Shown: positions 1 to 64,000 of the stretch, in pieces | Layout: each line of letters starts with the position of its first letter | How positions within the stretch are numbered: the first letter of the stretch is position 1 | Assembly (NCBI GenBank): GCA_964385105.1 | Contig: CAYLMU010000001.1 | Coordinates: 194,252-258,251, forward strand | Origin: an uncultured Candidatus Saccharibacteria bacterium | GTDB taxonomy: Bacteria > Patescibacteriota > WWE3 > UBA101185 > UBA10185 | DNA: 64,000 bases | Direction of reading: 5' to 3' | Program-made: the position numbers and the translations under genes | The notes under the pieces: model-generated | What the model saw: the letters and a program-made list of their open reading frames with translations, nothing else | What the model was told of the DNA's origin: nothing | The model's database searches: none

Positions 1-410
1 GCCGATATGTGATCAATGCTTTTTCTGCGTTTTTGTGGAACACCTAGTTCTATAGCACCTTCGAGCGCTTCGGTACTTGTTAAATATTCATTTACGAATT
101 TTACGGGCTTATTGATTCTGTATTTAAGTTTTTTTGTGAAATGTCTAACTTTTTGTGATTCCTGGGTTTCTTTTCGGTCAGCCGTAAGAGGTAACCCCAT
201 AATTATGGTATCCACATGATTTTCATGGGCTACCTTTGAGATTTCCTGAATTGCATCATCCGTTGGTTTTGCATTAATTACTTTAATCGGTGATGAAAAC
301 CCTGCCCTGCCTAATGCAAGACCTATATTACTTTCACCATAGTCTATTCCCAAAACAAATTCATCATATGGTGATTTCTTTTTTGTTTTATGTTCTTTTG
401 ATTTCGACAT
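1..410 (-). CDS. ruvX: Putative pre-16S rRNA nuclease / Holliday-junction resolvase-like YqgF (RuvX). Partial: the C-terminus runs off the window start.
   Basis: Manual minus-strand translation from the ATG at 410 gives MSKSKEHKTKKKSPYDEFVLGIDYGESNIGLALGRAG...IIMGLPLTADRKETQ..., which matches the RuvX/YqgF N-terminal GIDxGxxRIGxA motif. There is no stop before position 1. This ORF is not in the ORF track because it is open-ended. Confidence 0.55.
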   Translation of the reverse strand, partial: MSKSKEHKTKKKSPYDEFVLGIDYGESNIGLALGRAGFSSPIKVINAKPTDDAIQEISKVAHENHVDTIIMGLPLTADRKETQESQKVRHFTKKLKYRINKPVKFVNEYLTSTEALEGAIELGVPQKRRKSIDHIS

Positions 411-1923
411 TAATGTTTTCCAATTTGCCCGGAAACTTTTTTAAGAAAGGCAAATTAGGTGTCATATTGAGTGAATAATTATTTATATTTTGAATACGGT
501 CTAAGATTGCCTGGCCGTCTTTTAAACTTTTTCCGGCGAGTGAACTTTTTACATCGTCTTCTTTTATATCTGTGATAACATAAGTTTTAACAGTTACCTG
601 TAAGTCCGCTTTGGTAGTTGATAAAACAGTACTGTCAGTATTACCCAATACTTCAGCATTTATATCCATGTCCTGTGATGAGAGTATGTATCCTTCAGGT
701 ATAAACTCATCCAGCAATTCATTGATTAAGTCGTCCAGGTCTTTAGAAGAGTACGTAAGCCCGGTGATCAACACCTCACGCGTTAATTCAAGCTCATCTG
801 CCTCCTCATCAACTTCCGCACTTAATATTTCATTTTTAACAGAACTCTGCCCGGACCCTTGAATTAAGGATCTACCCGACAAAACTGCACTTTTTAATCT
901 TTCATCCGAAATTTCCGTTATTTTTTGGGTAACTTCTTCTTTTGCCAATAATATATCTTCTTCAGTAACCACTTTTACTGTTTCACTTTTTCCGCCCGAA
1001 AGATTACCATTTGTTTCTGCCGAAACATCACTTTTGCTATAGTTATCAACCGCAAGATCCTCGTCGTCTTTAATGTTGTATTCTTCACCGATTTCTCGGG
1101 CAACAATATTTGCATCCGCAGACCCCGGAGTTATTACTTTTGTCACCGGGTCTTCAGTTCTGGCTTCTACTTCAATGTCCTGGTCAAGCACATATTCCAG
1201 GTCGTCTTTGTCGGCTGTTAAAACTGTACCTTTTTTTAAATTTTTATCACTTGTAGTTTTGTTGTAAATGGTAACTTTACCCGAAGCAGTCTCACCAATA
1301 ATTTTTTCTCCTGTGGTTGGTACTGTTACTTTTTCGCTTATTAATGTTTCAACTTGATGCCCTTTTAATGATTTTTGTTGAGCACTATTTGTACCGGTAC
1401 TGTCAGCTGTAATTTGAATACTTTTTGTTAATGGCTGGGATTTAACATCAATTACAACTTCTGCTTTATGCATTCTTGATAATGCCATATATCCCCCGAG
1501 TCCTAAAAGTACTAATAGCAATAGTGTAACTAATACAATCTTTGGAGGCCCCCCTTCAGCTTTTGGAAGTTTTATGGGCGGTAGCTTTATACCTGCTAAC
1601 GAAGGTAAAGCAATAGGAAACTTCTTTTTGTGTTTTGGCTTTATTTCTGTTTCATCAGGATTTACTTCTCTTGACTTGAAGTCTGCAATTTCCTCATCCC
1701 GGCTTAATTTTATAAGTCTTTGCCCGTTTAAGTCTTTTGTATCGATATTTAAAGATTTACCAAGTCTTTCGGCTTCCTTTTCAAGAAGTTTAATATTTAT
1801 GATATTTTCAAAAAGTAGTGCGCCTTCAGGTACAAATAAAACAATACCGAGATCATTAGTATTTCTGATTTTTGAAATTATATCCATAACATCATCATGT
1901 AGTTCTATGTTTATACTTGTCAT
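388..1923 (-). CDS. Hypothetical bitopic membrane protein (511 aa). It has a ~130-aa cytoplasmic N-domain, one TM helix (IVLVTLLLLVLLGLGGYMAL) and a ~360-aa acidic Thr/Ser-rich extracytoplasmic domain.
   Basis: Long ORF that overlaps the stop of the upstream actin-like ATPase gene by 4 nt (operon-like arrangement). The protein has a single hydrophobic segment. No recognisable catalytic motifs. Confidence 0.5.
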   Translation of the reverse strand: MTSINIELHDDVMDIISKIRNTNDLGIVLFVPEGALLFENIINIKLLEKEAERLGKSLNIDTKDLNGQRLIKLSRDEEIADFKSREVNPDETEIKPKHKKKFPIALPSLAGIKLPPIKLPKAEGGPPKIVLVTLLLLVLLGLGGYMALSRMHKAEVVIDVKSQPLTKSIQITADSTGTNSAQQKSLKGHQVETLISEKVTVPTTGEKIIGETASGKVTIYNKTTSDKNLKKGTVLTADKDDLEYVLDQDIEVEARTEDPVTKVITPGSADANIVAREIGEEYNIKDDEDLAVDNYSKSDVSAETNGNLSGGKSETVKVVTEEDILLAKEEVTQKITEISDERLKSAVLSGRSLIQGSGQSSVKNEILSAEVDEEADELELTREVLITGLTYSSKDLDDLINELLDEFIPEGYILSSQDMDINAEVLGNTDSTVLSTTKADLQVTVKTYVITDIKEDDVKSSLAGKSLKDGQAILDRIQNINNYSLNMTPNLPFLKKFPGKLENINVEIKRT

Positions 1924-3128
1924 TTTTGTTTGAGCATTTCTAAATAAATTACACTTAACGTAGCCGGAACAACAAATTCTGAATGTTCCAGAATTCCGGT
2001 AATATCTTTAATAAAATCTAAATTTTGTGCGTTTATCTTATTAAACTCCGGAGGTTTCTTAAATGGAATAGATTTTGTCCAGGGTTTTGTTTCAAGCGCA
2101 TCATTTAATACCGGAACTTTGCTCCCTCCGCCAGTTAAATAAATATCCGAAGCAAAAGTTTTAACACCCTCAAATTCACCAAAAACGATTTCAAGTCCTT
2201 CTAGCCATGTATTTGCAACATCAGTCAAAGAACTTTCAATCTTAATTATATCGCTATCTTGCAGATTCCCTACCAGATATTCATATTTAAGCTTTTCTGC
2301 CTCAGCTAGCGTTAAATTAAAATCTCTGCTTAATTTTTTCGTAAAATGAGAGCCTCCTATACTGAGGCTTTTTGATGCTACAAGCCCTCCTCCAAACACA
2401 ATACCTACTTGAGTTGAGCTGCTACCTACGTCAATAATTATTCCGTCTACTACTTTGTTTTTACGTTTTATTACTTCGGTTATTGAATATAAGTTTGAAG
2501 TTATGGCTAAAATGTCCATCTTCATTAATGATGCCAGTTCTTGCAAATGATTAAGGTGATATTCAGGTGAAAAGGCTGTATATGTTGCTGTTTCTATTTT
2601 AGTACCTGATTCCCCTTCCAGCTTATGTATATAATCATTGTCAAGTTTTGTATAAACATTTGCTTTTGTAATTAATGCAAGTTCTGTTTCAATGTCGCCT
2701 TTGTTTTTTAATAAAAGGTCGTGTGCTTCCGAATAGGCCGAATCTATAGTTTTATCATTAACTTCGTCGATTTCTTTTTGTAATATTGGTTCAGGCTTGG
2801 GGCGGGTTACTCTTACTGTAGTTACAAGTGAAATACAAAGATCACCGCTTACGCCAAAAATTATGTGGTCAGGTTGAATATCAAGCCCTTCCCCTGCTCT
2901 ATATAAAGCTTCATCTAGCGCAACTGCAGTCTTATCTAAATCAACTATATTTCCTGATCTAACCACTCCCTGCTCCAAACTTTGCTTATTTGCCCCCTTT
3001 AACTCAAGTGTTTTGTTTTGATCATCATATTGAAAAATTAGACATTTTACTGCATTTGTTCCAATATCAGCAACTGCAAATGTGGTAGGAAACTCTCGTT
3101 TTTTAAGCTTTAAAGGCAGTTTAAACAT
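1920..3128 (-). CDS. FtsA/PilM-family actin-like ATPase (402 aa)
   Basis: N-terminal phosphate-1 motif AVADIGTNAVK. Central IIIDVGSSSTQVGIV and LSIGGSHFTKKLSRDFNLTLAEAEKLK segments are typical of FtsA/PilM. C-terminal LTGGGSKVP precedes an amphipathic tail. The genomic context (next to a T4CP-like ATPase, not ftsZ) argues for a PilM-like/secretion role over divisome FtsA. Confidence 0.6.
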   Translation of the reverse strand: MFKLPLKLKKREFPTTFAVADIGTNAVKCLIFQYDDQNKTLELKGANKQSLEQGVVRSGNIVDLDKTAVALDEALYRAGEGLDIQPDHIIFGVSGDLCISLVTTVRVTRPKPEPILQKEIDEVNDKTIDSAYSEAHDLLLKNKGDIETELALITKANVYTKLDNDYIHKLEGESGTKIETATYTAFSPEYHLNHLQELASLMKMDILAITSNLYSITEVIKRKNKVVDGIIIDVGSSSTQVGIVFGGGLVASKSLSIGGSHFTKKLSRDFNLTLAEAEKLKYEYLVGNLQDSDIIKIESSLTDVANTWLEGLEIVFGEFEGVKTFASDIYLTGGGSKVPVLNDALETKPWTKSIPFKKPPEFNKINAQNLDFIKDITGILEHSEFVVPATLSVIYLEMLKQK

Positions 3129-3148
3129 TATTATGATTATACCCTAAT

Positions 3149-5572
3149 TTAAAAAGGTATTAGTTTCCTTGGATCAACTTGACTTGGCATTGGCTCAGGT
3201 TCAGGTTCAGGGTTGTAACCCGCGCGTTCATTAATAAACTCTTCAACTTCGGCTACCGGTGTACCGTACCGCTCTCTAGAATCTTTGCGAATTCTCTCGG
3301 CAATCTCATCACTTTTTACAGTTTGATTTACAACATCCCAGTCAACCATAGCCGAAAAGGGAACAGTAGGGTGGCCTTTAACCAGCAATCTAATATAGTA
3401 ATTTCCTACCGGAAGGTTAATAAGGTCACTTTGTGTAAAAATTGGTTCAAATTGTTGTTCAAGGTATTCAGCATCATCAACACCAACTCTAAATGATACT
3501 GTTGTACCCACATTACCAAACACAGCTTCTTTTATTTCCTCCTGTAGTTGGGCTACAAACTGGTGTGCCACCGTTAGATTTAGTTTATATTTTCTTGCCT
3601 CGGATAATATTGTTGCAAAGTCATCTGTGGCAAAATTTTGAAACTCATCAACATATAGGTAAAAGTTAGGAAACTCTTCTTTTCCAAGCAATGAGGCACG
3701 AGCTAAAGCTGCAGATAGAATTCTAGGTACAATCAGTAATCCCAAAAAGTTTGAGTTTTCTTCACCGATTTTACCTTTTGATAAATCAACGAGTAATATT
3801 TTTTTATCACGCATCACCTGGTGTAAATTAAACGACGATTTCTTCTGACCAATAATATTACGCATTGTTCTTTCAGTAACCAGTCTGTCAAATTTAGACA
3901 CAAAATACCCCATCATTTCACCTTTTCTATTCGCTGTGGTCTTAGCCATTTCATCAGTCCAGTAGCGTTTTACAAGAGGGTCTGTGATTTTTGGTAAAAA
4001 TTGCTTAACGTACTCTTCATCAATCAGTAGCCTTAAAACATCCACCATGGTTGCATCCGGGTCAGACATTGCAGTTAACATAACATTTCTAATTGACCTC
4101 TCAAGTTGTGGACCCATAATACCTTGGCGATTCGGGTCATAAAGTTTATATAGCAATCCTATAAAAGAGTTAATAAGCATGTGTTTTTCTTCTTCTGTGT
4201 GAGCTTCAAGCATGTTTAACCCTACCGGATTCTCGGTGTCTGATACATCAAATAAAATAACATCATCTACTCTATGCTCAGGTATTTTTTTAAGTATGTC
4301 GTCAATATCACTTCCGTGAGGGTCGATAAATGCCAACCCTTCGCCGTTATAAATATCCTGAATTGCCAAGGTTTTCATAAATTCAGATTTACCTGTACCC
4401 GTTTGCCCGATAATATACATGTGCCTGGTTCTATCATCGGCATTCATAAATAACTTTTTCTCGGTATTTCTATAAACGTTTTTACCCAAATATAAGCCTT
4501 CTTCCGGAGTATTTGAAGGTGCAGGGGCTTTTCTGGCGGTTAACCACAAAATGTTTGGAGTTTGAATTTCTTTGCTTGGGAAGTGAAATATAGTGGCCAT
4601 TTCTTCAATGTTGAGAACCGTAATATTGCTGTATAGAACAATATCAAATATAGGAATCTGAAACGTTCGCGGTACCATTTTTCTATAAATAAAATTGCTG
4701 ATAAGTTTTTTTGTAAAAATGATTTTTCTGCGTCTAAAGTTACTATATTTTACATTTGTAAATTGTTCAAATGAGGTGGCTACATTATCAATATGATTTC
4801 GAGCCGAAATTTTGTCATCTGAAATTGCAACTATTCTGATTTTAAGTTCAAAGCCAGGTTTAGATGTTTTTTCTTCAACTCCTTCTAAAAATGCGGTATC
4901 AACCCTGATGTTTTTTTCAGGATTTGAGCTTTTATTATGAATGTGGCCTACAAATGCATTTCCTGCTCTTCTCCAACCACTGCCGGCCGGGGAAATTAAA
5001 TATTGTATTGCAACAACTTCTGTTTCTTTTAGTTTGCTTAATGACGATGTGACACTGCTTAATGGGTCTGTGGCTTCCATACTTTTGTATGTTTTAATAG
5101 GATAATATGGTGGTCCGCTTAGTTTTAGCTCAACAATCTCAGTAACTTTTCCTCGATCCCATATTTCGTTAGGGTCTATAACATCAATTTCTGCAGTAGG
5201 ATAAGCGCCATTTATTTGTTTCTCAACAAAATTAACCAGCTCATCAGGTACTACTACATAAAATCCAATACCTTCTTTTTTTGAAACTATTTCAAATGAA
5301 ATTCGCCGTTGTCCTTTAAATAGAGACTGAAAAAAACTTCTTCTAAAACCCATGAGACTGGCAAATAAATGTTCTGCTGCCTCTATTTCATATTCGTTTT
5401 GCGGGGGAAGTTTTATATGTAAAAAAGTCAGTTTATACTGGTGTGACTTAATATAGCTGTTTCTTCTCCAATATATAATTGAGTATATAAGCCATGAAAA
5501 AAAGCCAATTAAAAAGACAATATAAAACAAGAGCCAAAAAATGTTGTATAACAGCTGGCTAAAGTTCTCCAT
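3149..5572 (-). CDS. Membrane-anchored VirD4/TraG/TrwB-like (type IV coupling protein family) P-loop ATPase, 807 aa
   Basis: N-terminal TM helix (LLYNIFWLLFYIVFLIGFFSWLIYSIIYW). Walker A HMYIIGQTGTGKSEF followed by FIDPHGSDID. Walker B FYLYVDEFQNF followed by KYKLNLTVAHQFVAQL, resembling the T4CP/VirD4 xxQSxxQL motif. The C-terminus is acidic Pro/Glu-rich (PEPEPEPMP). A VirB4- or HerA/FtsK-type ATPase cannot be excluded from sequence alone. Confidence 0.6.
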   Translation of the reverse strand: MENFSQLLYNIFWLLFYIVFLIGFFSWLIYSIIYWRRNSYIKSHQYKLTFLHIKLPPQNEYEIEAAEHLFASLMGFRRSFFQSLFKGQRRISFEIVSKKEGIGFYVVVPDELVNFVEKQINGAYPTAEIDVIDPNEIWDRGKVTEIVELKLSGPPYYPIKTYKSMEATDPLSSVTSSLSKLKETEVVAIQYLISPAGSGWRRAGNAFVGHIHNKSSNPEKNIRVDTAFLEGVEEKTSKPGFELKIRIVAISDDKISARNHIDNVATSFEQFTNVKYSNFRRRKIIFTKKLISNFIYRKMVPRTFQIPIFDIVLYSNITVLNIEEMATIFHFPSKEIQTPNILWLTARKAPAPSNTPEEGLYLGKNVYRNTEKKLFMNADDRTRHMYIIGQTGTGKSEFMKTLAIQDIYNGEGLAFIDPHGSDIDDILKKIPEHRVDDVILFDVSDTENPVGLNMLEAHTEEEKHMLINSFIGLLYKLYDPNRQGIMGPQLERSIRNVMLTAMSDPDATMVDVLRLLIDEEYVKQFLPKITDPLVKRYWTDEMAKTTANRKGEMMGYFVSKFDRLVTERTMRNIIGQKKSSFNLHQVMRDKKILLVDLSKGKIGEENSNFLGLLIVPRILSAALARASLLGKEEFPNFYLYVDEFQNFATDDFATILSEARKYKLNLTVAHQFVAQLQEEIKEAVFGNVGTTVSFRVGVDDAEYLEQQFEPIFTQSDLINLPVGNYYIRLLVKGHPTVPFSAMVDWDVVNQTVKSDEIAERIRKDSRERYGTPVAEVEEFINERAGYNPEPEPEPMPSQVDPRKLIPF

Positions 5573-5909
5573 GTTCCTCCACTATACTTTGAATAAACTC
5601 TGATTCTTCTTTGTCTGCTTCTTTGGTTGGCCCATCGGCTTCAGGTGAGACGTTTTGGAGAGTTGCAGCTGCTTCTTCGGGGGTGTCAGACCTTAAATCT
5701 ACAACATTTGCACCGGGAATATTTGCATTGTCATCTGTATCATCAGGGTCAATACTTGCTGATAAATCCTGAACTGTTTCAATTTCAAGATTCATAATTG
5801 GAGTTTCTGCAATATTTGGTTGTTCTGAATTGTTTTCAGTATTTTTTGCAGGATTCTCGGGCATAATTGATTTTATTAAGCCAGGATTTTTTTGAGCAGG
5901 TGCATCCAT
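5559..5909 (-). CDS. Hypothetical small acidic protein (116 aa, Asp/Glu/Pro-rich)
   Basis: ORF located immediately upstream of the T4CP-like gene, overlapping it by 14 nt. Low-complexity acidic composition. No motif recognised. Confidence 0.35.
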   Translation of the reverse strand: MDAPAQKNPGLIKSIMPENPAKNTENNSEQPNIAETPIMNLEIETVQDLSASIDPDDTDDNANIPGANVVDLRSDTPEEAAATLQNVSPEADGPTKEADKEESEFIQSIVEEHGEL

Positions 5910-5942
5910 ATGTCAATTTTATCATTATTTTTTGGAATTGTT

Positions 5943-6395
5943 CTATTGCTTAAATGTACCTTTAAAAAAGTTTTTTTCTTTTGTATTTGGCATATCAAAC
6001 AAATTGGTAATTTGTTCTCTTACATTTCTACTTTTTTTCTTTTCGGTATTATCTACAACTTCTACTTCTTCTTCTATTTCAATTTCAAGTTCAACATCAG
6101 TGTATTCAGACTCAGATGAAACCGGGGTAGGATTTACTTTTTCAATTGTGCTTGTTTTGCTTGTTATTTCTTTTAAAGATTTAACCGCGTTTATTGTTGA
6201 TTCGGCAATATTTATTAAGGTTGGGGTGGGATGAGCAAGTTTTGCTGTTAATCCTTGTGCGTCATCAAGTATATTATTTGCTCTTTTAACAGTATCTTTT
6301 ATATCTTTTAAAACATTTATTACATAAAAACAAACTGCAGCTATGCTTATGCTTAAAACTGTGAGAGTTAAAACTAATATTAATTGTACATCCAT
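5943..6395 (-). CDS. Small N-terminally anchored membrane protein, DUF948 (YtxG)-like architecture (150 aa)
   Basis: N-terminal TM helix (LILVLTLTVLSISIAAVCFYVI) is followed by a helical region and an acidic tail (VELEIEIEEEVEVVD). The antisense ORF 5932..6234(+) is low-complexity and was rejected. Confidence 0.4.
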   Translation of the reverse strand: MDVQLILVLTLTVLSISIAAVCFYVINVLKDIKDTVKRANNILDDAQGLTAKLAHPTPTLINIAESTINAVKSLKEITSKTSTIEKVNPTPVSSESEYTDVELEIEIEEEVEVVDNTEKKKSRNVREQITNLFDMPNTKEKNFFKGTFKQ

Positions 6396-6428
6396 AAAGA
6401 GCAGTCTTTGAATTAAGTGACTTTTAAC

Positions 6429-6457
6429 AGTATCACATTCCTAACTTTTTGCGTCAA
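6429..6457 (-). promoter_or_regulatory. Candidate sigma70-type promoter for the 150-aa membrane protein gene (minus strand: TTGACG-N17-GATACT with upstream TG)
   Basis: The reverse complement of 6429..6457 reads TTGACGcaaaaagttaggaatgtGATACT. The -10 lies about 30 nt upstream of the ATG at 6395. Confidence 0.3.
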
Positions 6458-6477
6458 GGATACTTTGTCATAAAAAA

Positions 6478-8730
6478 TTAATATTCTTCGTCAGTATGGT
6501 CAAAACTGCTGGAAGAGCTTGTGTTTAAAATTTCTCTTGGCTTACTTCCGTTAGCAGGACCAACTATTCCATGTGCTTCAAGTTCATCAAGAATTCTAGC
6601 TGCACGTGAATAACCTATTGAAAGTTTTCGTTGTAATAAAGATGCAGAGCCTTTACCTTCTGCCACAACTAATTCAACAGCTTCATCAAAAAGTTCGTCA
6701 ACACTTTCTCCCCCGGCTGCTACACTTTTACCAACCTCAGGCTCTTTAATTTCGGTAATATCATTTTTATAATCAGGTTTAACACCACGACTCTTCAAAT
6801 ACGAAACAAGATTATTAATTTCCTTGTCTGTAACCAAGGCACCTTGTATTCTGGTGGGTTTTGAATCGTCAGGAGGAACAAAAAGCATATCTCCCATACC
6901 AAGCAACTTTTCAGCACCCGGTTGGTCAATTATTACACGTGAATCTACCTGACTTGTGACACCAAAAGCAATTCTGCAAGGTATGTTTGCTTTAATTAAA
7001 CCGGTAACTACGTTTGTTGAAGGTCTTTGCAGCGCCAAAATTAAATGAATTCCGGTCGCTCTGGCCAACTGTGCCAACCTCACAATACTTTTTTCAACTG
7101 CTGCAGGGTCTGTTATCATAATTTCGGCCAGCTCATCAACTATTAGCACTATATAAGACATTGCCTGAAACCCAGATTTTTCGTTGTATGCCTCAATATT
7201 TCTAACTTTTGCCCCCTCCAGAAGTTTGTACCTCCGATCCATTTCTTGTACAAGCCATTTAAAAGCCGATGGTGCCTTATCAATATCCGTAATTACAGGT
7301 GACAGCAGATGCGGAATATCATTATAATGAACAAGTTCCACTCTTTTTGGGTCAATTAAAATAAATTTTACTTCTTGTGGAGTTGCCCTAAATAATATTG
7401 ATGCCATAATATTGTGAATAAATACCGATTTTCCTGAACCTGTTGACCCTGCTATGAGTAAATGGGGCATTTTAGAAATATTGTATACATGTGTTTCTCC
7501 TTTAACATCTTTGCCAAGCACAATTGAAATTCTGGACTTACTTTTTTTCATATTTTCAGATATGAGTAGTTCTTTAAAGCTAACCGGAACCCGGTTTGTG
7601 TTAGGCACTTCTATACCAATTGCCGATTCTCCGGGAATAGGGGCTTCAATTCTTACCGAGCCCGTTGGTGAAGCCAATTGCAAAGCCAGATCGTATTGCA
7701 GGTTTACAATTTTTGCTATTTTAGTACCTGATTCTGATTTAAGCACGTATTGTGTAACGGTTGGCCCATATCTTACGGTATCGATAGTTGTTTTTATACC
7801 AAATGATTCTAATGTTTCGACAATTAATTTTTTACGTCCTACTACATCGCCTCTGTCCGCCTTTAAATTCGACGGGTCGTTTAATAATTCAAGCGGAGGA
7901 AGTTCCCATACCGTATCGATATAGGGTAAGTGTGGTACAAGCGACCCTATACTTGTGACTGAGTCTCCGGCGTTTGAAGCATCCAAAGAGCTAAGCGGTT
8001 CTGTCATAGAAGGAATTATTTCTATTTTTGTTATTTCGGGTTCAGGTACTGATACCATTGCCGGAGCCGGTTCATGATGCATGTCATAATCATCAGCTTC
8101 CTGGTTTATACTACTGCTTACTTCTATGTTTGATTTGGAGTCTTCATCCGAACTGTCTTTTTGAGCGTCAGTTCGATCAAATGAATATCCCAATTTTTCT
8201 ATTGCTGCCTTTGCTAACTCTTTTAGTTCACCCGCTCCTTTGTCCAGTGTCCATATCACGCCAATTAATGTAAAAGCCATAAGTACTAGTCCAGCCTGCC
8301 ATGCATTCATTACACCCATTAGTGCTGATGTCAGCTTGTAGCCTACTATTCCTCCTCCACCACCATCACGTGCAATTTCATATGCATCAACTCTATCGGT
8401 AAAAAGATGCAAAAATCCTGCCAGAGTAAACAAAAGTACACTAAGACCGGCAACGATCCTCAATTCCAGAATTTTCCACTTAAACGTGTTTGTCAGAATT
8501 AATGCTGAGATTAGTAAAATAGGAATAAGTAAAAAAGATGCATACCCAAACCCTATTCTCAAAAGTGCCTGGATTTTTGCATTAAGCATTTCATCGCTTG
8601 CAACAAACGAAATCAGAATCATACATGAAATAAGTATGAATAATATTGAAATCGTTGAACGTACTGTTTCGGCACGTACATTGAATCTTGGTTTGAATTT
8701 TTTCTTTCTTCCTCTTTTTTTTCTTGCCAT
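6478..8730 (-). CDS. ftsK: DNA translocase FtsK/SpoIIIE
   Basis: N-terminal multi-TM region. Motor domain with Walker A LLIAGSTGSGKSVFIHN and Walker B LIVDELAE. C-terminal gamma (winged-helix) domain ASLLQRKLSIGYSRAARILDELEAHGIVGP. Confidence 0.85.
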   Translation of the reverse strand: MARKKRGRKKKFKPRFNVRAETVRSTISILFILISCMILISFVASDEMLNAKIQALLRIGFGYASFLLIPILLISALILTNTFKWKILELRIVAGLSVLLFTLAGFLHLFTDRVDAYEIARDGGGGGIVGYKLTSALMGVMNAWQAGLVLMAFTLIGVIWTLDKGAGELKELAKAAIEKLGYSFDRTDAQKDSSDEDSKSNIEVSSSINQEADDYDMHHEPAPAMVSVPEPEITKIEIIPSMTEPLSSLDASNAGDSVTSIGSLVPHLPYIDTVWELPPLELLNDPSNLKADRGDVVGRKKLIVETLESFGIKTTIDTVRYGPTVTQYVLKSESGTKIAKIVNLQYDLALQLASPTGSVRIEAPIPGESAIGIEVPNTNRVPVSFKELLISENMKKSKSRISIVLGKDVKGETHVYNISKMPHLLIAGSTGSGKSVFIHNIMASILFRATPQEVKFILIDPKRVELVHYNDIPHLLSPVITDIDKAPSAFKWLVQEMDRRYKLLEGAKVRNIEAYNEKSGFQAMSYIVLIVDELAEIMITDPAAVEKSIVRLAQLARATGIHLILALQRPSTNVVTGLIKANIPCRIAFGVTSQVDSRVIIDQPGAEKLLGMGDMLFVPPDDSKPTRIQGALVTDKEINNLVSYLKSRGVKPDYKNDITEIKEPEVGKSVAAGGESVDELFDEAVELVVAEGKGSASLLQRKLSIGYSRAARILDELEAHGIVGPANGSKPREILNTSSSSSFDHTDEEY

Positions 8731-8778
8731 AGGCAGGTTCTCTAAATCATGAGATGTGCATATAATACCAGAAATGCC

Positions 8779-10473
8779 CTACACGTTTATAGCGTGAACG
8801 ATTACCATAGGGCTTCTGCCGGTTTCTTTTAACAAAAAGCGCTCCACTTCTTTTTCTATTTTTGTTTGGAGTCCCTGCCAGTTTGTAACCTCTCCTGCTT
8901 GTTTATCCAGGACTTTATTTATCATATCTTTTGACCGTCCCATTAGTTCTTTTGACTCTTTAACATAAATAAAACCTCTTGTTATCACATCAACACTGCC
9001 CAAGATGGTTTTGGATTCTTTATCAATCGGAACGACAACCACAAACACACCTTCATCAGAAAGTATTTCCCTGTCTTTAATAACAACCGGCCCAATATTT
9101 CCAATTTCGCCGCCGTCAATGTAAACCGGTTTGGTTTGAATAGTAGGCCCCATTCCGGCGTTTCCGTTTTGGAAAATAACACTTTGGCCTTCTAAAAGTT
9201 CAAAAACCGATTCACGGTCATATCCTAAATCTACAACCATTTCTCTGTACGCTCTCATTTGTGTAACGCTTCCGCCAATTGGAATAAAGTACTTTGGATT
9301 AACAATTGAGGCCATCATTGTTAAATCCCCACGAGGGCCGTGGCCTGAAATGTGTAAATTTTCCTGGATTTTACTGTATATAACTTCTGCACCCCGTAGA
9401 GTGAGTTGATCCATTAATCTTTCAACCGGAATACGTGTTCCCGGAGGACTTGGGTCGGCAGAAAACACTACCATTGAGTTTTCTTCAAGATAAATCGTAT
9501 CGTGCTCACCTCTGGCAATTCTATCCAGAGTAGAACCTTGTTGGCCAAATGCTCCAGCAACAATGTAAACAAGTTCGCTTTGGTCATATCCTCCTGATTT
9601 TTTATGGTCAACAAACACATCGTTGTCAAAAGGCAAGAAACCTAGTTCTCTAGCAATTTCCACGCTTTTTTGAATAGATCTGCCTCCCAAAACTACTTTT
9701 CGTCCTTCTTTAACCGCAGCATCAATCATTTGGTACATTCTTGAAATATTTGAAGATATTGTTGTAAGCATAACTTGTCTTCCTTCGCCTTGTGCATACA
9801 AGTCATTGAATATGTGTTTCATAGTTTGTTCAGATTTTGAATATCCTTCAGTGTTAGCGCCTAAACAGTCTGACAATAAGCATAAAACTCCCTCGGCGCC
9901 ATATCCTGATATAGTCGCAATATCTATTGGTTTATCCAAAACAGGCGACCAATCTATTTTAAAGTCCGCTATATGAAGTATTCTTCCTTGCGGCGTGTTA
10001 ATTGAATATCCCATTGTAGTTGGAACAGAGTGGTTTACTCTAAACCCTGAAACCGTAAAACTACTGCCCAAGTTAAATTCTTTGCCATCATCTTCAATTA
10101 AATGAAAACTCGTATCTTTAAGCATTTGTTCCGACCCTTTGTCTACTAAACGCTCTTTAATAAATGCCTGAACAAGTTTGTTGGCATATATAGGTATATT
10201 TAAATCCCGCAACAAATAGGGAATTGCACCCAAATGGTCTTCATGGGCATGTGTGACTAAAAGTCCTCGAATTTTTTCTTTGTTTTGTAGCAAATAACTA
10301 AAATCGGGGATTATGACGTCGATTCCGGGCATTTGGTCATCAGGAAACCCGATTCCGCAATCAACAATCATAATATCATCGCCGCATTCATACACGGTCA
10401 TGTTTTTTGTAGCGCCTTCGCTACCGCTAAAATCTATTATTTTTACTGATCTATTATCCATATTTTTCCTCAA
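8779..10473 (-). CDS. rnj: Ribonuclease J (metallo-beta-lactamase / beta-CASP RNase)
   Basis: Metallo-beta-lactamase motif LVTHAHEDHLGAIPYLL. Length 564 aa. beta-CASP-like central region and RNase J C-terminal domain. Confidence 0.85.
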   Translation of the reverse strand: MRKNMDNRSVKIIDFSGSEGATKNMTVYECGDDIMIVDCGIGFPDDQMPGIDVIIPDFSYLLQNKEKIRGLLVTHAHEDHLGAIPYLLRDLNIPIYANKLVQAFIKERLVDKGSEQMLKDTSFHLIEDDGKEFNLGSSFTVSGFRVNHSVPTTMGYSINTPQGRILHIADFKIDWSPVLDKPIDIATISGYGAEGVLCLLSDCLGANTEGYSKSEQTMKHIFNDLYAQGEGRQVMLTTISSNISRMYQMIDAAVKEGRKVVLGGRSIQKSVEIARELGFLPFDNDVFVDHKKSGGYDQSELVYIVAGAFGQQGSTLDRIARGEHDTIYLEENSMVVFSADPSPPGTRIPVERLMDQLTLRGAEVIYSKIQENLHISGHGPRGDLTMMASIVNPKYFIPIGGSVTQMRAYREMVVDLGYDRESVFELLEGQSVIFQNGNAGMGPTIQTKPVYIDGGEIGNIGPVVIKDREILSDEGVFVVVVPIDKESKTILGSVDVITRGFIYVKESKELMGRSKDMINKVLDKQAGEVTNWQGLQTKIEKEVERFLLKETGRSPMVIVHAINV

Positions 10474-10479
10474 TTAAAT

Positions 10480-11082
10480 TTATAATCCTAAGGGATTGCT
10501 CCCTTTTCTCTCTACTTTTTCAAGTATTCCGGGAATTTGCATAAAATCTTTTACAAGGCTTTCTGCAAAATTACCATTTCTAAGTGCAGCTGCAGGGTGA
10601 TAAACAGGAAATACGTTATATAACGGAAGTGTTATAAGTTTACCATGATCTTTTGATATTTTACCTTCAGGATGAAAATAATTTAATGCAAATCTTCCCA
10701 GGGTTACAACCAGTTTTGGCTTTATTATGCCAAGTTGAGCATTTAAGTAAGGTTCACATGCTTTAATCTCATCAGGTAAAGGGTCTCTGTTTTTTGGTGG
10801 CCTGTGTTTCACAACATTTCCTATCCAAACATCTTCCCGTTCATAACCGATTTTGTTCAAAAGCTTGTCTAAAAGGTTTCCTGCTCTGCCTACAAACGGT
10901 CTGCCTGTAGCATCTTCATTAGCCCCAGGAGCCTCACCAATAAATACCAGTTCCGCGCTAATATTTCCTTCACCCGGAACCCCGTTTAGAGCTGTTTCAC
11001 ACAGTCTGCACTTTGAGCAATTAATAACTTTTTTTGCAATTTCATCCATTAACAGCTGCTCTTTTAATAAATGTTCTTTCAC
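10480..11082 (-). CDS. Uracil-DNA glycosylase, family 4 (Fe-S type)
   Basis: Family-4 motif GEAPGANEDATGRPFVGRAG. N-terminal Cys cluster CSKCRLC. 200 aa. Confidence 0.8.
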   Translation of the reverse strand: MKEHLLKEQLLMDEIAKKVINCSKCRLCETALNGVPGEGNISAELVFIGEAPGANEDATGRPFVGRAGNLLDKLLNKIGYEREDVWIGNVVKHRPPKNRDPLPDEIKACEPYLNAQLGIIKPKLVVTLGRFALNYFHPEGKISKDHGKLITLPLYNVFPVYHPAAALRNGNFAESLVKDFMQIPGILEKVERKGSNPLGL

Positions 11083-11603
11083 TTTATATACTCCGCTGTT
11101 TTTAATTTTTCGAGCACTTTCTCTATTATTTTTGCTTTATTTCTAATATTCATCCGGTCTGTTATATATTTGGCAGCTTTGTAATCAAGCCAAAAATAAT
11201 CGTCAAACTCTGTTTTCTCAATGTCAAGGTGTTCAGTTTGCGTATCAATTTTGTAAAAAAAATACACCTTTCCTTTTAATGCATATTCTTGTCCGTCATC
11301 TATTTTTATAACTTCAGAACTTGCTTTTGGGTTTGCAAATTCCATTTCTTCTATATGAATCAATTCATTGTTTGTGGTACATGTCTTGTAAAATTCTTCA
11401 GTAAGTTCTTCAGCCATTTTTCTGTTTAGTCCATCTTCCAATGTTTCGTTATTGTTTAGACTGCCTTGAGGAAACATCCAAATCCCATATTCCTTTTTAA
11501 AAAAAAAGAGCAGTTTGTTGTCACGCATTACAAGGCCGACAATTCCCGGTTTAAATCCAAGTTTTCGTATTTCATTAAGTTGTGCCAAATCAGGAGACTT
11601 CAT
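11079..11603 (-). CDS. NUDIX-family hydrolase (degenerate Nudix box)
   Basis: GSLNNNETLEDGLNRKMAEELTEE approximates the Nudix box Gx5Ex7REUxEExGU (RE is replaced by RK). 174 aa. Overlaps the upstream gene by 4 nt. Confidence 0.45.
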   Translation of the reverse strand: MKSPDLAQLNEIRKLGFKPGIVGLVMRDNKLLFFFKKEYGIWMFPQGSLNNNETLEDGLNRKMAEELTEEFYKTCTTNNELIHIEEMEFANPKASSEVIKIDDGQEYALKGKVYFFYKIDTQTEHLDIEKTEFDDYFWLDYKAAKYITDRMNIRNKAKIIEKVLEKLKTAEYIK

Positions 11604-11604
11604 A

Positions 11605-12693
11605 TTATTTTGGAAGGTATTCTTTTAAGTTTTGCTCATTTATGAAAACTCTTTCAACTTTACCTTCCACAATTTCTTTTGCAACCTTTCTGCAAATAGC
11701 ATCTACTGTTCTACTTATACTTCTTATTCCGCTGTCAAAACCAAACGGTCTGATGATGCTTGGCCACAGTTCCGGGTCAATTTGTAATTCATCCGGTCTT
11801 AAGCCATTTTTTTTGATAATTTTTTGTAGCAGATAATCACGTGCGATTACCACTTTTTCGGCATCGGTGTATGAAGCCATTTTTATTACTTCAAGTCTGT
11901 CCATAAGTGCTGTTGTAATGGTTCCTGTATTATTTGCCGAACAAATAAACATAACTTCAGATAAATCTAACGGGTAATCAATATAATGGTCACGAAATGC
12001 CGTATTTTGGTTTGGGTCGAGCAACTCAAGCAACACTGCCATAATATCTGTTCTTAAACCTTGTTCTCCGCTTGCTTTGTCAATTTCGTCCAAAAGTATT
12101 ACAGGATTTCGTACCTGAGTTTTTATTAAAGCTTTAATTATTTGTCCGGGCTCTGCTTCGGGAAATACTTTGCTTCGTCCTCGTAATTCAAGCGGAGTAC
12201 CAAGCGCACCCATGGAAATTCTCATAAATTCACGCCCTAAAGCTTCAGCTATAGACATTGCCAGGGTTGTTTTACCAATACCCTGCAAACCTACAAACAA
12301 CAAAACAGGGGACTGTGAAATTACATCCTGTCCTTCTGTTATCGTATCAACTTCTCTGTCGATTTTAAGTTTTATTGTGGCTAAGTACTCCAAAAGTCGT
12401 TCTTTCACATCTTCCATACCGTGGTGGTTTTTATCAAGCAATTGCTTTGCCTGAACAAGGTCAAGATTATCTTTTGTTCTTTTATTCCAGGGAATCGACG
12501 TAATTACAGTAATATACCTTGATAACGTATCAAATTCAGCAGCATAATGACCAAGCTTAGCCATTCGGTTTAGCCTGTCAAGCATTTGCAACGCTTTTTC
12601 TTTTAAATCTTCAGGAAGTCCTTGAGTATTTTCAATGCTTGTGTTTAAGGCTTCCAACTCCTCAAAAATATACTCTTCTTTCACATTAGGCAT
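11605..12693 (-). CDS. Lon-like AAA+ ATPase module (362 aa) lacking both the N-terminal LON domain and the C-terminal S16 protease domain
   Basis: Walker A VLLFVGLQGIGKTTLAMSIA. Walker B VILLDEIDKAS. Lon-specific DHYIDYPLDLSEVMFICSANN...ALMDRLEVIKMASYTDAEK matches the Lon DHYLDVPFDLS...LLDRMEVI motif. The ORF ends shortly after the AAA+ lid domain. No Ser-Lys dyad region is present. Confidence 0.7.
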   Translation of the reverse strand: MPNVKEEYIFEELEALNTSIENTQGLPEDLKEKALQMLDRLNRMAKLGHYAAEFDTLSRYITVITSIPWNKRTKDNLDLVQAKQLLDKNHHGMEDVKERLLEYLATIKLKIDREVDTITEGQDVISQSPVLLFVGLQGIGKTTLAMSIAEALGREFMRISMGALGTPLELRGRSKVFPEAEPGQIIKALIKTQVRNPVILLDEIDKASGEQGLRTDIMAVLLELLDPNQNTAFRDHYIDYPLDLSEVMFICSANNTGTITTALMDRLEVIKMASYTDAEKVVIARDYLLQKIIKKNGLRPDELQIDPELWPSIIRPFGFDSGIRSISRTVDAICRKVAKEIVEGKVERVFINEQNLKEYLPK

Positions 12694-12724
12694 ATTTTTA
12701 TCTTAACATTTTTTAGGACAATAT

Positions 12725-14929
12725 TTATCTTCTGTTTCTACCTCTGTCACGTCCTCTGTCTCTTCCACCTCTATTTCTATCGCCTCGACCTCTATCATAT
12801 CTGCTGGGTCTTTCTTCTTCCTGATAGCCTTCAGGTCTTGGTTCCAATGCTTTTTTAGATAATGAGATTTTTCCGTTTTGACCTTTGTCTATTACTTTTA
12901 CTTTAACCGTGTCGCCAACCTTTAAAATATCGCCTACACTTTTAACGTAATCGTATGCAAGTTCGCTAACATGCAATAACCCTGTTTTACCGGGCAATAT
13001 TTCTACGAATGCGCCAAAATCTACAATTTCTTCAACAATACCGTCAAATATTTCACCAATTTCTACTTCTCGGGTCATGCCGTCAATTATTGCAAATGCT
13101 TCCTGTACAGCCTCGTTGCTTGGACCTGAAATAAACACACTTCCGTCCTCTTCAATTCCAAGTTCGGTACCTGTTTTTGTTTGAATTTCCCTAATAGTTT
13201 TGCCACCCGAGCCTATAATCATGCCTATTTGTTCAGGATCTATTTTTGTAGTGAGCATTCTTGGAGCATATTTGCTGGTGTCTTTTCTTGGTTCTGATAG
13301 AGTCTTCTTCATTACATCCAATATTTTCAATCTCGCCTCACGTGATTGCTCAAAGATTTTCGGAAGTAAGTGCATTGGAATACCATTTACCTTCATATCA
13401 AGTTGAATGGCTGTAAGTCCGTCTTTAGTCCCTGCTATTTTAAAGTCCATATGGCCTGACATGTCTTCTAGCCCTACAATATCGGTTAATAATACATATT
13501 TATCATTTTCTTCATCAGCAACAAGCCCCACAGAAATTCCTGCCGCCATATCTTTTATAGGTACACCTGCATCCATTAAAGCCAATGTTGAACCGCATAC
13601 TGCAGCCATTGACGTTGAGCCGTTTGATGAAAGCACTTCAGTCATCAAAATTATCATATATGGAAATTCCGATTGATCGGGAATTAACGGTGCAAGACCT
13701 TTTTCTGCCAACATTCCGTGGCCTATTTCCCGGCCTCCCGGGCCTCCCATTCTGCCCACTTCCCCTGTTGAGTAAGGAGGAAAGTTATAGTAGTGAAGGT
13801 AAGTTTTTGACCTTTCTCCATACATGTCCTGTACTAATAGTTCAAGTGAAGGGTTACCAAGTGTAGCAACAGTCAAAACCTGTGTCTGGCCTCGTTCAAA
13901 TATAGCACTACCGTGTGTTCTTGGTAATATACCGGCTTGAGATGACAATGGCCTTATTTCAGTCAAAGCTCGGCCGTCGGGTCTTTTGCCTTCATTTAAA
14001 ATAAGATTTTGCATTAATTTCTTTTGAACTTCATACAAAGCTCTTTCCATGTCTGATTTTTTGTAAACACCTTCATACTTTGTATATAGTTCTTCAAGAA
14101 TTTCAGCTCTTGCTGTTGTGCGCTCTTCTTTGCTTGAACCATCATCAAGAAGTTTTCCTATTTTTTCAGAAGCTGATTCTTTTACTTTTTCAAGCATTTC
14201 AGCGTCCAAAGCCCTTGATGTATATTCGTATTTTGTTTCATTTGGATTAACTTCTTTTGAAAAGTCCAAAATTAAATTAATCATAGGGTCAAGCCTGTCA
14301 CGGGCATATTCAATTCCGCTTAAAACAATATCTTCAGGAAGATTTTGTATACCAGCCTCAATTGCAAGAAATTTCTTTTCAGTACCTACAAAAGACAGCA
14401 TCATATCCATTACGGATTTTTCTTTCATTTCTTTTTTAGTGGGGTTTATTGCAAAGTTTCCATCAATATAGCCAACCCGTGCAGAAGACATTGGCCCGTT
14501 CCATGGAATATCCGATGCCGTCAATACAACTGATGCAGCAACCATACATGTAAACTCAGGGTCAGAGTCTTCGTCCAGTGACAAAATAGTGAGTGTAACT
14601 TGAACCTCGTCCATAAAGTCTTTTGGAAAAAGCGGGCGAATGGCATGGTCAATTAATCGTCGGGTTACAACAGCATCGTCTGTTGGTTTTCCTTCTCTTT
14701 TTACAAATCGTGAGCTTTTAATACTTCCGCTTGCATACAATTTTTCTTCATATTCAACTCTCAAAGGAAAAAAATCCAAATCAGGGTTTAATCCTCCTGA
14801 AACAGCTGTTGCAAGTACAACAGTTTCACCATAAGTTACTTTAACTGCCATATTAGTTTGAGGGGCTAAATGCCCTGTCTCAAAAATTAATGGCTTTCCG
14901 TCAAAATCTATTTCTTTTTTTACGAACAT
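12725..14929 (-). CDS. pnp: Polynucleotide phosphorylase (PNPase)
   Basis: Two RNase PH domains. KH domain (IGMIIGSGGKTIREI). S1 domain (GEIFDGIVEEIVDFGAFVEI). Arg/Gly-rich C-terminal tail. Conserved rpsO-pnp synteny. Confidence 0.9.
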   Translation of the reverse strand: MFVKKEIDFDGKPLIFETGHLAPQTNMAVKVTYGETVVLATAVSGGLNPDLDFFPLRVEYEEKLYASGSIKSSRFVKREGKPTDDAVVTRRLIDHAIRPLFPKDFMDEVQVTLTILSLDEDSDPEFTCMVAASVVLTASDIPWNGPMSSARVGYIDGNFAINPTKKEMKEKSVMDMMLSFVGTEKKFLAIEAGIQNLPEDIVLSGIEYARDRLDPMINLILDFSKEVNPNETKYEYTSRALDAEMLEKVKESASEKIGKLLDDGSSKEERTTARAEILEELYTKYEGVYKKSDMERALYEVQKKLMQNLILNEGKRPDGRALTEIRPLSSQAGILPRTHGSAIFERGQTQVLTVATLGNPSLELLVQDMYGERSKTYLHYYNFPPYSTGEVGRMGGPGGREIGHGMLAEKGLAPLIPDQSEFPYMIILMTEVLSSNGSTSMAAVCGSTLALMDAGVPIKDMAAGISVGLVADEENDKYVLLTDIVGLEDMSGHMDFKIAGTKDGLTAIQLDMKVNGIPMHLLPKIFEQSREARLKILDVMKKTLSEPRKDTSKYAPRMLTTKIDPEQIGMIIGSGGKTIREIQTKTGTELGIEEDGSVFISGPSNEAVQEAFAIIDGMTREVEIGEIFDGIVEEIVDFGAFVEILPGKTGLLHVSELAYDYVKSVGDILKVGDTVKVKVIDKGQNGKISLSKKALEPRPEGYQEEERPSRYDRGRGDRNRGGRDRGRDRGRNRR

Positions 14930-15042
14930 ATTTTTACTTTCCGGGTGTTTGAGCGATTAAATTAAGAGATTTTGTACACAATTAAATTCTGTACATGATT
15001 CCAAAATCTAATCACTCTTTATTTCCCTTGTTAAATTATTTA

Positions 15043-15309
15043 CTATTTAAGGTCAAGCTTTTCGGTAAGCTTGGTATAACGCTCTTCGTCTTTTCCTTTT
15101 AAAAATTGAAGCAATCTGCGTCTTTTGTTTACCATTTGCAACAGACCACGTCGTGAGTGGTTATCTTTTTTATGGGTTTTTAAATGATTTGATAGTTCTT
15201 CTATTCTTCTTGATAAAATTGCTACCTGTACTTCTGGAGAACCGGTATCGGCTTCATGAAGTTGATGATTTTTTATTAATTTTTCTTTTCCGTTTTTATT
15301 TCTAGCCAT
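15043..15309 (-). CDS. rpsO: 30S ribosomal protein S15
   Basis: Sequence [57 protein letters not shown] is typical of S15. Located upstream of pnp. Start assigned to the Met at 15309 (the ORF track extends to 15318). Confidence 0.9.
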
Positions 15310-15348
15310 ACCTTGCATGAGTTATTGTACCAACTTTTCTTTGTAGAA

Positions 15349-16068
15349 TCAACCATTTACTTGGCTACTTATCCCGGTTAAAAGCGCCTTTGCAGCTTTA
15401 GGATTAGGTGTAAGATCTAAGTTAAGAGATTCTTTAAAAACCAACATGCTTAAATTTTCAGCATATGTGTCAATAATATTAACCACGCCAAATCTTTGGT
15501 TTTTATTGGTATTATCAAAATTTATTATCTTTGCTCTATGAATCTCATCTTTTAAGTTGTTGTATATCGGACCCATGTCGAGCAATTCCTGAGCACCAAC
15601 CGTAATAATCAAATCAAAATCATAGCCTGTTACTTTAGCTTTAACTCTGTCTGTGGCAAAATCTTTTGGTACAGGACCAAGTTTTAAATAAAGCGTTTCG
15701 TTATTATGTGAATATTGGGCTTTAGCGGCCGGTGTGTTTGAATAATCTATTGCAACCATTAAATATCTTTCATTAAGCTCTGTTGTAATAAGTTCATCCT
15801 CAATAACACCTGCACAATCCTCAGGGATTTTACCCGAATAAATAAAACGGATGTTTTTTTGCATATTAGTCTCGGAATCTTCATATTTTTGCTTTAACAT
15901 GTAAAACAAACCGGCTGCGGCACAAAAAGAATTTCCGCGTGCGGTTTTTGAAGGTATGATAGCAATTTCCCTTGCATCATTTATTAAATTTACTACCTGT
16001 TCATTATCGTAGTTACTTACTTGCATTTTATTTAGTTGAGCAGAAAATAATTTGAAACTATTGTGCAA
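15349..16068 (-). CDS. DHH-family (NrnA/CnpB-like) protein with degenerate catalytic motifs; N-terminal DHH domain only (239 aa)
   Basis: Collinear with NrnA motifs but the key residues are substituted. IAIIPSKTARGNSFCAAAGL replaces the H-x-x-PDGDA-GS motif. LMVAIDYSN is the motif III equivalent. AKIINFDNTN sits where KIDHHPN (the DHH motif) occurs. NPKAAKALLTGISSQ resembles NTKAAELIYAGI. The infB-[DHH]-rpsO-pnp synteny is known from Actinobacteria/Firmicutes. Confidence 0.5.
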   Translation of the reverse strand: MHNSFKLFSAQLNKMQVSNYDNEQVVNLINDAREIAIIPSKTARGNSFCAAAGLFYMLKQKYEDSETNMQKNIRFIYSGKIPEDCAGVIEDELITTELNERYLMVAIDYSNTPAAKAQYSHNNETLYLKLGPVPKDFATDRVKAKVTGYDFDLIITVGAQELLDMGPIYNNLKDEIHRAKIINFDNTNKNQRFGVVNIIDTYAENLSMLVFKESLNLDLTPNPKAAKALLTGISSQVNG

Positions 16069-16085
16069 CTAGAGTGAGTAGAAGT

Positions 16086-16114
16086 ATTTTATAACAAATG
16101 CCCTATAGTGTCAA
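16086..16114 (-). promoter_or_regulatory. Candidate sigma70 promoter (minus strand TTGACA-N17-TAAAAT) upstream of the DHH-like gene
   Basis: The reverse complement of 16086..16114 is TTGACActatagggcatttgttaTAAAAT, located in the infB-DHH intergenic spacer. Confidence 0.35.
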
Positions 16115-16121
16115 TCTATAG

Positions 16122-17609
16122 TTATTTAACCTCAATAAACATACCCTTTTCAACATCGGTGAAATCAGGTTTAAAAAGTACGCCGCATTCGGTATTTTTT
16201 CCCGCCATTGTAATATCTTCTTTGCCATGTTTTAGTTTTTTGATTTTACCCCGGTAAACAGGTTCATCTAAATCGGTGATATCTGCAGGATTTTTTGTAT
16301 AAATTTCAACTCTGCTGTCAAGCTTTAATGCCCCTGCCAATACTGTACATCCTGCAATAATATCGCCCGACGGAAGTTTAAATGTTTGTAAAATCTCGGC
16401 ACGGCCTTTTATTTTTGCTTCTTCGCTTCGAGCTGTACCTTGTAATAAGTCTTTTAAATCGTCAATAAGGTCATATATTGTTTTATAGGTTTTAACACTA
16501 ACACTCAAATCTTCTGCCAGAGTGGTAGCAGAAGCAGGGACACTCACATTAAATCCCACAACCACACTATTTGTATTAGAAGCCAATAGTATATCTGAAT
16601 CCGTAATTTGACCTGTTGATGTTAAAACAAATTTTATAGAAAAATCAGCTCCTACCGATTCTGTTACTAAATTGGCTAAACTTGCTTTTACCGCTTCAAG
16701 AGTACCTTGAGTGTCGGCTTTTATAATTACTCCAACTGTTTTTTTGGTTTCCTGGCCTATAATTTCAACTCTGTCTTGTGAAACGGCAAGTTCTTCAAGT
16801 TCGCTGCCTTTTGTAACAATTAAATCACCTACATTTGGAGTTTCTTTAAATCCGAGTATTTCAACAGGTGTGGATGGGCCGGCTTGTTTTACCATTTTAC
16901 CCTGAGCATCCATGAGTGAGCGTACCTTAGCATGAAATCCGCTTGCACCAATTTCATCGCCAACATTTAATGTTCCGTTTCTTACAATACATGAAACAAC
17001 AACCCCTCTTTTTTTATCAAGCTTAGATTCAATAATCATTGCTTCAAGCTCCTCGTTTGGGTCTGCTTTAAGAGTTAACAATTCAGCCACCGCCAAAATT
17101 GAATCCAATAAATCTTTTATACCGGCGCCTGTTTTTGCTGAAACTTCAACGCTAACAATGTCACCGCCCCAATCTTCTACAAGCACATTTTCTTGTGCCA
17201 GTCCTTGCTTTGCTTTTTGCGGATCGGCACCAGAAATATCCATCTTATTTATTGCAACAATAATTGGTGCTCCTGCAGCTTTTGCATGTGAAATTGCCTC
17301 TTTTGTTTGAGGTTGTACACCATCATCAGCTGCTACTACTAAAATAACCAAATCAGCAGCTCTTCCACCTCTTGCTCTCATTTGAGTAAATGCAGCGTGT
17401 CCGGGTGTATCTATAAAAGTGATTTTTTGACCCTCATGCTCAATTTGATACGCACCAATGTGTTGTGTTATTCCACCATATTCTTTTGCCTGGATGTTTG
17501 TTTGACGGATTTTATCTAAAATACTGGTTTTACCGTGGTCAACATGACCCATAACGGTAACAATAGGGGGGCGTACGAATTCTTTTGTATTATTTGTTTT
17601 ATCTGCCAT
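16122..17609 (-). CDS. infB: Translation initiation factor IF-2 (short form: G domain plus C-terminal domains; no long N-terminal region)
   Basis: G1 motif [17 protein letters not shown]3 DTPGH. G4 NKMD. Conserved nusA-infB synteny. 495 aa. Confidence 0.85.
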   Translation of the reverse strand: MADKTNNTKEFVRPPIVTVMGHVDHGKTSILDKIRQTNIQAKEYGGITQHIGAYQIEHEGQKITFIDTPGHAAFTQMRARGGRAADLVILVVAADDGVQPQTKEAISHAKAAGAPIIVAINKMDISGADPQKAKQGLAQENVLVEDWGGDIVSVEVSAKTGAGIKDLLDSILAVAELLTLKADPNEELEAMIIESKLDKKRGVVVSCIVRNGTLNVGDEIGASGFHAKVRSLMDAQGKMVKQAGPSTPVEILGFKETPNVGDLIVTKGSELEELAVSQDRVEIIGQETKKTVGVIIKADTQGTLEAVKASLANLVTESVGADFSIKFVLTSTGQITDSDILLASNTNSVVVGFNVSVPASATTLAEDLSVSVKTYKTIYDLIDDLKDLLQGTARSEEAKIKGRAEILQTFKLPSGDIIAGCTVLAGALKLDSRVEIYTKNPADITDLDEPVYRGKIKKLKHGKEDITMAGKNTECGVLFKPDFTDVEKGMFIEVK

Positions 17610-17643
17610 ATTTGTTTGTGTTTTATTAACGCTCCAGACATTT

Positions 17644-18804
17644 TTATTTATCTTCTTCGTTATCTACAAGCTCTGTTGACGGTTCTGTTTCAGGTGCAAC
17701 CTCACCCTCGTCTTCAATTTCCTCAGTTTCTTCCATTACTTCAACATTTTCAATATCCTCTACTTGATTTGTTTTTTGTGTAGCTTTTAGTGCTGCATCC
17801 CAAACACCAACCAAATCTTTCTGACCTGTTTGTGCACCTTCTTCGGAATCTTCACCGTCAAAAAACCCTTTTGCTCCTTTAATATCAATTTTCCAGTGAG
17901 TTAATTTATTTGCCAGCCTTGCATTTTGACCTTCTTTACCAATTGCCAAACTTTGCTGATCTTCGGGAACTGTTACGGTAGCTTTTTTCTCTTCTTCATC
18001 AATTACTACATTTGTAACACGCGCAGGTGATAAACTTGCTGCAATAAATTTCTCAATATTTGTTGAATAAGGAATAATATCTATTTTTTCGCCATAAAGT
18101 TCAGAAATTATAGATTGTACACGCACACCTTTTTGACCAACACAGCTACCTACCGGGTCAATTTTGTCATCATTTGAATATACAGCCATTTTAGTTCTGG
18201 AACCTGGTTCTCGTGCAATTTCCTTTATAATTACAGTACCATTAGCTATTTCAGGTACTTCCTGCTCAAAAAGTTTTATAACAAATTGTGCGTCTGCTCG
18301 GCTTACAATAATGTCGGTACCTCTTTGGCCTTGTCTGACATCTTTTACATAAACCTTTAATCTTTGACCCGGTCTGTAATTTTCGGTTTCTACCTGTTCA
18401 GACTGGGGAAGAATTCCATGTGCTTTGCCAAGGTCTAAAACTATTCTTCCACTTTCAATTTTAAAAATAGTACCGTTCATTAAAGTACCGATTTTTTCTT
18501 CAAATTCTTCGGTAATGACTCTTTTTTCGGTTTCACGGATTTTTTGTAAAATAACCTGTTTTGCTGTTTGTGCGGCAATACGACCAAAACCTGATGGAGT
18601 AACATCTTTTCCTTCTTTTAATATTTTGGCCTCACCGGTGTCGGGATCTATTGAAACTTCGATTTCTTCACTGGCACCCATTTCATAGTCTTTTTTATAA
18701 GCTGACATAAGTGCAGTTTTTATTGATTCAATTACTTCCTCAACCGGAATTCCTCTTTCAGTTGCCACTTGGTTTAATGCTGCTTTAAATTCTGTTAATG
18801 CCAT
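17644..18804 (-). CDS. nusA: Transcription termination/antitermination factor NusA
   Basis: N-terminal RNAP-binding domain, S1 and two KH domains (GSCVGQKGVRVQSI; IGKEGQNARLANKLT). Acidic C-terminal tail. Confidence 0.85.
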   Translation of the reverse strand: MALTEFKAALNQVATERGIPVEEVIESIKTALMSAYKKDYEMGASEEIEVSIDPDTGEAKILKEGKDVTPSGFGRIAAQTAKQVILQKIRETEKRVITEEFEEKIGTLMNGTIFKIESGRIVLDLGKAHGILPQSEQVETENYRPGQRLKVYVKDVRQGQRGTDIIVSRADAQFVIKLFEQEVPEIANGTVIIKEIAREPGSRTKMAVYSNDDKIDPVGSCVGQKGVRVQSIISELYGEKIDIIPYSTNIEKFIAASLSPARVTNVVIDEEEKKATVTVPEDQQSLAIGKEGQNARLANKLTHWKIDIKGAKGFFDGEDSEEGAQTGQKDLVGVWDAALKATQKTNQVEDIENVEVMEETEEIEDEGEVAPETEPSTELVDNEEDK

Positions 18805-18937
18805 TTTTTGATTTGCGCCTACGAAAACGGTCTTTGACCTTTGGTTTGCGGGTTGTTTTCTTGAGCCACAAACCTACACTCGTATGTAGCAAAATTTCCT
18901 TAATTTAAAATTACCTTTTTACACAAGTAATTGTATC

Positions 18938-18959
18938 AAAAAAGGCGGGAATTCCCACC
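18938..18959 (-). terminator. Candidate intrinsic terminator within the nusA 5' leader (minus strand: GGUGGG-AAUU-CCCGCC + U6)
   Basis: The plus strand reads aaaaaaGGCGGGAATTCCCACC. On the minus strand this is a GC-rich hairpin (6 bp including one G.U pair, 4-nt loop) followed by six U residues, about 130 nt upstream of the nusA ATG. Confidence 0.4.
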
Positions 18960-19051
18960 TTTGACACTAATACTTTTACTTTTCTAACGAGTTAAAATTA
19001 GCATAATTTATAGGGTATGGCAAGTATACATGTAAATAAGGCCTATAGTGA

Positions 19052-19080
19052 TTGACCTATGTTTGTTAGTCATATATAAT
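19052..19080 (+). promoter_or_regulatory. Sigma70-type promoter TTGACC-N17-TATAAT driving the three-gene plus-strand cassette
   Basis: attgacctatgtttgttagtcatatataat. The -10 is about 58 nt upstream of the ATG at 19139, which is preceded by a GAGGTGA RBS. Confidence 0.5.
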
Positions 19081-19138
19081 TACCCCGAATTTTTATTAAT
19101 CGCGGATTTCCGCAATCAAGAATTAGCGAGGTGATAAG

Positions 19139-19471
19139 ATGGGAAAATGGGCTATGTTTCCGAATCCGGACGAGCAGGAAAGTCTACTGAACTGGGATGT
19201 ACAAATGCTGACTCAAGCACTTCTAGAGAGCGATGATGGGAAACTTACATTAGTTGCTGCTGCAGCATATGATTTATTTTACGCTGCGAAAATGGAAGAG
19301 AAAGCTAAAGGAATTCTATTAGCTGCTGTATCAATTAAAGGCATCCAATCAGTCGTACAAGCCATATCTGAGCAGGTGGCATTCCGGATTCACTGGGACG
19401 GTCAAAGTGAAGAAGAACAACGTGATTTTTTGGAATTTTGTGAAAAAACCTTGAATACTCCAATAAGTTAA
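19139..19471 (+). CDS. Hypothetical protein (110 aa, predicted helical); first gene of the inserted cassette
   Basis: ORF with a good RBS (gcGAGGTGAtaagATG). Codon usage is GC-richer than neighbouring genes (ctg, cag, gag and cgg codons). Confidence 0.45.
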   Translation: MGKWAMFPNPDEQESLLNWDVQMLTQALLESDDGKLTLVAAAAYDLFYAAKMEEKAKGILLAAVSIKGIQSVVQAISEQVAFRIHWDGQSEEEQRDFLEFCEKTLNTPIS

Positions 19472-19545
19472 TTGAAGTAAGGTTATGAAACGCTACCTGT
19501 ATCAAAAAAGAGACGAAATCACGACCATTAAAAAGGAGTAATCGC

Positions 19546-19836
19546 ATGAAATACTTGAGACTCAAAAATTTAGATGGGGATTTAACTTTACCACAAGTTG
19601 TTGAACTAATTAGATTTTATGAATCAGATGATTTCCATCGTATGAGCGAGAAACAGAGACTCGAGGTAAAAATTCGGCGGTTTATAACTTTTGGTATAGG
19701 AGAAAATGAGAGAAGGTACTTTGGCCCACAGTTGGGTGGACCCATAGTTTCGGAAACTCTCAGAATTCCCAAACGCTTTAGGGAAGACGTCTTGAAAGAA
19801 CTTAAAGCTCTCAAAATTGAGCTTGAGAAGATCTAG
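19546..19836 (+). CDS. Hypothetical protein (96 aa)
   Basis: ORF preceded by AAGGAG (aaaAGGAGtaatcgcATG). Same atypical codon usage as the flanking cassette genes. Confidence 0.45.
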   Translation: MKYLRLKNLDGDLTLPQVVELIRFYESDDFHRMSEKQRLEVKIRRFITFGIGENERRYFGPQLGGPIVSETLRIPKRFREDVLKELKALKIELEKI

Positions 19837-19888
19837 TGCAATAATTGCCGCTTTGGGAATGTAGTTTATTTCTGAGGCGGCATTTTTC

Positions 19889-21181
19889 TTGTATACTATG
19901 TATATGATTGAATCAGAAATCCCCAACAATTACGGTACACATGAAATAAAAGTCGAAAAAGAGAGGCTGGGACCTTTAGAAATTGTTCATTTTGAAGGAA
20001 CTGTTGAAGAAACCCATAAGAGGCTTGGTGAAACAGTAAGAGACCAGGTGTGGTTGACGGCCGCGCGCAAATTAGAAGAATACGATTCATATGAAGATTT
20101 TTTAACAGATTTGCAAATGATGCACAGATGTCTTGAAGTTGTAAAAGACAAAAGCAATGATACAGAAATTGACCTACCAATAAGAAATGCAGTTAAAGAT
20201 TATGTTACTGCTTTACAATCCTGGGCAGGAGGTGCTTCATTACTTAATATTAATCACGAATATATTAAAAGGTTCGCTCAAGAATTCAATTTTGAAACCT
20301 CAGGTTCTTCTGAAGTTTTAGCATATTGGCTTCAAAATGATAATGTTGGATGTCAAAGCGGTATGTATAGAAAAGATGATGGTAATATTTTGGTTTGGCA
20401 TACAGAAGAAGATGTTGAAGATGAACCTGGCTCCAGATTTGATGCTATTAGAATTGGTCAATTTAGTTTAATCGGAGAAACTGGTGAAAGAGATGATAGA
20501 TATGCTTTAATTTATCCTGATTTACTCCCTGGTCCTGCAGCAGGTTTTGCACAAAACTTTTTTTATTCAATAGATTTTCAGAGCTTTCGACCCAATGAAC
20601 AGCCAAGTATTCTAGCAAATACTGCTGTTTGGGTTACATGGAAGCTTGGAGAAAGCAGAGATCCGGCAGAGGTGCTTAGAGCTCTAAGTCCCTATTATGA
20701 TGGATATACACTTAATACAGTACGTCGGTTGCCGGATGGTACACTGGAGTCAAAGAAATTAGAATTTGCGCATGGTTTAATTGCAGAATATAAATTAAAT
20801 GAAAATCCGGGAAGTAATCTTGTTTCAGCAAATGTTACTGAAGAGAACTCAGCAACCGAGCCAGCGCTCGATGAAATTGATGATGAAGAAAGTAACTATT
20901 ATGCAGGTAGAGTAAGAAGAACTAGACGTGCTCTTAAACTAATTGAGTCTACTGAATCAGGTGTTACACTTCAAACACTTCAGAGGATGCTCGCGTTTAG
21001 AGTAGGGAATCAGCCCCTTAAAGGCAGTGACGAGATGGAAAATGCTGCAAATTCAAATGTGGATGTTAAAGCTAAATTTGCTGTAATGTTCACACCTAAC
21101 GGTATGCAATTGGCTGTTTCGGCAGGTCCCGGAATAAGAAATGAAGAAGTTACTTACTTTGAATTTCAGATTTCTAATTAG
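19889..21181 (+). CDS. Hypothetical protein (430 aa) with a possible Cys/His catalytic pair (VGCQSGMY ... LVWHTEEDVEDE). Putative thiol hydrolase/transferase-like enzyme of unknown family.
   Basis: Long ORF. A conserved-looking Cys is followed 16 residues later by a His flanked by acidic residues. No confident family assignment is possible by eye. Confidence 0.5.
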   Translation: MYTMYMIESEIPNNYGTHEIKVEKERLGPLEIVHFEGTVEETHKRLGETVRDQVWLTAARKLEEYDSYEDFLTDLQMMHRCLEVVKDKSNDTEIDLPIRNAVKDYVTALQSWAGGASLLNINHEYIKRFAQEFNFETSGSSEVLAYWLQNDNVGCQSGMYRKDDGNILVWHTEEDVEDEPGSRFDAIRIGQFSLIGETGERDDRYALIYPDLLPGPAAGFAQNFFYSIDFQSFRPNEQPSILANTAVWVTWKLGESRDPAEVLRALSPYYDGYTLNTVRRLPDGTLESKKLEFAHGLIAEYKLNENPGSNLVSANVTEENSATEPALDEIDDEESNYYAGRVRRTRRALKLIESTESGVTLQTLQRMLAFRVGNQPLKGSDEMENAANSNVDVKAKFAVMFTPNGMQLAVSAGPGIRNEEVTYFEFQISN

Positions 21182-21252
21182 AGAATGTGCTTTAAACGCC
21201 TTTTATGCGGTAACGGTTGGTGTTTGCCATAATTATCTTAACTTCCTTTATT

Positions 21253-22185
21253 CTAAAGGCTTTCTCCAAACTCTTCCAACAATTTCTTCTGCTTTCGGTT
21301 TAGCCTTTTTGGAATTTTAACAATAATTTGCACTATCACATCGCCTTGCCCGCCGCCACGTAAACCGGGCATACCCTTGCCTTTGAGTCTAAATTGCGTA
21401 TTTGGCTGAGTACCTGCCGGAATTTTTAATTTTGCAGTTCCAAGCCCTGTTTCAGATTTTATGTCTACAACCGGAACTTTTATAGTATCTCCAAGTGCAG
21501 CTTGAACAAAGTCGATTTCTGCAATTGCTCCAAAATGGTCGCCTGCTCGTTGTGTAAATTCTTTTGGAGTTGGAACTCTAACTGTAATATATAAGTCACC
21601 GTTTGGTGCTCCGTTTGGCCCGGGCATGCCTTTTTCTGCAAATTTAATTTCTGTACCGTGGTGAACTCCGGCCGGGATTTTAATTTTTACCTCGCCGCTT
21701 TCTACTCTTATGGTTTTTTCGGTTCCCTTTACTGCCTCGGCAAAGTTTATATGCATTTCATAAAACAAATTTTTGCCTTTACGGGTTCTTTGCTGACCTC
21801 CAAAACCTCTAAATCCAAAAAATTCTTCAAAAATGTCAAAAGGATCAAAACTTTCACCGCTTCCACCGGAACTATAAGAGTATGTAAATGGGCCCCATTG
21901 ACCTTGACTTCCGCCAAACCCCCCAAATCCGGAATTTCCTGCTGCACCTTGACCCATTCCTGCGTGGCCGAATTGATCATACATTTTACGCTTTTGCGGA
22001 TCTTTAAGAACTTGATATGCTTCGTTAATTTCTTTAAAACGTTTTTCTGCGGTGGCTTTGTCACTTTTTGCCACCATATCAGGATGATGTTCTCTTGCTA
22101 AGTTTCTATAAGCTTTTTTTATTTCATCATCTGAAGCACCTTTTGGAACTCCCAGAATGTCGTAATAGTCTTTGTTGTTTGCCAT
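21253..22185 (-). CDS. dnaJ: DnaJ-class co-chaperone, type II (J domain + G/F region + C-terminal substrate-binding domains; no CxxCxGxG zinc-finger domain)
   Basis: J domain DYYDILGVPKGASDDEIKKAYRNLAREHHPD with HPD motif. Gly/Phe-rich linker. No Cys repeats. Last gene of the hrcA-grpE-dnaK-dnaJ arrangement (dnaJ is separated from dnaK by an intervening plus-strand gene). Confidence 0.8.
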   Translation of the reverse strand: MANNKDYYDILGVPKGASDDEIKKAYRNLAREHHPDMVAKSDKATAEKRFKEINEAYQVLKDPQKRKMYDQFGHAGMGQGAAGNSGFGGFGGSQGQWGPFTYSYSSGGSGESFDPFDIFEEFFGFRGFGGQQRTRKGKNLFYEMHINFAEAVKGTEKTIRVESGEVKIKIPAGVHHGTEIKFAEKGMPGPNGAPNGDLYITVRVPTPKEFTQRAGDHFGAIAEIDFVQAALGDTIKVPVVDIKSETGLGTAKLKIPAGTQPNTQFRLKGKGMPGLRGGGQGDVIVQIIVKIPKRLNRKQKKLLEEFGESL

Positions 22186-22261
22186 AGCGGAATAATTTTA
22201 GCAGTTATATTGTATGTTTGCCAGATTTTGCTGAAGTTAAGTTGTGGGGTAAAATTGGGTA

Positions 22262-22990
22262 ATGTCACTTGAATCTGCCCCTGAAACAAGCAACGAAATA
22301 AAAGAGCCAGAATTAGAACCAGATTCCCCACGCGACTCTGAAGTTTTTTCACTTGCCGGATTTTTCGAACTTTCTCCCGATGAGAATCGACCTAAATTAG
22401 AGCTTGATGAAACCCCTGCTACACCTGAAGACTTAAAAGGTACAGTAATAGAATATAAAGATCCTTTAATAGAATTCAGAAGGCCTACGGTTGCGCCCGA
22501 AAAAATGACTCCGGACGATGCCAGACAGATGGCTGTTACACTAGTTGAAAATGCCTTGGAAAACGATTTATCAAATCGCGAAATGCTTGAAAAAATTTTA
22601 GCGGTACTTAACGAAACAGATAAAAGCCCAGAAAACTTAGATTTGGCAGAAGCATTTTTTTCCGGAATATATTACTCAGCTATTGATAGATATACACAAA
22701 AAGAATCTATGAGGTTACATGTTTCCGACCTTGTTGCCGGTGGAGGTGATGTGCAGACAAGCGAATACAGACAAAATCGGCAAGATAAAAATCCTGATCA
22801 AATCGAATTTACAGACGACTATGCAAATAGTTTACAACAACCTGCCAATAAAGAAGCACAAATAAAACTTAAAGAAAGGGAATCTGATATAGCTTACCGT
22901 GATGCACAATATACACAAAAAATGCTTGAATTTGTAAGAAGTCTTAAAGAACGTACTATCGAAACCCAATCCATTCAAACTCTTATTTAA
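22262..22990 (+). CDS. Hypothetical acidic protein (242 aa)
   Basis: ORF divergent from dnaJ. Asp/Glu/Pro-rich. No motif recognised. GC-richer codon usage than its surroundings. Confidence 0.4.
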   Translation: MSLESAPETSNEIKEPELEPDSPRDSEVFSLAGFFELSPDENRPKLELDETPATPEDLKGTVIEYKDPLIEFRRPTVAPEKMTPDDARQMAVTLVENALENDLSNREMLEKILAVLNETDKSPENLDLAEAFFSGIYYSAIDRYTQKESMRLHVSDLVAGGGDVQTSEYRQNRQDKNPDQIEFTDDYANSLQQPANKEAQIKLKERESDIAYRDAQYTQKMLEFVRSLKERTIETQSIQTLI

Positions 22991-23150
22991 GCCCTTAACA
23001 AAAACAAGACGTGTGAGATAGCAATATATGTTGATCCGATATTAAGGCGTAGGATATTAATACAGCACGCCAAAAGATATGATATAGAGAACCAAGATGC
23101 AGATTATTCGCCGAACCTGGTGGTTAGGGTCACATATATGCAAAATAAAG

Positions 23151-25049
23151 TTATTCTTCGTCTATAACTTCACCTTCAACAGTGTCATCATCATTTGAAT
23201 TTTCATTTCCACGGGCATCGCCCTCAGTTCCGCCTTCAGGTGAAGTACCTTGTGCCCCCTGATCATACATATATTGTCCGATTTTTTGCATTTCTAAACC
23301 AAGTTCTTCGGTTTTTTTCTTTAGTTCTTCGGTTGAAGCTGTTGGTAATACTTCACGTAAATCTTTAATTTTTGCTTCAATTGAGCTTTTAACATCAGCC
23401 GGAACTTTGTCACCTGCATCACGTAAAGATTTTTCGGCTGTATGAATTGTGGCATCGGCTAAGTTTCGTGCGTCTACCTGTTCTTTTTTCATTTTGTCTT
23501 CTTCTGCGTGCCGTTCTGCATCTTTTACCATTTGTTCAATTTCTTCATCACTTAATCCCGTGCCGCCTTGAATTGTGATTTTTTGTACTTTTCCTGATGC
23601 TTTGTCTTTTGCGCTTACATTTATTAATCCATTTGCATCTATATCAAAAGTGACTTCAACTTGAGGAACGCCTCTTGGTGCAGGAGGTATTCCGTCTAAG
23701 ATAAATCTGCCCAAACTTTTGTTATCTACTGCCATTTCACGTTCACCCTGTAATACGTTTATTTCTACCTGTGTTTGATTATCTGCAGCTGTACTAAAAA
23801 TCTGGCTTGCTGACGTTGGAATAGTAGTGTTTCTTTTTATGAGCGGAGTCGCCACACCGCCCAAAGTTTCAATACCCAAAGTTAAAGGTGTAACATCAAG
23901 CAAAAGCACATCTTTTACGTCACCGCCCAAAACTCCTCCTTGAATTGCAGCACCGATTGCTACAACTTCGTCAGGGTTTACACCTTTGTGAGGTTCTTTA
24001 CCAAAGAAGTTTTTTACAACCTCATTTACTTTTGGAGTTCGGGTCATTCCGCCCACCATAACAACTTCATTAATTTCAGAAACTGACACTCCTGCATCGT
24101 CAAGTGCTTTTTTAACAGGAATTAGTGTTTTTTGTATTAAATCATCAACAAGTTGTTCATATTTTGCACGGGTTAGTCTTATATTCAGGTGTTTTGGCCC
24201 TGATTGATCTGCTGTTATAAAAGGAATATTTATTTCAGTTTCTAGTGTGCTTGAAAGCTCTATTTTAGCCTTTTCTGCAGCATCCTTTAACCTTTGCATT
24301 GCCTGTCTGTCATTTGCAAGGTCTATACCGCTTTCTTTTTTAAACTCTTCAATAAGATGGCTAATTAAGACTCTATCAAAATCATCTCCTCCAAGGTGTG
24401 TATCACCGCTTGTTGATTTAACCTCAAAAACTCCATCACCGACTTCAAGTACCGATACATCAAACGTACCTCCCCCAAGGTCATAAACAACTATTTTTTC
24501 GTTAGCTTTTTTATCAAGACCATAAGCTAAAGATGCAGCTGTTGGTTCATTTATAATTCTTTTTACTTCAAGACCGGCAATTTGACCTGCTTCTTTTGTA
24601 GCATTTCTTTGTGCATCGTCAAAGTATGCCGGAACAGTAATTACAGCTTCAGTTACTTCGTGTCCTAAAAATTTTTCGGCGTCGCTTTTTAACTTTCTTA
24701 GAATCATTGCTGAAATCTCTTGCGGAGTATACACTTTACCTTCAACCTCAACTGCAGCCATACCGTTTTTTCCCTCAACAATTGTATATGGATAATCGGT
24801 TTTAAGTGCTTTAACTTCGGGCGAGTCATATTTCATACCCATCAGTCTTTTTACACTGAATATAGTATTTTTTGGATTTACTACTTGTTGTCGCTTAGCG
24901 GGTACACCAACCAGGTTTTGTGCCGGTGCCACTACAGAAGGTGTGGTGTTATTGCCTTCTGCACTGGGTATAACTTTGGGATTTCCACCCTCCATTACGG
25001 CCATTGCGCTATTTGTTGTTCCTAAGTCTATTCCTATAATTTTTGCCAT
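23151..25049 (-). CDS. dnaK: Molecular chaperone DnaK (Hsp70)
   Basis: [18 protein letters not shown]; [12 protein letters not shown]; IVLVGGMTR-like motifs. C-terminal EEVD-like acidic tail (GEVIDEE). Start assigned to the conserved [10 protein letters not shown] Met (the ORF track begins 27 nt upstream at 25076). Confidence 0.9.
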
Positions 25050-25114
25050 ATATGTGCGGTTTTGTGTTTTTGGCATCTAAGTCCTTGGCTATGCCTGCGG
25101 GACAATCCCTCAAA

Positions 25115-25546
25115 TCACAAATCCTCCTTTCTAGTTTGGCCGACTTTTACTTTTGCCGGTCTAATAACTTTATTCTTTAGTAAATAACCTTTTTGCATAA
25201 CCTCCATAACTTTTCCTTCTTCTCCTTCAACAATTTCTACAGCGTCCATTAAGCTTGAGTCAAAATCCTTGTTTTCCGCATCAATCTCTTCTAAACCTTC
25301 TTCAAATAAAATTTGCTTAAATTCTTTTAAAATCATATTCATGCCTTCATCGTTCATGTGGGCATTGAGCAATTCAAGATTATCTAAAATAGGCAGTAGT
25401 TTTGAAATTAATACCCAGTTTGAGTATTTTACAAATTCTTCACGCTCTTCAGAAACCCTTTTTTCTAGATTTTTGTAGTCGGCTAGCGCACGTTTCCAGT
25501 TATTTTCAAGTTCTTGTACTTTTTGTTCAAGTTCATCCATTACCAC
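25115..25546 (-). CDS. grpE: Nucleotide exchange factor GrpE
   Basis: Coiled-coil N-terminus followed by the GrpE beta-domain (VMQKGYLLKNKVIRPAKVKV). Located between hrcA and dnaK. Overlaps the hrcA stop by 7 nt. Confidence 0.8.
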   Translation of the reverse strand: MVMDELEQKVQELENNWKRALADYKNLEKRVSEEREEFVKYSNWVLISKLLPILDNLELLNAHMNDEGMNMILKEFKQILFEEGLEEIDAENKDFDSSLMDAVEIVEGEEGKVMEVMQKGYLLKNKVIRPAKVKVGQTRKEDL

Positions 25547-26265
25547 GAACCCCCTAATTCCTCTATTAAGTTTTTGGTGTACCTAACGGCAGGAATTATT
25601 TGCGGGTAATTCATTCTTGCAGGGCCAAAGACACAAATAAATCCATGCCTTTTGTTCACCAGGTATGGTGTAACAACAATTCCACATTCAGAAAGATTTT
25701 CGTTATCAAGATCGCTTCCGATTAAATATTGTATCGACCTGCTATTGTGTTGAACTTTTCTTAAAAGCCTATCTAATAATTCAAACCTGTCTATAAGGTG
25801 GAGAGCTTCTTTTGCAACATCAATATCCCAAAATTCTTTGTGGTCAAGCAAGTTTACTGCTCCGGCATGAATTACCATTCCATCGTCGGTTGTAACAATT
25901 GTTAGTTCATGAATTAAATCTGACAGCGATAAAACCGCTTGTCTAAGCATTTTGTCAAAAGCGTATCTGTTTGCCCATAATCTTTGTTTTAAAGCTACCT
26001 CTTGCAATACCGGCAATTCTTCTTCTTCCATCATTTGCTCCAGATATAGTTTATAAGCTAGAGGTGTGGGAACTCGCCCCGAAGAAGTATGCAGCATGTC
26101 TAGATAACCTTCTTCAATAAGGCGTGCCATTTCGTTTCTAACTGTTGCCGGGGAATATCTAATATTGTATTTTTCCACAATCAATGATGAACCAACCGGT
26201 TCTGCGTTGTGAATATATTCAAGTATTATTGCATTTAGTAATCTTATTTGTCGTTCAGATAACAT
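25540..26265 (-). CDS. hrcA: Heat-inducible transcription repressor HrcA (short, 241 aa)
   Basis: N-terminal winged-helix MLSERQIRLLNAIILEYIHNAEPVGSSLIVEKYNIRYSPATVRNEMARLIEEGYL. First gene of the hrcA-grpE-dnaK operon. Confidence 0.8.
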   Translation of the reverse strand: MLSERQIRLLNAIILEYIHNAEPVGSSLIVEKYNIRYSPATVRNEMARLIEEGYLDMLHTSSGRVPTPLAYKLYLEQMMEEEELPVLQEVALKQRLWANRYAFDKMLRQAVLSLSDLIHELTIVTTDDGMVIHAGAVNLLDHKEFWDIDVAKEALHLIDRFELLDRLLRKVQHNSRSIQYLIGSDLDNENLSECGIVVTPYLVNKRHGFICVFGPARMNYPQIIPAVRYTKNLIEELGGSW

Positions 26266-26266
26266 G

Positions 26267-26293
26267 CTATCACTATGATAGCACGAGTGCTAA
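26267..26293 (-). promoter_or_regulatory. CIRCE-like inverted repeat (HrcA operator candidate) abutting the hrcA start codon
   Basis: In the hrcA orientation it reads TTAGCACTC-gtgctatca-TAGTGATAG. The left half-site and the 9-nt spacer match the CIRCE consensus TTAGCACTC-N9-GAGTGCTAA exactly, and the right half matches 6/9. It ends 1 nt before the hrcA ATG. Confidence 0.5.
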
Positions 26294-26334
26294 GTGTGTC
26301 AAGATAGTTAAATTTTTTTAAATTCTTTTAGAAG

Positions 26335-26366
26335 TGAGGCACTCCACCGCTAGGTAGTGTGCCTCA
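26335..26366. promoter_or_regulatory. Perfect 8-bp inverted repeat TGAGGCAC-N16-GTGCCTCA in the hrcA upstream region (second operator or structured-element candidate)
   Basis: Seen directly in the sequence as tgaggcactccaccgctaggtagtgtgcctca. It is not CIRCE itself, although it contains a GCACTC core. Confidence 0.3.
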
Positions 26367-26394
26367 TGGTTTGTGATTCTTTTTGCAATTACAC

Positions 26395-26658
26395 TCAATA
26401 AGACATAAGACAGATACTATTCAATTTACGCTTAAGTACACCAAACCCAAGCTTTGTAGTGAAAAGAGTTTGACCGGTATTAATTGTTCCGACTGTCTCA
26501 AACTTTTCATCTTTTCGTAAATGTCTACTGATATCTTCGTTAGCAAGTACACACCATTGCTTTTTATTCTTAGCGGGATAAATTGCCGCATTCGCTTCTA
26601 CTTTGCTTACGATTGACAATGCATTCACAAATGTGGTGCACAATCTATATGCGTCCAT
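26395..26658 (-). CDS. Hypothetical small protein (87 aa), orphan
   Basis: Isolated ORF between hrcA and lepA. No motif recognised. It could be a gene remnant. Confidence 0.3.
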   Translation of the reverse strand: MDAYRLCTTFVNALSIVSKVEANAAIYPAKNKKQWCVLANEDISRHLRKDEKFETVGTINTGQTLFTTKLGFGVLKRKLNSICLMSY

Positions 26659-26754
26659 CTCACCACTCCTTTTATTTAAGGCATAATTGCGTTAAAGATC
26701 TTTGAAACTATAATAAAAAATAATCAGAAGGTCAATATGAAAATCGTTTTGTTG

Positions 26755-28563
26755 TTAGCTCTTAAGTACTTCTCTAAATGCTTCCTGTGGAATATCAACT
26801 TTTCCAATTCTTTTCATGCGTTCTTTTCCTTTTTTTTGTCGTTCTAACACTTTATCTTTTCTTTCTCTGTGTCCGCCAGAAAGCTTTGCCAAAACATCTT
26901 TTCCAACGGCTCCAATATCTTCTCGGGCAACAATTTTGCCGCCTATTGCTGCTTGTAAAGCCACTTTAAATTGTTGTCTTGGTATTACTTCCTTTAGTTT
27001 TCTCAAAACTTTTTTTCCTGATTCATGGGCATTTTGTTTTAAAACTATTTGAGATAAAGGCTCAACAACTTCACCGTGTACAAGAATTTCAAGTTTTACC
27101 ACGTCTACGGGGCGGTAGTCTAAAAAGTCATAATCAACAGAAGCAAATCCTGAAGAAATTGTTTTTAATTCGTCAAAAAAATTGTAAATAAGTTCTGAAA
27201 GCGGCAATTCATATTCAAAAATAACCGTGCTTTCACTTGGGTAAAACATTTTATTCATAATTCCTCTACGTATTTCACACAATCCGATTATTCCCCCAAC
27301 ATAATCTTTAGGCGACACAATATTTAACGAAATCCATGGTTCTAATACTTCTTTTATTTTTGACCTGTCGGGCATGTCGGATGGTGTTTTTACCGGAACT
27401 TTTTCGCCGTTTGAAAGGTGTACTTCGTATTCAACCGAAGGAATCGTTGAAATCAGGTCAAGATTGTATTCCCGCTCAAGTCGTTCTTGTACTATATCTG
27501 CGTGTAACAAACCCAAAAAGCCGCATCTAAAACCAAATCCAAGTGCAGAATTACTTTCAGGCTCAAACTGCAGCGCCGAATCAGACAATGATAATTTTTC
27601 TAAAGCTTCTCGCAATTGCGGAAACTGATCGTTATCAATGGGATAAATAGAAACAAAAACAAACGGTTTAACAACCTTGTATCCCGGCAAAGGTTTAATT
27701 TGTGTGTAATTGTTATTTAAAGTAATTGTATCGCCCACCTTTACAGCATGAATATCTTTCAGGCCGGTTGCAATATATCCTACTTCGCCGGTTTTTAGTT
27801 CTGTTAGTTCGGTTCTTAAAGGTTTCATCACCCCCACACTTTCAGGAATTGAAGTTGCACCGGTAGCCATAAGCCTTATTTTTTCTCTATTTAATATGTT
27901 TTGTTTGTTAATTTGACCGTCTACAACTTTGAGCATAGCTACAACGCCTAAAAATTCATCATAGTAGGTATCAAAAATTAATCCTCGTAACTCAGAATCG
28001 GGATTGCCGCTTGGCGGGGGAGTTCTTTTAATAACTTCTCTTAACAAATCTTCAACACCTTCGCCCGTTTTGGCCGAAATATGCAAAATTTCTTCTTTTT
28101 TAAAGCCAAAAGTATCAACAATATCGTTTTTTATCTTTTCAATATTAGCTCCGGGAAGGTCTATTTTGTTTAATACCGGAATAATCTGCAAATTTGCATC
28201 AAGCGCTTTGTAAACATTAGAAACAGTTTGAGCTTGTATGCCTTGTGATGAATCAACAAGCAAAATCGCACTTTCACATGCTGCAAGAGATCTTGAAACT
28301 TCATAAGCAAAATCCACATGTCCCGGAGTATCTATTAAATTTAACTGATATTCTTTTTCATCGTGTAAATAATTCATTCGAATTGCCTTAAGTTTAATAG
28401 TAATACCCTTTTCACGTTCAAGATCCATGCTGTCAAGCGTTTGTTCTTTCATCTTTCTCTTTTCAATTGTATTTGTGAGTTCAAGCAGTCTGTCGGCCAA
28501 TGTTGATTTGCCATGATCTATGTGGGCAATTATGCAGAAATTTCTTATATTGCTCTGTTCCAT
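26755..28563 (-). CDS. lepA: Elongation factor 4 (LepA)
   Basis: NFCIIAHIDHGKSTLADRLL; DTPGHVDF; NKIDLP. The LepA-specific C-terminal domain is present. 602 aa. Confidence 0.9.
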   Translation of the reverse strand: MEQSNIRNFCIIAHIDHGKSTLADRLLELTNTIEKRKMKEQTLDSMDLEREKGITIKLKAIRMNYLHDEKEYQLNLIDTPGHVDFAYEVSRSLAACESAILLVDSSQGIQAQTVSNVYKALDANLQIIPVLNKIDLPGANIEKIKNDIVDTFGFKKEEILHISAKTGEGVEDLLREVIKRTPPPSGNPDSELRGLIFDTYYDEFLGVVAMLKVVDGQINKQNILNREKIRLMATGATSIPESVGVMKPLRTELTELKTGEVGYIATGLKDIHAVKVGDTITLNNNYTQIKPLPGYKVVKPFVFVSIYPIDNDQFPQLREALEKLSLSDSALQFEPESNSALGFGFRCGFLGLLHADIVQERLEREYNLDLISTIPSVEYEVHLSNGEKVPVKTPSDMPDRSKIKEVLEPWISLNIVSPKDYVGGIIGLCEIRRGIMNKMFYPSESTVIFEYELPLSELIYNFFDELKTISSGFASVDYDFLDYRPVDVVKLEILVHGEVVEPLSQIVLKQNAHESGKKVLRKLKEVIPRQQFKVALQAAIGGKIVAREDIGAVGKDVLAKLSGGHRERKDKVLERQKKGKERMKRIGKVDIPQEAFREVLKS

Positions 28564-28600
28564 ACCGGCTAATTATATGATAATTTTTGTTTAAATACAG

Positions 28601-30292
28601 TTATTCTTCCAGTGGAGCAGTAATAGGTAGTTTTGCCTCTTTTATTTTTAGCCGTCTCATTAATTTGTAAAATAGTTCAATTTCTTCTACTGCAAAGATT
28701 TTTGTAAAAAATAAGTATACGGCGGTACCTGCTATACCTGCTACGGCTGTTAATGCGGCAAGTCCTGCGGTGTGTGCCGTGTCAAAAACAAATTCATCTA
28801 AAAGTTTTAACGGAGCATAAAGTGAAATTCCCATAAATACTGCTGCATAACTTATTTTCACAAAAGGAATAAGAAGTTCGTTAACCTCAAATCCGCCGAG
28901 TTTTTTTGCTAAAAAGTGCAAAAGCAGAATCGAGTCAAGTATCGAAGTTATAGTATATGCAAATGCAATAGACCATACTCCAAGATTTAAAACTCTCACA
29001 AATGTATAAGAAAGTGCAACATTAATAACAATTGTAACTAAACTTATTAAAACCGGCGTAACAGTGTCTTTTAGCGAATAAAAAGTTCTTGATAGCAAAT
29101 AAAATGTACTTTGGGCAAAAATTGATATGCTAAAAAATGCCAAAGCATAAGAAGTTTTTACTGTTGCTTCCCAGGGAAAGTTTGAAACACCGTACACAAG
29201 TCTTACAACAGGTACTCGAAGAACCAGCAAAATCACACTTGCCGGAATAACAAGAAACAATGTTTGATGAAGCGTTGTTATAAATATTTTTTTGAAGTTT
29301 TTTTGGTCATTCTCATCGGAATGTTCTGATAGCACAGGAAGAGAAGCTGTAGCAATAGAAGCCCCAAACAAATGAACGGGAAAATATTGTAATTGACTGG
29401 CGAATTTAAGCAAAACTACCGATGAGGTTGATATTAAAATAGCAAGTGAATTATTTATAGTGGCTACAAGCTGACTGAATAGCACACTCATTACACGAGG
29501 GGGCATTAGCAAAAACATTTTTCTTACTTCGGGAATGCTTACTTTTAAACTTGGAAAATACCTAAAGTCTACAGTTTTCAAAAAAGGTAGCTGTATTAAC
29601 AGATGAAACGCTGCGCCGATTACAATACCCAGTGCCGGCCCATATATGCCCATAATCGGACTTAAAAACATTATTCCAAAAAGCATCCCGAGGTTGTACA
29701 AAATAGGAGCAAGTGCAGGAATGGCAAATTGTTTAAACGATTGAAGTATGCTTGTGAAAAAACTGCTTACAACAAGTACAAGCTGAGCACCCATCATTAT
29801 TTGCATAAGTCTGGCGCCAAGTTTTATTTGGTCAGGTGTAAAAGTACCAACTGAAAGTATTCTTATTAACGGTTCGGCAAAAAGCATAACAAGTACCCCC
29901 AACGCAAAAAAAGTTAAAATTCCGATTGTTATAACCGAAGAAGCAATTTCCCAGGCACGTTTTTTATTTTTTTGTAAAGTGTCTGCAAATATTGGTATAA
30001 AAACAGTTGATATAGCGCCAATAACAAGCACCGAATATATAAGGTTGGGTATTCGATCGGCAGTGTAAAAAATTCCCAGTTCTTCAGAAACGCCGAAATA
30101 ATAGCTTAAAAGCCTTCCCTTTAAGAGTCCAAGTATGGCTGTTATTCCACTTGAAATTGCAAGCAAAAAAGCAGCAGAAAGTATGGAATTTTGTGCCTGA
30201 ACCGCAAAGCTGAGTCTGCCTTTGAGCTGAATAAATTTGAGTTTATTACCAAACAGTTCTAAAAAATTCATATATATGCTATGATACAGCAC
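28601..30292 (-). CDS. murJ: Lipid II flippase MurJ (MviN)
   Basis: About 14 predicted TM helices. MurJ/MOP-superfamily pattern. 563 aa. Confidence 0.8.
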   Translation of the reverse strand: MLYHSIYMNFLELFGNKLKFIQLKGRLSFAVQAQNSILSAAFLLAISSGITAILGLLKGRLLSYYFGVSEELGIFYTADRIPNLIYSVLVIGAISTVFIPIFADTLQKNKKRAWEIASSVITIGILTFFALGVLVMLFAEPLIRILSVGTFTPDQIKLGARLMQIMMGAQLVLVVSSFFTSILQSFKQFAIPALAPILYNLGMLFGIMFLSPIMGIYGPALGIVIGAAFHLLIQLPFLKTVDFRYFPSLKVSIPEVRKMFLLMPPRVMSVLFSQLVATINNSLAILISTSSVVLLKFASQLQYFPVHLFGASIATASLPVLSEHSDENDQKNFKKIFITTLHQTLFLVIPASVILLVLRVPVVRLVYGVSNFPWEATVKTSYALAFFSISIFAQSTFYLLSRTFYSLKDTVTPVLISLVTIVINVALSYTFVRVLNLGVWSIAFAYTITSILDSILLLHFLAKKLGGFEVNELLIPFVKISYAAVFMGISLYAPLKLLDEFVFDTAHTAGLAALTAVAGIAGTAVYLFFTKIFAVEEIELFYKLMRRLKIKEAKLPITAPLEE

Positions 30293-30295
30293 GTT

Positions 30296-30637
30296 ATGGC
30301 AAACACAACATCAGCAAAAAAAGCAATAAGGCAGTCGCAAAAGAAGCGACTTCATAATTTATTGTGGAAAAATCGTATAAAAGAAACTTCAAAGAACATA
30401 AAGAAATATCTACATGAAAAGAATGCAGATATTGATATAATAAAAAAAGAAGAAACTCTGTTTTATAAAATAGTGGATAAAGCTGCAAAAAATAAAGTTA
30501 TTCACAAAAACAAAGCAGGTAGACTTAAATCAAGAATTTCAAAACAGATAGCTGCCCATGAAAAAGCTGGAACAAATAAAAAACCTAAATCCGAAAAAGA
30601 ATCAACCTCCACCAGAAAATCCAAATCTAAGTCCTAA
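30296..30637 (+). CDS. rpsT: 30S ribosomal protein S20 with a ~22-aa Lys/Ser-rich C-terminal extension
   Basis: MANTTSAKKAIRQSQKKRLHN...VIHKNKAGRLKSRISKQIAAHEKAG matches S20 end-to-end. An extra tail TNKKPKSEKESTSTRKSKSKS follows. Start assigned to the Met at 30296. Confidence 0.8.
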   Translation: MANTTSAKKAIRQSQKKRLHNLLWKNRIKETSKNIKKYLHEKNADIDIIKKEETLFYKIVDKAAKNKVIHKNKAGRLKSRISKQIAAHEKAGTNKKPKSEKESTSTRKSKSKS

Positions 30638-31142
30638 TTTAGTTCCTCACATAGTTCCGCCGGTAAAACAGCGTAATCATGAAGCATATGTACCCTTTGT
30701 TGTTGCAATTACTCTTTTATTTCAATTGTTTTTGGTAATAATAATCTTGCATAACTTTTTACTTAATCGCACAATTTTAAGCCTTGAAAAAGATATGAAC
30801 AACACTTATGCACTTGTGCAGCGTGATATTAATGTTTTTGAACAAGTTGATACATTAAGCAGAAAAACCGTTGTTTATGAATCTGCAATGCAATCAAGAA
30901 GTGAAATCGGGAAATATGTTGAGTCAATGCTTGGTTCAATTGCCGGTGATATTGAACTTAACGAAGTTTCGGCTACAGGAAATAGAGGTACTTTTGAAAT
31001 CACAACGCATGAAGCTTTGAGTGGGGCATTACTTATTCATAATTTGTTTGAGACCCGAAATGTTGACTCGGTAGCAATTACGGCAGCCGACTTGAACGAT
31101 AAGGGTGAGTATACAATTAAAATGGAGATTTTGTTTTTATAA
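30558..31142 (+). CDS. PilN-like bitopic membrane protein (type IV pilus / T2SS inner-membrane alignment subunit-like), 194 aa
   Basis: Short cytoplasmic N-terminus (IKNLNPKK, compare the PilN INLLP motif), a single TM helix, a coiled-coil segment and a C-terminal alpha/beta domain. The only in-frame ATG upstream of the TM segment is at 30558, which overlaps the rpsT 3' end by 80 nt in another frame. The start is therefore uncertain. Confidence 0.45.
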   Translation: MKKLEQIKNLNPKKNQPPPENPNLSPNLVPHIVPPVKQRNHEAYVPFVVAITLLFQLFLVIIILHNFLLNRTILSLEKDMNNTYALVQRDINVFEQVDTLSRKTVVYESAMQSRSEIGKYVESMLGSIAGDIELNEVSATGNRGTFEITTHEALSGALLIHNLFETRNVDSVAITAADLNDKGEYTIKMEILFL

Positions 31143-31702
31143 TGCTTGATTATCAAGGGATAACCAACACATACGAAAGAGAAATTAATACTAAACCGCA
31201 AAATAAACTTACTTTATTTATTTTATTGTTTATATTAAATGTGGTTACGTTTAGCTATCCTATAATTTATAAAGGCTATCAGTCAGTTGTAGAGAAAAAT
31301 GCAAAAATTTTAGAATATAATCAAGTTAACCGTGATCTTGAGTCAAATCTGGAAAAAGTTTCATCCTACAGAAATTACATGAATTCAAAAGAAGCACAAA
31401 TTGCCACATTGAATAGGGCAATTCCCTCACATCTTGAATCAGCAGAATTTTTGATGCTATTAACCGATGCTGCTTCACCTTATGGGTATTTGGTAGAAAA
31501 ACTTCAAGTTGATAATTCTAACCCCAACGAAGTTATTATAAATATTGATATGTTAGGTCCTTCATCGACTGCATCATCGGTAATTAAGGATGTAGAAAAT
31601 TTATCGCGGTTAACAATAATTGATGATGTGAAAGTAAAGCCTTCAAATGATGCTTTAGGAGTTCTTGAAATAACGTTTAAAGTTAGAATATTTGCGAGCT
31701 AA
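31142..31702 (+). CDS. PilO-like bitopic membrane protein, 186 aa
   Basis: N-terminal TM helix (LTLFILLFILNVVTF), coiled-coil region and a C-terminal domain ending ...LEITFKVRIFAS, as PilO domains do. Its start overlaps the preceding gene's stop (ATAATG coupling). Confidence 0.5.
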   Translation: MLDYQGITNTYEREINTKPQNKLTLFILLFILNVVTFSYPIIYKGYQSVVEKNAKILEYNQVNRDLESNLEKVSSYRNYMNSKEAQIATLNRAIPSHLESAEFLMLLTDAASPYGYLVEKLQVDNSNPNEVIINIDMLGPSSTASSVIKDVENLSRLTIIDDVKVKPSNDALGVLEITFKVRIFAS

Positions 31703-31707
31703 AAAAT

Positions 31708-31887
31708 ATGATTAAAGTTGTATTGATTTTTTTGAGTACAATGCTTATACTTTTATTAGGATTGTTCTTTGGATTCGAACAAATTCAAAAGAGCTTTGAA
31801 ATTCCGGCACATATTGCGGAACTTTCAATACCTTTTGAAAAAGAATTAAACAAAGAATTCATAGAAAATCTTAAACCTGCCTTATGA
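31708..31887 (+). CDS. Small hydrophobic protein (59 aa; below the ORF-track cutoff)
   Basis: Manual translation gives MIKVVLIFLSTMLILLLGLFFGFEQIQKSFEIPAHIAELSIPFEKELNKEFIENLKPAL. Its stop overlaps the next gene's ATG (ATGA), suggesting translational coupling in the pilN/O-like operon. Confidence 0.3.
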   Translation: MIKVVLIFLSTMLILLLGLFFGFEQIQKSFEIPAHIAELSIPFEKELNKEFIENLKPAL

Positions 31888-32375
31888 ACGCAAAACAACA
31901 AGCACAAAACGGCTTTAAAACCTTTATAGTTACTTTTCTAGGATCGCTTGTAATATTTGGTTCGTTTTATTACTTTTTAATGGAAGCTTCTACAGAAGAT
32001 GTAAATGTAGAAGACTCCTCAACTTTAATGGGTGAAACCAGAACAGCTGAAAATGATACTATGCCTACACAGGCACTTGAAGCATCTGAAGTTACTAATG
32101 AAACTGAAGATGTAAAAGGTGCAGCCGTGGCAGGTGACAGTCCGTTTGCCCAACTCTCGGCTCAAAATGTTTATACTGCGCAAGGAGCTGTATTATCAGG
32201 AACAGACCAAACAACTCAAAGTACTGTTCCAAGCACCGGTTTTACAAGCATAACAATGGGATTGGTTATTTCTGTAGCACTTTTTTCATTCTTTATGTAC
32301 ATAGTATTTATAAACCCAAGAAGATACGCATTATCCAAGTTTGAAGAAAATGTAATGCGCGATCTCGAGAAATAA
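31884..32375 (+). CDS. Hypothetical membrane protein (163 aa) with N- and C-terminal TM helices and a Thr/Ser/Glu-rich exposed middle region
   Basis: ORF coupled to the upstream small ORF. Hydrophobic segments at residues ~12-32 and ~125-150. Confidence 0.4.
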   Translation: MNAKQQAQNGFKTFIVTFLGSLVIFGSFYYFLMEASTEDVNVEDSSTLMGETRTAENDTMPTQALEASEVTNETEDVKGAAVAGDSPFAQLSAQNVYTAQGAVLSGTDQTTQSTVPSTGFTSITMGLVISVALFSFFMYIVFINPRRYALSKFEENVMRDLEK

Positions 32376-32418
32376 ACCATCAATTCATCAAAGATAGTTC
32401 AATCTAAATTTTGAGATT

Positions 32419-33192
32419 TTATCCTGTTACCAAAACAGCATCAATAAGTAGTCTGTATAATTTTGTTCCTGGGGGAGAACAGGTCATTAGAACAACAGTT
32501 GACTCGTTTAAATATTTAGGTTTAATTTCTGCCAATGGGTTAACCTGGTCGGGTTTGAGTTGTCTTTTTCCTTCTACTTTGTATGTAAGTGTTTTGCCTT
32601 TATATTCTATTGTAAACTCATCACCTGTTTCCAAATCTCCAAGTGTTGAAAAGATTGTTTTGTAATTTTTGGGGTTATAAAAAAAAGGCAAAACCGAGTG
32701 TCCGTAAATAAATGAGTTTCCGGGTTCACCGGGTAGAGCGGAGCCTGTGTAATGTCCAAGTGCATGGTCGGGAACAAGTGTCGGCTCATTAATTTGCACA
32801 CTTGCCCGTTTAATATTAAGTTTTGGTATAGTCAAATAAAAATATTCCTCATAATTACTGTCGTCAGAATTAAAAGTACTTTTTCCAAGAACTTGGGATT
32901 TTTCGTGATTTTGCTGATTTTGTTCTTTTTGTACACTTAGTTCGTCAAATTTAAACTCCTGAAAACCGCTGACATATCCAAGTGCACTTACTTCAAGTAT
33001 TTCAGTGTTTTTTTCTTGGGTTTGAAATGTAACCAAAGGTAACGCAACTTGAGTTGCAAGAAGTGTGAGCGCAAGTACCGGAACTGCAATTGGCACAATT
33101 CTAGTTCTTGCCATAAACCAAAAGTTTATTTGAGTATAAATCGGGTCGTATGGTTGATCTTTAATATATACTTTGGGCTTAAAGTAGGGCAT
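32419..33192 (-). CDS. Sortase-family transpeptidase
   Basis: N-terminal TM anchor. Catalytic His (SFIYGHSVLP), TLxTC-type Cys motif (VVLMTCSPPGT) and a downstream conserved Arg (KLYRLL). Confidence 0.8.
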   Translation of the reverse strand: MPYFKPKVYIKDQPYDPIYTQINFWFMARTRIVPIAVPVLALTLLATQVALPLVTFQTQEKNTEILEVSALGYVSGFQEFKFDELSVQKEQNQQNHEKSQVLGKSTFNSDDSNYEEYFYLTIPKLNIKRASVQINEPTLVPDHALGHYTGSALPGEPGNSFIYGHSVLPFFYNPKNYKTIFSTLGDLETGDEFTIEYKGKTLTYKVEGKRQLKPDQVNPLAEIKPKYLNESTVVLMTCSPPGTKLYRLLIDAVLVTG

Positions 33193-33205
33193 TGGTTTTA
33201 TATTA

Positions 33206-33910
33206 TCATTTTTCTTTCAGTATTTGTTCTACGGTGTATACGCTTGAGATAGAAGGATGGATTTTTCCGGTTTTCATACTTTTGTCTATTTGGTAAAGAG
33301 TTTTATAAATTTGGCTTACTTTTTGTTCAGTGTAGCTTTTTGCCTGTTTCAGTGCTTTATTTTTTGCAAATGGCGCTATTTTACTTGAAAGAGGTGAGTT
33401 AGTTACTATATATGCAATGTTTCTAAATCCGTAAACAATCATGGAAAATAAGTAAAAAGGATCGGTTTGGTCTTGCATAAGCCTTTGAAGCTCGTTGTAT
33501 GTGTTTTTTCTATTATTTGAGAATAAGTAGTCTAAGAATCTAAATATGTCAGAAGAAGGTTCTGCGTTATTTATTACTTCTTTTGCTTTTAACGCTGCTT
33601 TGTTTTTGATAAACACATTTGATTTGGATAGTTCTTTATTTGAGTAAATAACTATATTTACATCAGTTGGTACAGATTTTAGGGCATCAACATACTCCAA
33701 GAGGTTTTTTCTTCCCGCGTCTGACACATCAACAGATACAAACGGAGGTTCTGAAAAAAGGTCATATGAACTGCTGATTTCGGTAAGTTGACCCGGAGTA
33801 ATATTATTTACATTCACGTCTGTTTTATTAGTACTTTCGAGTTTTTTTTGTAATTCCGTTATGACTTTTCTGGTTTTAGAAAAGTCGTCACCATGTATTA
33901 AAAAAATCAT
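33206..33910 (-). CDS. holA: DNA polymerase III delta subunit-like (HolA), short form
   Basis: MIFLIHGDDFSKTRKVITEL resembles the HolA N-terminus (YLLYGEE...). The AAA+-like clamp-loader fold is inferred. 234 aa. Confidence 0.45.
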   Translation of the reverse strand: MIFLIHGDDFSKTRKVITELQKKLESTNKTDVNVNNITPGQLTEISSSYDLFSEPPFVSVDVSDAGRKNLLEYVDALKSVPTDVNIVIYSNKELSKSNVFIKNKAALKAKEVINNAEPSSDIFRFLDYLFSNNRKNTYNELQRLMQDQTDPFYLFSMIVYGFRNIAYIVTNSPLSSKIAPFAKNKALKQAKSYTEQKVSQIYKTLYQIDKSMKTGKIHPSISSVYTVEQILKEK

Positions 33911-33915
33911 AAGGT

Positions 33916-34974
33916 TTAATGGATGCCAAAAATATATCTTTGAACGTATGCGTGCATTTGAGAAAAGTCGCCGTTTCTTGGTAAAAGCACATACTGCCCA
34001 TCATAAAGGCTGGTGTCTTCAGGTGCATACAACAATCCGCCTGAATCAGCAGCACTTCTATCATCAAGAACAATTGATGTTACGTCTTCAAAGTTAATTT
34101 GTTGTGAGAGTAAATAGAAATTTTGAATATCGTTAAATGTTAGGTTTGTATCTACATTTTTTTCATATGCATTGTACAGATCGCTTAATTTTGCAGGATT
34201 AATAATTGTATTAAGTGACAATGCCTTATCTTTAATGGCCATAATAACTTTTTGTTGTCTTGCAGCTCTTGCAAAGTCAGTGCCTTCGTTGTTACTTCCT
34301 TTTCTAGATCTGGCAAATTTAAGTGCGGTCTCACCATCCATTTGTTGTTTACCGGCTGAAAATGAAACAGTTTCGTATCTTTCATTAAGTGGGGCATTTT
34401 CTTTACCCTCAACAGGATATTCCGAGTCTACAAATGAGTTGTCAACTACAACCTCAACCCCACCCAAAGTATCTACAGTATCTTTAAAAAGTTCAAAATC
34501 TACAACAGCATAATAATGGATTGGGATTCCAAGAACATTTTCTACAACTTGGCTTATGCCCTCTCCGCCTTCATATGCATAAACAGCATTTATTTTTATA
34601 AAAAAAGGTGTCGGTCCTGTTGTTTTTACCCAAAGGTCTCGCGGCAATGAAATTAATGTGACGGTTTTATCAACACGACCGATGGAAGCAACTAAAATTG
34701 TGTCGGTTAAAGTAGCTGACCTTGTATCTCCCTGACGTTTGTCTGAGCCCAACACTAATATATTGGTTCTACCGTCTGTTTCGTTTAATTTTACTTCAGA
34801 AATATTTGCCACAATTGAAATAGGGTTAAAAATAGCTTTTACGTCATTACCGAATAAAATTAACGATAATCCAAAAAAGCCGAGTACACATGCTGCAATT
34901 AAAATAGGTTTTTTATAATTCTTTTGCTTGGGTTGAGCAGTATTTCGTTTTTTTGCAACATTCATGTATTTCAT
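33916..34974 (-). CDS. LytR-CpsA-Psr (LCP) family cell-wall glycopolymer transferase
   Basis: N-terminal TM helix. LCP core NILVLGSDKRQGDTRSATLTDTILVASIG...ISLPRDLWV. Confidence 0.8.
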   Translation of the reverse strand: MKYMNVAKKRNTAQPKQKNYKKPILIAACVLGFFGLSLILFGNDVKAIFNPISIVANISEVKLNETDGRTNILVLGSDKRQGDTRSATLTDTILVASIGRVDKTVTLISLPRDLWVKTTGPTPFFIKINAVYAYEGGEGISQVVENVLGIPIHYYAVVDFELFKDTVDTLGGVEVVVDNSFVDSEYPVEGKENAPLNERYETVSFSAGKQQMDGETALKFARSRKGSNNEGTDFARAARQQKVIMAIKDKALSLNTIINPAKLSDLYNAYEKNVDTNLTFNDIQNFYLLSQQINFEDVTSIVLDDRSAADSGGLLYAPEDTSLYDGQYVLLPRNGDFSQMHAYVQRYIFGIH

Positions 34975-34976
34975 AT

Positions 34977-35630
34977 TTATGATGTAATCAATTTATAGAA
35001 ATGTTGTGGGTCTAAGCTTGCATTTCCGATTAAAAAACCGTTAAGACCGTTTATGCTTTTGAGCTCCTTGATGTTTTCGCTGTTAACTGACCCGCCATAC
35101 AAGATTTTACCATTTTCAGGTAGTTTATGCTTCATGAAATTTACTTCCTTTTCAATGTTTTCTATGGGTTTTGCATTATAAACCCCGTCTTTCGATATGT
35201 TTTGCGGGTCTTCCCATGCAAGGATGACATTTTCTGCATAATATTTTTCAATATTTTGAGGGTCTGTAAAGCAAATTATAGGAATTATACCGTTTTCCAG
35301 GCAATTTGTTGCTTTTTTTAATACAATTTCCGCGTCTTCGCCTCTTTCGCTATGCCCGACAATACTGTATTTAACATAATTTTTTAGTTGAAATGTTCCA
35401 ACTTCACCTGTGTGAGCGCCTTTCTCATAAATTGAAACATCCTGGGATGCGAGTTCAATGCCTTTATTTTGTGCAATTTTATTTTGAACCAATTGTAAGT
35501 GTAAAAATGAAGGCGCAATAACAATATTGGCATTATGTGTTTGAGTTGAAATGTTTTTCCAATAATCAAACCACTGTTCAATTTCAGAAACCGACATATT
35601 CATTTTCCAGTTGGCAATAAAATATTTCAT
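34977..35630 (-). CDS. tpiA: Triosephosphate isomerase (short, 217 aa)
   Basis: Hallmark N-terminal IANWKMN. Catalytic region IVGHSERG. pgk...tpi synteny. Confidence 0.75.
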   Translation of the reverse strand: MKYFIANWKMNMSVSEIEQWFDYWKNISTQTHNANIVIAPSFLHLQLVQNKIAQNKGIELASQDVSIYEKGAHTGEVGTFQLKNYVKYSIVGHSERGEDAEIVLKKATNCLENGIIPIICFTDPQNIEKYYAENVILAWEDPQNISKDGVYNAKPIENIEKEVNFMKHKLPENGKILYGGSVNSENIKELKSINGLNGFLIGNASLDPQHFYKLITS

Positions 35631-35633
35631 AAG

Positions 35634-36467
35634 TTAAGCAAGTTCTTTGAGTACTTCTTCAATTAAGGTAGGCAGTGATTCAATATCTTCGTGTGTATAA
35701 TCATATCCTAAAACATTTAAACAAGAAAACAATACTCCAATATTTGAGTAAATATTTTTTGCATATGTACAAGCTACTAAACTATGTACAAGAACGTTTC
35801 CTCCTATTTCGCCGATTCTTGATTTACTGCACCCAACAGGGCATCCGGAACATGAAGGAAAAGTATCTTTACTTACTGTCATCTTGCCGACTTCGTTCAA
35901 AAGCTTGTGATACAGTTCTTCGTACTTTTCTTTATTTATTATTTTTTCGGTTTTGGTACCCGTTACAACAAGTCCGAATATATTTTTTTTGTCGAATTTA
36001 TCTTCGAGAAAGGTTTCGGGGGTTAAAAAGAAATCATCAAGCAAAAATTTTCCGGCCGCTTTTTTTATAATACTTCTTTTTCCGGGAAGTCCAAGTGAAG
36101 TTATTTCGGCTTCTTGTGATTTAAAACTGACTATTTCATTTTGAATATCAAGTATTACAGGCTGGGGGGATTTTCCATGGATTACAATTGAATCTACTCC
36201 CGAAAAAGCCAAACGTAATGAAAGTGATCCGCCGATATAGATATCTTCTACAACGCCCTCACTATAAAAAACTATAGATGTTTTTGAAACATAAGGAAAT
36301 TTTCCGTTTAAAGGCCCAACCGAGATAATAACCGGATCTTTGTCGATGTTATCAAGCAGCAGTTTTAAACCCAAGCCTACACCTCCGATATAAGGGTTGA
36401 GTTCAGGCAAAGATTTTACTTCAGATTCATGCGTACTTAAATTTATATAAAGTATTTTTTTGTGCAT
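35634..36467 (-). CDS. Truncated aldehyde:ferredoxin oxidoreductase-like protein: AFOR N-terminal domain plus a C-x2-C-x3-C motif, lacking the tungstopterin-binding domains (277 aa)
   Basis: Collinear with the AOR N-domain: ILYINLSTHESEVKSLPE / IGGVGLGLKLLL / VIISVGPLNGKFPYVSKTSIV / VDSIVIHGKSPQPVILDIQNEIVSF / NIFGLVVTGTK. C-terminal CSGCPVGC resembles the AOR [4Fe-4S] ligand motif. Confidence 0.6.
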   Translation of the reverse strand: MHKKILYINLSTHESEVKSLPELNPYIGGVGLGLKLLLDNIDKDPVIISVGPLNGKFPYVSKTSIVFYSEGVVEDIYIGGSLSLRLAFSGVDSIVIHGKSPQPVILDIQNEIVSFKSQEAEITSLGLPGKRSIIKKAAGKFLLDDFFLTPETFLEDKFDKKNIFGLVVTGTKTEKIINKEKYEELYHKLLNEVGKMTVSKDTFPSCSGCPVGCSKSRIGEIGGNVLVHSLVACTYAKNIYSNIGVLFSCLNVLGYDYTHEDIESLPTLIEEVLKELA

Positions 36468-36468
36468 A

Positions 36469-36750
36469 TTATTCCAGTAAATGCTCCTCGTCTACCTCGG
36501 AAGATTCTTCAACAGTAAAAACGCCTGTTGGGCATATGTTCTTTATTTTTTCAACTTTTAGCTTATTTACCGTTTTATCCATGTCAATAGTAAAAATCAC
36601 CTCACCAATCATATTCTCTTCCTGGTTTCTAAATATTCTTATCGGAGAGCCTTCTAACCCAAGTTTATTTAATTGTCTTTGAACTTCAATAACGCAAAGC
36701 TCACACCCTATGCAATTTTCGGGAAATGTAATTTTAATAATTTTAGCCAT
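36469..36750 (-). CDS. Small ferredoxin-like protein (putative 4Fe-4S)
   Basis: CIGCELC plus a distal CP (NICPTGVF) motif. 93 aa. Overlaps the pgk stop by 8 nt and abuts the mini-AOR gene. Confidence 0.55.
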   Translation of the reverse strand: MAKIIKITFPENCIGCELCVIEVQRQLNKLGLEGSPIRIFRNQEENMIGEVIFTIDMDKTVNKLKVEKIKNICPTGVFTVEESSEVDEEHLLE

Positions 36751-37720
36751 TAGCCTCCTTTTTGTAACCTAGGGCTTCAATCCCCGGTAAAGTTTCATTT
36801 ACAATGAATTCAAGCATTGCACTTCCGCCTGTAGACACCCAGTTTATATAATTTAACGTGTTTGTGCTTTTTAATGCAGAAATTGTGTCTCCGCCGCCTA
36901 CTACCCAATACGAGTTTGAGTTGGGGATTAATGAAGCAATTTTATTTGTGCTCGTTGCAAATTCCGGAACTTCAAATTGCCCTAATGGTCCTGCCCATAC
37001 AATAGTGTTTGAGTTTGTTATTATTTCTATATATTGCGCGGTTGTTTCAGCGCCAATATCGCGGGGATTATTTTGTTCGTCATAAATATAGTCTGTAGGA
37101 ATATGTAAATTTTGAGGAATTTGCTCATCCCAGTTTAATCCGATTAAGCCACCAAGCAAAACATTGTTTGCTATTTTAATAAATTTTGAAACTACCGGTT
37201 TTTTACTCTCAAGCTTTGCTCCTCCTACCAATACTGTAAGTGGTTTATTTGGCGATTTTATAACATTGCTTAATACCTCCACTTCTTTTTGCAGGTTTAA
37301 TCCGGCGTATGAAGGCAGTAAACCCGCTACCCCAACAATAGAAGCATGTTTTCTATGTGAGGTAGCAAAGCTTTCATTAATATAAATATCTGCTTTGGAT
37401 GCCAGTTCTTTTGAAAACTCGTTATCATTTGATTCTTCTCCGGGATTAAAACGCAGATTTTCTAAAAGTTCATATTGGTTTATGCCTAAATAAGTATCAA
37501 AATATGGTTTTAGTTTTTGCGTAGAAAGGTTGGAATCCTCTGAACCACCAGGTCTTCCGATGTGCCCAGCTATTACCGGAATAACTTTATTTTCTATCAA
37601 ATAGTTTAATGTAGGAAGCCCCGATTCAAGCCTAAAGTAATCGTTATCGGGTACATCAAGATCCATTCGTACCAGAGCTTTCATACCGGGCGTTAATTTT
37701 GCTTCTGTAAGTAGTCGCAT
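36743..37720 (-). CDS. pgk: Phosphoglycerate kinase (short, 325 aa)
   Basis: N-terminal VRMDLDVP...IPVIAGHIGRPGG. LENLRFNPGEE. C-terminal nucleotide-binding region GGGDT-like (VVGGGDTISAL). Confidence 0.8.
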   Translation of the reverse strand: MRLLTEAKLTPGMKALVRMDLDVPDNDYFRLESGLPTLNYLIENKVIPVIAGHIGRPGGSEDSNLSTQKLKPYFDTYLGINQYELLENLRFNPGEESNDNEFSKELASKADIYINESFATSHRKHASIVGVAGLLPSYAGLNLQKEVEVLSNVIKSPNKPLTVLVGGAKLESKKPVVSKFIKIANNVLLGGLIGLNWDEQIPQNLHIPTDYIYDEQNNPRDIGAETTAQYIEIITNSNTIVWAGPLGQFEVPEFATSTNKIASLIPNSNSYWVVGGGDTISALKSTNTLNYINWVSTGGSAMLEFIVNETLPGIEALGYKKEANG

Positions 37721-37780
37721 ATTTTATCTTATTTTACAATTTAATTGATGTTTTGAACATTTTAGTGCTAAATTATACTT

Positions 37781-39880
37781 ATGGCGACATTAAAAGAATT
37801 GCGTGAGATTCACTTACAGAAATTAAACAGGCTAAAAGAGCTGGGAATTGATCCGTTTCCTGCACGTGTTAAAAAAGATTTTGAAAATGCACATGTAACT
37901 TCTAATTTTGAAGAATTTGAAGGTAAGACTATAAGTTTGGCGGGCAGAATTGTTTCATACAGAGAACATGGAGGTCTAGTTTTTATAGATATTAAAGACC
38001 AGTCGGGAAAAATTCAGGTTTATGTAAAAAAAGAAACACTTAAACCCACAAATGCTAAGCAACAAACTTTAGGGTTTGAAGATTTATCTTTATTGGATGT
38101 TGGAGATTATATTGAAGTAACAGGTGAGATAACAAAAACAAAAGCAGGTGAGATTTCAATAATGCCGGGTGGGTTAAGAATTTTGTCAAAGACTTTAAGG
38201 CCGCTACCTGAAGAGCTAAATAACAAAGAAACCAGAATGAGAAGGCGTTATGTTGATACTAAAGTTAACGAGGATGTTTTTGACAGATTTGTTCGAAGAG
38301 CTAAATTTTGGGAAGCGCACCGTAAATTTTTAAACAGTAAAGGGTTTTTAGAAATTAATATTCCTGTTTTAGAAAATATTCCGGGTGGGGCAGATGCAAC
38401 ACCTTTTGTTACACACATGGATGCAATTGACCAGGACTTTTTCTTAAGAATTTCACAAGAATTGTATTTAAAGAGACTTGTAGGAGGAGGTTATGAAAAA
38501 GTTTATGAAATTGGCCCTAGATTTAGAAATGAAGGATTGTCTGATGAACATTTGCCCGAACACATTGCTATGGAATTTTATTGGGCATATGCAAGTTGGG
38601 AAGAAGGAATGAAGCTAATTCAAGATTTATTTAACTATATTCTTGATGAAGTTTATGAAGGTAAAAGAAAGTTTTCAATTCGGGGTTTTGACGTTGATTT
38701 TACCGGAGATTGGGAAGTTATCGATTTTGCCGAAGTTATGAAAGAAAAATACAAAATTGATGTTCATAGTACCACGGTTGATGAAGTAGCAAAAATTTGT
38801 AAACAAAATGGAATTGAAGATGATTTTGCACAAAATCTGCATAGAGGAATTGATAATCTTTGGAAAAATTTGCGCCGTGAAATTGCAGGACCGGCGTTTT
38901 TAGTTAATCATCCAAAATATTTATCTCCGTTGGCTAAAGCAAAGGCGCATGAACCGCATGTTACCGAACGATTTCAGCCGATTATTGCGGGTAGTGAACT
39001 TGGTAACGGCTGGTCTGAAATTAATGACCCGGTCGATCAACTTGAACGGTTTAAAGAACAACAAAATTTGCGTGATGCAGGTGACGATGAAGCACAATGG
39101 CTAGATATTGATTATGTTGAAATGCTTGAGTATGGAATGCCTCCTACTTTTGGTTATGGTCATAGCGAACGTGTTTTTTGGTTTTTAGAAGATGTAAGCG
39201 CACGTGAAGGGGTTCCGTTTCCTCAGTTAAAGCATGTGGTAGATGACACAACATTAGAAATATATAATTTACCGCGTCAAAACACACTGCTTGCTATAAA
39301 CCCAAACTTAGATGATATCAATGAAAACGGCAATTTACCGTCACGGGAAGAGGCAGAATTTTTGCTAAATAAACATGTTAAAGACGACTATCAAAAATTG
39401 CACGCAAAAATGGTTGCATCAGCTTTAGAACAATATGCCGGGAAATTTAAAGCTAATAATGAGTTATGGTTTATAGCAGGACTTTTGCACGACCTGGATT
39501 ATTTTGAGTATCCCGATGAACATCCGAAAAAATCACTGGAGTGGTTTAAAGAAAAAGAGTACTCGGAAGCTTTAATGCATGCAATTGCTGCACATGCATA
39601 CCAAAGAACCGGCGTGGAGCCAAAAACAAAACTTGCAGCAGCTCTTATTGCTACGGATGAACTTTCAGGATTGTTGTATGCTTATTCGCTAATGCGACCG
39701 GAAGGTTTTAAGGGAATGAGTGCAGGCTCAGTAAAAAAGAAATTTAAAGATAAAGCATTTGCCCGAACCGTTGACCGAAATGACGTTTTATACGGCATAG
39801 AAAAACTTGGTGTGGATTTTGATGAGCATGTAAATTTTTTGATTAGTGTTTACAGTGAAATAGATGAGTTAAAAAAGTAA
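37781..39880 (+). CDS. lysS: Lysyl-tRNA synthetase (class II) fused to a C-terminal HD-domain phosphohydrolase (~200 aa)
   Basis: The N-terminal ~500 aa carry an OB anticodon-binding domain and class II motifs (FLEINIPVLE; RISQELYLKRL; GSELGNGWSEINDP; GMPPTFGYGHSERV). The C-terminal extension carries an HD signature: H(AKM)...LLHDLDY...HAIAAH...DELSG. Confidence 0.85.
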   Translation: MATLKELREIHLQKLNRLKELGIDPFPARVKKDFENAHVTSNFEEFEGKTISLAGRIVSYREHGGLVFIDIKDQSGKIQVYVKKETLKPTNAKQQTLGFEDLSLLDVGDYIEVTGEITKTKAGEISIMPGGLRILSKTLRPLPEELNNKETRMRRRYVDTKVNEDVFDRFVRRAKFWEAHRKFLNSKGFLEINIPVLENIPGGADATPFVTHMDAIDQDFFLRISQELYLKRLVGGGYEKVYEIGPRFRNEGLSDEHLPEHIAMEFYWAYASWEEGMKLIQDLFNYILDEVYEGKRKFSIRGFDVDFTGDWEVIDFAEVMKEKYKIDVHSTTVDEVAKICKQNGIEDDFAQNLHRGIDNLWKNLRREIAGPAFLVNHPKYLSPLAKAKAHEPHVTERFQPIIAGSELGNGWSEINDPVDQLERFKEQQNLRDAGDDEAQWLDIDYVEMLEYGMPPTFGYGHSERVFWFLEDVSAREGVPFPQLKHVVDDTTLEIYNLPRQNTLLAINPNLDDINENGNLPSREEAEFLLNKHVKDDYQKLHAKMVASALEQYAGKFKANNELWFIAGLLHDLDYFEYPDEHPKKSLEWFKEKEYSEALMHAIAAHAYQRTGVEPKTKLAAALIATDELSGLLYAYSLMRPEGFKGMSAGSVKKKFKDKAFARTVDRNDVLYGIEKLGVDFDEHVNFLISVYSEIDELKK

Positions 39881-39934
39881 AGGAGTAAGAAAGGCCGGTT
39901 CTTTTTAAAAGTTTTTGACCAGTCGTACTCCTTT
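39879..39934. terminator. Long imperfect hairpin (9-bp perfect arms AAAGGAGTA / TACTCCTTT with a 38-nt internally palindromic spacer) between convergent genes; candidate bidirectional terminator or structured element
   Basis: Seen directly in the sequence. The inner part contains GGCCGG and CTTTTTAAAAG sub-palindromes. Confidence 0.3.
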
Positions 39935-39948
39935 GTTTAGTGCATAAC

Positions 39949-40182
39949 TTACGTTATAACTTTTTCTACTTCCCAATCAGGATTTTCATCTGCTACCTTT
40001 TTTGCGCGTGGTACTGCGTAGAATCCGGTGATTTCCCCTTTTCGGTACCACCGTTTATCATCATTATTCCACCCGTGAAGGATTCCTCCAATTGTTGTGA
40101 CTATACAATAGTCACCTAAAGTTACAAAGTGCAAAGGCAATTTACTCATATGAACAATCTGTACTATAGCTTTTGGTTTCAT
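39949..40182 (-). CDS. Small protein, paralogue 3 of a tandem GW-motif family (77 aa)
   Basis: Shares ...hGW-x3-(K/R)-W... with the two upstream ORFs (HGWNNDDKRWYRKGE). It overlaps the next ORF's stop by 4 nt. Confidence 0.45.
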   Translation of the reverse strand: MKPKAIVQIVHMSKLPLHFVTLGDYCIVTTIGGILHGWNNDDKRWYRKGEITGFYAVPRAKKVADENPDWEVEKVIT

Positions 40183-40427
40183 TGCTGTCCTTCTCTTATA
40201 TGTTTAGAGACTTCAACAAGTTGTTTTACCGCATTTCTGGCTTCTCGTGTGGTAGAAAAGCCTAAAAGGCACCCCTGTTCGCTAGTGGATATCCATTTTT
40301 TTCCTGTCCAACCCTGTAAGCCGTTTTGAGATTCGCCTATAATAACAAAACTTTTATCTGATGGCGTCTTAAACCAGGGTACAAGAGCTCGGTGTAAAAA
40401 CCTAACTTTTACAACATTTTTTGACAT
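40179..40427 (-). CDS. Small protein, paralogue 2 of the tandem GW-motif family (82 aa)
   Basis: QGWTGKKWISTSEQ, then F-x4-EA-x4-K helix, parallel to its neighbours. Confidence 0.45.
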   Translation of the reverse strand: MSKNVVKVRFLHRALVPWFKTPSDKSFVIIGESQNGLQGWTGKKWISTSEQGCLLGFSTTREARNAVKQLVEVSKHIREGQQ

Positions 40428-40430
40428 GCA

Positions 40431-40676
40431 TTACCTCTTTTGTGAATAAACCGGCATAGCATATTCTTTAAGCTCTTCTTGTGCCGTTTCTTTGGAATCA
40501 AATGGTTTTAATGAGTGAAATGCACTTGTAGTCCAAGCCCTTCCTACAGTCCACCCGTGATTAAAAGGACTAAGGATGTAGAACTGTTCGTCGGTACCGC
40601 CTGGCTTGAAATGCCGCTCTCTGGCTTCTTTTCCGTTCAAAATCTCATAGGCAGAAGAATCATATATTTTGTTCAC
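40431..40676 (-). CDS. Small protein, paralogue 1 of the tandem GW-motif family (81 aa)
   Basis: HGWTVGRAWTTSAF, then FDSKETAQEELKEY, parallel to its neighbours. Confidence 0.45.
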   Translation of the reverse strand: MNKIYDSSAYEILNGKEARERHFKPGGTDEQFYILSPFNHGWTVGRAWTTSAFHSLKPFDSKETAQEELKEYAMPVYSQKR

Positions 40677-40776
40677 TTAAATACCTCCTTTAATTCAAAA
40701 TCTATGATATTTACACAAAATTTATAAAATCGGTGTGATACGGCAAAATTCTCTCCTTACTAAGTTTCCGAACTCA

Positions 40777-40805
40777 TTGACAAAAACTTTACCTGTAGTT
40801 ATAAC
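40777..40805 (+). promoter_or_regulatory. Sigma70-type promoter TTGACA-N17-TATAAC upstream of serS
   Basis: cattgacaaaaactttacctgtagttataac. The -10 is about 50 nt upstream of the serS ATG. No T-box leader is evident. Confidence 0.5.
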
Positions 40806-40855
40806 TAAACTTAGTAAAAAATGCAATGGAAAAGACCTCCTTTTGAGATATTTTT

Positions 40856-42184
40856 ATGCTCGATATTAAATTTATTAGAGAAAACCCCGATATTGTAAAA
40901 AAAGCAGTTGAAGAAAAGCACCTTTCACAGGTAGTAAATATAGATGAAATTATTAATTTGGATGAATTATATAGAAATAAGCTAAGAATTGTTGAGGAAC
41001 ACCGCGCTTTACGCAACCAGCTTTCGGATAATATTTCAAAAGTAGACGAAGAAACAAGACAAAAACTCATAAACGAGGCTTCACAAGTAAAGGAAGAGTT
41101 GTTTACAAAAGAACAAGAGCTTGCTGAGATTGAATCTCAACTTACATCAAAATTGCTAAAAGTTCCAAATATTATTGCGCCTGATGTACCATCAGGTAAA
41201 GATGAAAGTGAAAACGTTGTAATAAGAAGTTGGGGTGAGCCAAAAACATATGATTTTGAGCCAAAAGACCATGTAGAACTTGGTGAAAAGCTTGATTTAA
41301 TTGATATTCCAACGTCGGCAAAAGTTTCGGGTTCAAGATTTAATTATTTAAAAAATGAAGCTGTTTTGTTGCAATTTGCACTTATTCAATTTGTTTTTGA
41401 CACACTAACCAACAAAGAAATTATTTCAGAACTTGCTGAGCGTGTAGGAAATAATTCGAACAACGCTTTTATACCGGTTTTGCCTCCGGTGATTATTAAG
41501 GCCGAAGTTGCAAAGAAAATGGACAGATATGATCCTATCGAAGATAGATATTATTATGAGGATGACGATGTAATGTTTGTGGGGAGTGCTGAGCATAGCA
41601 TTGGCCCGATGCATATGGATGAAATTTTAAATCAAAGCCAACTGCCGTTAAGATACATTGGTTATTCAACAGCATTTAGACGTGAAGCCGGCTCATATGG
41701 AAAAGATACAAAAGGCATTTTAAGACGTCACCAGTTTGATAAGCTTGAGATGGAAATTTTTTCTACTCCTGAAAGCGGATTGGCCGAGCAAGAACTTATT
41801 GTTGCAATTCAGGAATATTTGTTACAGCAATTACAACTTCCTTATCAGGTGATGATGATATGTACCGGAGACATGGGCAAACCCGATTATCGCCAGATTG
41901 ATATAAATACCTGGATGCCGGGAGAAAATGCTTACCGTGAAACTCACACTTCTGATTATATGACTGACTTTCAGGCAAGAAGACTTAACACTCGTTATAA
42001 AACAAGTGAGGGCACTAACGAATATGTTCATATGAATGATGCAACTGCATTTGCTATAGGAAGAACACTTATTGCTATCCTAGAAAATTATCAGCAAAAA
42101 GACGGCTCAATAAAAATACCTGAAGTGTTGCAGAAATATATGAACGGTATTAAAGAAATAAAAGAAAGTGGTAACATAGAGTAA
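40856..42184 (+). CDS. serS: Seryl-tRNA synthetase
   Basis: N-terminal coiled-coil arm. Class II motifs (RFNYLKNEAVLLQFAL; FRREAGSYGKDTKGILRRHQFDKLE; GLAEQELIVAIQE...). Confidence 0.9.
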   Translation: MLDIKFIRENPDIVKKAVEEKHLSQVVNIDEIINLDELYRNKLRIVEEHRALRNQLSDNISKVDEETRQKLINEASQVKEELFTKEQELAEIESQLTSKLLKVPNIIAPDVPSGKDESENVVIRSWGEPKTYDFEPKDHVELGEKLDLIDIPTSAKVSGSRFNYLKNEAVLLQFALIQFVFDTLTNKEIISELAERVGNNSNNAFIPVLPPVIIKAEVAKKMDRYDPIEDRYYYEDDDVMFVGSAEHSIGPMHMDEILNQSQLPLRYIGYSTAFRREAGSYGKDTKGILRRHQFDKLEMEIFSTPESGLAEQELIVAIQEYLLQQLQLPYQVMMICTGDMGKPDYRQIDINTWMPGENAYRETHTSDYMTDFQARRLNTRYKTSEGTNEYVHMNDATAFAIGRTLIAILENYQQKDGSIKIPEVLQKYMNGIKEIKESGNIE

Positions 42185-42874
42185 ATGTCTGTTTTTGACG
42201 GCATACATTTACCCACAGTGCTTTATAGAACACACTCCGATTTAAACGGAGACATAGAGGTATTACAGGACGGTAAAACCTTGAGACTAAAAGCCAATAA
42301 AGTCACACAATCGGTCAATCCTGATTCACCGGTAGCTGAAAAAATGGTATGGGGACGTGTTGTTAATGTTATTGAAGAGGAGCTTCCCGAATTTAAGAAT
42401 ATTCTTGTACTTGGTATGGGTGGTGGCACTGTTCAACACATGATTGCACAAAAATTTCCAAACGTTGATGTGGTAAGTGTAGACATAGATGAAGTCATGG
42501 TAGATGTTGCAAAGCAATTTTTTCGTGTGGCTGAAATTCCTAATCATCGAATTATTGTAGAAGACGCATGTAGAGTGGTTATATCCCCTGAGGATTATGA
42601 ACTGCCACTTAAATCATTTGATATTTTATTTATAGACATTTACATTGGAAGCGAATTTCCCGAACTTGGCGGTTCGGGCAACTTTTTGGCCAATGCGTTT
42701 AGATTAGTAAAACCCGGTGGACTAGTTATTGTTAACAGGATTTATTTTCAGGATCACCAGGAGGATGTAGATATTTTTATGGACAATTTGGGTAATTATT
42801 TAAAAAATGTGAAGTCAAAAATCATTCCCGGTAAGACAAATGCAGATAACATGTTAATTTACGGGAGAGTTTAA
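42185..42874 (+). CDS. Spermidine-synthase-like class I SAM-dependent methyltransferase/aminopropyltransferase family protein
   Basis: ILVLGMGGGTVQHMIAQKFPNVDVVSVDIDEVMVDVAKQFF resembles the SpeE-family GGGDGG...VEID motif. 229 aa. Confidence 0.5.
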   Translation: MSVFDGIHLPTVLYRTHSDLNGDIEVLQDGKTLRLKANKVTQSVNPDSPVAEKMVWGRVVNVIEEELPEFKNILVLGMGGGTVQHMIAQKFPNVDVVSVDIDEVMVDVAKQFFRVAEIPNHRIIVEDACRVVISPEDYELPLKSFDILFIDIYIGSEFPELGGSGNFLANAFRLVKPGGLVIVNRIYFQDHQEDVDIFMDNLGNYLKNVKSKIIPGKTNADNMLIYGRV

Positions 42875-43659
42875 TGACCTGGTTTCAGGCTTTAATTTTA
42901 GGCGTTATTCAAGGTTTAACCGAATTTCTTCCTATTTCGTCATCAGGGCATTTGGTGGTTTTGCCGTTACTTTTGAACTGGGAATCCCGAGGCTTGTTTT
43001 TTGATGTAATACTACATTTGGGTACATCGTGTGCTTTAATCATTTATTTTAAAAAAGACATTTTTGCCATAATAAAAGGGATTTTAATAAATAGAAAGTC
43101 TAAAGAGGCTAAATTGGGGGTTTCGGTACTATTGGGTACCATTCCTGCTGTTGTCTTGGGGTTTTTGTTTGAGAGCAGCATAGAGGAACAGTTTAGAAGT
43201 GGAGTTAGTGTAGCTTCATTTTTAATTTTAGGTACGTTGATTATGATTGCAGCTGAGTATATTGGTGCGCATAAAGAAAAAAGCGGTATTAACGGTTTAA
43301 AAGCTTTAATAATTGGATTTTTTCAGGCTTTGGCACTTTTTCCCGGGGTATCAAGGTCGGGGGCAACAATTTCTGGTGGTATGTTTACAAAGTTAAGTAG
43401 AGAAGATGCAGCAAGGTTTTCGTTTTTGCTGTCGATACCGGTTATTTTAGGTGCTGCAGCATTCAAGATTATAGAAATGATTAGAATGCCGATAATTACT
43501 TTAGATTATTTAAATTTAGCAGTAGGATTTGGAGCAAGCTTGTTAATGGGGTACATTGCTATAGACTTTTTATTAAAATTCCTAAAATCCAGGTCTTTAT
43601 GGGTTTTCATAATTTATAGATTGTTGCTTGCGATTTTTCTTTTTGTAACTTTCATGTAA
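42874..43659 (+). CDS. uppP: Undecaprenyl-diphosphate phosphatase (BacA/UppP)
   Basis: MTWFQALILGVIQGLTEFLPISSSGHLVV. PGVSRSGATISGG. 8 predicted TM helices. Confidence 0.85.
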   Translation: MTWFQALILGVIQGLTEFLPISSSGHLVVLPLLLNWESRGLFFDVILHLGTSCALIIYFKKDIFAIIKGILINRKSKEAKLGVSVLLGTIPAVVLGFLFESSIEEQFRSGVSVASFLILGTLIMIAAEYIGAHKEKSGINGLKALIIGFFQALALFPGVSRSGATISGGMFTKLSREDAARFSFLLSIPVILGAAAFKIIEMIRMPIITLDYLNLAVGFGASLLMGYIAIDFLLKFLKSRSLWVFIIYRLLLAIFLFVTFM

Positions 43660-43690
43660 AATCAAAAAAAAATAAACGGAGGTAAAAGAG

Positions 43691-44008
43691 ATGAATGAGT
43701 TTAAAAGGATGGTTTTTTTGCTAGTATTATTAGGTAGTTCAGTGATGATATTAGCAGCGTCTTTGTATTATTTTGCAGATTTCCCCATTTATTTTGTGTT
43801 CAATATGATAAATGTGGGAATTGCAATTTGTGTTATTTCAGTATCCACTCTTGTGTACTTGGAGAGGTCAAATAAAGGCGATGTCGTTTTTTTTATTATT
43901 GTGTTGATTTTGTTGATGGTGATATCAGTAAGTCTGAACTGGAAATCTTACAACAACAAACCGGAAACACCTACCGACCACAATACCCATATCGCTGAGC
44001 TATGGTAA
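43691..44008 (+). CDS. Small membrane protein (105 aa, ~3 TM helices)
   Basis: Hydrophobic ORF with an AGGTAAAAGAG RBS-like sequence upstream. Followed by a strong terminator. Confidence 0.4.
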   Translation: MNEFKRMVFLLVLLGSSVMILAASLYYFADFPIYFVFNMINVGIAICVISVSTLVYLERSNKGDVVFFIIVLILLMVISVSLNWKSYNNKPETPTDHNTHIAELW

Positions 44009-44016
44009 TTGTGAAT

Positions 44017-44054
44017 AAGCCTTAAGTTTTAATTAGCTTAAGGCTTAATTTTTT
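44017..44054 (+). terminator. Rho-independent terminator (AAGCCTTAAG-ttttaatta-GCTTAAGGCTT followed by a T-rich tail aaTTTTTT)
   Basis: Perfect 10-11-bp stem, 9-nt loop and T6 tail immediately after the 105-aa gene. Confidence 0.6.
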
Positions 44055-44056
44055 GG

Positions 44057-44065
44057 TGTTATAAT
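44057..44065 (+). promoter_or_regulatory. Extended -10 promoter element TGtTATAAT upstream of secA
   Basis: tgttataat lies 10 nt upstream of the secA ATG region. No clear -35. Confidence 0.35.
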
Positions 44066-44074
44066 TCCACTGTC

Positions 44075-46684
44075 ATGAAATTCATAAAAAACCTATTTGA
44101 TTCAAATGAAAAACAAATAAATAGTCTGAGGCCAACAGTAGAAGCTATAAATGAGTTGGAAGAAAAAACATCAAAACTTTCGGATGAAGAAATAAAAGCT
44201 AAAACACAAAGTTGGAAAGATGAGTTACGCAATTTAAGCTACGATGAAATGTTTAAACACCTGGATAAGCTTTTACCTGAAGCATTCGCATTAGTTAGAG
44301 AGGCATCAAAAAGGTCAATGGGCAAAAGGCATTACGATGTACAGTTAATTTCGGGTATTGTTTTACACCAGGGAAAAATTGCCGAACAAAAAACCGGTGA
44401 AGGTAAAACTTTAACAGCAACGCTTCCGTTATATTTAAACTCACTAACAGGCAGAGGAGCTCACTTAATTACACCAAATGACTATTTGTCACGTCACGGT
44501 GCAGGATGGATGGGACCATTATATACTGCGCTTGGGGTAAGTGTTGGTGTAATAATGCAGGAAAGAGCATTTATTTATGACCCGCAGTACGAGAGCACTG
44601 AATTTGAAGATGAATATACTATTCATTTGCGTGAGGTGAGCAGGCAGGAAGCTTACAAATGCGACATTGTATACGGCACAAATCATGAGTTTGGGTTTGA
44701 TTATTTGCGTGACAATATGGTTCAAACGCTTGAACATACAGTTCAGACAAATCCCAAGGGTGAATGGGGAGTTCATCATTATGCAATTGTAGACGAAGTT
44801 GACTCTATTTTAATTGATGTGGCAAGAACTCCATTAATAATTTCTACAACTGCCGAACAGCCAACCGAAAGATATCACCAGGCAAATAAAATTGTTACTC
44901 AATTAATCAAAGAACAGGACTATGAAGTTGAGGAAAAGTTTAGAAGTGTCTCATTAACCGACTTGGGTATTAGACGTGTTGAGAAGATGCTTGGAGTTTC
45001 AAACTTGTATGAACAAGACTTTGAAATGGTTCATTTGATTGAGCAGGCACTTAGTGCTAATGCGCTTTATGAAAAAGACCGGGATTATGTGGTAAAAAAC
45101 GGTCAGGTTATTATAGTTGATCAATTTACAGGCAGATTATTACCTTCAAACAGATTCTCACATGGACTACATCAGGCGATAGAAGCAAAAGAAAACGTTG
45201 AAATTCAACAGGAATCAAAAACTCGGGCTGAGATTTCGTACCAGAACTATTTTAGAATGTATGAAAAATTAGCAGGCATGACCGGTACTGCTATTACCGA
45301 AGCAGAGGAGTTTCACAAAATTTATAAACTGGACGTTGTGGTTATTCCAACAAACAAGCCTGTTGCCCGAAAAGATTTTAACGATGTTGTGTACAAAACC
45401 GAGTCTGCCAAATTTAAAGCCGTTGCCGATGAAATTTATGAAAAAAACAAGCTTGGGCAGCCTGTACTTGTAGGTACTACTTCGGTTGAAAAAAGCGAAA
45501 TGCTGCACAACTTATTGCAGAGAAGGGGCATAAAGCACGAAATTTTAAATGCCAAAAACCACGAACGTGAGGCTTTAATTATTGCGCAGGCTGGTCAAAA
45601 AGGTTCTGTTACCATTTCTACAAACATGGCGGGAAGAGGTGTTGACATTGTATTAGGCGGAGATCCTCCTTCTGATGAGTCCCAAAATGAAGTTAAAGAA
45701 CTTGGCGGATTGCATGTTATTGGTACAGAACGCCATGAATCACGAAGAATTGATAATCAGCTAAGAGGTAGAGCCGGAAGACAAGGTGATCCCGGTTCAT
45801 CAAAGTTTTATGTTTCATTACAAGATGATCTGATGAGAATATTTGGAGGCGAGAGAGTTGAGTCATTAATGAATAAATTTGGTGTTGATGAAAGTGTACC
45901 GTTAGAGGCAGGTATTGTAAGTAGAGCGATAGAAAATGCTCAAAAGAAAGTTGAAGGATTTAATTTTGACCGTAGAAAACAGATTGTTGAAATGGATGAT
46001 GTGATGAATGTGCATCGTGATGTGATTTATAAGTTGCGCAGGAGAATCCTTGAGCTTGGTTCGGGAAATATACAACATAAAGAATGGATGCTTGGAAAAC
46101 TTTTGCAATATTCAATAGAGAATGTGAGTGTTGAAGAGATATGGAATAAATTTGAAAACGAACTTGGTGAAGAAACCTGGCTTCAAGCTTTTGGTCAAAT
46201 AAGTTTGCCCGTTGTTGATATGTTATGGATGGAGCATTTAGTAGACATGGATCACTTGCGCGATGGCATTGGTTTACAAGGTTATGCACAAAAAGATCCA
46301 ATGGTTGAGTACAAAAGAGAAGGTCACGAAAGATTTGAACTATTAGTGCAAAAAATATATGCAGACATTGTAGAAAGATTGTCTCGAATTCATGATGCAA
46401 GACTCGTAAGCTCACAGCAAAAACCTCAAAATGAGCAAATGGTATATCAGCGGGGTGAAATTGAGAGTGGAGTGGCAAATGAAGCACAAATGTTGGCTGG
46501 CCAAAGTGGTCAAAATAATCAAAACGGTTTAAATAGACAAAAAAGAGAAAGTTTGGTTCAAATGCCAGACGGAAGAACGGTAAAAGTTGAACCTGTTGTT
46601 GCAACTACAAAAGTTGGTAGAAATGATCCATGCCCTTGCGGAAGCGGGAAAAAATATAAGAAGTGTCATGGTAGGGGTTTGTAA
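44075..46684 (+). CDS. secA: Preprotein translocase ATPase SecA
   Basis: DEAD-like motor ([13 protein letters not shown]). HELICc with [11 protein letters not shown]-terminal zinc finger [14 protein letters not shown]. Confidence 0.9.
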
Positions 46685-46691
46685 AAGGTTT

Positions 46692-48116
46692 TTATTCTAG
46701 TTGTTTGTATTGGGCAATGGCTTTAATTAATTCTTTAGCCATTGTGTCATACATCGCAGGTGCATAGCCGGCTCTTGCTACACTTTCCATATTTGCCATT
46801 ACTTCTTGGTAATATTTTAACTCACTTTTCAAAAATTCAATTCTTGTTCTAACTTCAGGTATATCTTGGAATTCTTTTTCCAAACTAATAACATCATCGA
46901 TGAAATCTCCAGCCATTAACTCAAATTGTCTGTTCAGTTCATTTTTTGACTCCTCAGAATTGAGATTTGCAACAATTGTATTTTTAACTTCTGTTAATGC
47001 GTTTAATACATTCTCAGGTGAGTCTTCCTGTTCCTCATTTGTTATGGATTCAACTTCCGGGGAGTTTCCATTTGGGCTAAATTTAGTTTGTTCAGCATTC
47101 ATTCTTGCTTTTCTTGCTCTTGGTGCTTCCATATATTCTCTCATTCTTTTTTCTTTTGGACTTTCTGTTGGTTCAGGTTCAATCACTTGACCATTTTGGT
47201 TTTGTAGAGCTTCTGCAACTGCTGCCCTAACAATATCTGCCAAACTCTCTTGGCTTTCTGCTCGTTCTTGGGCAATTTGCTCTTTTAGTTTTTCTATTTC
47301 GGCTTGACGTTTAGCATCTGCTTCGGATAGTTGTTGCTGAAATTTTTCCTGTTCAGCCTTTCGTGCTGCTTCTTGCTCTTCTAGTTGTTTTTTTAAGCTC
47401 TCAATTTGTGCTGATTGTTGCTCATTAATACTTTCTATAGATGTAAGTTTTTCTTTGATTTCTGCATTTGTTGTTTTTAGCGCTTCAGTAATTTCTGTAT
47501 TAGTTTGCGGGCCGTATCTTAATTTGCTGTAATCATAAGGTTCTTTCTTTTCCCGTTCTTTTGGTTTGAGTACATTTTTATTAAATCGCTCCTGACGTAC
47601 CAATTCTTCTCCTTTTGATTGAATCAACTTTTTTAAATTTGGGTCTTTTGTCAGGTCAATCTTTGTTCCTTTATAGTCTAGTTTATTAAGTTCTTCTAGA
47701 CCTCCCATTCTTCTTACTGCTTCGGGGCCACCTGATTCTCTTACCCAAATTTTTGCCAATTCCGTTACTTCGTCATTACCTCGTAAATTTTTTACTTCTT
47801 CTATTGTTGGTCTGAATAATTTATTTTTAAATCTTTCCAAATGCTCACGCATACTAATTCTAGTTTCTTCAACAGCTTGGTTTATTTCGTTTGTTTTTTC
47901 CGGATGTTCTCTTGAAGCTTGTGCCGCTGCTTCTTGGGTCACCTGTACTGCACTCGCCGTGCGTATGGCGGCATTTTCAGCAGCTTCTTGTGGAGATAGA
48001 GTTTCATTATTTTCTCTTTCTGTATCTCCCTGGTCTGTATTTTCCGGAGGATTTTCAGGTTCTGCACCAGTCGCTGAGTGTCCATTCATTTTATATTCTG
48101 CATCCACTATAGCCAT
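46692..48116 (-). CDS. Hypothetical coiled-coil protein (474 aa; Glu/Gln/Lys/Ala-rich)
   Basis: Long ORF with extended heptad-like charged repeats (QLEEQEAARKAEQEKFQQQLSEADAKRQAEIEKLKEQIAQERAE). No enzymatic motif. Confidence 0.5.
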   Translation of the reverse strand: MAIVDAEYKMNGHSATGAEPENPPENTDQGDTERENNETLSPQEAAENAAIRTASAVQVTQEAAAQASREHPEKTNEINQAVEETRISMREHLERFKNKLFRPTIEEVKNLRGNDEVTELAKIWVRESGGPEAVRRMGGLEELNKLDYKGTKIDLTKDPNLKKLIQSKGEELVRQERFNKNVLKPKEREKKEPYDYSKLRYGPQTNTEITEALKTTNAEIKEKLTSIESINEQQSAQIESLKKQLEEQEAARKAEQEKFQQQLSEADAKRQAEIEKLKEQIAQERAESQESLADIVRAAVAEALQNQNGQVIEPEPTESPKEKRMREYMEAPRARKARMNAEQTKFSPNGNSPEVESITNEEQEDSPENVLNALTEVKNTIVANLNSEESKNELNRQFELMAGDFIDDVISLEKEFQDIPEVRTRIEFLKSELKYYQEVMANMESVARAGYAPAMYDTMAKELIKAIAQYKQLE

Positions 48117-48118
48117 AC

Positions 48119-48271
48119 CTATCCTTTCACAATTTCATCCAGTTTATCTAAAAACTTTAAATAAATTTCTTCAAGGTCTTTATCAAACTCTTCTTTAAGA
48201 GCTTTAATATCTTGCTTTTTAACGGAATCGGTATTTGTTTGAGTTTTTGGATTTTGTGTTGTGGCAGTATC
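48119..48271 (-). CDS. Possible small protein (50 aa) upstream of, and abutting, the coiled-coil gene
   Basis: Internal Met of the 113-aa track ORF (MDTATTQNPKTQ...). The longer form is rejected because it overlaps the HAD gene on the opposite strand. Confidence 0.25.
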   Translation of the reverse strand, partial: DTATTQNPKTQTNTDSVKKQDIKALKEEFDKDLEEIYLKFLDKLDEIVKG

Positions 48272-48311
48272 CATAAATAAATGATACACATATTTCGTGT
48301 AAAATAAAACA

Positions 48312-48959
48312 GTGCCTACCCAAATAGCATACAAAAATATAATTTTTGATTTTGACGGAACTTTAGCCGATACATTTGATACCGCTATTAGGATAATAAA
48401 TAAAGAGCCTTCTAAGTTTGGAATTGACGGAATTGATGAGTCAGAAATTCCCCGCCTCAAAAATATGTCTATAAAGTATTTGCTAAGAGAGTTTAACGTA
48501 AATATATTGCGTGTCCCGATGTTTGTAAAAATGCTTCAGGAAGCATTGTATAGTGAAGCAGATTCCATAAAGGCATTTCCTCATATCGAAGAGTTGATAG
48601 TGGATTTAAAACTCAAAGGGGGTAATTTGGGCATAATCACAAGCAATTCAAAAAAAATGGTGGAAAAGTTTTTGGAAAATGAAGATATTCATGTTTTTGA
48701 CTATATTAGATCTGAAAAGGCACTTTTTGGTAAACATCAATCTATAACCCGAATTATGAAAAAATATAAATTTAACCCTGCTGAAACTATTTATGTTGGT
48801 GATGAGGTACGTGACATAAATGCAACAAAAAAAGTAGGAATTCCTATAGTATCAGTTACGTGGGGCTATAATGATGAGAAGATTCTGAAACTTCATGAGC
48901 CGGAATTTATGGCTCATTCGGTAGATGAGTTGAGAAACATCTTATTTACAAGTGATTGA
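48312..48959 (+). CDS. HAD-superfamily hydrolase (phosphatase)
   Basis: Motif I IIFDFDGTLADT. Motif III-like K..., and GDEVRDINATKKVGI (motif IV DD/ED). Confidence 0.7.
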   Translation: MPTQIAYKNIIFDFDGTLADTFDTAIRIINKEPSKFGIDGIDESEIPRLKNMSIKYLLREFNVNILRVPMFVKMLQEALYSEADSIKAFPHIEELIVDLKLKGGNLGIITSNSKKMVEKFLENEDIHVFDYIRSEKALFGKHQSITRIMKKYKFNPAETIYVGDEVRDINATKKVGIPIVSVTWGYNDEKILKLHEPEFMAHSVDELRNILFTSD

Positions 48960-49546
48960 CACTTTTTGGCTTTATTAACTTTAGTGGTAGTATAATACCT
49001 GACATGAATGAAAAAAGCTTTTTAATTGAACTTCTCGAAACCTTTTCTACGTCATTTATTATTCTGATGCTTATTTACTGGTTTGTTGCATTACCCGAAG
49101 TTGTGTTCGGTGCAAGCATGGAACCGACATTTTATACCGGAGAGCGAATTTTGGTTGAAAAAGTTACTAAACATTTTAAAGATTTTGAAAGAGGGGACAT
49201 TGTTGTTTTGTATCCTCCCGGAAATGATACGGATCATTATGTAAAAAGAATTGTGGGTGTTGAGGGTGATATTTTTAAAATCAGCAACTGCAAGGTTTAT
49301 ATAACACGTGAAGATGGTAAATTTGAGTTGGAAGAGCCTTATTTATCTTCTTCATCTTGCACGGGTGAAGGGTCAAAAATTAAAGAAGGATTTTCAATTA
49401 AGCTTGGTGCGGGTGAATATATTGTGCTGGGCGATAATCGGGAAAGGTCGGTTGATTCAAGAACTTTGGGTATTATAAAAGAAGACAGGATTGTTGGAAG
49501 AGTGGCATTTAGGTTTTGGCCGCTTGATAAAGTGAGATTTTATTAA
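48956..49546 (+). CDS. lepB: Signal peptidase I
   Basis: TM anchor. Catalytic Ser box VFGASMEPTF. Lys box HYVKRIVGVEGD. C-terminal box GDNRERSVDSRTLG. Confidence 0.8.
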   Translation: MTLFGFINFSGSIIPDMNEKSFLIELLETFSTSFIILMLIYWFVALPEVVFGASMEPTFYTGERILVEKVTKHFKDFERGDIVVLYPPGNDTDHYVKRIVGVEGDIFKISNCKVYITREDGKFELEEPYLSSSSCTGEGSKIKEGFSIKLGAGEYIVLGDNRERSVDSRTLGIIKEDRIVGRVAFRFWPLDKVRFY

Positions 49547-49699
49547 TTTTTATACTAAAGTTATTGACATTGTGCCATGCGTATGGTAATTTTCGACTTG
49601 TCGATAATTCTCGGGCTTTACAACAGCAAATTCTTTGTTAGAATAATAAAGCGGTTTTTATAAAATTAAATTAGAAAGCTTTACATAAAAAACTCTTAA

Positions 49700-52600
49700 A
49701 TGAGGCATAATTTTTCAAAAAGGAAAAAATTACAGGCTTTACCGGATTTAGTTTCCATACAGCACGATTCTTATAATTGGCTGAAAAATTCCGGAATTGA
49801 AGAAGTTCTGGATGAACTTGGAACCATTGAAGACACCACCGGACGCGGCTGGGTAATGAAACTTTCTGACCCTCGATTTGATAAAGAAAACAGATCCATC
49901 GCAGAAGCATTTCACAAAGGCCAAAGCTACGATGCCGGATGGTACGTTACGGCTACACTTGAAGACCCCATAAATAACAAGAAAAAAACTAAAGAGATTT
50001 ACATGGGGGATATTCCTTTAATGACTCCATCGGGAACATTTATTATAAATGGAGTAGAAAGAGTAATTATTAACCAATTGAGAAGGTCAGAAGGCGTACT
50101 TTTTACACGTGAAATTCATGCAAGTACAGGAAAATCTTTGGGAGGGGCAAAAGTGCTTCCAAAAAATGGTGCATGGCTTGAAATTAGCACTTCAAGATCA
50201 GGTGTTATAAGCGTAAAAATCGACAGACGAAGAAAATTACCCGTAACTGCTATTTTAAGACTTTTTGGCCTAGAAACCGATGACGATATTAGAGCTGCAT
50301 TTGCCGAAGTAGATAACAATCCCGAAGTAAATTATATTGAGTCAACTTTATCAAAAGATCCGGCTTCATCATATGACGAAGCGGTACTTGAAGTTTACAA
50401 AAAAATGAGACCGGGTGAACCTCTTGCTTTAGACAGTGCAAGAGAACTTGTACAAACGTTATTTTTTAACCCCAGAAGATACAATTTAGGAAAAGTCGGA
50501 CGATTTAAGCTAAATAAAACTCTTGGGTTGAGTTTTCCGGAAGAGGGTAGATTTTTACTACTACAGCTTGAAGATATTATAAACATTGTAGCTGAAGTAA
50601 TTAGAATCAATAATGGAGTTTCACAGCCAAGCGATGTTGACCATTTGTCTAATAGAAGAGTAAGAAGTGTTGGTGAGCTGTTACAAGATGAAATAAGAAT
50701 CGGATTTTTGAGAATGGAAAGAAATATTAAAGAAAGAATGAGTCTACAGCCACGAGATGAGTTGCCTGACCCTAGTGTTTTGATTTCTGCAAGAACAGTT
50801 TCTGCCGCAATTCACAGCTTTTTTGCGACAGGACAGCTTTCACAGCATCACGATCAGCAAAATCCGTTAACTGCACTTGATCATATGAGAAGGCTTTCGG
50901 TTTTAGGTCCGGGAGGTTTAACACGTGAAAGAGCAAGCATGTCAGTTAGAGACGTGCATCATTCTTCATTTGGAAAAATTTGTCCGGTAAGAACACCTGA
51001 AGGCCCGAATGTTGGTTTAATAAACTATTTGGCTTCTTATGCAAAAGTAAATGATTACGGATTTTTGGAAACTCCCTATATTAGAATTGAAAAAACAAAC
51101 GACGACAAAATGAGAGTTACGGAGGAAGTTGTTTATTTAGCAGCTTACGAAGAAGATGAAGTTTACATAACAGACTCATCAGTTGAGCAGGATGAAAAAG
51201 GCATAATTACACAAACACAGGTTCCTTTAAGAAAAGGAGGTAATTTTGTACTTGGTGATGTTAAAAATGCGCAATACATGGAATTAATTCCTATGCAAAC
51301 CGTTGGTATAGCAGCAGGATTAATTTCGTTTTTACCAAATGACGATATTTCAAGAGCTTTAATGGGTACTCAGCAAATGTCACAGGCTGTTCCGTTAATT
51401 GTGCCTGAAGCACCTATAGTAGGTACAGGCATAGAAAATGATATAGCATTAAATTCAGGTATTGTGACGGTAGCAGAAGATGACGGTGAGGTGAAATATG
51501 CTGACGCCGAAAGAGTTGTTATTAAATACAAGGGAAGTTCCAAAGATGTTGAATATAATCCTAAAAAGTTTGAGCGTTCAAATCAATACACTTCTATTAA
51601 TCAAAAAGTGGTAGTAAGTACCGGTGACAAAATTAAAAAAGGTCAGGTTTTATTCGAAGGTCCAGCAAGTGACAACGGCGAACTTTCTATTGGAATCAAT
51701 TTAAAAACAGCTTACATGATTTATGAAGGTTATGAGTATGAAGACGGGGTTATTATTTCAGACAGATTAATTAAAGAAGACGTTTTAACGTCAAATCATA
51801 TAACAAACTATAAAGTAGCTGTTTTGGAAACTAAACTTGGCCCAGAAGAAATTACTGCAGATATTCCAAATGTATCAGAGGAAGCACTAAGAAATCTTGA
51901 TGAAGATGGAATTGTTGTAATCGGGTCAAAAGTTAAAGGCGGAGATATTCTGGTTGGTAAAGTCGCACCAAAAGGTGAAGTGGAGTTGTCTGCTGAAGAA
52001 AGATTGTTGAGAGCAATTTTTGGTGAAAAAGCAAAAGAAGTTCGTGATAACTCACTTGTAATGCCTCATGGAAAACATGGCGTTGTTATAGGTATAAAAA
52101 GAGTTACAAGAAAAGAAAATACCAATCTTCCAACAGGGACATTAGAAGAAATTACAATTTATGTGGCTCAACAAAAAAAGATTGAAGTTGGTGATAAGCT
52201 TTCGGGAAGACACGGTAACAAGGGTGTAATTTCAGCTGTTGTTCCTGAGGTCGATATGCCTCATTTAGAAGATGGAACACCTATAGATATTATCTTTTCA
52301 TCAGAAGCTGTTTTAAAAAGAATGAACGTCGGTCAGATTTTGGAAGCTCCGCTTGGTATGGCAGGTAAAAGACTTGGCAAAAAATATGTGATTCCAAACT
52401 TTGAACCTGTTCCGCAAGAAGAAATTGATGAAGAACTAAAACAGGCAGGAGTTCCGGTTTCTGGAAAAATGAAACTTATTGACGGCAGAACCGGTGACTA
52501 TTTTGATGAAGAGGTAGTTGTTGGTGATACTTATATTTTGAAACTAGTACACATGTCTGAAGAAAAAATGCATGCACGTTCAACAGGCCCTTACTCGTTA

Positions 52601-53020
52601 ATTACACAACAGCCTTTAGGCGGTAAATCACAAATGGGCGGACAAAGACTTGGAGAAATGGAAGTATGGGCACTTCAAGCTTATGGTGCTGCACACATTC
52701 TAAAAGAAATGTTGACCATTAAGTCTGATGACTGGCTGGGAAGAACACAAGCTTACAAGGCTATACTACAAGGCCAGCCTATACCTGAATCTAATATTCC
52801 TGAATCGTTTAAGTTGTTGGTAAGAGAATTAAACGGATTAGGACTTGGTATTGAAGCTTTGGGTCACGAAGAACTTGAAGGTGAAGTTCTAACTTATGAA
52901 GATTCGGTTCCTCAGGTAGGTGAAGCGGTTTTTGTTGAGGGAAGTTCCGAGACTACCGACGACCTTGAATTAGATGATGAGGATGCAGACGAATCTATTG
53001 AAATTATGGAGGAAGAATAA
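49700..53020 (+). CDS. rpoB: DNA-directed RNA polymerase subunit beta
   Basis: Conserved throughout (...GRHGNKGVIS...; ...NVGQILE...). 1106 aa. Confidence 0.95.
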   Translation: MRHNFSKRKKLQALPDLVSIQHDSYNWLKNSGIEEVLDELGTIEDTTGRGWVMKLSDPRFDKENRSIAEAFHKGQSYDAGWYVTATLEDPINNKKKTKEIYMGDIPLMTPSGTFIINGVERVIINQLRRSEGVLFTREIHASTGKSLGGAKVLPKNGAWLEISTSRSGVISVKIDRRRKLPVTAILRLFGLETDDDIRAAFAEVDNNPEVNYIESTLSKDPASSYDEAVLEVYKKMRPGEPLALDSARELVQTLFFNPRRYNLGKVGRFKLNKTLGLSFPEEGRFLLLQLEDIINIVAEVIRINNGVSQPSDVDHLSNRRVRSVGELLQDEIRIGFLRMERNIKERMSLQPRDELPDPSVLISARTVSAAIHSFFATGQLSQHHDQQNPLTALDHMRRLSVLGPGGLTRERASMSVRDVHHSSFGKICPVRTPEGPNVGLINYLASYAKVNDYGFLETPYIRIEKTNDDKMRVTEEVVYLAAYEEDEVYITDSSVEQDEKGIITQTQVPLRKGGNFVLGDVKNAQYMELIPMQTVGIAAGLISFLPNDDISRALMGTQQMSQAVPLIVPEAPIVGTGIENDIALNSGIVTVAEDDGEVKYADAERVVIKYKGSSKDVEYNPKKFERSNQYTSINQKVVVSTGDKIKKGQVLFEGPASDNGELSIGINLKTAYMIYEGYEYEDGVIISDRLIKEDVLTSNHITNYKVAVLETKLGPEEITADIPNVSEEALRNLDEDGIVVIGSKVKGGDILVGKVAPKGEVELSAEERLLRAIFGEKAKEVRDNSLVMPHGKHGVVIGIKRVTRKENTNLPTGTLEEITIYVAQQKKIEVGDKLSGRHGNKGVISAVVPEVDMPHLEDGTPIDIIFSSEAVLKRMNVGQILEAPLGMAGKRLGKKYVIPNFEPVPQEEIDEELKQAGVPVSGKMKLIDGRTGDYFDEEVVVGDTYILKLVHMSEEKMHARSTGPYSLITQQPLGGKSQMGGQRLGEMEVWALQAYGAAHILKEMLTIKSDDWLGRTQAYKAILQGQPIPESNIPESFKLLVRELNGLGLGIEALGHEELEGEVLTYEDSVPQVGEAVFVEGSSETTDDLELDDEDADESIEIMEEE

Positions 53021-53021
53021 T

Positions 53022-56000
53022 ATGAAAAATTTAAATGAATTAAGAGATTTTGAAGCTTTAAAAATATATTTGGCATCTTCAGAAGACATGCTTGAATGGT
53101 CTTATGGTGAAGTGACCAAACCGGAAACAATTAACTACAGAACTTTCAGGCCGGAAAGGGACGGATTATTTGACGAAAGAATTTTTGGACCAGTTAGAGA
53201 CTGGACGTGTTACTGCGGAAAATATAAGGGATACAGATATAGTGGTGTTGTTTGCGATAAGTGCGGTGTAGAAGTTGCACATTCAAGAGTACGAAGAGAA
53301 AGAATGGGTCATATTAAACTGGCATCTCCTGTTGTACACGTGTGGTTTTTTAAAGGAATTCCTTCAAAATTAGCACTTTTGCTTGATATTTCACCTCGAA
53401 AGCTTGAGTCGGTTATTTACTTTTCATCTTTTATTGTAACCGGCTACAACGGTGAGAAAAAAGCAAAAGCTATTTCTAATGTAAATGAAGACATGGAAAG
53501 AGAGCTAAGAGTTTTAGAAAAAGACGTAGAAGACCAGGTTAAAGAGCTAGAAAACCAGCTGACCAGTGAAAAAAAAGCTGAAAGTTTTTCTGCTCAGGAA
53601 GAAAATTTACGAATAAAACAAAGAGTTCAGGCTTTAAGAGAAAAATCTGTTGAAGATAAAAGTGAAATTGAAAGAAAATACAATCTTATTCAGAAAAAAC
53701 TTGAAAGTATTGAACTATTTTCAATAATGTCAGATACCGAATATTACAATCTTTCGGAGTATGTGGATATGTTTGCTGAAGTTGCAATCGGGGCAGACGC
53801 AATTAAAGTAATTTTAGAGGGATTGGATTTGGCAGAATTGTCAATGCAGCTTCGAGAAGACATGGAAAGATCAAAAGGCCAAAAAGTTAAAAAAGTAGCA
53901 AAAAGATTAAAAGTTGTTGAAGGTTTTAGAAAGGCAAATATTGAACCGTCCAGAATGGTGCTTGAGGTTCTTCCGGTAATTCCGCCTGAGCTTAGACCAA
54001 TGGTACAGCTTGAAGGTGGAAGATTTGCTACATCAGACTCAAACGACTTATACAGAAGAGTTATTAACAGAAACAACCGATTACAAAAATTGTTAGACCT
54101 TGGTGCTCCCGAAATAATTATTAGAAATGAGAAAAGAATGTTGCAAGAATCAGTTGATGCTTTGATTGACTCATCAAAACAACGAAGCAGTACCAGAACC
54201 ACAAGAGGTAGAAAACAACTCAAATCGCTTGCAGATAATTTAAAAGGAAAACAAGGAAGATTTAGACAAAACTTGCTTGGAAAACGTGTGGATTATTCAG
54301 GTCGTGCGGTAATTATTAACGGGCCTAATCTTAAACTAAACGAATGCGGAATTCCAAAAGATATGGCGCTTGAATTGTTTAAGCCGTTTGTGTTGCGTGA
54401 AGTTTTGGCAAGAGGACTTGCTCCTAATGTAAAAAGCGCAAAATTTGTTGTTGAACAAAGAGGTGCTGAAATTTGGGATATTCTTGAAGAATTGGTAGAA
54501 GGCCACCCTGTACTCTTAAACAGACAGCCTACACTTTGGAGACTTGGTATACAGGCATTTTATCCTAAACTTATTGATGGAAATGCTATTAGACTTCATT
54601 TATGCGTGTGTCCGGGGTATAACGCTGACTTTGACGGTGACCAGATGGCTGTAATGTTACCGTTGGCCGAAGAAGCAATAAATGAAGCAAAAACAAAAAT
54701 GCTATCAACACGAAACTTAAGAAGACCATCTGACGGTATTCCGTTTTCTGTTCCGACAAAAATTATGATTTTCGGAATTTACTACATGACTTCTATTGAT
54801 AAGAACCTAACTGCACATGGTTCAGTTTTCGGTTCAACTGAAGAGGTAAAGTATGCACTTTTAGCGTCAAATAAAATAAAACTAAGACAACCTATAAAAG
54901 CAAGAATTAAAGGTGAAGTGATAGAAACTACTCCCGGAAGAATATTATTTAACCAGGTACTTCCGGAATCATTTGATTTTGTAAATAAGGTTGTTGATAA
55001 AGATGAAGTAAACAAAATACTTGCCTGGGCTTTTGAAACTGAAACTGAGGATGAAGTTGTACGACTTATTGATGACATGAAAAACCTAGGTTTGAAATAT
55101 GGAACCCTTTCGGGTCATTCAGTATCACTAGCAGATGTTAAGATTCCGGATGAAAGAGATGAAATTATTGACGAAGCCAAAAAACATGTAGCTGAAATTA
55201 ACAAAAACTTTGCAAGAGGTTTAATTACAGAAAAAGAATCCACAAGGTTAACTGAAGATGTATGGAACCGGGTTACCGGAGATATAGATGAAAAAGTATG
55301 GGAAACACTTGAAGAAGATAATGCGGTAAAAGTCTTAATTAAGTCAAAAGCTACAAGAGCATCACGAAATCAGGTTAATCAGATTGCAGGTATTAGAGGA
55401 CTTGTATATGACGCAACAGGCAAGCTGGTAAGTGTTCCTTTGCTTGGTAACTACAAAACAGGTTTAACTGCTATGGAATACTTTATTGGAGCAAGAGGTG
55501 CAAGAAAAGGATTAGTGGACAAAGGTCTGAAAACTGCAGATGCCGGATATTTAACAAGAAAACTGGTTGATGTGGCTCAGGATGTTATAACCCGAGAACC
55601 GGATTGCGGAACCGATCAGGGAAGAAGAGTGATTGTAGGTGAAGCCACTGTACTTGCAACATTTGCAGAAAGATTTGAAGGCCGAATTCTTGCACAGGAT
55701 GTAATGTTTAATAACAAATCTATATATGACAAAGGCACTATGTTAACTCTACAAATGCTAAATGACATTGAAGAAAAAGGAATTAAAGAAATAATCATTA
55801 GATCTGCATTAAATTGTGAAACAAAAAGAGGAATCTGTGCAATTTGTTATGGAGCAGATATTATGACACAAAAAATGGTTGAGTTGGGTGAAGCGGTAGG
55901 TGTAAGCGCAGCACAATCAATTGGTGAGCCGGGTACTCAGCTTACAATGAGAACATTTCACACAGGAGGAGTAGCAGGTAAAGACATTACACAAGGTTTA

Positions 56001-56714
56001 CCAAGAATTGAAGAGCTGGTTGAAGCTCGCGCACCAAAATATTTATCTATAATGAGCGATATTACAGGTACAGTTAAAATTTCGGAAAAAGGTGATGAAA
56101 GAAAAATTACGGTTATAGCAAGCGATCCCGAAGCCGAAGAAAAAACCATTGAATATACAATAGATCCGGTAGACGAGGTTGTGGTTGAAGACGGACAGCT
56201 TGTTGCAAAAGGTGAAAAATTAACAGGCGGACACTTAAACCTAACCGATTTATTAAGAACAGTAGGCGTTGCCGAGACCAAAAAATATATCATCGATGAA
56301 ATCCAAAAGGTATATGCATCACAAGGTGTATCCATAAATGATAAACATCTTGAAGTTATTGTTAGACAAATGTTTAACCACGTAAAGATTGAAGACAGCG
56401 GAGATACAGACTTCTTACCTAACAGCATAGTTACAAAAGACACTTTTGAAGAAGAAAATGAAAGAGTTATTGCAGAAGGCGGTACCCCAGCTACTGCGTC
56501 GGTGCAGATTTTAGGAATAACCAAAGCTTCCTTGAACACTGACAGTTTCTTATCGGCAGCTTCGTTTATACACACAACACAAGTGTTGACCGACGCTGCA
56601 GCTTCTGGTAAAGTCGATATGTTACTTGGCCTCAAAGAAAACGTTATCATCGGACGACTTATTCCAACAGGAAAAAGAGCAATTTTGGACGATGAGAGCG
56701 TTGATGAGGAATAA
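53022..56714 (+). CDS. rpoC: DNA-directed RNA polymerase subunit beta'
   Basis: Zn-binding [20 protein letters not shown]. Catalytic NADFDGDQM. Start assigned to MKNLNEL at 53022, 1 nt after the rpoB stop and preceded by a GGAGGAAG RBS. Confidence 0.95.
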
Positions 56715-56716
56715 TT

Positions 56717-57130
56717 ATGCCAACAGTAAATCAACTAATAAGAAAAGGAAGAAAATCAAAGAAAAAGAAGGCTTCAACACCTGCATTATCAGAAGTTTAC
56801 AATGCAAAGAAGCGAGTATTTAACCCTAGTGAAGGGCCGTTTAAACGCGGTGTATGTTTGCAGGTTAAAACTTTAACTCCCAGAAAACCAAACTCAGCTT
56901 TAAGGAAAGTTGCCAGAGTAAGACTTTCTAACAGAAGAGATGTTACTGCATATATTCCCGGTGAAGGGCATTCATTGCAAGAACACTCGGTGGTTATGAT
57001 AAGAGGAGGAAGAGTTAAAGATTTACCAGGTATTAAATACACAATTATAAGAGGAAAATTTGATTTACAGGGTGTGCAGGGAAGAAAGTCATCAAGGTCA
57101 AGGTATGGAGCAAAAAAACCTAAAGATTAA
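56717..57130 (+). CDS. rpsL: 30S ribosomal protein S12
   Basis: [12 protein letters not shown]...[11 protein letters not shown]... Confidence 0.95.
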
Positions 57131-57141
57131 TAAGGATTAGC

Positions 57142-57606
57142 ATGAGAGCACAAAAAGCAAAAAAAAGAGTCACAAGACCAGATTCACTTTATAAATCAAG
57201 AATAGTTGCAAGGACTATAAATTCATTAATGAAAGATGGTAAAAAAAGTGTAGCTGAGAGTATAATGTATTCTTCACTTGAAAAAATCTCTGATGACAGA
57301 AAAGAAGCACTAGCAATATTTGAAGAAGCTATAAAAAATATAATGCCCCGACAGGAAGTTAGATCAAGAAGAGTCGGAGGCGCAACTTATCAGGTTCCTA
57401 TGCCTGTCAAACATCAAAGAGCCGAAGCTTTGGCAATTAGATGGCTTATTGAGGCTGCAAGAAAAAGACAAGGCAAACCAATGGATGAGTTTTTATTTGA
57501 AGAAATTAAGAATGCAAATGATGGGGTAGGTTCAGCTATTGCAAAAAGAGACGAAACTCACAGAATGGCAGAAGCAAATCGAGCATTTGCACACTTCAGG
57601 TTTTAA
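57142..57606 (+). CDS. rpsG: 30S ribosomal protein S7
   Basis: S7 family sequence. Conserved str operon order. Confidence 0.95.
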   Translation: MRAQKAKKRVTRPDSLYKSRIVARTINSLMKDGKKSVAESIMYSSLEKISDDRKEALAIFEEAIKNIMPRQEVRSRRVGGATYQVPMPVKHQRAEALAIRWLIEAARKRQGKPMDEFLFEEIKNANDGVGSAIAKRDETHRMAEANRAFAHFRF

Positions 57607-57609
57607 AAA

Positions 57610-59691
57610 ATGGCAAAGACTGCTGATATAAAAAAATATCCTTTGGATAAAATAAGAAATATTGGAATTATTGCTCATGTTGATGCAGGAAAAACCACTA
57701 CAACAGAGCGTATTTTATATTTCACAGGGCGTTCACATAAAATTGGTGAAGTACATGAAGGAGCCGCTCAAATGGACTGGATGGCACAAGAGCGTGAAAG
57801 AGGTATAACCATTACTTCAGCTGCTACCACCTGTTTTTGGAATGACCATAGAATAAATATTATTGATACTCCCGGTCACGTAGACTTTACGGCTGAAGTT
57901 GAAAGATCATTAAGGGTGCTTGATGGAGGTGTTGTGTTATTTGACGGATCGCAAGGTGTAGAACCCCAAAGCGAAACTGTGTGGAGACAGTCTGAGAAAT
58001 ATCATGTTCCTTTATTATGTTTTATCAATAAGCTCGACAAAATAGGCGGAGATTTTTACATGTCGCTTAATTCAATTTTAGAAAGACTTTCTCCAAATGC
58101 ATATGCCGTTCAATTACCTATTGGGATTGAAGGGGATTTTAAATCAATTATTGATCTTGTTGAGAAAAAAGCATATAAATTTTCAGGTGAGCTTGGAGCT
58201 ACAATAGATGAAATTGAAATTCCAGCGGACATGGCAGACAAAGTTGAAGAATATAGAACAAAACTAATAGAAAAAGTTGCCGAATCCGATGATACTTTAA
58301 TTGAAAAATATTTAGCAGGTGAAGAATTAACACCTGAAGAAATCAAAAGAGGAATTAGAAAACTTACTGTGAAAACAGAATTATACCCTGTATTTTGTGG
58401 TGCTTCATTAAGTAATATTGGAGTTCAAAGACTTCTTGATGGAGTTGTAGATTATCTTCCTTCACCGCTGGAAACCCCTGATATTGTAGGTCATAAAGTA
58501 AATTCTGACGAAACCGTTGTTATAAAAACCGATGAAAGTGAACCCTTTGCAGCACTTGCATTTAAAATACAAACAGACCCATATGTTGGTAGATTAACAT
58601 ATGTAAGAGTTTATTCCGGAAAAGTTGACGCGGGATCATTTGTTTTAAACTCAGCAAAAGGTGAAAAAGAAAGGGTAAGCCGAATTTTATTGATGCATGC
58701 AAACCACCGGGAAGAAGTAAAAGAACTTACTGCCGGTGAAATTGGAGCTGTAATTGGTTTGAATAACACAATTACAGGGGATACTTTATGTGATGAAAAT
58801 AATCCTGTTGTTTTGGAATCTATTGACTTTGCCGAACCTGTTATTGGTTTAATGATTGAGCCTAAAACAAAAGGTGACCGTGACAAAATGGGTATTGGTC
58901 TTAAAAAACTTATAGAAGAAGATCCTACATTAAAAGTTAAATCTGATGCCGAGACAGCAGAGACAATTTTGTATGGAATGGGTGAGCTGCACCTGGATAT
59001 TATTGTTGACCGACTAAAAAGAGAATTTAATGTTGACGTGAATGTGGGAAGACCTCAAGTAGCATACAGGGAAACTATTAAGGATACAGTAAATCATGAA
59101 ACCAAATATATTCGACAGTCAGGCGGTAGAGGACAATATGGTCACGTTATTATTGAAATGAAACCACTTGATAGGGGTGAAGGTATAGTTTTTGTTAACA
59201 ATATTGTAGGAGGTTCAATCCCAAAAGAATATATTCCTGCAATTGAAAAAGGTATAAATGAAGCAGCAGAAAGCGGTGTGATTGCAGGTTATCCGGTTGT
59301 GGATTTGCAGGTTAAGTTGAATGACGGATCATTTCATGAAGTTGACTCATCCGAAATGGCATTTAAAATAGCTGCATCAGATGCATTTAAATCTGCTCAA
59401 AGAAAAGCAAAGCCATATTTACTTGAGCCAATTATGAGCGTTGAAGTAACCACTCCCGAAGAATTTATGGGAGATGTAATTGGTAATCTATCGTCAAAAC
59501 GCGGTCGTATTGAAGGAAGCACTTCAAGAGGAATGGCAACTGTGGTAAAAGCAAAAGTACCATTGGCCGAGATGTTCGGGTACGCAACTGAATTAAGAGG
59601 AATGACCCAAGGCCGTGCAAGTTTTAGCATGGAACCAAGCCATTATGAAGAAGTTCCTGCAAACTTGGTTGAAGATATTTCAAAAAGATAA
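57610..59691 (+). CDS. fusA: Elongation factor G
   Basis: [19 protein letters not shown]; DTPGHVDF; NKLDK. 693 aa. Confidence 0.95.
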
Positions 59692-59765
59692 TTCACCCTA
59701 TAGCTTTACATTTAAAATATACTCTTGTAAAATAGCAAATATATAAGATACACTTATATTAGCTC

Positions 59766-62534
59766 ATGAATTCAAAGAACTTTTTGTCCTCTTTATTGAA
59801 TGTTAATTATTGGCTGCTCACTGCAGGTATGAATTTTGTAATCTCAACATTAGTACTGCTTGGTATGTTTTCGTTTGGCATGTTTAATGCAGGTACAACC
59901 CTGGGTACAAGCACGGTGACTTTGAGCCCACGACAGGACACAACTGTAAAAGAAGATTATGCCACAAGAAATTATGGATCCGATTCCGAGCTCATTTCAG
60001 ACGGAAAACCAAAAAGAATTGCCTATTTACAATTTGATCTTTCAAGTATTAATCGCTCACAAACCATAACAAGTGCTGTTCTTCGAGTAAGAACAACATC
60101 AAACGCTGAATCAAGGGATGTAAGGAAGAATATTAGGTTGGTAACAAACAACAGCTGGAACGAGTCAAGCATGACTTGGAGAAACAGACCTTCAGTTGGA
60201 ACAAGCATTGGATCATTGCGAACTTCAGTGAGGGCTAATCAAACTTATGATATTAATCTAAGTGCTGCACATGTACAACCATATGCAGGTAGAACTTTTT
60301 CTTTGGCTATAGATGACACCTCAAACGGATCTATACTCACATTAAACTCAAAAGAAGCACGTAGTGGCTCTCCTCAGTTAATACTAACTGTTGAGACGCC
60401 TGATGTTAAAAATACACCGCCTGTTGCCAGAATTAATACAAACACAACTTCCGGAAATGCTCCTTTAACTGTTGAATTTGATGGAAGCAGGTCATCTGAT
60501 GCTGATGGGAATATTGTTGCTTATTCATGGAATTTAGGTGATGGAAATACGTCAAACGATCAAAAAGTCTCACACACTTATGTAAAATCAGGTGAATATA
60601 GAATTCAGCTTACAGTAACTGATAATAGTGGAGCTACGGCTTCAGCCAACACAACTATAAATGTAACAGAATCAGGGGGCGGAGATTCCGGTGGTAGAGG
60701 AAATGTTATTTTAACTCCAACTGATGACGCGCATGTGAAACAGTCTTATGGAGGAAATAGAAATTATGGTACTGATGCAACACTGGAATCCGATCAAATA
60801 CCAGATTCAGGATCAGCACGAGTTACTTACATTAAATTTAACCTCACACCTTATGCAAATGCCACACTAAATTCAGCCAGATTGAGATTGACTGTGAATA
60901 ACGGCTCATCTGATAGACAAAATATAAAGTTAATTGGTGATAATAACTGGAATGAAAATTCAATAACTTATCTAAACAGACCTTCAACAAGTTCCGCACA
61001 GATAGTTACAACGCTTAATAGTGTATCAACTAATCAAGTGCTGGATTTGGATTTAACAACAAATCTGCGGTCATATTTGGGACGTACTGCAACTATTGTT
61101 GTAGAAAATACCGGATCTGACAGAATGGTTTTGAATTCAAAAGAAGCAGGAAATGTTGTATTACGTCCTCAACTAACATTAAATATTGGCGGAGACACAG
61201 TACCTCCTCCACCGTCTAACCAACTTCCAACAGCAAGAATTACGGCAAATCCTGTAAACGGAGAAGCACCTTTAGCTGTGACATTCAATGGTTCAGGTTC
61301 AACAGACCCGGATGGAAGTATTGTTGCCTACTCATGGAATTTTGGAAACGGCTCACGTGCAACGGGAGCTTCAACATCACATACATATAATGTAGTTGGA
61401 AATTATACGGCAGTACTAACTGTTACAGATAATGCCGGAGGTCAGGCATCAGCAAATGTAACTATAAATGTTACGTCTACCACACCACCACCGCCTCCGC
61501 CACCACCTCCTCCCCCTCCTCCGCCACCACCGGGATCAACGGGCGGAATCTGGATTTCACGAGATGAAGTTAGAGCTTTACCAACAACAGGTGCTGCAAG
61601 TGCCGGATGGCAGAATGTGTTGACAGCTGCAAGCAATAACTTCAGTAGACCAAATATTGCAGATCAGAACGATCCGGATGATGTGTATGCATACGCAGCA
61701 GCCCTTGTTTATGCAAAAACCGGAGACGAAAGTTACAGAACTAGAGTAGTTGAAGCTATACGCAATGCAAGAGGAACCGACAACGGTGCAAGTATTTTAT
61801 CAGTTGCACGAAATATTCAGGCTTTGGTTATAGCTGCGGATTTAATAAATCTATCGGATTTTCCTTCTGAAGATCAGGCATTTAGAAGCTGGATTTCTAA
61901 GATGAGAACTACAGTTTACTCGGGAGCCGGACCGTCACTCTCTATAGTTACATGTCAAGAGCGAAGACCGAATAATTTCGGTACACACTGTGGCGCAGCA
62001 CGAATGGCTATAGATTTATATATTGGCGATACCGCTGATTTTAATAAAGCCGTTAATATCTATAAAGGTTATTTAGGTGATCGAAGCGCATACACCGGTT
62101 TTGTGTTTGGAGAGCTTTGTTACGCACATAGCCAAACACAACCTGTAGGTATTAATCCACCGGGTTCTACATTAAGAATTGGCAATAACGCCTATAATGC
62201 TGATGGTATATTGCCTGATGACCAAAGAAGATCAGGCTGCCCAGCAGAATATCCATATCCTGATGAAAACTATGTATGGGAAGCTTTGCAAGGTGTGACA
62301 GTACAAGCTGAAATATTACACAGAAGAGGTATGGATTCTTATAACTGGTCAAGTAGAGCATTATATAGAGCAGTAAACTGGCTCCATTCGGTAAATGGAT
62401 TTCCTGCAACAGGCGATGACCGATGGGTACCATGGATTATTAATAAAAGATACAGTACTTCGTTTCCAGCCCAGACTCCGGGGTCAGTGTCGGTTGGTAA
62501 AGGAATGGGATTTGCAGAATGGACACACAGATAA
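59766..62534 (+). CDS. Large secreted/surface protein: signal/anchor sequence, 2x [DNRLRE-like carbohydrate-binding-type domain + PKD domain], poly-proline linker, C-terminal alginate-lyase-like (alpha/alpha toroid) domain
   Basis: N-terminal hydrophobic segment. Two copies of ...YLQFDLS...LRVRT...NNSWNESSMTWRNRPS / ...YIKFNLT...LRLTV...DNNWNENSITYLNRPS, which is the DNRLRE-type signature. Two PKD-like units (PLTVEFDGSRSSDADGNIVAYSWNLGDGN...; PLAVTFNGSGSTDPDGSIVAYSWNFGNGS...). A run of 16 Pro codons. The C-terminal ~390 aa carry an NNFGTH motif reminiscent of the lyase NNHSYW motif (weak). Confidence 0.7.
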   Translation: MNSKNFLSSLLNVNYWLLTAGMNFVISTLVLLGMFSFGMFNAGTTLGTSTVTLSPRQDTTVKEDYATRNYGSDSELISDGKPKRIAYLQFDLSSINRSQTITSAVLRVRTTSNAESRDVRKNIRLVTNNSWNESSMTWRNRPSVGTSIGSLRTSVRANQTYDINLSAAHVQPYAGRTFSLAIDDTSNGSILTLNSKEARSGSPQLILTVETPDVKNTPPVARINTNTTSGNAPLTVEFDGSRSSDADGNIVAYSWNLGDGNTSNDQKVSHTYVKSGEYRIQLTVTDNSGATASANTTINVTESGGGDSGGRGNVILTPTDDAHVKQSYGGNRNYGTDATLESDQIPDSGSARVTYIKFNLTPYANATLNSARLRLTVNNGSSDRQNIKLIGDNNWNENSITYLNRPSTSSAQIVTTLNSVSTNQVLDLDLTTNLRSYLGRTATIVVENTGSDRMVLNSKEAGNVVLRPQLTLNIGGDTVPPPPSNQLPTARITANPVNGEAPLAVTFNGSGSTDPDGSIVAYSWNFGNGSRATGASTSHTYNVVGNYTAVLTVTDNAGGQASANVTINVTSTTPPPPPPPPPPPPPPPPGSTGGIWISRDEVRALPTTGAASAGWQNVLTAASNNFSRPNIADQNDPDDVYAYAAALVYAKTGDESYRTRVVEAIRNARGTDNGASILSVARNIQALVIAADLINLSDFPSEDQAFRSWISKMRTTVYSGAGPSLSIVTCQERRPNNFGTHCGAARMAIDLYIGDTADFNKAVNIYKGYLGDRSAYTGFVFGELCYAHSQTQPVGINPPGSTLRIGNNAYNADGILPDDQRRSGCPAEYPYPDENYVWEALQGVTVQAEILHRRGMDSYNWSSRALYRAVNWLHSVNGFPATGDDRWVPWIINKRYSTSFPAQTPGSVSVGKGMGFAEWTHR
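61485..61532 (+). repeat. Low-complexity CCN tract encoding 16 consecutive prolines (inter-domain linker)
   Basis: ccaccaccgcctccgccaccacctcctccccctcctccgccaccaccg. The antisense reading gives poly-Gly. Confidence 0.9.
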
Positions 62535-62548
62535 ACAATCATAAAAAC

Positions 62549-63148
62549 ATGAGAAAATTTTTATTTGGTTTTTTTATTTTGGGTCTTGGCGGATTACTTT
62601 TGACCGGGTTTATATTAAGTAACACTCCGGAAGCTGTACAAAATTCAGATTCGAGTGTTTTTAGCAGATTTTTGGGTAATACTTTTACCGGTAATAACGC
62701 TCCAGAACAGCCAACCGGTTCGGGTGAAATTGTTGAATTAGAAGACCCGATGATTAATATGCTTGAAGTTGATGAAGTAAGAGAAGTTGTAATAGACGAG
62801 GAAGATGCACTGGTAGCTCAACTAACCGATGTTTCAGGAGGCACTGGTATAGGTACTGCTTATCTACTTCGAGATGAAGGAACTTTATACCATTATGTCA
62901 CGGTGACTCTTCCCGGTGTTGAGGGTGAAAATTTTTATGAAAGTTGGCTGGTAAACGAAGAGACTAATGAATTCTATTCAACAGGACAATTACAAAAAGG
63001 TGCAAATGACACTTTTGAGCTTGGTTATTCGGAAAATAGCATGCTTGACGGTTACAACAAAGTTGTGATTACACTGGAAACAGTTTATGACGATACACCT
63101 GAAAAACATGTATTAGAAGGAACAGTAGTTGAGAGAATTTTGGAGTAA
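62549..63148 (+). CDS. Hypothetical N-terminally anchored exported protein (about 200 aa)
   Basis: MRKFLFGFFILGLGGLLLTGFILS signal/anchor followed by an acidic domain. The ORF-track start 62519 overlaps the upstream gene, so the Met at 62549 is preferred. Confidence 0.45.
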   Translation: MRKFLFGFFILGLGGLLLTGFILSNTPEAVQNSDSSVFSRFLGNTFTGNNAPEQPTGSGEIVELEDPMINMLEVDEVREVVIDEEDALVAQLTDVSGGTGIGTAYLLRDEGTLYHYVTVTLPGVEGENFYESWLVNEETNEFYSTGQLQKGANDTFELGYSENSMLDGYNKVVITLETVYDDTPEKHVLEGTVVERILE

Positions 63149-63263
63149 CTTTTTTCTTTTGCCCTAAACTTGCTACCATCAACAAAACCCTTGATTTTCT
63201 TTGTATAACTGTTACTATAATGCATGCAAAATCAGTAAAAATTTTTGCTAAGAGCGTTAATAC

Positions 63264-63292
63264 TTGTTAAATGACGTTTTAGCTTATATAAT
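63264..63292 (+). promoter_or_regulatory. Sigma70-type promoter TTGTTA-N17-TATAAT upstream of tuf
   Basis: cttgttaaatgacgttttagcttatataat. The -10 is about 58 nt upstream of the tuf ATG. Confidence 0.45.
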
Positions 63293-63349
63293 CTGAATAA
63301 TTTGCTCTTTTAAGTAAATATTTAACAAGTCTAAGAAAGGACATTTAAA

Positions 63350-64000
63350 ATGGCAGTTTTTGAAAGAAATAAACCACACGTCAACGTTGGTACTATTGGT
63401 CACGTTGACCACGGTAAAACAACATTAACCGCAGCTATTACAAAAACATTGGCTGACAAAGGTTTTGCTAAATTTAAACAATACGATGAAATTGATAAGG
63501 CTCCGGAAGAAAAGGCAAGAGGTATTACAATTAATGTTACTCACGTAGAGTACGAAACAGAAAAAAGGCATTATGCCCACATTGATGCTCCGGGTCACGC
63601 TGACTACATCAAAAATATGATTACAGGTGCTGCTCAAATGGACGGTGCAATTTTGGTTGTATCCGCTCCTGACGGACCAATGCCTCAAACAAGAGAACAC
63701 ATCCTCTTGGCAAAGCAGGTTAACGTTCCGGCAGTTTTGGTATTTATGAACAAAACCGACATGGTTCAAGATGCTGAACTTCTTGACCTTGTGGAACTTG
63801 AAGTAAGAGAACTTTTAACCAAATATGGATTCCCCGGAGAAGACGTACCTGTTATAAAAGGTTCAGCACTAAAAGCTTTAGACGGTGATCCTGAAGCAGT
63901 AAAAGCTATCGAAGAACTCATGAACGCTGTAGACGAATACATTCCTACACCAACAAGAGATCTTGATAAGCCATTTTTGATGCCTGTTGAAGACGTATTT
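63350..64000 (+). CDS. tuf: Elongation factor Tu. Partial: the C-terminus is beyond the window end.
   Basis: Manual translation gives [32 protein letters not shown]...[26 protein letters not shown]... The ORF is open to the window edge and so is absent from the ORF track. The antisense ORF 63425..63769 is spurious. Confidence 0.9.

Follow-up and report, generated by a model that had tools for sequence, protein, structure and literature searches.

On balance, we read the 5.5-kb stretch at positions 388-5909 of the 64-kb window (the whole stretch of DNA that was analysed) as two independent, vertically inherited modules that lie next to each other in the WWE3 lineage alone: module A, built around a coupling ATPase, and module B, an actin-like protein paired with a bitopic membrane protein. 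The genome is low in GC, and its nearest relatives carry the label candidate division WWE3 (Patescibacteria). Neither module is lineage-specific: homologues of the ATPase occur on monoderm and archaeal plasmids and in phages, and the family of the 511-aa bitopic protein comprises 5,187 representative clusters. Module B is the novel part of the region.

Gene content and layout

The features of the region and its immediate neighbours are listed below.

388-1923, minus strand: 511-aa bitopic membrane partner of the actin-like protein (ORF)
391-1470, minus strand: extracellular part of the 511-aa protein (aa 152-511), with a Baseplate_J/GlxA-barrel-like beta domain and then alpha/beta repeats (AF2, Foldseek)
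1471-1542, minus strand: single transmembrane (TM) helix of the 511-aa protein (aa 128-151; AF2 model, hydropathy)
1699-1923, minus strand: cytoplasmic alpha/beta N-domain of the 511-aa protein (aa 1-75; AF2 model)
1920-3128, minus strand: 402-aa actin-fold ATPase of the FtsA/PilM clade, module B (ORF, Pfam)
3149-5572, minus strand: 807-aa membrane-anchored homologue of type IV coupling proteins (T4CPs), with a TM helix, DUF8128, a VirD4/TrwB-like NTPase and a conserved C-terminal tail
3152-3220, minus strand: disordered Pro/Glu-rich tail of the ATPase, ending in the conserved [KR]x[IL]PF (pLDDT, alignment)
3323-4495, minus strand: P-loop NTPase domain of the ATPase (about aa 360-750), into which an all-alpha domain is inserted (motifs, Pfam, Foldseek)
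3644-3661, minus strand: Walker B of the ATPase, YLYVDE at aa 638 (motif)
4385-4408, minus strand: Walker A of the ATPase, GQTGTGKS at aa 389 (motif)
4583-5431, minus strand: DUF8128 domain (PF26449) of the ATPase, about aa 48-330 (precomputed Pfam match)
5465-5563, minus strand: N-terminal hydrophobic helix of the ATPase (aa 4-36), membrane anchor (hydropathy scan)
5559-5909, minus strand: 116-aa acidic protein, part of module A in WWE3 (ORF)
5943-6395, minus strand: 150-aa small membrane protein, neighbourhood context, kept upstream in WWE3 (ORF)
6478-8730, minus strand: complete canonical FtsK, context only (FtsK_4TM, FtsK_alpha, FtsK_SpoIIIE, FtsK_gamma)

Homologues of each of the four genes at 388-5909 are conserved elsewhere, so these are genuine genes rather than chance ORFs; coordinates and strand agree with the first-pass annotation, which had been made from the sequence alone. 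Translational coupling had been proposed there for the three larger genes. This is borne out for the 402-aa and 511-aa genes, which overlap by 4 nt, but not for the 807/402 junction, where the genes are separated by a 20-nt spacer. The 116-aa and 807-aa genes overlap by 14 nt.

The neighbouring gene had correctly been called ftsK (FtsK_SpoIIIE match in Pfam, E 1.6e-60). The 150-aa protein has a TM segment at aa 1-32 by hydropathy and an acidic C-terminus; its match to DUF948 is weak (18.5 bits, under the cut-off), and a homologue is present in 15 loci, the window copy included. FtsK, RNase J, PNPase, IF-2 and NusA share one strand in the window, where long co-directional arrays of unrelated housekeeping genes are usual.

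Module A, a chromosomal coupling-protein homologue

The small protein upstream of the ATPase is acidic, as had been noted (23% D+E versus 5% K+R). It has no predicted TM segment and no match in Pfam, NCBIfam, PHROG or PADLOC. An iterated HMM placed a homologue directly 5' of the ATPase gene in 13 loci, counting that of the window.

The AF2 models of the 511-aa protein and of the ATPase are confident (pLDDT 83.6 and 84.1). In that of the ATPase, the hydrophobic N-terminus is part of a single long helix spanning aa 2-44, and the DUF8128 region folds as an alpha/beta domain (pLDDT mostly 80-94) for which a search of the PDB gave no sequence match. Helices 460-590 are inserted into the motor. From aa 788 onward the pLDDT is <50, and the [KR]x[IL]PF with which this tail ends looks like a docking motif. 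About three quarters of 45 aligned WWE3 homologues end in IPF or LPF, and the motif was not seen in the aligned homologues from outside WWE3.

The 807-aa ATPase is a T4CP homologue, a chromosomal "orphan". The earlier description of a VirD4/TraG-like ATPase with an N-terminal TM helix and Walker A and B motifs stands: in Pfam, both TraG-D_C (28.4 bits against a gathering score of 22) and DUF87 (25.8 bits) passed their gathering scores. T4SS-DNA_transf (15.7 versus 20.1) and TrwB_AAD_bind (15.1 versus 20.5) stayed under the Pfam cut-off, every NCBIfam TraD and VirD4 model scored far under its own, and the NCBIfam VirD4-like CD1115 model aligned to aa 372-700. A PDB profile search returned DotL (4.7e-7) and TrwB (2e-4), and Foldseek aligned the model with TrwBdeltaN70 (E 6e-13; TM 0.60, normalised on the target). 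The N-terminal anchor, the Walker A/B motor with its inserted all-alpha domain and the TraG-D_C region are common to this protein and the T4CPs VirD4, TrwB and TraD.

Two other assignments were tried and rejected. As a paralogue of FtsK/SpoIIIE, the ATPase scored 15 bits with PF01580 (cut-off 24) over 28 residues, and it is devoid of alpha and gamma domains. The other is VirB4. Foldseek also returned VirB4 and HerA, and full-length chains of the VirB4 protein TrwK of R388, which has the same two-part layout (an N-domain and a C-terminal motor), were the top matches (E 2.6e-15, about 880 alignment columns). However, the global TM-score was just 0.31, the VirB4_CagE model (TIGR00929) gave 13.1 bits against a cut-off of 643, and VirB3, VirB6 and VirB8 neighbours are absent; the resemblance to TrwK is at the level of the fold only.

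Homologues are also carried by mobile elements. The ATPase matched phrog_5156 (E 1.3e-87), and tblastn with aa ~67-790 found 47 phage and 197 plasmid records. On the B. subtilis plasmid NZ_CP032854.1 (aa 67-739, E 1e-36, tblastn), the gene immediately after the homologue encodes a replication-relaxation protein; next come genes for conjugal transfer proteins, for TcpE and for a large ATP-binding protein that we take to be VirB4-like. The DUF8128 N-domain is common to the 807-aa ATPase and the "DUF87 domain" proteins of Bacillus plasmids and phages; it aligned with the N-terminal region of gp156 of Bacillus phage G (hhalign probability 98.5%, E 3.4e-15), and in that phage (gp153, gp155, gp156 context) the gp156 gene comes after a TrbL-like gene and a VirB4-like one, P-loop_TraG. 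Split versions of the DUF8128/ATPase homologue are found on haloarchaeal plasmids.

Such relatives, together with matches of the P-loop region to the PADLOC mad8 (E 2e-15) and HerA models, might indicate that the ATPase belongs to an anti-phage defence system or an integrated mobile element instead of being a core cellular gene; its closest full-length relatives beyond the phylum sit on plasmids and phages. We consider this reading very improbable. The WWE3 members are 58-70% identical and sit at a fixed chromosomal position, more than 7,700 homologues are present among the matches listed, and neither a relaxase, an integrase, other mad genes nor a compositional break was found nearby. A search of IMG/VR viral contigs gave no match.

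Compared with the plasmid and phage T4CPs, then, the window gene is chromosomal, fixed in position and conserved across the WWE3 loci examined, and it encodes one fused 807-aa chain with a WWE3-specific tail. Among the scanned ORFs of the 64-kb window there was no gene for a relaxase, VirB4, VirB6 or a pilin, and neither these ORFs nor the 10 kb beyond the window gave a relaxase or T4SS channel gene. The earlier view holds that the region does not correspond to a canonical operon of the T4SS, T4P or T2SS kind. Orphan status is common in the phylum: a survey of Patescibacteria counted 5,713 VirD4-like T4CP homologues in 2,918 genomes, just 148 of them near virB4, and raised the possibility of exaptation to another role (PMC12102498).

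Module A (3149-5909) would accordingly comprise the small acidic protein and an orphan T4CP anchored by one N-terminal helix, the latter grouping by homology with DUF8128 proteins of a Bacillus plasmid and of Bacillus phages whose genes have relaxase-like and VirB4-like neighbours. Such an ATPase may form a membrane-bound hexameric translocase that delivers DNA or a protein to the monoderm-type T4SS encoded elsewhere by most Patescibacteria. Alternatively, it may have been exapted to act alone.

Module B, an actin-like ATPase with a bitopic partner

The 402-aa protein belongs to the FtsA/PilM family, as had been proposed: Pfam FtsA (PF14450, 46.6 bits against a gathering score of 31.8) and PilM_2 (PF11104, 39.3 against 27) were both passed. 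It stayed below the cut-offs both of the curated equivalog model TIGR01174 ftsA (71.3 bits, cut-off 175.85) and of TIGR01175 pilM (47.6 bits, cut-off 133). In a PDB profile search M. xanthus PilM was best (3e-21), with S. aureus FtsA at 1.7e-18. The protein retains the motifs DIGT21, DVGSSST233 and GGG333 of the actin fold, and its ATP-binding motifs are intact.

The likeness to FtsA lies in the Pfam score, in these motifs and in the TIGR01174 alignment, which covers aa 19-286 with the 1C-type insert region included. Nevertheless, identity to canonical FtsA is only 22-24%, and SHS2 (PF02491), present in canonical FtsA matches, is absent from the protein and from its WWE3 family. No obvious linker with an amphipathic C-terminal membrane helix was seen; unlike in FtsA, membrane attachment would come via the bitopic partner. 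As the first-pass annotation had noted, the gene is not beside ftsZ: the FtsZ signature GGGTG[ST]G was found neither in the window, nor in the DNA downstream of it, nor in 46 other loci. The setting also looks different from that of a canonical ftsA-ftsZ pair (locus L047).

For the 511-aa partner, the predicted cytoplasmic domain and single TM segment (aa 122-151 by hydropathy) were as first described. The N-domain is modelled with a pLDDT of about 90 for aa 1-70, and its sequence is also recognisable in the distant relatives P0248, P0252 and P0253; we propose it as a candidate docking site for the actin-like protein. A disordered basic linker follows (aa 78-126, pLDDT <50). The long Thr/Ser/Asp-rich exterior of the first description stood only in part. 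The ectodomain is only mildly enriched (18% S+T, 19% D+E), its pLDDT is mostly 85-96, and it is predicted to be a well-folded, beta-rich domain rather than low-complexity sequence. Foldseek matched it to GlxA (1.9e-8) and to baseplate proteins of diffocin, phi812, A-1(L), phiCD508 and Mu (1e-7 to 3e-4). The window protein itself has no PF04865 match, and the GlxA model of Pfam gave 18.3 against a cut-off of 27; the relatives P0251 (28.1) and P0249 (23.0) exceed the Baseplate_J PF04865 cut-off of 21.1. The match to phage Baseplate_J proteins (Mu gp47/T4 gp6 class) and to the GlxA beta-barrel is one of fold. In contrast to a phage baseplate component, the 511-aa protein is cellular and membrane-anchored and has no tail or baseplate genes nearby, and the resemblance says nothing on function.

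The two genes travel together. The 402-like and 511-like genes overlap or sit within about 50 nt in every other locus, and in one Shapirobacteria genome and two related contigs the pair is fused into one protein. In these fused relatives (P0249-P0251, 723-756 aa), an actin-like domain takes the place of the N-domain ahead of the TM helix. This part of the chain aligned with the 402-aa family as a homologue (hhalign probability 96.6%, E 5e-10), but the 1C-type insert is missing from it and its nucleotide motifs are degenerate. The overlap or close spacing, the fusion and the confident AF2 models are evidence for module B as a functional pair.

Pairing of this kind, with an FtsA/PilM-clade actin fold joined to a bitopic protein either as a separate chain or as a fusion, is shared with PilM-PilN and GspL. 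GspL of type II secretion is a nucleotide-dead actin-like domain fused to a TM segment and a periplasmic domain, and we take the fused relatives with degenerate motifs to resemble it. The 402-aa protein might be the pilus alignment protein PilM itself, serving the orphan PilN-like and PilO genes 27 kb off (30558-31702). The PilM_2 score and the best PDB profile match agree with that, as does the name PilM given by NCBI to one member of the 402-aa family, and the PilN-like and PilO genes of the window come after rpsT with no adjoining pilM. We nonetheless think this quite unlikely. In every locus examined its partner, translationally coupled and in some cases fused to it, comes from the 511-aa family and is not PilN, the pair occupies an alaS-ruvX-mltG context and not pilus loci, and TIGR01175 fell far below its cut-off. 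Moreover, the cultivated relative TM7x has pilM1 and pilM2 inside its two T4P loci; its ftsA-annotated gene (TM7x_02800) is separate from these and not beside ftsZ (TM7x_00785).

The partner also differs in build. It has a folded 75-aa cytoplasmic domain where PilN has a short peptide, its ectodomain is Baseplate_J/GlxA-barrel-like rather than the ferredoxin-like fold of PilN and PilO, and next to module B there are no genes for a pilus or secretion ATPase, a platform protein or a pilin. In RodZ-type partners a small folded domain in the cytoplasm is joined by a disordered juxtamembrane linker to a TM helix, and the part outside the cell is a beta-rich domain. We regard MreB-RodZ as an architectural analogy only for an actin-fold protein with a bitopic partner; the actin of module B is of the FtsA/PilM type, the N-domain is not HTH and no sequence relation was found.

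Separability and possible roles of the modules

Outside WWE3, in other classes, the ATPase lies in housekeeping contexts and is often split into a DUF8128 gene and an ATPase gene. Such split genes were found in loci L021-L032, with conserved gene order and similar ORF sizes, as in L031 (Pfam: SecD, SecF, sigma70_r4/HARE-HTH protein, DUF8128, ATPase, PGK, DHH, RNase H), and none of these loci has an actin-like or 511-like gene. In L033-L040 DUF8128 occurs with no adjoining ATPase gene, and in the one of these that was scanned (L038) YceG comes after it. Conversely, the 402-like/511-like pair or fusion follows AlaRS and precedes RuvX and/or YceG (alaS-ruvX/mltG) in all seven non-WWE3 contexts (L041/42, L043/44, L045, L046 at 71% GC, L049, L050 and L051), and the ATPase gene is not in the flanks of any of them.

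Within WWE3, 14 loci had enough downstream sequence to be counted. The modules are directly adjacent in eight, and in the other six an ORF of 620-1181 aa intervenes. That of L009 is AlaRS (37% identical to the AlaRS of L043, E 6e-113); the others are poorly conserved and have no predicted TM, and two that were scanned contain no Pfam family.

These data bear on the first-pass proposal that the coupling-protein-like ATPase works with the actin-like ATPase and the membrane protein beside it as one lineage-specific machine for translocation or a surface organelle. The tail of the ATPase might, for example, dock on the actin-like protein as the FtsZ C-terminal peptide docks on FtsA. The genes share a strand, with short spacers and no terminator-like site between them, and the order A then B is kept in 14 of 14 WWE3 loci. 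In WWE3 the form with DUF8128 and the motor in one chain prevails, and only there does the ATPase have the conserved [KR]x[IL]PF tail. In L009, where AlaRS separates the modules, the ATPase ends in KELF instead of IPF. On the other hand, the modules never occur together in the non-WWE3 loci examined, they are interrupted in six of the 14 WWE3 loci, in one case by AlaRS, and co-directional arrays of unrelated genes are usual in the window. We therefore consider a single machine unlikely. The A-B order persists although the module B proteins of these loci are just 30-43% identical, and therefore a WWE3-specific functional link may exist; docking of the WWE3 coupling ATPase on module B via its tail is more speculative.

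Under the two-module reading, module B (388-3128) is probably a PilM–PilN/GspL-like or FtsA-like envelope scaffold. The ATP-competent actin-like protein would dock on the folded cytoplasmic N-domain of its partner, and the pair would make a transmembrane scaffold, either PilM-PilN/GspL-like or FtsA-plus-anchor in kind, that may link a cytoplasmic nucleotide or polymer state to the wall-facing Baseplate_J-like ectodomain. The fixed place by alaS, ruvX and mltG and the nearby FtsK point to a part in cell division or in growth of the envelope, not in secretion, synteny being a weak basis in co-directional genomes. A more tentative suggestion, which we hold with considerable doubt, is that the 402-aa and 511-aa proteins are an unrecognised two-component transmembrane system that replaces the classical FtsA tether and links the Z-ring to the wall in ultra-small bacteria.

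Orphan T4CP homologues in Patescibacteria have already been published, and the result for the ATPase is tidier than it is new. It does place DUF8128, previously unplaced, as a tie between the orphan T4CP homologues of Patescibacteria and proteins of a Bacillus plasmid, Bacillus phages and haloarchaeal plasmids, which fits the published view that the T4SS of Patescibacteria derive from monoderm conjugation systems.

Patescibacteria may make up a quarter or more of bacterial diversity. To our knowledge their cell biology is almost unexplored, and the division machinery of ultra-small bacteria is largely unknown. Module B is spread over several Patescibacteria lineages and at least one bacterium of 71% GC, and Saccharibacteria are genetically tractable. 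If module B is an FtsA equivalent with a membrane and wall partner, it would represent a new mode of anchoring the division or envelope machinery.

Arrangement of the cluster

Four ORFs lie between positions 388 and 5909 of the window, with two further genes upstream of them.

Genes of the cluster and its upstream neighbours
388-1923, minus strand: 511-aa ORF, bitopic membrane protein
1920-3128, minus strand: 402-aa ORF, FtsA/PilM-like actin ATPase
3149-5572, minus strand: 807-aa ORF, ATPase
5559-5909, minus strand: 116-aa ORF, acidic protein
5943-6395, upstream of the four ORFs: 150-aa membrane protein
6478-8730, upstream of the four ORFs: complete FtsK

The 402/511 junction is a 4-nt overlap and the 116/807 junction a 14-nt overlap, while the 807/402 junction is a spacer of 20 nt. 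Conserved homologues were found for each of the four proteins, so the ORFs are real genes and the cluster described in the first-pass annotation was borne out. The nearest genomes carry the label candidate division WWE3, within Patescibacteria. GC content is flat (about 0.34-0.38) and thus gives no hint of an island. Past the left end of the window lie ruvX, a HAD hydrolase and a DHH protein; ftsZ is absent from the window.

A site scan found no terminator-like sites between the genes, and promoter-like matches were at chance level. The spacer before the 402-aa gene (3129-3148, minus strand) reads TAGGGTATAATCATAATA-ATG and contains a perfect TATAAT 9 nt upstream of the start codon, which might act as an internal promoter and yield an almost leaderless transcript of the 402- and 511-aa genes.

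The 807-aa ATPase and its relatives

A single hydrophobic helix (aa 4-36) lies at the N-terminus of the ATPase. The DUF8128 domain (PF26449) covers about aa 48-330, the P-loop motor carries its Walker A motif at 389 and its Walker B motif at 638, and the disordered, Pro/Glu-rich tail ends in [KR]x[IL]PF in most aligned WWE3 homologues. TraG-D_C and DUF87 exceeded the Pfam cut-offs; the best NCBIfam matches, SXT_TraD and the VirD4-like CD1115 family, were sub-threshold. Scores of 13 bits to the VirB4 model and 15 bits to the FtsK_SpoIIIE model exclude a VirB4 and an FtsK paralogue, respectively. A PDB search with the ATPase family profile returned DotL and TrwB; the DUF8128 profile matched no PDB sequence. 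The AF2 model (pLDDT 84) aligned to TrwB with a TM score of 0.60 on target, and also matched full-length TrwK/VirB4 and HerA with similar E-values. A role in defence, raised by PADLOC mad8 and HerA matches, was rejected because the match is confined to the P-loop region and the context is housekeeping. A literature search on DUF8128 returned nothing, and a preprint on the CPR Pam-pilus proved unrelated.

The decisive evidence for the identity of the ATPase is its homologues on mobile elements. It matched phrog_5156 (E 1.3e-87), and tblastn gave matches over roughly aa 67-790 in 47 phage and 197 plasmid records, with hosts that include Bacillus, Clostridium, Streptomyces, haloarchaea and Sulfolobus. 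In Bacillus phage G gp156, the N-terminal third aligned with the DUF8128 profile at a probability of 98.5%. Downstream of the homologue on B. subtilis plasmid NZ_CP032854.1 come a replication-relaxation protein, conjugal transfer proteins, TcpE and a large ATP-binding protein taken to be VirB4-like. A TrbL-like gene and a P-loop_TraG (VirB4-like) gene precede the homologue in phage G, and a Replic_Relax gene comes after it in phage JL. Its two parts are separate genes on haloarchaeal plasmids, one hypothetical and one a 'TraM recognition domain' gene. The ATPase is therefore placed among the coupling-type ATPases with DUF8128 that monoderm and archaeal mobile elements encode.

This grouping agrees with a published survey, according to which the Patescibacteria T4SS descends from the monoderm MPF-FATA class and about 80% of Patescibacteria genomes encode a chromosomal T4SS (PMC12102498). 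Among the 5,713 VirD4-like homologues of type IV coupling proteins (T4CPs) in 2,918 genomes, only 148 were near virB4; the copy in S. epibionticum was non-essential, and exaptation may have occurred (PMC12102498). The 807-aa protein is an orphan T4CP of this known, already reported kind. What is added here is the link, through DUF8128, to coupling-type ATPases from Bacillus mobile elements and from haloarchaeal plasmids.

Bacillus phages bear a small conjugation-like gene set around the homologue. In phage G (L054, gp153-gp156) it comprises TrbL-like, VirB4-like and DUF8128-T4CP genes; in phage JL (L053, gp149-gp156), a weak T4SS_pilin match, an Alp/ParM actin-like gene, the DUF8128-T4CP gene and a Replic_Relax protein. 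The ParM/Alp-type gene that phage JL and the Bacillus plasmid carry near the homologue was considered as an ATPase-actin link and dismissed, as it belongs to a different family (ALP_N) and is taken to be a partition gene. A scan of IMG/VR viral contigs gave no match.

A scan of species-representative genomes gave 39 ATPase loci. WWE3 homologues are 58-70% identical and a single chain in every case. A second Patescibacteria set comes from genomes labelled Staskawiczbacteria, Parcubacteria or simply 'Patescibacteria'. Here DUF8128 (430-490 aa) and the ATPase (510-600 aa) are separate genes in a conserved gene order, which in the annotation of locus L031 reads SecD, SecF, sigma70_r4/HARE-HTH protein, DUF8128, ATPase, PGK, DHH and RNase H. 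The loci of a third set (one labelled Paceibacterota) have DUF8128 without an ATPase gene beside it, and YceG lies downstream of it in locus L038. In 18 of the 19 loci with a separate DUF8128 gene, the HTH gene immediately precedes it. The HTH protein of L021-L040 is strongly conserved and about 335 aa long, and combines a sigma-70 region 4 at its N-terminus with a HARE-HTH domain (e.g. L031:4987-5991, L038:4597-5622); its gene is absent from the WWE3 loci and the window.

The carboxy-terminal [KR]x[IL]PF of the WWE3 ATPases follows a Pro/Glu-rich disordered linker (3152-3220, minus strand; homologues P0002-P0120). Many split, non-WWE3 homologues have a 'PGQxVxF'-like motif at or near the C-terminus instead, and L031 has a treble-clef zinc finger. 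Both motifs look like docking peptides for some partner. In L011 (6729-9294), a WWE3 relative, a 735-aa ORF is inserted after the ATPase gene, and the stand-alone 50-aa ORF that follows, an exact repeat of the ATPase's last 48 codons, looks like an insertion scar.

The actin-like protein and its bitopic partner

With its phosphate-1, phosphate-2 and adenosine motifs intact, the 402-aa protein is by sequence an actin-fold ATPase of the FtsA/PilM clade, equidistant from the two families. Pfam scores were 46.6 bits for FtsA and 39.3 bits for PilM_2, NCBIfam scores 71 bits (TIGR ftsA) and 48 bits (pilM), both far under the cut-offs, and a PDB profile search returned M. xanthus PilM (3e-21) and S. 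aureus FtsA (1.7e-18). The SHS2_FTSA domain was not detected by Pfam in this protein; canonical FtsA matches, 22-24% identical, all have it. We infer that the protein stops at the core fold, without linker and amphipathic helix.

The AF2 model of the 511-aa protein (pLDDT 83.6) has a folded alpha/beta cytoplasmic domain (aa 1-75), a disordered basic linker (aa 78-126), a single TM helix (aa 128-151) and a confidently folded ectodomain resembling the GlxA beta-barrel and phage/tailocin Baseplate_J-class proteins. Relatives exceed the Pfam Baseplate_J cut-off, and the family comprises 5,187 representative clusters at E <= 1e-3. Literature searches on baseplate J together with FtsA and Patescibacteria gave no relevant result. 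The families proposed in the first-pass annotation (VirD4/TraG-like, FtsA/PilM-like, bitopic) were correct.

The real unit is the 402/511 pair. In each of the seven contexts examined outside WWE3, the actin-like gene is immediately upstream of, or fused with, the 511-like gene, with AlaRS upstream and RuvX and/or YceG (MltG) downstream.

Organization of the pair in homologous loci outside WWE3
L043/L044, L045, L046, L049, L051: separate actin-like and 511-like genes
L041/L042, L050: fused actin-like/511-like gene, sortase gene next in each

The L046 contig is of 71% GC, so the pair is not restricted to low-GC Patescibacteria. In the fused proteins (723-756 aa) the part preceding the TM helix shows homology to the 402-aa family (hhalign 96.6% probability, E 5e-10), with the 1C-type insert lost and degenerate DxG and GGG nucleotide motifs. 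GspL, too, has an actin-like region with degenerate nucleotide motifs ahead of a TM helix. In the unfused 511-aa protein, the free actin-like protein would dock on the folded N-domain.

A more distant actin-like relative (P0194, L048:83-1360, 26% identical) has no 511-like gene after it; its neighbours are a sortase gene in convergent orientation and four T4SS_pilin genes in a row. Elsewhere in the window, a PilN-like ORF (194 aa, no Pfam match) and a PilO gene (PF04350, 29 bits) occupy 30558-31702 (plus strand) directly after rpsT (30281-30637), with no pilM beside them; nearby are MurJ (28601-30292), a sortase (32419-33192) and a LytR_cpsA_psr gene (33916-34974).

Two modules and their proposed functions

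The ATPase, actin-like and bitopic proteins had been proposed to form one lineage-specific machine. That default reading was dropped: outside WWE3 the 116/807 module and the 402/511 module are always apart, and six of 14 WWE3 loci separate them too. A genuine coupling specific to WWE3 is unlikely. In its favour, the modules are neighbours in all 14 WWE3 loci with sufficient sequence, the [KR]x[IL]PF tail is exclusive to this lineage, and the one-chain ATPase is largely confined to it. However, an ORF of 620-1181 aa intervenes in those six loci. One is AlaRS, giving back the alaS-actin-511-ruvX order known from other loci; the other five are poorly conserved and without predicted TM, with no Pfam family in the two scanned (L003, L004). 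Moreover, the modules were never together in the loci examined outside WWE3, the DUF8128/ATPase loci of the second and third sets having no actin-like or 511-like neighbours, and the window is a single long co-directional run of unrelated housekeeping genes. We therefore read the adjacency as lineage synteny. The five non-AlaRS ORFs (720-1181 aa; L003, L004, L005, L007, L018) are fast-evolving and weakly related to one another, with no counterpart in the window.

The 116/807 module has homology to coupling proteins and no local T4SS partners. It may form a membrane-bound hexameric translocase, which would serve a chromosomal T4SS encoded elsewhere or act in an exapted role. For the 402/511 module, obligate pairing or fusion and the domain architecture are established, and it may act as a transmembrane scaffold for division or wall growth. 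Hints of such a role are the neighbouring mltG and ruvX with FtsK nearby, the RodZ-like HTH_25 and YtxH-like genes in the related locus L050, and gene positions in TM7x, where the sole gene annotated ftsA (TM7x_02800, a candidate orthologue only) is far from ftsZ (TM7x_00785) and both pilM genes are inside pilus loci. The pair represents a so far undescribed variation on the PilM-PilN / GspL / FtsA theme and is what merits follow-up in this region.

Follow-up and report, generated by a model that had tools for sequence, protein, structure and literature searches.

A gene of host-like composition inserted between nusA and dnaJ in a candidate-phyla genome probably encodes a self-processing, C45-like Ntn enzyme of an unnamed family

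The window is the whole stretch of DNA that was analysed (64 kb); all positions are given within it. Genes A, B, C and D are the sole plus-strand genes in a run of minus-strand housekeeping genes that extends from 388 to 30292 (~30 kb). The isolation of A, B and C had been recognised in a preliminary description, and the four open reading frames are found at the coordinates given there: A, 19139..19471; B, 19546..19836; C, 19889..21181; D, 22262..22990. The A-B-C group lies between nusA and dnaJ. It had been described as separating dnaJ from dnaK; these two genes are indeed separated, by gene D alone and not by the three-gene group. Positions 19407-24438 of the window recur with 100% identity in L139, from an independent assembly; a misassembly therefore does not explain the arrangement. 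The 64-kb window gave 0 matches in Rfam and tRNA scans.

A hairpin in the nusA leader (palindrome GGTGGG-AATT-CCCGCC, then T6; 18938..18962, minus strand) is probably an attenuator or a terminator. The hairpin and its T-run are kept about 60-130 nt upstream of nusA in 7/7 aligned relatives, including those that lack the cassette; position 18938, formerly taken as the cassette edge, falls within this conserved element and outside the cassette. A promoter-like site read from the sequence (TTGCCA-N17-TAATTT; 18995..19023, minus strand) may serve nusA; its columns are conserved in the aligned relatives as TTGATT...TAAATT. It stands back to back with the sigma-70-type promoter of the cassette (TTGACC-N17-TATAAT; 19052..19080, plus strand), which agrees with the consensus at 11/12 positions. 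Sites with at most one mismatch to the promoter consensus number 3 in the 64 kb (0.86 expected by chance), and 3/3 lie upstream of genes. The equivalent site of the related contig L001 is TTGCCT-N17-TATAAT, at a conserved position. The near-consensus promoter proposed earlier is thus real; it is predicted to drive A and B, plus C by read-through.

A second hairpin, followed by a U-run, separates B from C (19846..19890, plus strand; 16-pair stem, then TTTTTCTT) and resembles a terminator or an attenuator. Its folding energy is -25.9 kcal/mol (z = -4.7). A counterpart with a different stem interior is present in L001 (-23.6 kcal/mol, z = -3.5). The good ribosome-binding sites announced for the cassette are borne out for A (GAGGTGA) and B, both of which have Shine-Dalgarno sequences; the GAGG preceding the TTG start of C sits in the 3′ arm of the B/C hairpin. 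The CIRCE heat-shock operator is found in the window upstream of hrcA only; none is near the cassette.

Gene A (plus strand, as are B, C and D) encodes an acidic orphan protein (110 aa, pI 4.4) whose 90%-identity cluster has 1 member; its segment is missing from L001. Gene B encodes a basic protein (96 aa, pI 9.5), predicted to be helical with a coiled-coil-like C-terminus. The only homologue of B is a 101-aa protein encoded at the same position in L001 (32% identity); a search of 5.8 billion proteins returned only B itself. The single-sequence AF2 model of B (pLDDT 58.7) is too poor for a fold search. Paralogy of A and B was considered and is not demonstrable (BLASTP E = 0.021; hhalign probability 0.1%). 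Gene D, between dnaJ and dnaK, encodes an acidic orphan protein (242 aa, pI 4.4, 21% Asp+Glu); the homologue search returned only D itself. Relatives carry unrelated small membrane-protein genes at the spot of D, which is a separate insertion without link to A-C. None of the four proteins has a significant match in Pfam, NCBIfam, PADLOC or PHROGs.

Codon usage had been perceived as GC-richer than that of the flanking genes. This applies mildly to A (z = -2.2; GC-rich codons, 9.2%) and to B (z = -3.1; 11.6%), each only ~100 codons long, and neither to C nor to D. The GC (0.373), GC3 (0.226) and codons of C, the main gene, match those of the host (codon log-likelihood z = +0.5), and the GC-rich codons listed earlier account for 5.1% of its codons vs 5.0% in the host. 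D is host-typical in codon usage (z = -0.3), GC and GC3. The view of the cassette as a horizontally acquired module is kept for its lineage-specific insertion and dropped for the compositional atypicality of its main gene.

In relatives with 50-73% NusA identity, nusA comes directly after dnaJ (gaps of 145-180 nt in L060, L061 and L064) or unrelated genes are found. L001, whose NusA is 81% identical, carries both B and C in this interval (C 56% identical). Among the relatives compared, B and C stand between nusA and dnaJ only in the window and in L001: the inserted block is lineage-specific. The insertion is real but old, since dnaJ is next to nusA in distant relatives and L001 shares B and C; the composition of C now matches that of the host. 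In a common ancestor of this organism and that of L001, C, with B in front of it, would have entered the interval that separates the stop codon of dnaJ from the nusA promoter. Gene A would have been gained later, or lost in L001; gene D, between dnaK and dnaJ, would be an orphan of independent origin. The comparison shows that the spacers on either side of dnaJ (dnaK-dnaJ and dnaJ-nusA) have gained genes repeatedly in this lineage.

Flanking direct or inverted repeats are limited to 14-24-nt matches at chance level. The C-dnaJ spacer weakly resembles nusA and dnaJ at their 5′ ends, which was judged to be chance. No integrase or transposase is encoded in the window, and no tRNA gene is found in its 64 kb. 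A recently acquired genomic island was rejected on these grounds (no mobility genes, no tRNA, repeats at chance level) and on the host-typical composition of C and D; the cassette is nonetheless present or absent according to the relative.

The three genes had been viewed as one functional unit. This view is not supported: A is absent from L001, B has a homologue only in L001, a hairpin stands between B and C, and C occurs without A or B elsewhere (53 other genomes have C without an adjacent A-like or B-like gene). A toxin/effector-immunity or anti-phage defence cassette, with the small proteins neutralising or regulating the enzyme, is a highly improbable reading of the A-B-C group. Such a cassette would be consistent with small orphan genes beside an enzyme at a variable genomic spot, with the patchy distribution of the C family across phyla and with the HigB/HTH pair and the STAND-like ATPase encoded close to one C homologue. 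B also weakly matches PADLOC PDC-S15 (E = 0.006, 14 bits), but this match fails correction for four queries, and neither PADLOC nor PHROG gave a match for A, C or D at E <= 0.1. Further points against it are the lack of A-like or B-like genes in the 53 genomes and of A even in L001, the conserved terminator-like hairpin between B and C, the lack of a signal peptide or secretion-associated domain in C, and the lack of any conserved partner pairing, mobile-element genes or flanking repeats. The viral fold matches of C are generic giant-virus amidases only. The locus is no new kind of system, and its reading as toxin or defence is without support; of the fallback offered in the preliminary description, a 'niche-specific enzyme system', the words 'niche-specific enzyme' fit.

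Gene C encodes 430 residues from a TTG start (other gene callers: ATG 19898, 427 aa, or 19904, 425 aa), the putative proenzyme of a C45/IAT-like cysteine Ntn hydrolase. It was rightly said to match no recognised family (no Pfam, NCBIfam, PADLOC or PHROGs model matches). The motif VGCQSGMY...LVWHTEEDVEDE, in which a candidate Cys...His pair had been seen, is present; its Cys corresponds to C155 (codon 20351-20353, plus strand) and its His to H171 (20399-20401). Residue conservation was counted in a 204-sequence alignment of the C family. C155 is found in 193/193 sequences and G154 in 182/193; H171 in 194/196, E173 in 195/196 and E174 in 192/193; N315 (codon 20831-20833) in 192/199 and R341 (20909-20911) in 188/198. 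The pair is thus confirmed, and it follows a Gly-Cys self-cleavage motif. The most distant members retain C, H and E-E. The family signature is G-C-Q-(T/S)-G, 11 residues, W-H-T-E-E-D. In the predicted structure, C155 is immediately before strand 156-161 and H171-E174 are in the next strand (167-174). A hydrophobic N-terminus is found in 0/162 full-length members, and the product is predicted to be cytoplasmic.

The C family is previously undescribed and unnamed. This rare family (262 clusters in a profile search of 1.84 billion representatives) is found mostly in Chloroflexota and candidate-phyla bacteria, and its source records are annotated 'hypothetical protein'. The structural model of C is very confident. 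It has a four-layer alpha-beta-beta-alpha core fold, as in the Ntn-hydrolase superfamily, with the conserved Cys nucleophile (C155) at the first core strand. The best structural match is an acyltransferase, fungal acyl-CoA:isopenicillin N acyltransferase (IAT), and the nearest structural family is peptidase C45. The alpha + beta architecture of C superposes on the IAT precursor (fold match); the model thus shows the two-part precursor of C45 enzymes, with a Gly-Cys site and an alpha part packed on the beta core. IAT processes itself at its Gly-Cys site, which is also conserved in the insect enzyme Tan (PMC1285064). TANGO2 (NRDE family) is also among the fold matches. Sequence profiles, by contrast, show no link to Ntn enzymes. 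C does not match PF03417 (AAT) or the NCBIfam models, C45 ones included, even at E <= 1. Relatives of C scanned singly against family models (72 at E <= 0.1, 21 at E <= 0.01) gave no match, the C-family profile search did not reach the large C45 family, and the profile searched against PDB sequences (hmmsearch) returned noise only (OspC at E = 0.28). The hhalign comparison of the family with IAT (2x1d_A) is not significant (probability 1.2%); the Gly-Cys sites are aligned in it. Judging from the model, C most likely belongs to the Ntn-hydrolase superfamily, nearest to C45.

The predicted structure favours Cys155 as the N-terminal nucleophile of a self-processing Ntn hydrolase over a papain-like dyad formed by this Cys and the His. 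By analogy with the family, the 430-residue precursor would self-cleave between Gly154 and Cys155. This would yield a ~18-kDa helical alpha chain and a ~31-kDa beta chain that remain associated (predicted chains: alpha, residues 1-154, 17.9 kDa; beta, residues 155-430, 30.9 kDa). The freed alpha-amino group of Cys155 would activate its own thiol, which would attack the amide bond (or acyl-CoA thioester) of a small substrate. Asn315 would stabilise the resulting thioester intermediate until water or an acceptor amine resolves it. The roles proposed for H171, E174, N315 and R341 come from the sequence register and not from geometry. The invariant acidic cluster (E173, E174, D175, D185, D229) suggests a cationic or amine-bearing substrate. 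His171 (Cys+16) and Glu174 (Cys+19) are at the positions where bile-salt hydrolase has its canonical Arg and Asp; a His in place of this Arg is unusual and may indicate a different chemistry. On the whole, C is probably a cytoplasmic, self-processing, C45-like Ntn enzyme of an unnamed family, encoded by a gene that was inserted long ago and has a host-like composition.

The neighbours of C vary from genome to genome and, for the window, offer no hint of the substrate. Some of them, together with the best structural match being an acyltransferase, would suit a biosynthetic acyltransferase like IAT (acyl group of acyl-CoA or a peptide transferred to an amine), with its amide-forming or redox partner encoded elsewhere in the genome. 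In L141 and L045, the C homologue follows a Ddl-type ATP-grasp ligase gene at a distance of 1-2 nt (in L003/L006 the ligase gene is ~5 kb off), 14 Chloroflexota loci have DUF362 genes flanking C (two different arrangements), and genes of radical-SAM-like proteins and STAND-type regulators adjoin C in some genomes. This biosynthetic role is rather unlikely: no one neighbour is kept across the C family, the Ntn enzymes of its clan are mostly hydrolases, and neither ATP-grasp nor DUF362 genes nor any other recurrent neighbour are found in the 64-kb window (the methyltransferase, epimerase, YkgJ-like, creatininase and PhzF partners of other genomes are also absent).

That C be an Ntn scaffold without self-cleavage is very unlikely. 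Cys155 and His171 would then form a papain-like dyad, or Cys, His, Glu and Glu a metal/cofactor site, and C would either represent a new catalytic type or be a binding protein in the manner of TANGO2. The His found for the canonical Arg at Cys+16, the invariant E-E-D run after it, the presence of TANGO2 among the fold matches and the frequent adjacency of a DUF362 gene, whose product is presumably an iron-sulfur-type protein, point in this direction. Against it, the entire alpha + beta precursor superposes on the IAT precursor, the oxyanion-hole Asn and the Arg are retained, and the Gly-Cys junction is kept exactly as in self-cleaving C45 enzymes (PMC1285064). A further proposal, distinctly unlikely, is that the family is an Ntn catalytic variant with an invariant His + Glu-Glu for Arg/Asp beside the nucleophilic Cys (a Cys-His dyad for which self-cleavage would not be required, or a metal/cofactor site), possibly acting with ATP-grasp ligases (candidate phyla) or DUF362 proteins (Chloroflexota) in a new cycle that makes and breaks an amide on a cationic metabolite.

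With C as a self-processing C45-like enzyme, the Ntn-hydrolase superfamily would gain a rare family without sequence-level link to other families. The very confident model and the unusual active-site signature make it a well-defined biochemical target. The clade of C and the gene content suggest that the window belongs to a candidate-phyla, Saccharibacteria-like bacterium. An accessory amidase retained in a low-GC, presumably reduced candidate-phyla genome may point to a salvage or host-interaction reaction.

Among known systems, IAT (PDB 2X1C/2X1D) and Drosophila Tan (MEROPS C45, PF03417) have, as C, a Gly-Cys junction before the first core beta strand. Chain sizes are similar (~18 + 31 kDa predicted for C; 11 + 29 kDa for IAT) and Asn246 of IAT aligns with an Asn of C. 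Sequence identity between C and IAT is only 10-11%, the alpha part of C is ~50 residues longer, and the nucleophile is followed by W-H-T-E-E-D in C vs N-W-D-F in IAT. The C family is bacterial (Chloroflexota, candidate phyla) and predicted to be cytoplasmic, whereas IAT is fungal and Tan is from insects. Acid ceramidase (ASAH1) and N-acylethanolamine acid amidase (NAAA), of MEROPS family C89, are self-cleaving alpha/beta precursors with a Cys nucleophile, as predicted for C. The catalytic set of acid ceramidase ASAH1 is C143/R159/D162/N320/R333, i.e. Cys, Arg (+16), Asp (+19), Asn, Arg (PMC5915598); this register is kept in C as C155/H171/E174/N315/R341 (sequence register, without 3D superposition), with His for Arg and Glu for Asp. 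C differs from ASAH1 and NAAA in having no signal peptide and no lysosomal context, and it has no sequence-level similarity to them. Penicillin V acylase and bile salt hydrolase (C59, Pfam CBAH) and the C69 dipeptidases are much weaker structural matches to C; these enzymes do not have its long alpha pro-region, as their Cys is exposed by removal of a short leader or of Met1.

Genes A to D are four plus-strand genes located around nusA, dnaJ and dnaK. A (19139-19471) is an ORF of 110 aa, B (19546-19836) of 96 aa, C (19889-21181, TTG start) of 430 aa and D (22262-22990) of 242 aa. Other gene callers place the start of C at an ATG, either at 19898 (427 aa) or at 19904 (425 aa). The four genes break a run of minus-strand genes that is otherwise uninterrupted from 388 to 30292 and that includes, around them, pnp, rpsO, a DHH-like gene, infB, nusA, dnaJ, dnaK, grpE, hrcA, lepA and murJ. 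Between infB and rpsO, where rbfA/truB are expected, a 239-aa gene is found (15349-16068, minus strand); its only match is a weak one to a DHH domain (E = 0.008), and it is conserved in the related contig carrying B and C (L001, 75%) and in another related locus (L059, 39%). The promoter TTGACC-N17-TATAAT (19052-19080, plus strand) matches 11 of 12 consensus positions. Sites with at most one mismatch to this consensus number 3 in the 64-kb window (0.86 expected), all 3 upstream of genes. An independent assembly (L139, run SRR9016296) is 100% identical across window positions 19407-24438; the gene arrangement is therefore not an assembly artefact.

Related loci were gathered from metagenomes by NusA, and the window genes were then mapped onto them. 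Relatives at 50-73% NusA identity carry lepA-hrcA-grpE-dnaK-dnaJ-nusA-infB-rpsO-pnp, all on one strand. In three of them (L060, L061, L064) dnaJ directly precedes nusA, with a gap of just 145-180 nt. Other dnaJ-nusA spacers contain a 74-aa ORF (L062), an NYN-domain gene (L059) or small membrane-protein genes that run on the opposite strand for about 2 kb (L065, L068). Among the related loci compared, B and C occupy this spacer only in the window and L001, which confirms the insertion proposed in the preliminary description. L001 and the window share 81% protein identity for NusA, 78% for DnaJ, 56% for C and 32% for B. A hairpin (GGTGGG-AATT-CCCGCC followed by T6; 18938-18962, minus strand), which precedes the nusA start by about 60-130 nt, is kept in every relative aligned (L001, L059-L064). 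It lies downstream of a promoter-like site (18995-19023) conserved in the same relatives. This places the cassette between the stop codon of dnaJ and the promoter/leader of nusA. The hairpin could be an attenuator in the nusA leader or a former dnaJ terminator; NusA autoregulation is known in other bacteria. No mobility gene, tRNA or meaningful flanking repeat was found marking the insertion. The insertion is real, predates the split from L001 and is now host-like in composition. The dnaJ-nusA and dnaK-dnaJ spacers are recurrent sites of gene gain in this lineage (L059, L061, L062, L064, L065, L068).

The cassette had also been described as compositionally atypical. GC content is 36.7% for the window and 37.8% and 37.5% for the two 1-kb bins covering the cassette. 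Each gene was compared with 3000 length-matched segments drawn from 42 host genes, and the GC-rich codons singled out in that description (host frequency 5.0%) were counted. Codon usage is ordinary for the host genome in C (log-likelihood z = +0.5; GC3 0.226, z = -0.9; GC-rich codons 5.1%) and in D (z = -0.3; GC3 0.237, z = -0.6; 5.8%). Only A (z = -2.2; GC3 0.312, z = +1.2; 9.2%) and B (z = -3.1; GC3 0.347, z = +1.9; 11.6%) deviate, with about 100 codons each. The term is thus wrong for the main gene, C, and weakly right for A and B.

A, B, C and D differ in their conservation. The promoter, along with about 110 nt of sequence upstream of it, is conserved in L001, which lacks gene A, an additional segment of about 400 nt. 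Homologues of B were detected only in L001, and a structure model of B made from its sequence alone is too poor to be used (pLDDT 58.7). None of 53 reference genomes carrying C homologues has an A- or B-like neighbour of C. A stable hairpin followed by UUUUUCUU separates B from C in the window (19846-19890) and in L001 (4895-4945); the stem interiors differ, and the folding energies are -25.9 kcal/mol (z = -4.7) in the window and -23.6 kcal/mol (z = -3.5) in L001. It resembles a terminator or attenuator, which means that expression of C probably depends on read-through or is under separate control. A conserved TATACT follows the hairpin and U-run, 0-7 nt ahead of the candidate ATG starts of C; together they may point to a leaderless transcript or to read-through that is regulated. 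D, for which no homologue was found, is a separate orphan gene. It fills the dnaK-dnaJ spacer; the genes found there in relatives are unrelated and encode small membrane proteins (54-127 aa, opposite strand). D separates dnaJ from hrcA-grpE-dnaK, and dnaJ has a promoter-like site of its own at 22224-22195 (minus strand). A CIRCE-like inverted repeat (CTATCACTA-N9-GAGTGCTAA, 26267-26293; 3 mismatches to the consensus, 0.02 expected by chance) immediately precedes hrcA, so the hrcA-grpE-dnaK operon is probably under HrcA control.

No match to C was found in Pfam, NCBIfam, PADLOC or PHROGs. A search of 5.8 billion proteins gave 81 relatives of about 400 aa, none with Pfam domains and, where source records give a name, always "hypothetical protein". 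A profile search of 1.84 billion cluster representatives gave only 262 matches at E ≤ 0.001 (155 at E ≤ 1e-30). The family is small and merges into no large family. Genome matches are mostly from Chloroflexota (Anaerolineae); the others are from Saccharibacteria, Magasanikbacteria, Sorangium and Minicystis, Pirellulales and Poribacteria. In a neighbour-joining tree, the C proteins of the window and L001 fall in a mostly low-GC clade (5 of 6 other loci at 39-46% GC; L002, 55%). The clade has a Saccharibacteria MAG among its members, and the Chloroflexota clades are its sister group. Within this low-GC clade C is found next to dinB, after an ATP-grasp gene or beside an MFS transporter gene, which fits occasional transfer or relocation. 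The position of C in the tree, together with the low GC, a short IF2 and a TraG-like gene, suggests that the window belongs to a candidate-phyla bacterium.

A DUF362 gene (PF04015) adjoins the C homologue in 14 Chloroflexota loci (L005, L008, L009, L012, L015, L022, L026, L030, L035, L039, L050-L052, L056), lying either upstream in the same orientation or downstream in convergent orientation. This adjacency hints at a functional link in Chloroflexota that is absent from the window. A Ddl-type ATP-grasp ligase gene (PF07478) is directly upstream of the C homologue in two candidate-phyla loci (L141, 611-1636; L045, where it ends 2 nt before the homologue). Such a ligase gene is also found near the C homologue in a Saccharibacteria genome, and L003 (703-2957) is among the loci with one upstream or nearby. 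Given these positions, candidate-phyla genomes may pair an amide ligase with an amidase. Further neighbours in reference genomes are various other enzymes. None of these recurrent neighbours is found in the 64-kb window.

Elsewhere, the window encodes an unusual fusion of a class II (Asp/Lys/Asn-type) tRNA synthetase with a C-terminal HD domain (37781-39880, plus strand). A 922-aa protein (59766-62534, plus strand) combines CBM96, PKD and alginate-lyase-like domains, and the GC at its second codon positions is unusually high (0.507); an 807-aa protein (3149-5572, minus strand) resembles a TraG/VirD4 coupling protein. These last two may have to do with life attached to a surface or associated with a host. 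No tRNA gene or Rfam family at gathering threshold was found in the 64 kb, despite dense housekeeping genes.

The AlphaFold2 model of C, built from 72 relatives, is of very high confidence (pLDDT 92.3, pTM 0.92) and matches isopenicillin N acyltransferase (IAT; 2x1c) in Foldseek (E = 3e-11, TM 0.61/0.72). C is therefore assigned the N-terminal nucleophile (Ntn) hydrolase fold, with a precursor built in two parts (alpha + beta) as in peptidase family C45; the two chains of C have predicted masses of 17.9 and 30.9 kDa. None of 162 full-length family members has a hydrophobic N-terminus, which places the enzyme in the cytoplasm. A toxin or defence cassette, as suggested earlier, is very improbable: A, C and D have no PADLOC/PHROG match at E ≤ 0.1, and the sole match of B (PDC-S15, E = 0.006, 14 bits), located in its coiled-coil tail, fails correction for four queries. 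No secretion signal, conserved partner or mobile-element context was found, and the only fold matches to viral proteins are giant-virus amidases.

The Cys...His pair noted in the preliminary description stands. In an alignment of 204 family members, Cys155 is kept in 193/193, Gly154 in 182/193, His171 in 194/196, Glu173 in 195/196, Glu174 in 192/193, Asn315 in 192/199 and Arg341 in 188/198; the Cys, the His and the Glu-Glu are retained even in the most distant members. In the model, strand 156-161 begins right after Cys155, which stands where an Ntn nucleophile normally does; residues His171 to Glu174 are part of the next strand (167-174). Gly102-Cys103 is the known self-processing site of IAT, and this Gly-Cys is kept in the insect NBAD/carcinine hydrolase Tan (PMC1285064). 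Alignment of the C family with IAT by hhalign (IAT sequence 100% identical to 2x1d_A) is not significant (1.2% probability); it places G154-C155 on G102-C103 and N315 on IAT N246. Most likely, C would cleave itself at Gly154|Cys155, the thiol would then attack a small molecule at an amide or thioester bond, and Asn315 would form the oxyanion hole. Speculatively, the invariant acidic cluster (E173, E174, D175, D185, D229) points to a substrate with an amine or another cationic group.

What emerges is a rare, unnamed family of C45-like cysteine Ntn-hydrolases whose active-site residues would be a His/Glu variant of the canonical set; the earlier suggestion of a niche-specific enzyme fits this family. 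The catalytic set of acid ceramidase is Cys143, Arg159 (+16), Asp162 (+19), Asn320 and Arg333 (PMC5915598). Mapped by spacing and secondary structure, the same register in C would be Cys155, His171 (+16), Glu174 (+19), Asn315 and Arg341: C has His where acid ceramidase has Arg at +16, and Glu where it has Asp at +19.

Follow-up and report, generated by a model that had tools for sequence, protein, structure and literature searches.

The window, i.e., the whole 64-kb stretch of DNA analyzed here, belongs to a WWE3 bacterium of the candidate phyla radiation (CPR) and carries on its minus strand the gene order pgk, a gene for a 93-aa Fe-S protein (fd), a gene for a 277-aa protein related to aldehyde:ferredoxin oxidoreductases (AOR) and here termed mini-AOR, and tpi; all four ORFs were confirmed (Table 1). 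The ORF coordinates of the initial annotation proved to be exact, and the identity that it gave to the flanking genes was borne out by profile matches, in rounded figures E 1e-72 for PGK and E 2e-43 for TIM. The unit is tightly packed, with an overlap of 8 nt between pgk and fd in the junction sequence and spacers of 1 nt from fd to mini-AOR and 3 nt from mini-AOR to tpi, and the Shine-Dalgarno sequence of fd, AAGGAGG, lies inside the 3' end of pgk. Rfam and tRNA scans of the 64-kb window gave no matches, and a Pfam survey of 30 of its other ORFs returned housekeeping functions only, with no redox, Mo/W, or pterin genes among them.

Table 1. Features of the packed pgk-fd-mini-AOR-tpi unit (positions are those of the window)
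Feature	Position	Strand	Basis or remark
pgk, phosphoglycerate kinase, short, 325 aa	36743..37720	-	PF00162, E 1.2e-72; opens the packed unit
fd, 93-aa Fe-S protein, predicted single cluster	36469..36750	-	reduced homologue of WorS/AorA/WOR5-S
fd CIGCELC, C13-x2-C16-x2-C19, provides three of the four ligands of the one predicted [4Fe-4S] site	36694..36714	-	translation, invariant columns
fd C73-P74, remote fourth ligand of the predicted cluster	36529..36534	-	invariant columns
mini-AOR, 277 aa, WorL/AOR large subunit with internal deletion and C-terminal truncation, as aligned	35634..36467	-	PF02730
mini-AOR residues 4-119, stretch of the AOR N-terminal beta domain with the highest conservation	36111..36458	-	
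mini-AOR K62, invariant, at the PfAOR Arg76 position	36282-36284	-	alignment
mini-AOR CSGCPVGC, C206-x2-C209-x3-C213 = PfAOR Cys288/291/295, [4Fe-4S] ligands	35829..35852	-	alignment
mini-AOR C233 in HSLVAC = PfAOR Cys494, fourth [4Fe-4S] ligand	35769..35771	-	BLASTP second segment, E 8e-8
mini-AOR residues 219-277, kept piece of AOR domain 3 (~PfAOR 489-540)	35637..35813	-	
tpi, triosephosphate isomerase, short, 217 aa	34977..35630	-	PF00121, E 1.6e-43

Domain content and cluster cysteines of the pair

The similarity to the AOR N-terminal domain, initially read from the sequence alone, was confirmed in a profile search, in which PF02730 (AFOR_N, IPR013983) matched residues 4 to 119 of the 277-aa protein with an E value of 8.2e-23 (81.6 bits versus a cut-off of 29.8) and PF01314 (AFOR_C, IPR001203) gave no match at E≤1. 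The strong match is limited to positions 2 to 130 of the 199 positions of the AFOR_N profile, and the remainder of the domain aligns weakly with residues 155 to 230 of 1aor, the AOR of P. furiosus (PfAOR). The proposed collinearity with the N-terminal part of AOR was likewise substantiated by the alignment of mini-AOR to 1aor, where CSGCPVGC falls on the three cluster cysteines listed in Table 1. A Foldseek search of the PDB with the AF2 model (pLDDT 84.9, pTM 0.87) returned nine matches with E≤0.001, all of them members of the AOR family (TMq 0.58 to 0.65). The GAPOR model NF040818 scored 11.2 bits (E 0.078) against an equivalog cut-off of 1300, i.e., there is no specific similarity to GAPOR, and the GAPOR-type route that had been envisaged for this locus found no support.

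A BLASTP alignment with the 538-aa protein P0163 consists of two segments, which place residues 4 to 213 on 7 to 276 and residues 219 to 263 on 439 to 482; together with the multiple alignment, it shows that about 160 aa have been deleted internally, and the domain 3 piece is fused straight onto the cluster loop. The C-terminal segment of mini-AOR was missed by a profile search run straight against the PDB; intermediates of 538 to 554 aa were needed for its assignment. An alternative placement, in which the C-terminal 60 residues would fall behind Cys295 on the first DxxGLD pterin motif, was ruled out by BLASTP and MAFFT, both of which led to the Cys494 region. In comparison with the 605-aa PfAOR, domains 2 and 3 are largely missing from the 277-aa protein, as are a part of domain 1 and the last 60 to 65 residues. 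The earlier estimate that some 400 cofactor-binding residues are missing was right about the lost part but not about its amount, which is about 320 residues relative to a 600-aa AOR and results mostly from internal deletion. Nor does the protein end with the Cys motif, as had been assumed, since this motif occupies residues 206 to 213 and is followed by 64 more residues, C233 among them. Judged from these alignments, the 277-aa protein is an internally deleted and C-terminally truncated AOR large subunit.

The four predicted cluster ligands C206, C209, C213, and C233 are kept in 76 of 76 species genomes, and the spacing of 19 residues between C233 and the G-[YW]-D-x-T motif is the same in P0166 and 1aor. 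Mini-AOR of the window contains five cysteines in total, four of them assigned to the cluster and the fifth being C249. The active-site residues of tungsten oxidoreductases (WOR) are, in PfAOR numbering, Thr243, Glu313, Tyr427, and His448 (PMC13328260). According to the alignment, the segments of Thr243, Tyr427, and His448 have no counterpart in the 277-aa sequence, none of the 19 mini sequences has a residue in the Glu313 column, and the pterin-binding Arg182 is replaced by an invariant Phe147. Of the two DxxGL(C/D) pterin motifs, the first (338 to 343) is deleted and the second has become HSLVAC, with His in place of Asp. Canonical binding of a tungsten cofactor is precluded as far as can be judged from these residues, and aldehyde oxidation should therefore be absent. 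Several polar residues of mini-AOR are invariant or nearly so, namely, K62, E74-D75, R85, K130-R131, G219-E220, and H259-E-D, where the invariant H259 lies in the kept domain 3 piece, and the G-L-P-G-K-R-S loop is also invariant. PfAOR, the best match in both sequence and fold, has Arg76 where mini-AOR has its invariant Lys, and in the 1aor structure this Arg76 is in contact with the pterin phosphate beside the cluster.

The packed 93-aa partner, previously called ferredoxin-like, has a CxxCxxC...CP pattern, which is found in 74 of 76 genomes; its scores for Fer4 (19.4 bits versus 21.1) and Fer4_15 (about 18 bits versus 22.4) are both under the Pfam gathering score. With four cysteines in total, fd has enough for one cluster, and C13, C16, C19, and C73-P74 are invariant in the alignments. 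Comparison by hhalign with a 139-aa Fe-S subunit, whose gene lies upstream of a full-length AOR relative and overlaps its start, gave a probability of 96.2% (E 2.3e-9), and profile matches in the PDB included HycB3, 9mqx_E, the WOR5 small subunit, and AorA. The structure model of fd is of low confidence (pLDDT 54.7) and too poor for a fold search. By these profile relationships, fd descends from the small Fe-S subunit of AOR (WorS) and is a remnant of it with a single predicted cluster.

Conservation, gene order, and longer and shorter forms

About 77 WWE3 species carry the fd/mini-AOR pair. Compared with the window, the proteins reach median identities of 55% (mini-AOR), 52% (fd), 49% (PGK), and 45% (TPI), and the conservation of mini-AOR exceeds that of PGK in 52 of 55 genomes and that of TPI in all 55. 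Full-length copies of 275 to 302 aa were found in 75 genomes of independent species, the closed genome CP006914.1 among them, and the best 120 of 410 homologous clusters are all 274 to 299 aa long and contain PF02730 only. Such a pattern points to strong purifying selection on the pair and is at odds with the degenerate remnant that the initial annotation had considered. With less than half of the normal AOR length, mini-AOR might be mistaken for a recent pseudogene fragment or an assembly artefact, but family size, uniform length, and conservation rule this out, and its probability is practically nil; the AFOR_N similarity is solid, and the ORF is an intact member of a family.

In 76 of 77 WWE3 loci, fd adjoins the mini-AOR gene in the same orientation, as it does in full-length relatives, and fd-AOR pairs with overlapping start and stop codons also occur in non-CPR full-length relatives. 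The conservation of the gene pair between pgk and tpi had been recommended for checking: fd, mini-AOR, and tpi are separated in none of the 77 loci, nor in very divergent members, and tpi comes after mini- or micro-AOR in all loci with a contig reaching that far. The genes trx-gap are located immediately upstream in most of the 77 loci and coexist with the pair. In 12 species, gap adjoins fd directly, and pgk is apparently missing there. In the clade of the window, lysS stands upstream of pgk in place of trx-gap, and a tblastn search with an approximate E. coli GapA query found no match for gap in the 64-kb window. In one lineage, trx abuts fd-miniAOR-tpi directly without gap or pgk. The ancestral order was, to judge from these loci, trx-gap-pgk-fd-miniAOR-tpi. 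The space between pgk and tpi is hence not the GAPDH position, as had been supposed, given that gap sits upstream of pgk in relatives, and a replacement of GAPDH by the pair is rejected because trx-gap stands directly upstream in most loci. The genes lytR and holA and a sortase gene are equally fixed in position, and since synteny in this phylum is generally frozen, the proximity of pgk and tpi speaks less strongly for a glycolytic role than it seems to.

The same slot is occupied in related CPR genomes by a protein with both AFOR_N and AFOR_C (537 to 578 aa; P0166, P0298, P0274, and others), here termed the 545-aa form, and in other relatives by a micro version of mini-AOR (200 to 217 aa). 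The 545-aa form is orthologous to mini-AOR by synteny, with the order trx-gap-(x)-pgk-fd(79 aa)-AOR-lytR-holA, and the D-[DE]-F-F (Arg182 to Phe) and S-K-T motifs are common to both. Unlike mini-AOR, it has kept AFOR_C and about 160 additional internal residues, and it is not followed by tpi. It is partly degenerate, with Asp338 and the His448 motif also replaced, and it reaches 18 to 30 bits with NF040818. The 545-aa proteins are annotated merely as "AFOR N-terminal domain-containing protein." Taken together, the large subunit forms a graded syntenic series of about 600, 545, 280, and 200 aa, the small subunit passes from multiple clusters to one, and the Fe-S site and the partner subunit are under strong selection along the whole reduction series.

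A proposed electron-transfer role and its alternatives

Since the catalytic tungsten-cofactor part is gone and one Fe-S site is left per protein, the pair most likely passes electrons and does not oxidize aldehydes. With a probability of roughly 55%, we regard it as a cofactor-stripped WorL/WorS, i.e., a two-cluster electron-transfer module that is co-expressed with the triose-phosphate enzymes. Its origin would be a heterodimeric Class II (WorL plus WorS) tungsten-oxidoreductase cassette that became fixed beside pgk in a CPR ancestor. The large subunit of WWE3 would then have lost its pterin-binding and catalytic domains and kept the N-terminal beta domain and the four cluster cysteines, and the small subunit, once a polyferredoxin with several clusters (classically four), would have been reduced to one cluster. 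Both proteins may still bind each other in the manner of WorS and WorL and form a low-potential, ferredoxin-like module, co-translated with PGK and TPI, which would exchange electrons with ferredoxin-level enzymes of a fermentative cell, such as PFOR and hydrogenase, or report their redox state. Neither glyceraldehyde-3-phosphate nor other aldehydes would be oxidized by the pair. A ferredoxin-level metabolism can be assumed for WWE3 because PFOR and a 3b hydrogenase are present (PMC3812714). The previously suggested "novel small Fe-S redox module tied to lower glycolysis" comes close to this conclusion.

A pure electron wire leaves the invariant polar residues K62, D75, R85, G-L-P-G-K-R-S, G219-E220, and H259-E-D unaccounted for, and about 370 aa is costly for two clusters in a streamlined genome, an expense that suggests a more specialized function, which might be catalytic or regulatory. 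It is possible, but not probable, that the pair is a redox-sensing or regulatory pseudoenzyme, which senses oxidant or the ferredoxin state and binds and modulates GAPDH, PGK, TPI, or thioredoxin. The loss of the catalytic apparatus under continued purifying selection, the fact that trx, gap, pgk, and tpi are constantly linked to the pair, including the lineage in which trx is the direct neighbor, and the many invariant surface-type polar residues that a simple wire could do without would all agree with such a function, but a recognizable regulatory, DNA-binding, or protein-binding domain is missing, all four ligands of either cluster are fully conserved, like those of a stable electron carrier, and the synteny may merely mirror the frozen gene order. 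Distinctly unlikely is a new pterin-free Fe-S enzyme of the core CPR carbon metabolism with fd as donor or acceptor, e.g., for a ferredoxin-dependent reduction of thioredoxin or oxidized GAPDH or for a pterin-free triose-phosphate conversion. The former pterin-phosphate face (K62, R85, K130/R131, E74/D75, H259-E-D) would be reused in this enzyme for another phosphate-bearing ligand or a protein, as could be argued from the invariant Lys at the Arg76 position, the full or near invariance of the other residues, the adjacent trx, and the presence of C249 in 73 of 76 genomes. However, C249 lacks a partner Cys for a disulfide and is not universal, being missing in 3 of 76 mini forms and in all micro and 545-aa forms, which weakens the case for FTR-like thiol chemistry; the FTR motifs CPC...CPC...CHC do not occur in the mini-AOR sequence, and FTR models of Pfam and NCBIfam gave no match to it. 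There is also no open iron site because all four cluster ligands are protein cysteines, and no chemistry is known by which aldehydes would be oxidized to acids at the potential of ferredoxin unless a pterin or TPP takes part.

A split W/Mo aldehyde (GAP) oxidoreductase, in which AFOR_C is supplied in trans for a GAPOR-type bypass, is highly improbable. The ancestral 545-aa form does sit in a gap-pgk operon, and CbGOR, a bacterial heterodimeric WorLS GAPOR, acts in glycolysis alongside classical GAPDH (PMC13328260). However, a search with a 554-aa CPR AOR-like query found no stand-alone AFOR_C except for one fragment on a 1.6-kb contig, and the deletion is internal and not a clean domain split. 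Furthermore, Arg182 is already Phe, the 545-aa forms have also changed at Asp338 and in the His448 motif, the GAPOR model stays at 11 bits versus 1300, and Mo/W or pterin genes are absent among the surveyed ORFs of the window and are not mentioned for the complete WWE3 genome (PMC3812714).

The reduction series of the cofactor-stripped pair represents a natural experiment on which part of a metalloenzyme stays useful once cofactor synthesis is lost, and it is set within the best-conserved metabolic operon of a CPR phylum; the universal CPR core includes TIM, GAPDH, and PGK. The pair is a highly conserved, hitherto uncharacterized candidate redox component of the sparse WWE3 metabolism; the reading as a pterin-free enzyme, if true, would mean that the AOR scaffold has been put to a new catalytic purpose. 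Annotation pipelines could label mini-AOR as "aldehyde:ferredoxin oxidoreductase" and would therefore produce wrong metabolic reconstructions. In the WWE3 study of Kantor 2013, the sole related mention is "a ferredoxin oxidoreductase-like protein" (PMC3812714), and the fd/mini-AOR pair is not mentioned in Jaffe 2020. A literature search that paired AOR or GAPOR with WWE3, Patescibacteria, or CPR gave no matches, and a full-text search for AFOR_N/PF02730 returned noise only.

Comparison with tungsten oxidoreductases and ferredoxins

The 2026 classification of WOR with its 4,000 members requires both domains, PF02730 and PF01314 (PMC13328260), and mini-AOR proteins are invisible to it because of this selection. 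The pair has the same gene order as Class II WOR, e.g., P. furiosus WOR5/ASOR (6x1o/6x6u) and Caldicellulosiruptor bescii GOR, with the small Fe-S gene located directly upstream and translationally coupled. The N-terminal beta domain, like the set of four [4Fe-4S] cysteines, is present in both Class II WorL and mini-AOR, and fd has its homologue in the N-terminal module of WorS. In contrast to Class II WOR, mini-AOR is devoid of PF01314, Thr243, Glu313, Tyr427, His448, and the pterin motifs, and fd has a single predicted cluster, whereas WorS of Class II WOR contains four [4Fe-4S] clusters (IPR017896). Regarding Cys pattern and size, fd resembles the single-cluster ferredoxins with CxxCxxC...CP (Fer4_15/Fer4_13 class), but its nearest detectable relatives are, unlike free ferredoxins, the polyferredoxin subunits of AOR and hydrogenase complexes. 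Archaeal GAPOR (NF040818) belongs to the same superfamily as mini-AOR, uses ferredoxin, and is linked to glycolysis; it substitutes for GAPDH and PGK, whereas the operon of the mini-AOR family has both enzymes.

Conservation and anatomy of the mini-AOR

In a search of 5.8 billion proteins, the 277-aa AOR-like protein (mini-AOR) found 410 clusters of homologues, the best 120 of which all measure 274 to 299 aa and carry PF02730 only, with named entries from WWE3 or Patescibacteria. A scan with one genome per species yielded 77 loci, including that of the closed genome CP006914.1; where labels are informative, most read candidate division WWE3, and many records are generic, e.g., "uncultured Candidatus Saccharibacteria." The mini-AOR is full-length (275 to 302 aa) in 75 of these loci. 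Median identity to the proteins of the window is 55% for the mini-AOR, 52% for the adjoining 93-aa Fe-S protein (fd), 49% for PGK, and 45% for TPI; with the window proteins as the reference, the mini-AOR is more conserved than PGK in 52 of 55 comparisons and than TPI in all 55. Family size, uniform length, and conservation above PGK and TPI rule out a pseudogene or decaying relic, and the degenerate remnant, one of two options in the initial annotation, was thus not borne out.

The proposed AFOR_N similarity was significant in a profile search (PF02730, E 8.2e-23, residues 4 to 119). AlphaFold modeled the protein with confidence (pLDDT 84.9, pTM 0.87), and the model's significant PDB matches are exclusively AOR-family enzymes (Pyrococcus furiosus AOR [PfAOR], 1aor, E 5e-15). 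By sequence, residues 5 to 117 and 117 to 195 correspond to PfAOR 8 to 133 and 155 to 230, and CSGCPVGC aligns with Cys288/291/295. This motif had been thought to end the protein, but 64 further residues, placed via intermediate proteins, follow it and include the fourth ligand. BLASTP against a 538-aa CPR AOR-like protein gave two collinear segments (4 to 213 on 7 to 276, E 4e-28; 219 to 263 on 439 to 482, E 8e-8), and in a 554-aa relative the region matching the second segment aligns to 1aor 513 to 581. Since the spacing from the cysteine to G-[YW]-D-x-T is 19 residues in the mini-AOR, the longer CPR form P0166, and 1aor alike, C233 in HSLVAC (canonically DSLGLC) is the equivalent of PfAOR Cys494, the fourth cluster ligand.

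Aligning 55 sequences with MAFFT E-INS-i bore this out. Each of the 19 mini forms retains the four ligands; Glu313 and the Asp338-Asp343 region fall in gaps, Arg182 is replaced by Phe and Arg76 by Lys (PfAOR numbering). Across 76 genomes, C206, C209, C213, C233, K62, F147, G219, E220, and H259 are invariant, and C249, the fifth and last cysteine of the window protein, occurs in 73. The 2026 WOR classification defines the large subunit WorL by both InterPro domains plus Thr243, Glu313, Tyr427, and His448 (PMC13328260). Judged by its sequence, the mini-AOR lies outside catalytic WorL so defined, yet retains the Fe-S module. In databases such proteins go by the name "AFOR N-terminal domain-containing protein" or the misleading "aldehyde:ferredoxin oxidoreductase."

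The small partner and the longer and shorter relatives

C13, C16, C19, and C73-P74 of fd are invariant; CxxCxxC...CP is found in 74 of 76 genomes, and 64 have exactly four cysteines. Outside CPR, the large subunit has its closest full-length relatives in P0316 and P0317 (about 580 aa), and there too a small Fe-S gene, with several cluster motifs, overlaps the large-subunit start. With the 139-aa small subunit of such a relative, the CPR fd profile matches the first 75 residues (hhalign, probability 96.2%, E 2.3e-9). The best PDB profile matches are HycB3, 9mqx_E (the Fe-S subunit of the bifurcating W-AOR), the WOR5 small subunit (nearly full length), and AorA. In fd the first CxxCxxCxxxC motif lacks its fourth cysteine, the one expected to bind a second cluster. 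Because of these matches and this loss, fd is best read as a one-cluster remnant of the small subunit WorS rather than an ordinary ferredoxin.

When 1.8 billion representatives were searched with a profile, the mini forms fell into about 35 half-identity clusters, the next tier being patescibacterial AFOR_N+AFOR_C proteins of 538 to 554 aa. By synteny, such 545-aa forms stand where the mini-AOR does, in trx-gap-(x)-pgk-fd(79 aa)-AOR545-lytR-holA...S20-murJ-lepA, but tpi is absent there. They share with the mini-AOR the signatures D-[DE]-F-F (Arg182 to Phe) and S-K-T; at Asp338 they carry Tyr, Trp, His, or Asn, ATTEEN stands in place of the His448 motif ARHSHL, and the Fe-S cysteines are missing from 5 of 21. 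Thr243, Glu313, and Tyr427 are mostly retained, so these proteins may or may not bind a pterin. They may make up another, larger group of AOR relatives that do without the cofactor. Micro forms of 198 to 217 aa (P0188, P0189, and P0212) retain nothing but the start of the N-domain, the Cys module, and a C-terminal helix; P0212 has lost even CxxCxxxC.

Gene neighborhood

Features of the window and of homologous loci
Feature	Position	Strand	Remarks
pgk	36743-37720	-	325 aa; Pfam PGK, E 1e-72
fd	36469-36750	-	93-aa ORF; Fer4 matches, all sub-threshold (Pfam)
mini-AOR	35634-36467	-	277-aa ORF; Pfam AFOR_N alone
tpi	34977-35630	-	217 aa; Pfam TIM, E 2e-43
lytR, holA, sortase gene	after tpi	-	same tightly packed run
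lysS-HD fusion	37781-39880	+	699 aa
CBM96/PKD protein	59766-62534	+	922 aa
TraG-D_C-like protein	3149-5572	-	807 aa
PilM/FtsA-like ATPase	1920-3128	-	adjoins the 807-aa protein
ORFs without Pfam match	388-1923, 15349-16068, 46692-48116	-	
ORFs without Pfam match	19889-21181, 22262-22990, 62519-63148	+	
Group-3b-like [NiFe] hydrogenase cluster, four genes	L005 2781-6599; L006 2804-6622		divergent from pgk-fd-miniAOR-tpi
trx-fd-mini-tpi	L007 850-2695		
545-aa forms P0166, P0298, P0274 and relatives	L009; L010 9001-10644; L011 9001-10638		
Micro-AOR P0189	L008 466-1119		

The genes are tightly packed: pgk and fd overlap by 8 nt, with AAGGAGG shortly upstream of the fd ATG, and 1 nt and 3 nt separate fd from the mini-AOR gene and the latter from tpi. 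The PGK is unusually short, with three separate stretches aligning to the 379-position Pfam model (relatives, 321 to 346 aa), as is the TPI; some Katanobacteria TIMs group with archaeal sequences (Jaffe 2020).

Conservation of the pair between pgk and tpi was confirmed: the commonest order in the 77 species loci is trx-gap-pgk-fd-miniAOR-tpi-lytR-holA-sortase. Because gap lies upstream of pgk in this dominant order, the pair coexists with classical GAPDH and lies outside the gap position, where the initial annotation had placed it. In the clade of the window, lysS is divergent from pgk and trx-gap is located elsewhere; tblastn with E. coli GapA as the query found no gap homologue within the 64 kb. 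In 12 of the 77 species (L020, L021, L036, L043, L069, L072, L081, L082, L084, L086, L087, and L088), gap abuts fd, ending about 50 to 70 nt before it, with no pgk detectable within 7 kb; pgk has either moved elsewhere or is absent, and either case would matter for what the pair does. A very divergent lineage has pgk-fd-mini-tpi-lytR beside a 3b-type hydrogenase cluster (large, small, FAD/NAD-binding, and Fe-S subunits). In another, trx directly precedes fd-mini-tpi without gap or pgk in between, which may hint at a thioredoxin link; outside this lineage trx always precedes gap. A 217-aa micro form sits in pgk-fd-micro-tpi-lytR, and in mini and micro loci the AOR-like gene always keeps both fd and tpi as neighbors.

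The window has a G+C content of 35 to 40%, and its remaining genes are housekeeping; no tRNA and no Rfam match at the gathering threshold were found across positions 1 to 64000. The lysyl-tRNA synthetase is fused to a C-terminal HD-domain phosphohydrolase, a fusion shared by close relatives (L002 and L004, 703 to 704 aa). The 922-aa protein, with two CBM96 modules, two PKD domains, and an alginate-lyase-like region, is of a secreted, glycan-binding or -degrading type and unusually large for so small a genome. The 807-aa protein, whose sole match is a weak one to TraG-D_C (type IV coupling protein-like), adjoins the PilM/FtsA-like ATPase and may belong to the pilus or DNA-uptake apparatus common in CPR. 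Six sizeable ORFs (209 to 511 aa) lack a Pfam match at E<=1e-5.

Proposed role and origin

Aldehyde oxidation by the pair is excluded on domain content, since the required domains are missing. What selection still maintains is the cluster-binding core of WorL, its supporting beta domain, and the proximal module of WorS; we therefore infer that the two proteins form a heterodimer whose two [4Fe-4S] clusters would lie close enough for electrons to pass between them. Produced in step with PGK and TPI, it would act as a dedicated low-potential electron carrier or relay for a cell living by fermentation; PFOR and a 3b hydrogenase are both present in WWE3 (PMC3812714). With so many polar residues invariant, and 370 aa spent on two clusters, there is room for more than a relay: a regulatory role, which we consider unlikely, or a new catalytic role, which is less likely still. 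Of the initial proposal, the AOR-family Fe-S pair kept in a glycolytic operon stands, and the substitution for GAPDH falls with the coexistence of that enzyme.

Our literature search found no paper analyzing these proteins, and the WOR survey leaves them out through its selection rule, which requires both domains (PMC13328260). The pair is relevant to research on tungsten enzymes and on CPR metabolism. In the simplest history, a CPR ancestor would have acquired a WorS-WorL cassette at its pgk locus, and the cassette would have lost the canonical cofactor contacts; in WWE3, about 160 internal residues, about 55 at the C terminus, and parts of domain 1 would then have gone, and still more in the 198- to 217-aa forms. 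GAPOR model scores are negligible for both the mini-AOR and the 545-aa forms. By analogy, a GOR-like GAP oxidoreductase is a plausible ancestor, the GOR of C. bescii being a WorLS enzyme that works beside GAPDH (PMC13328260).
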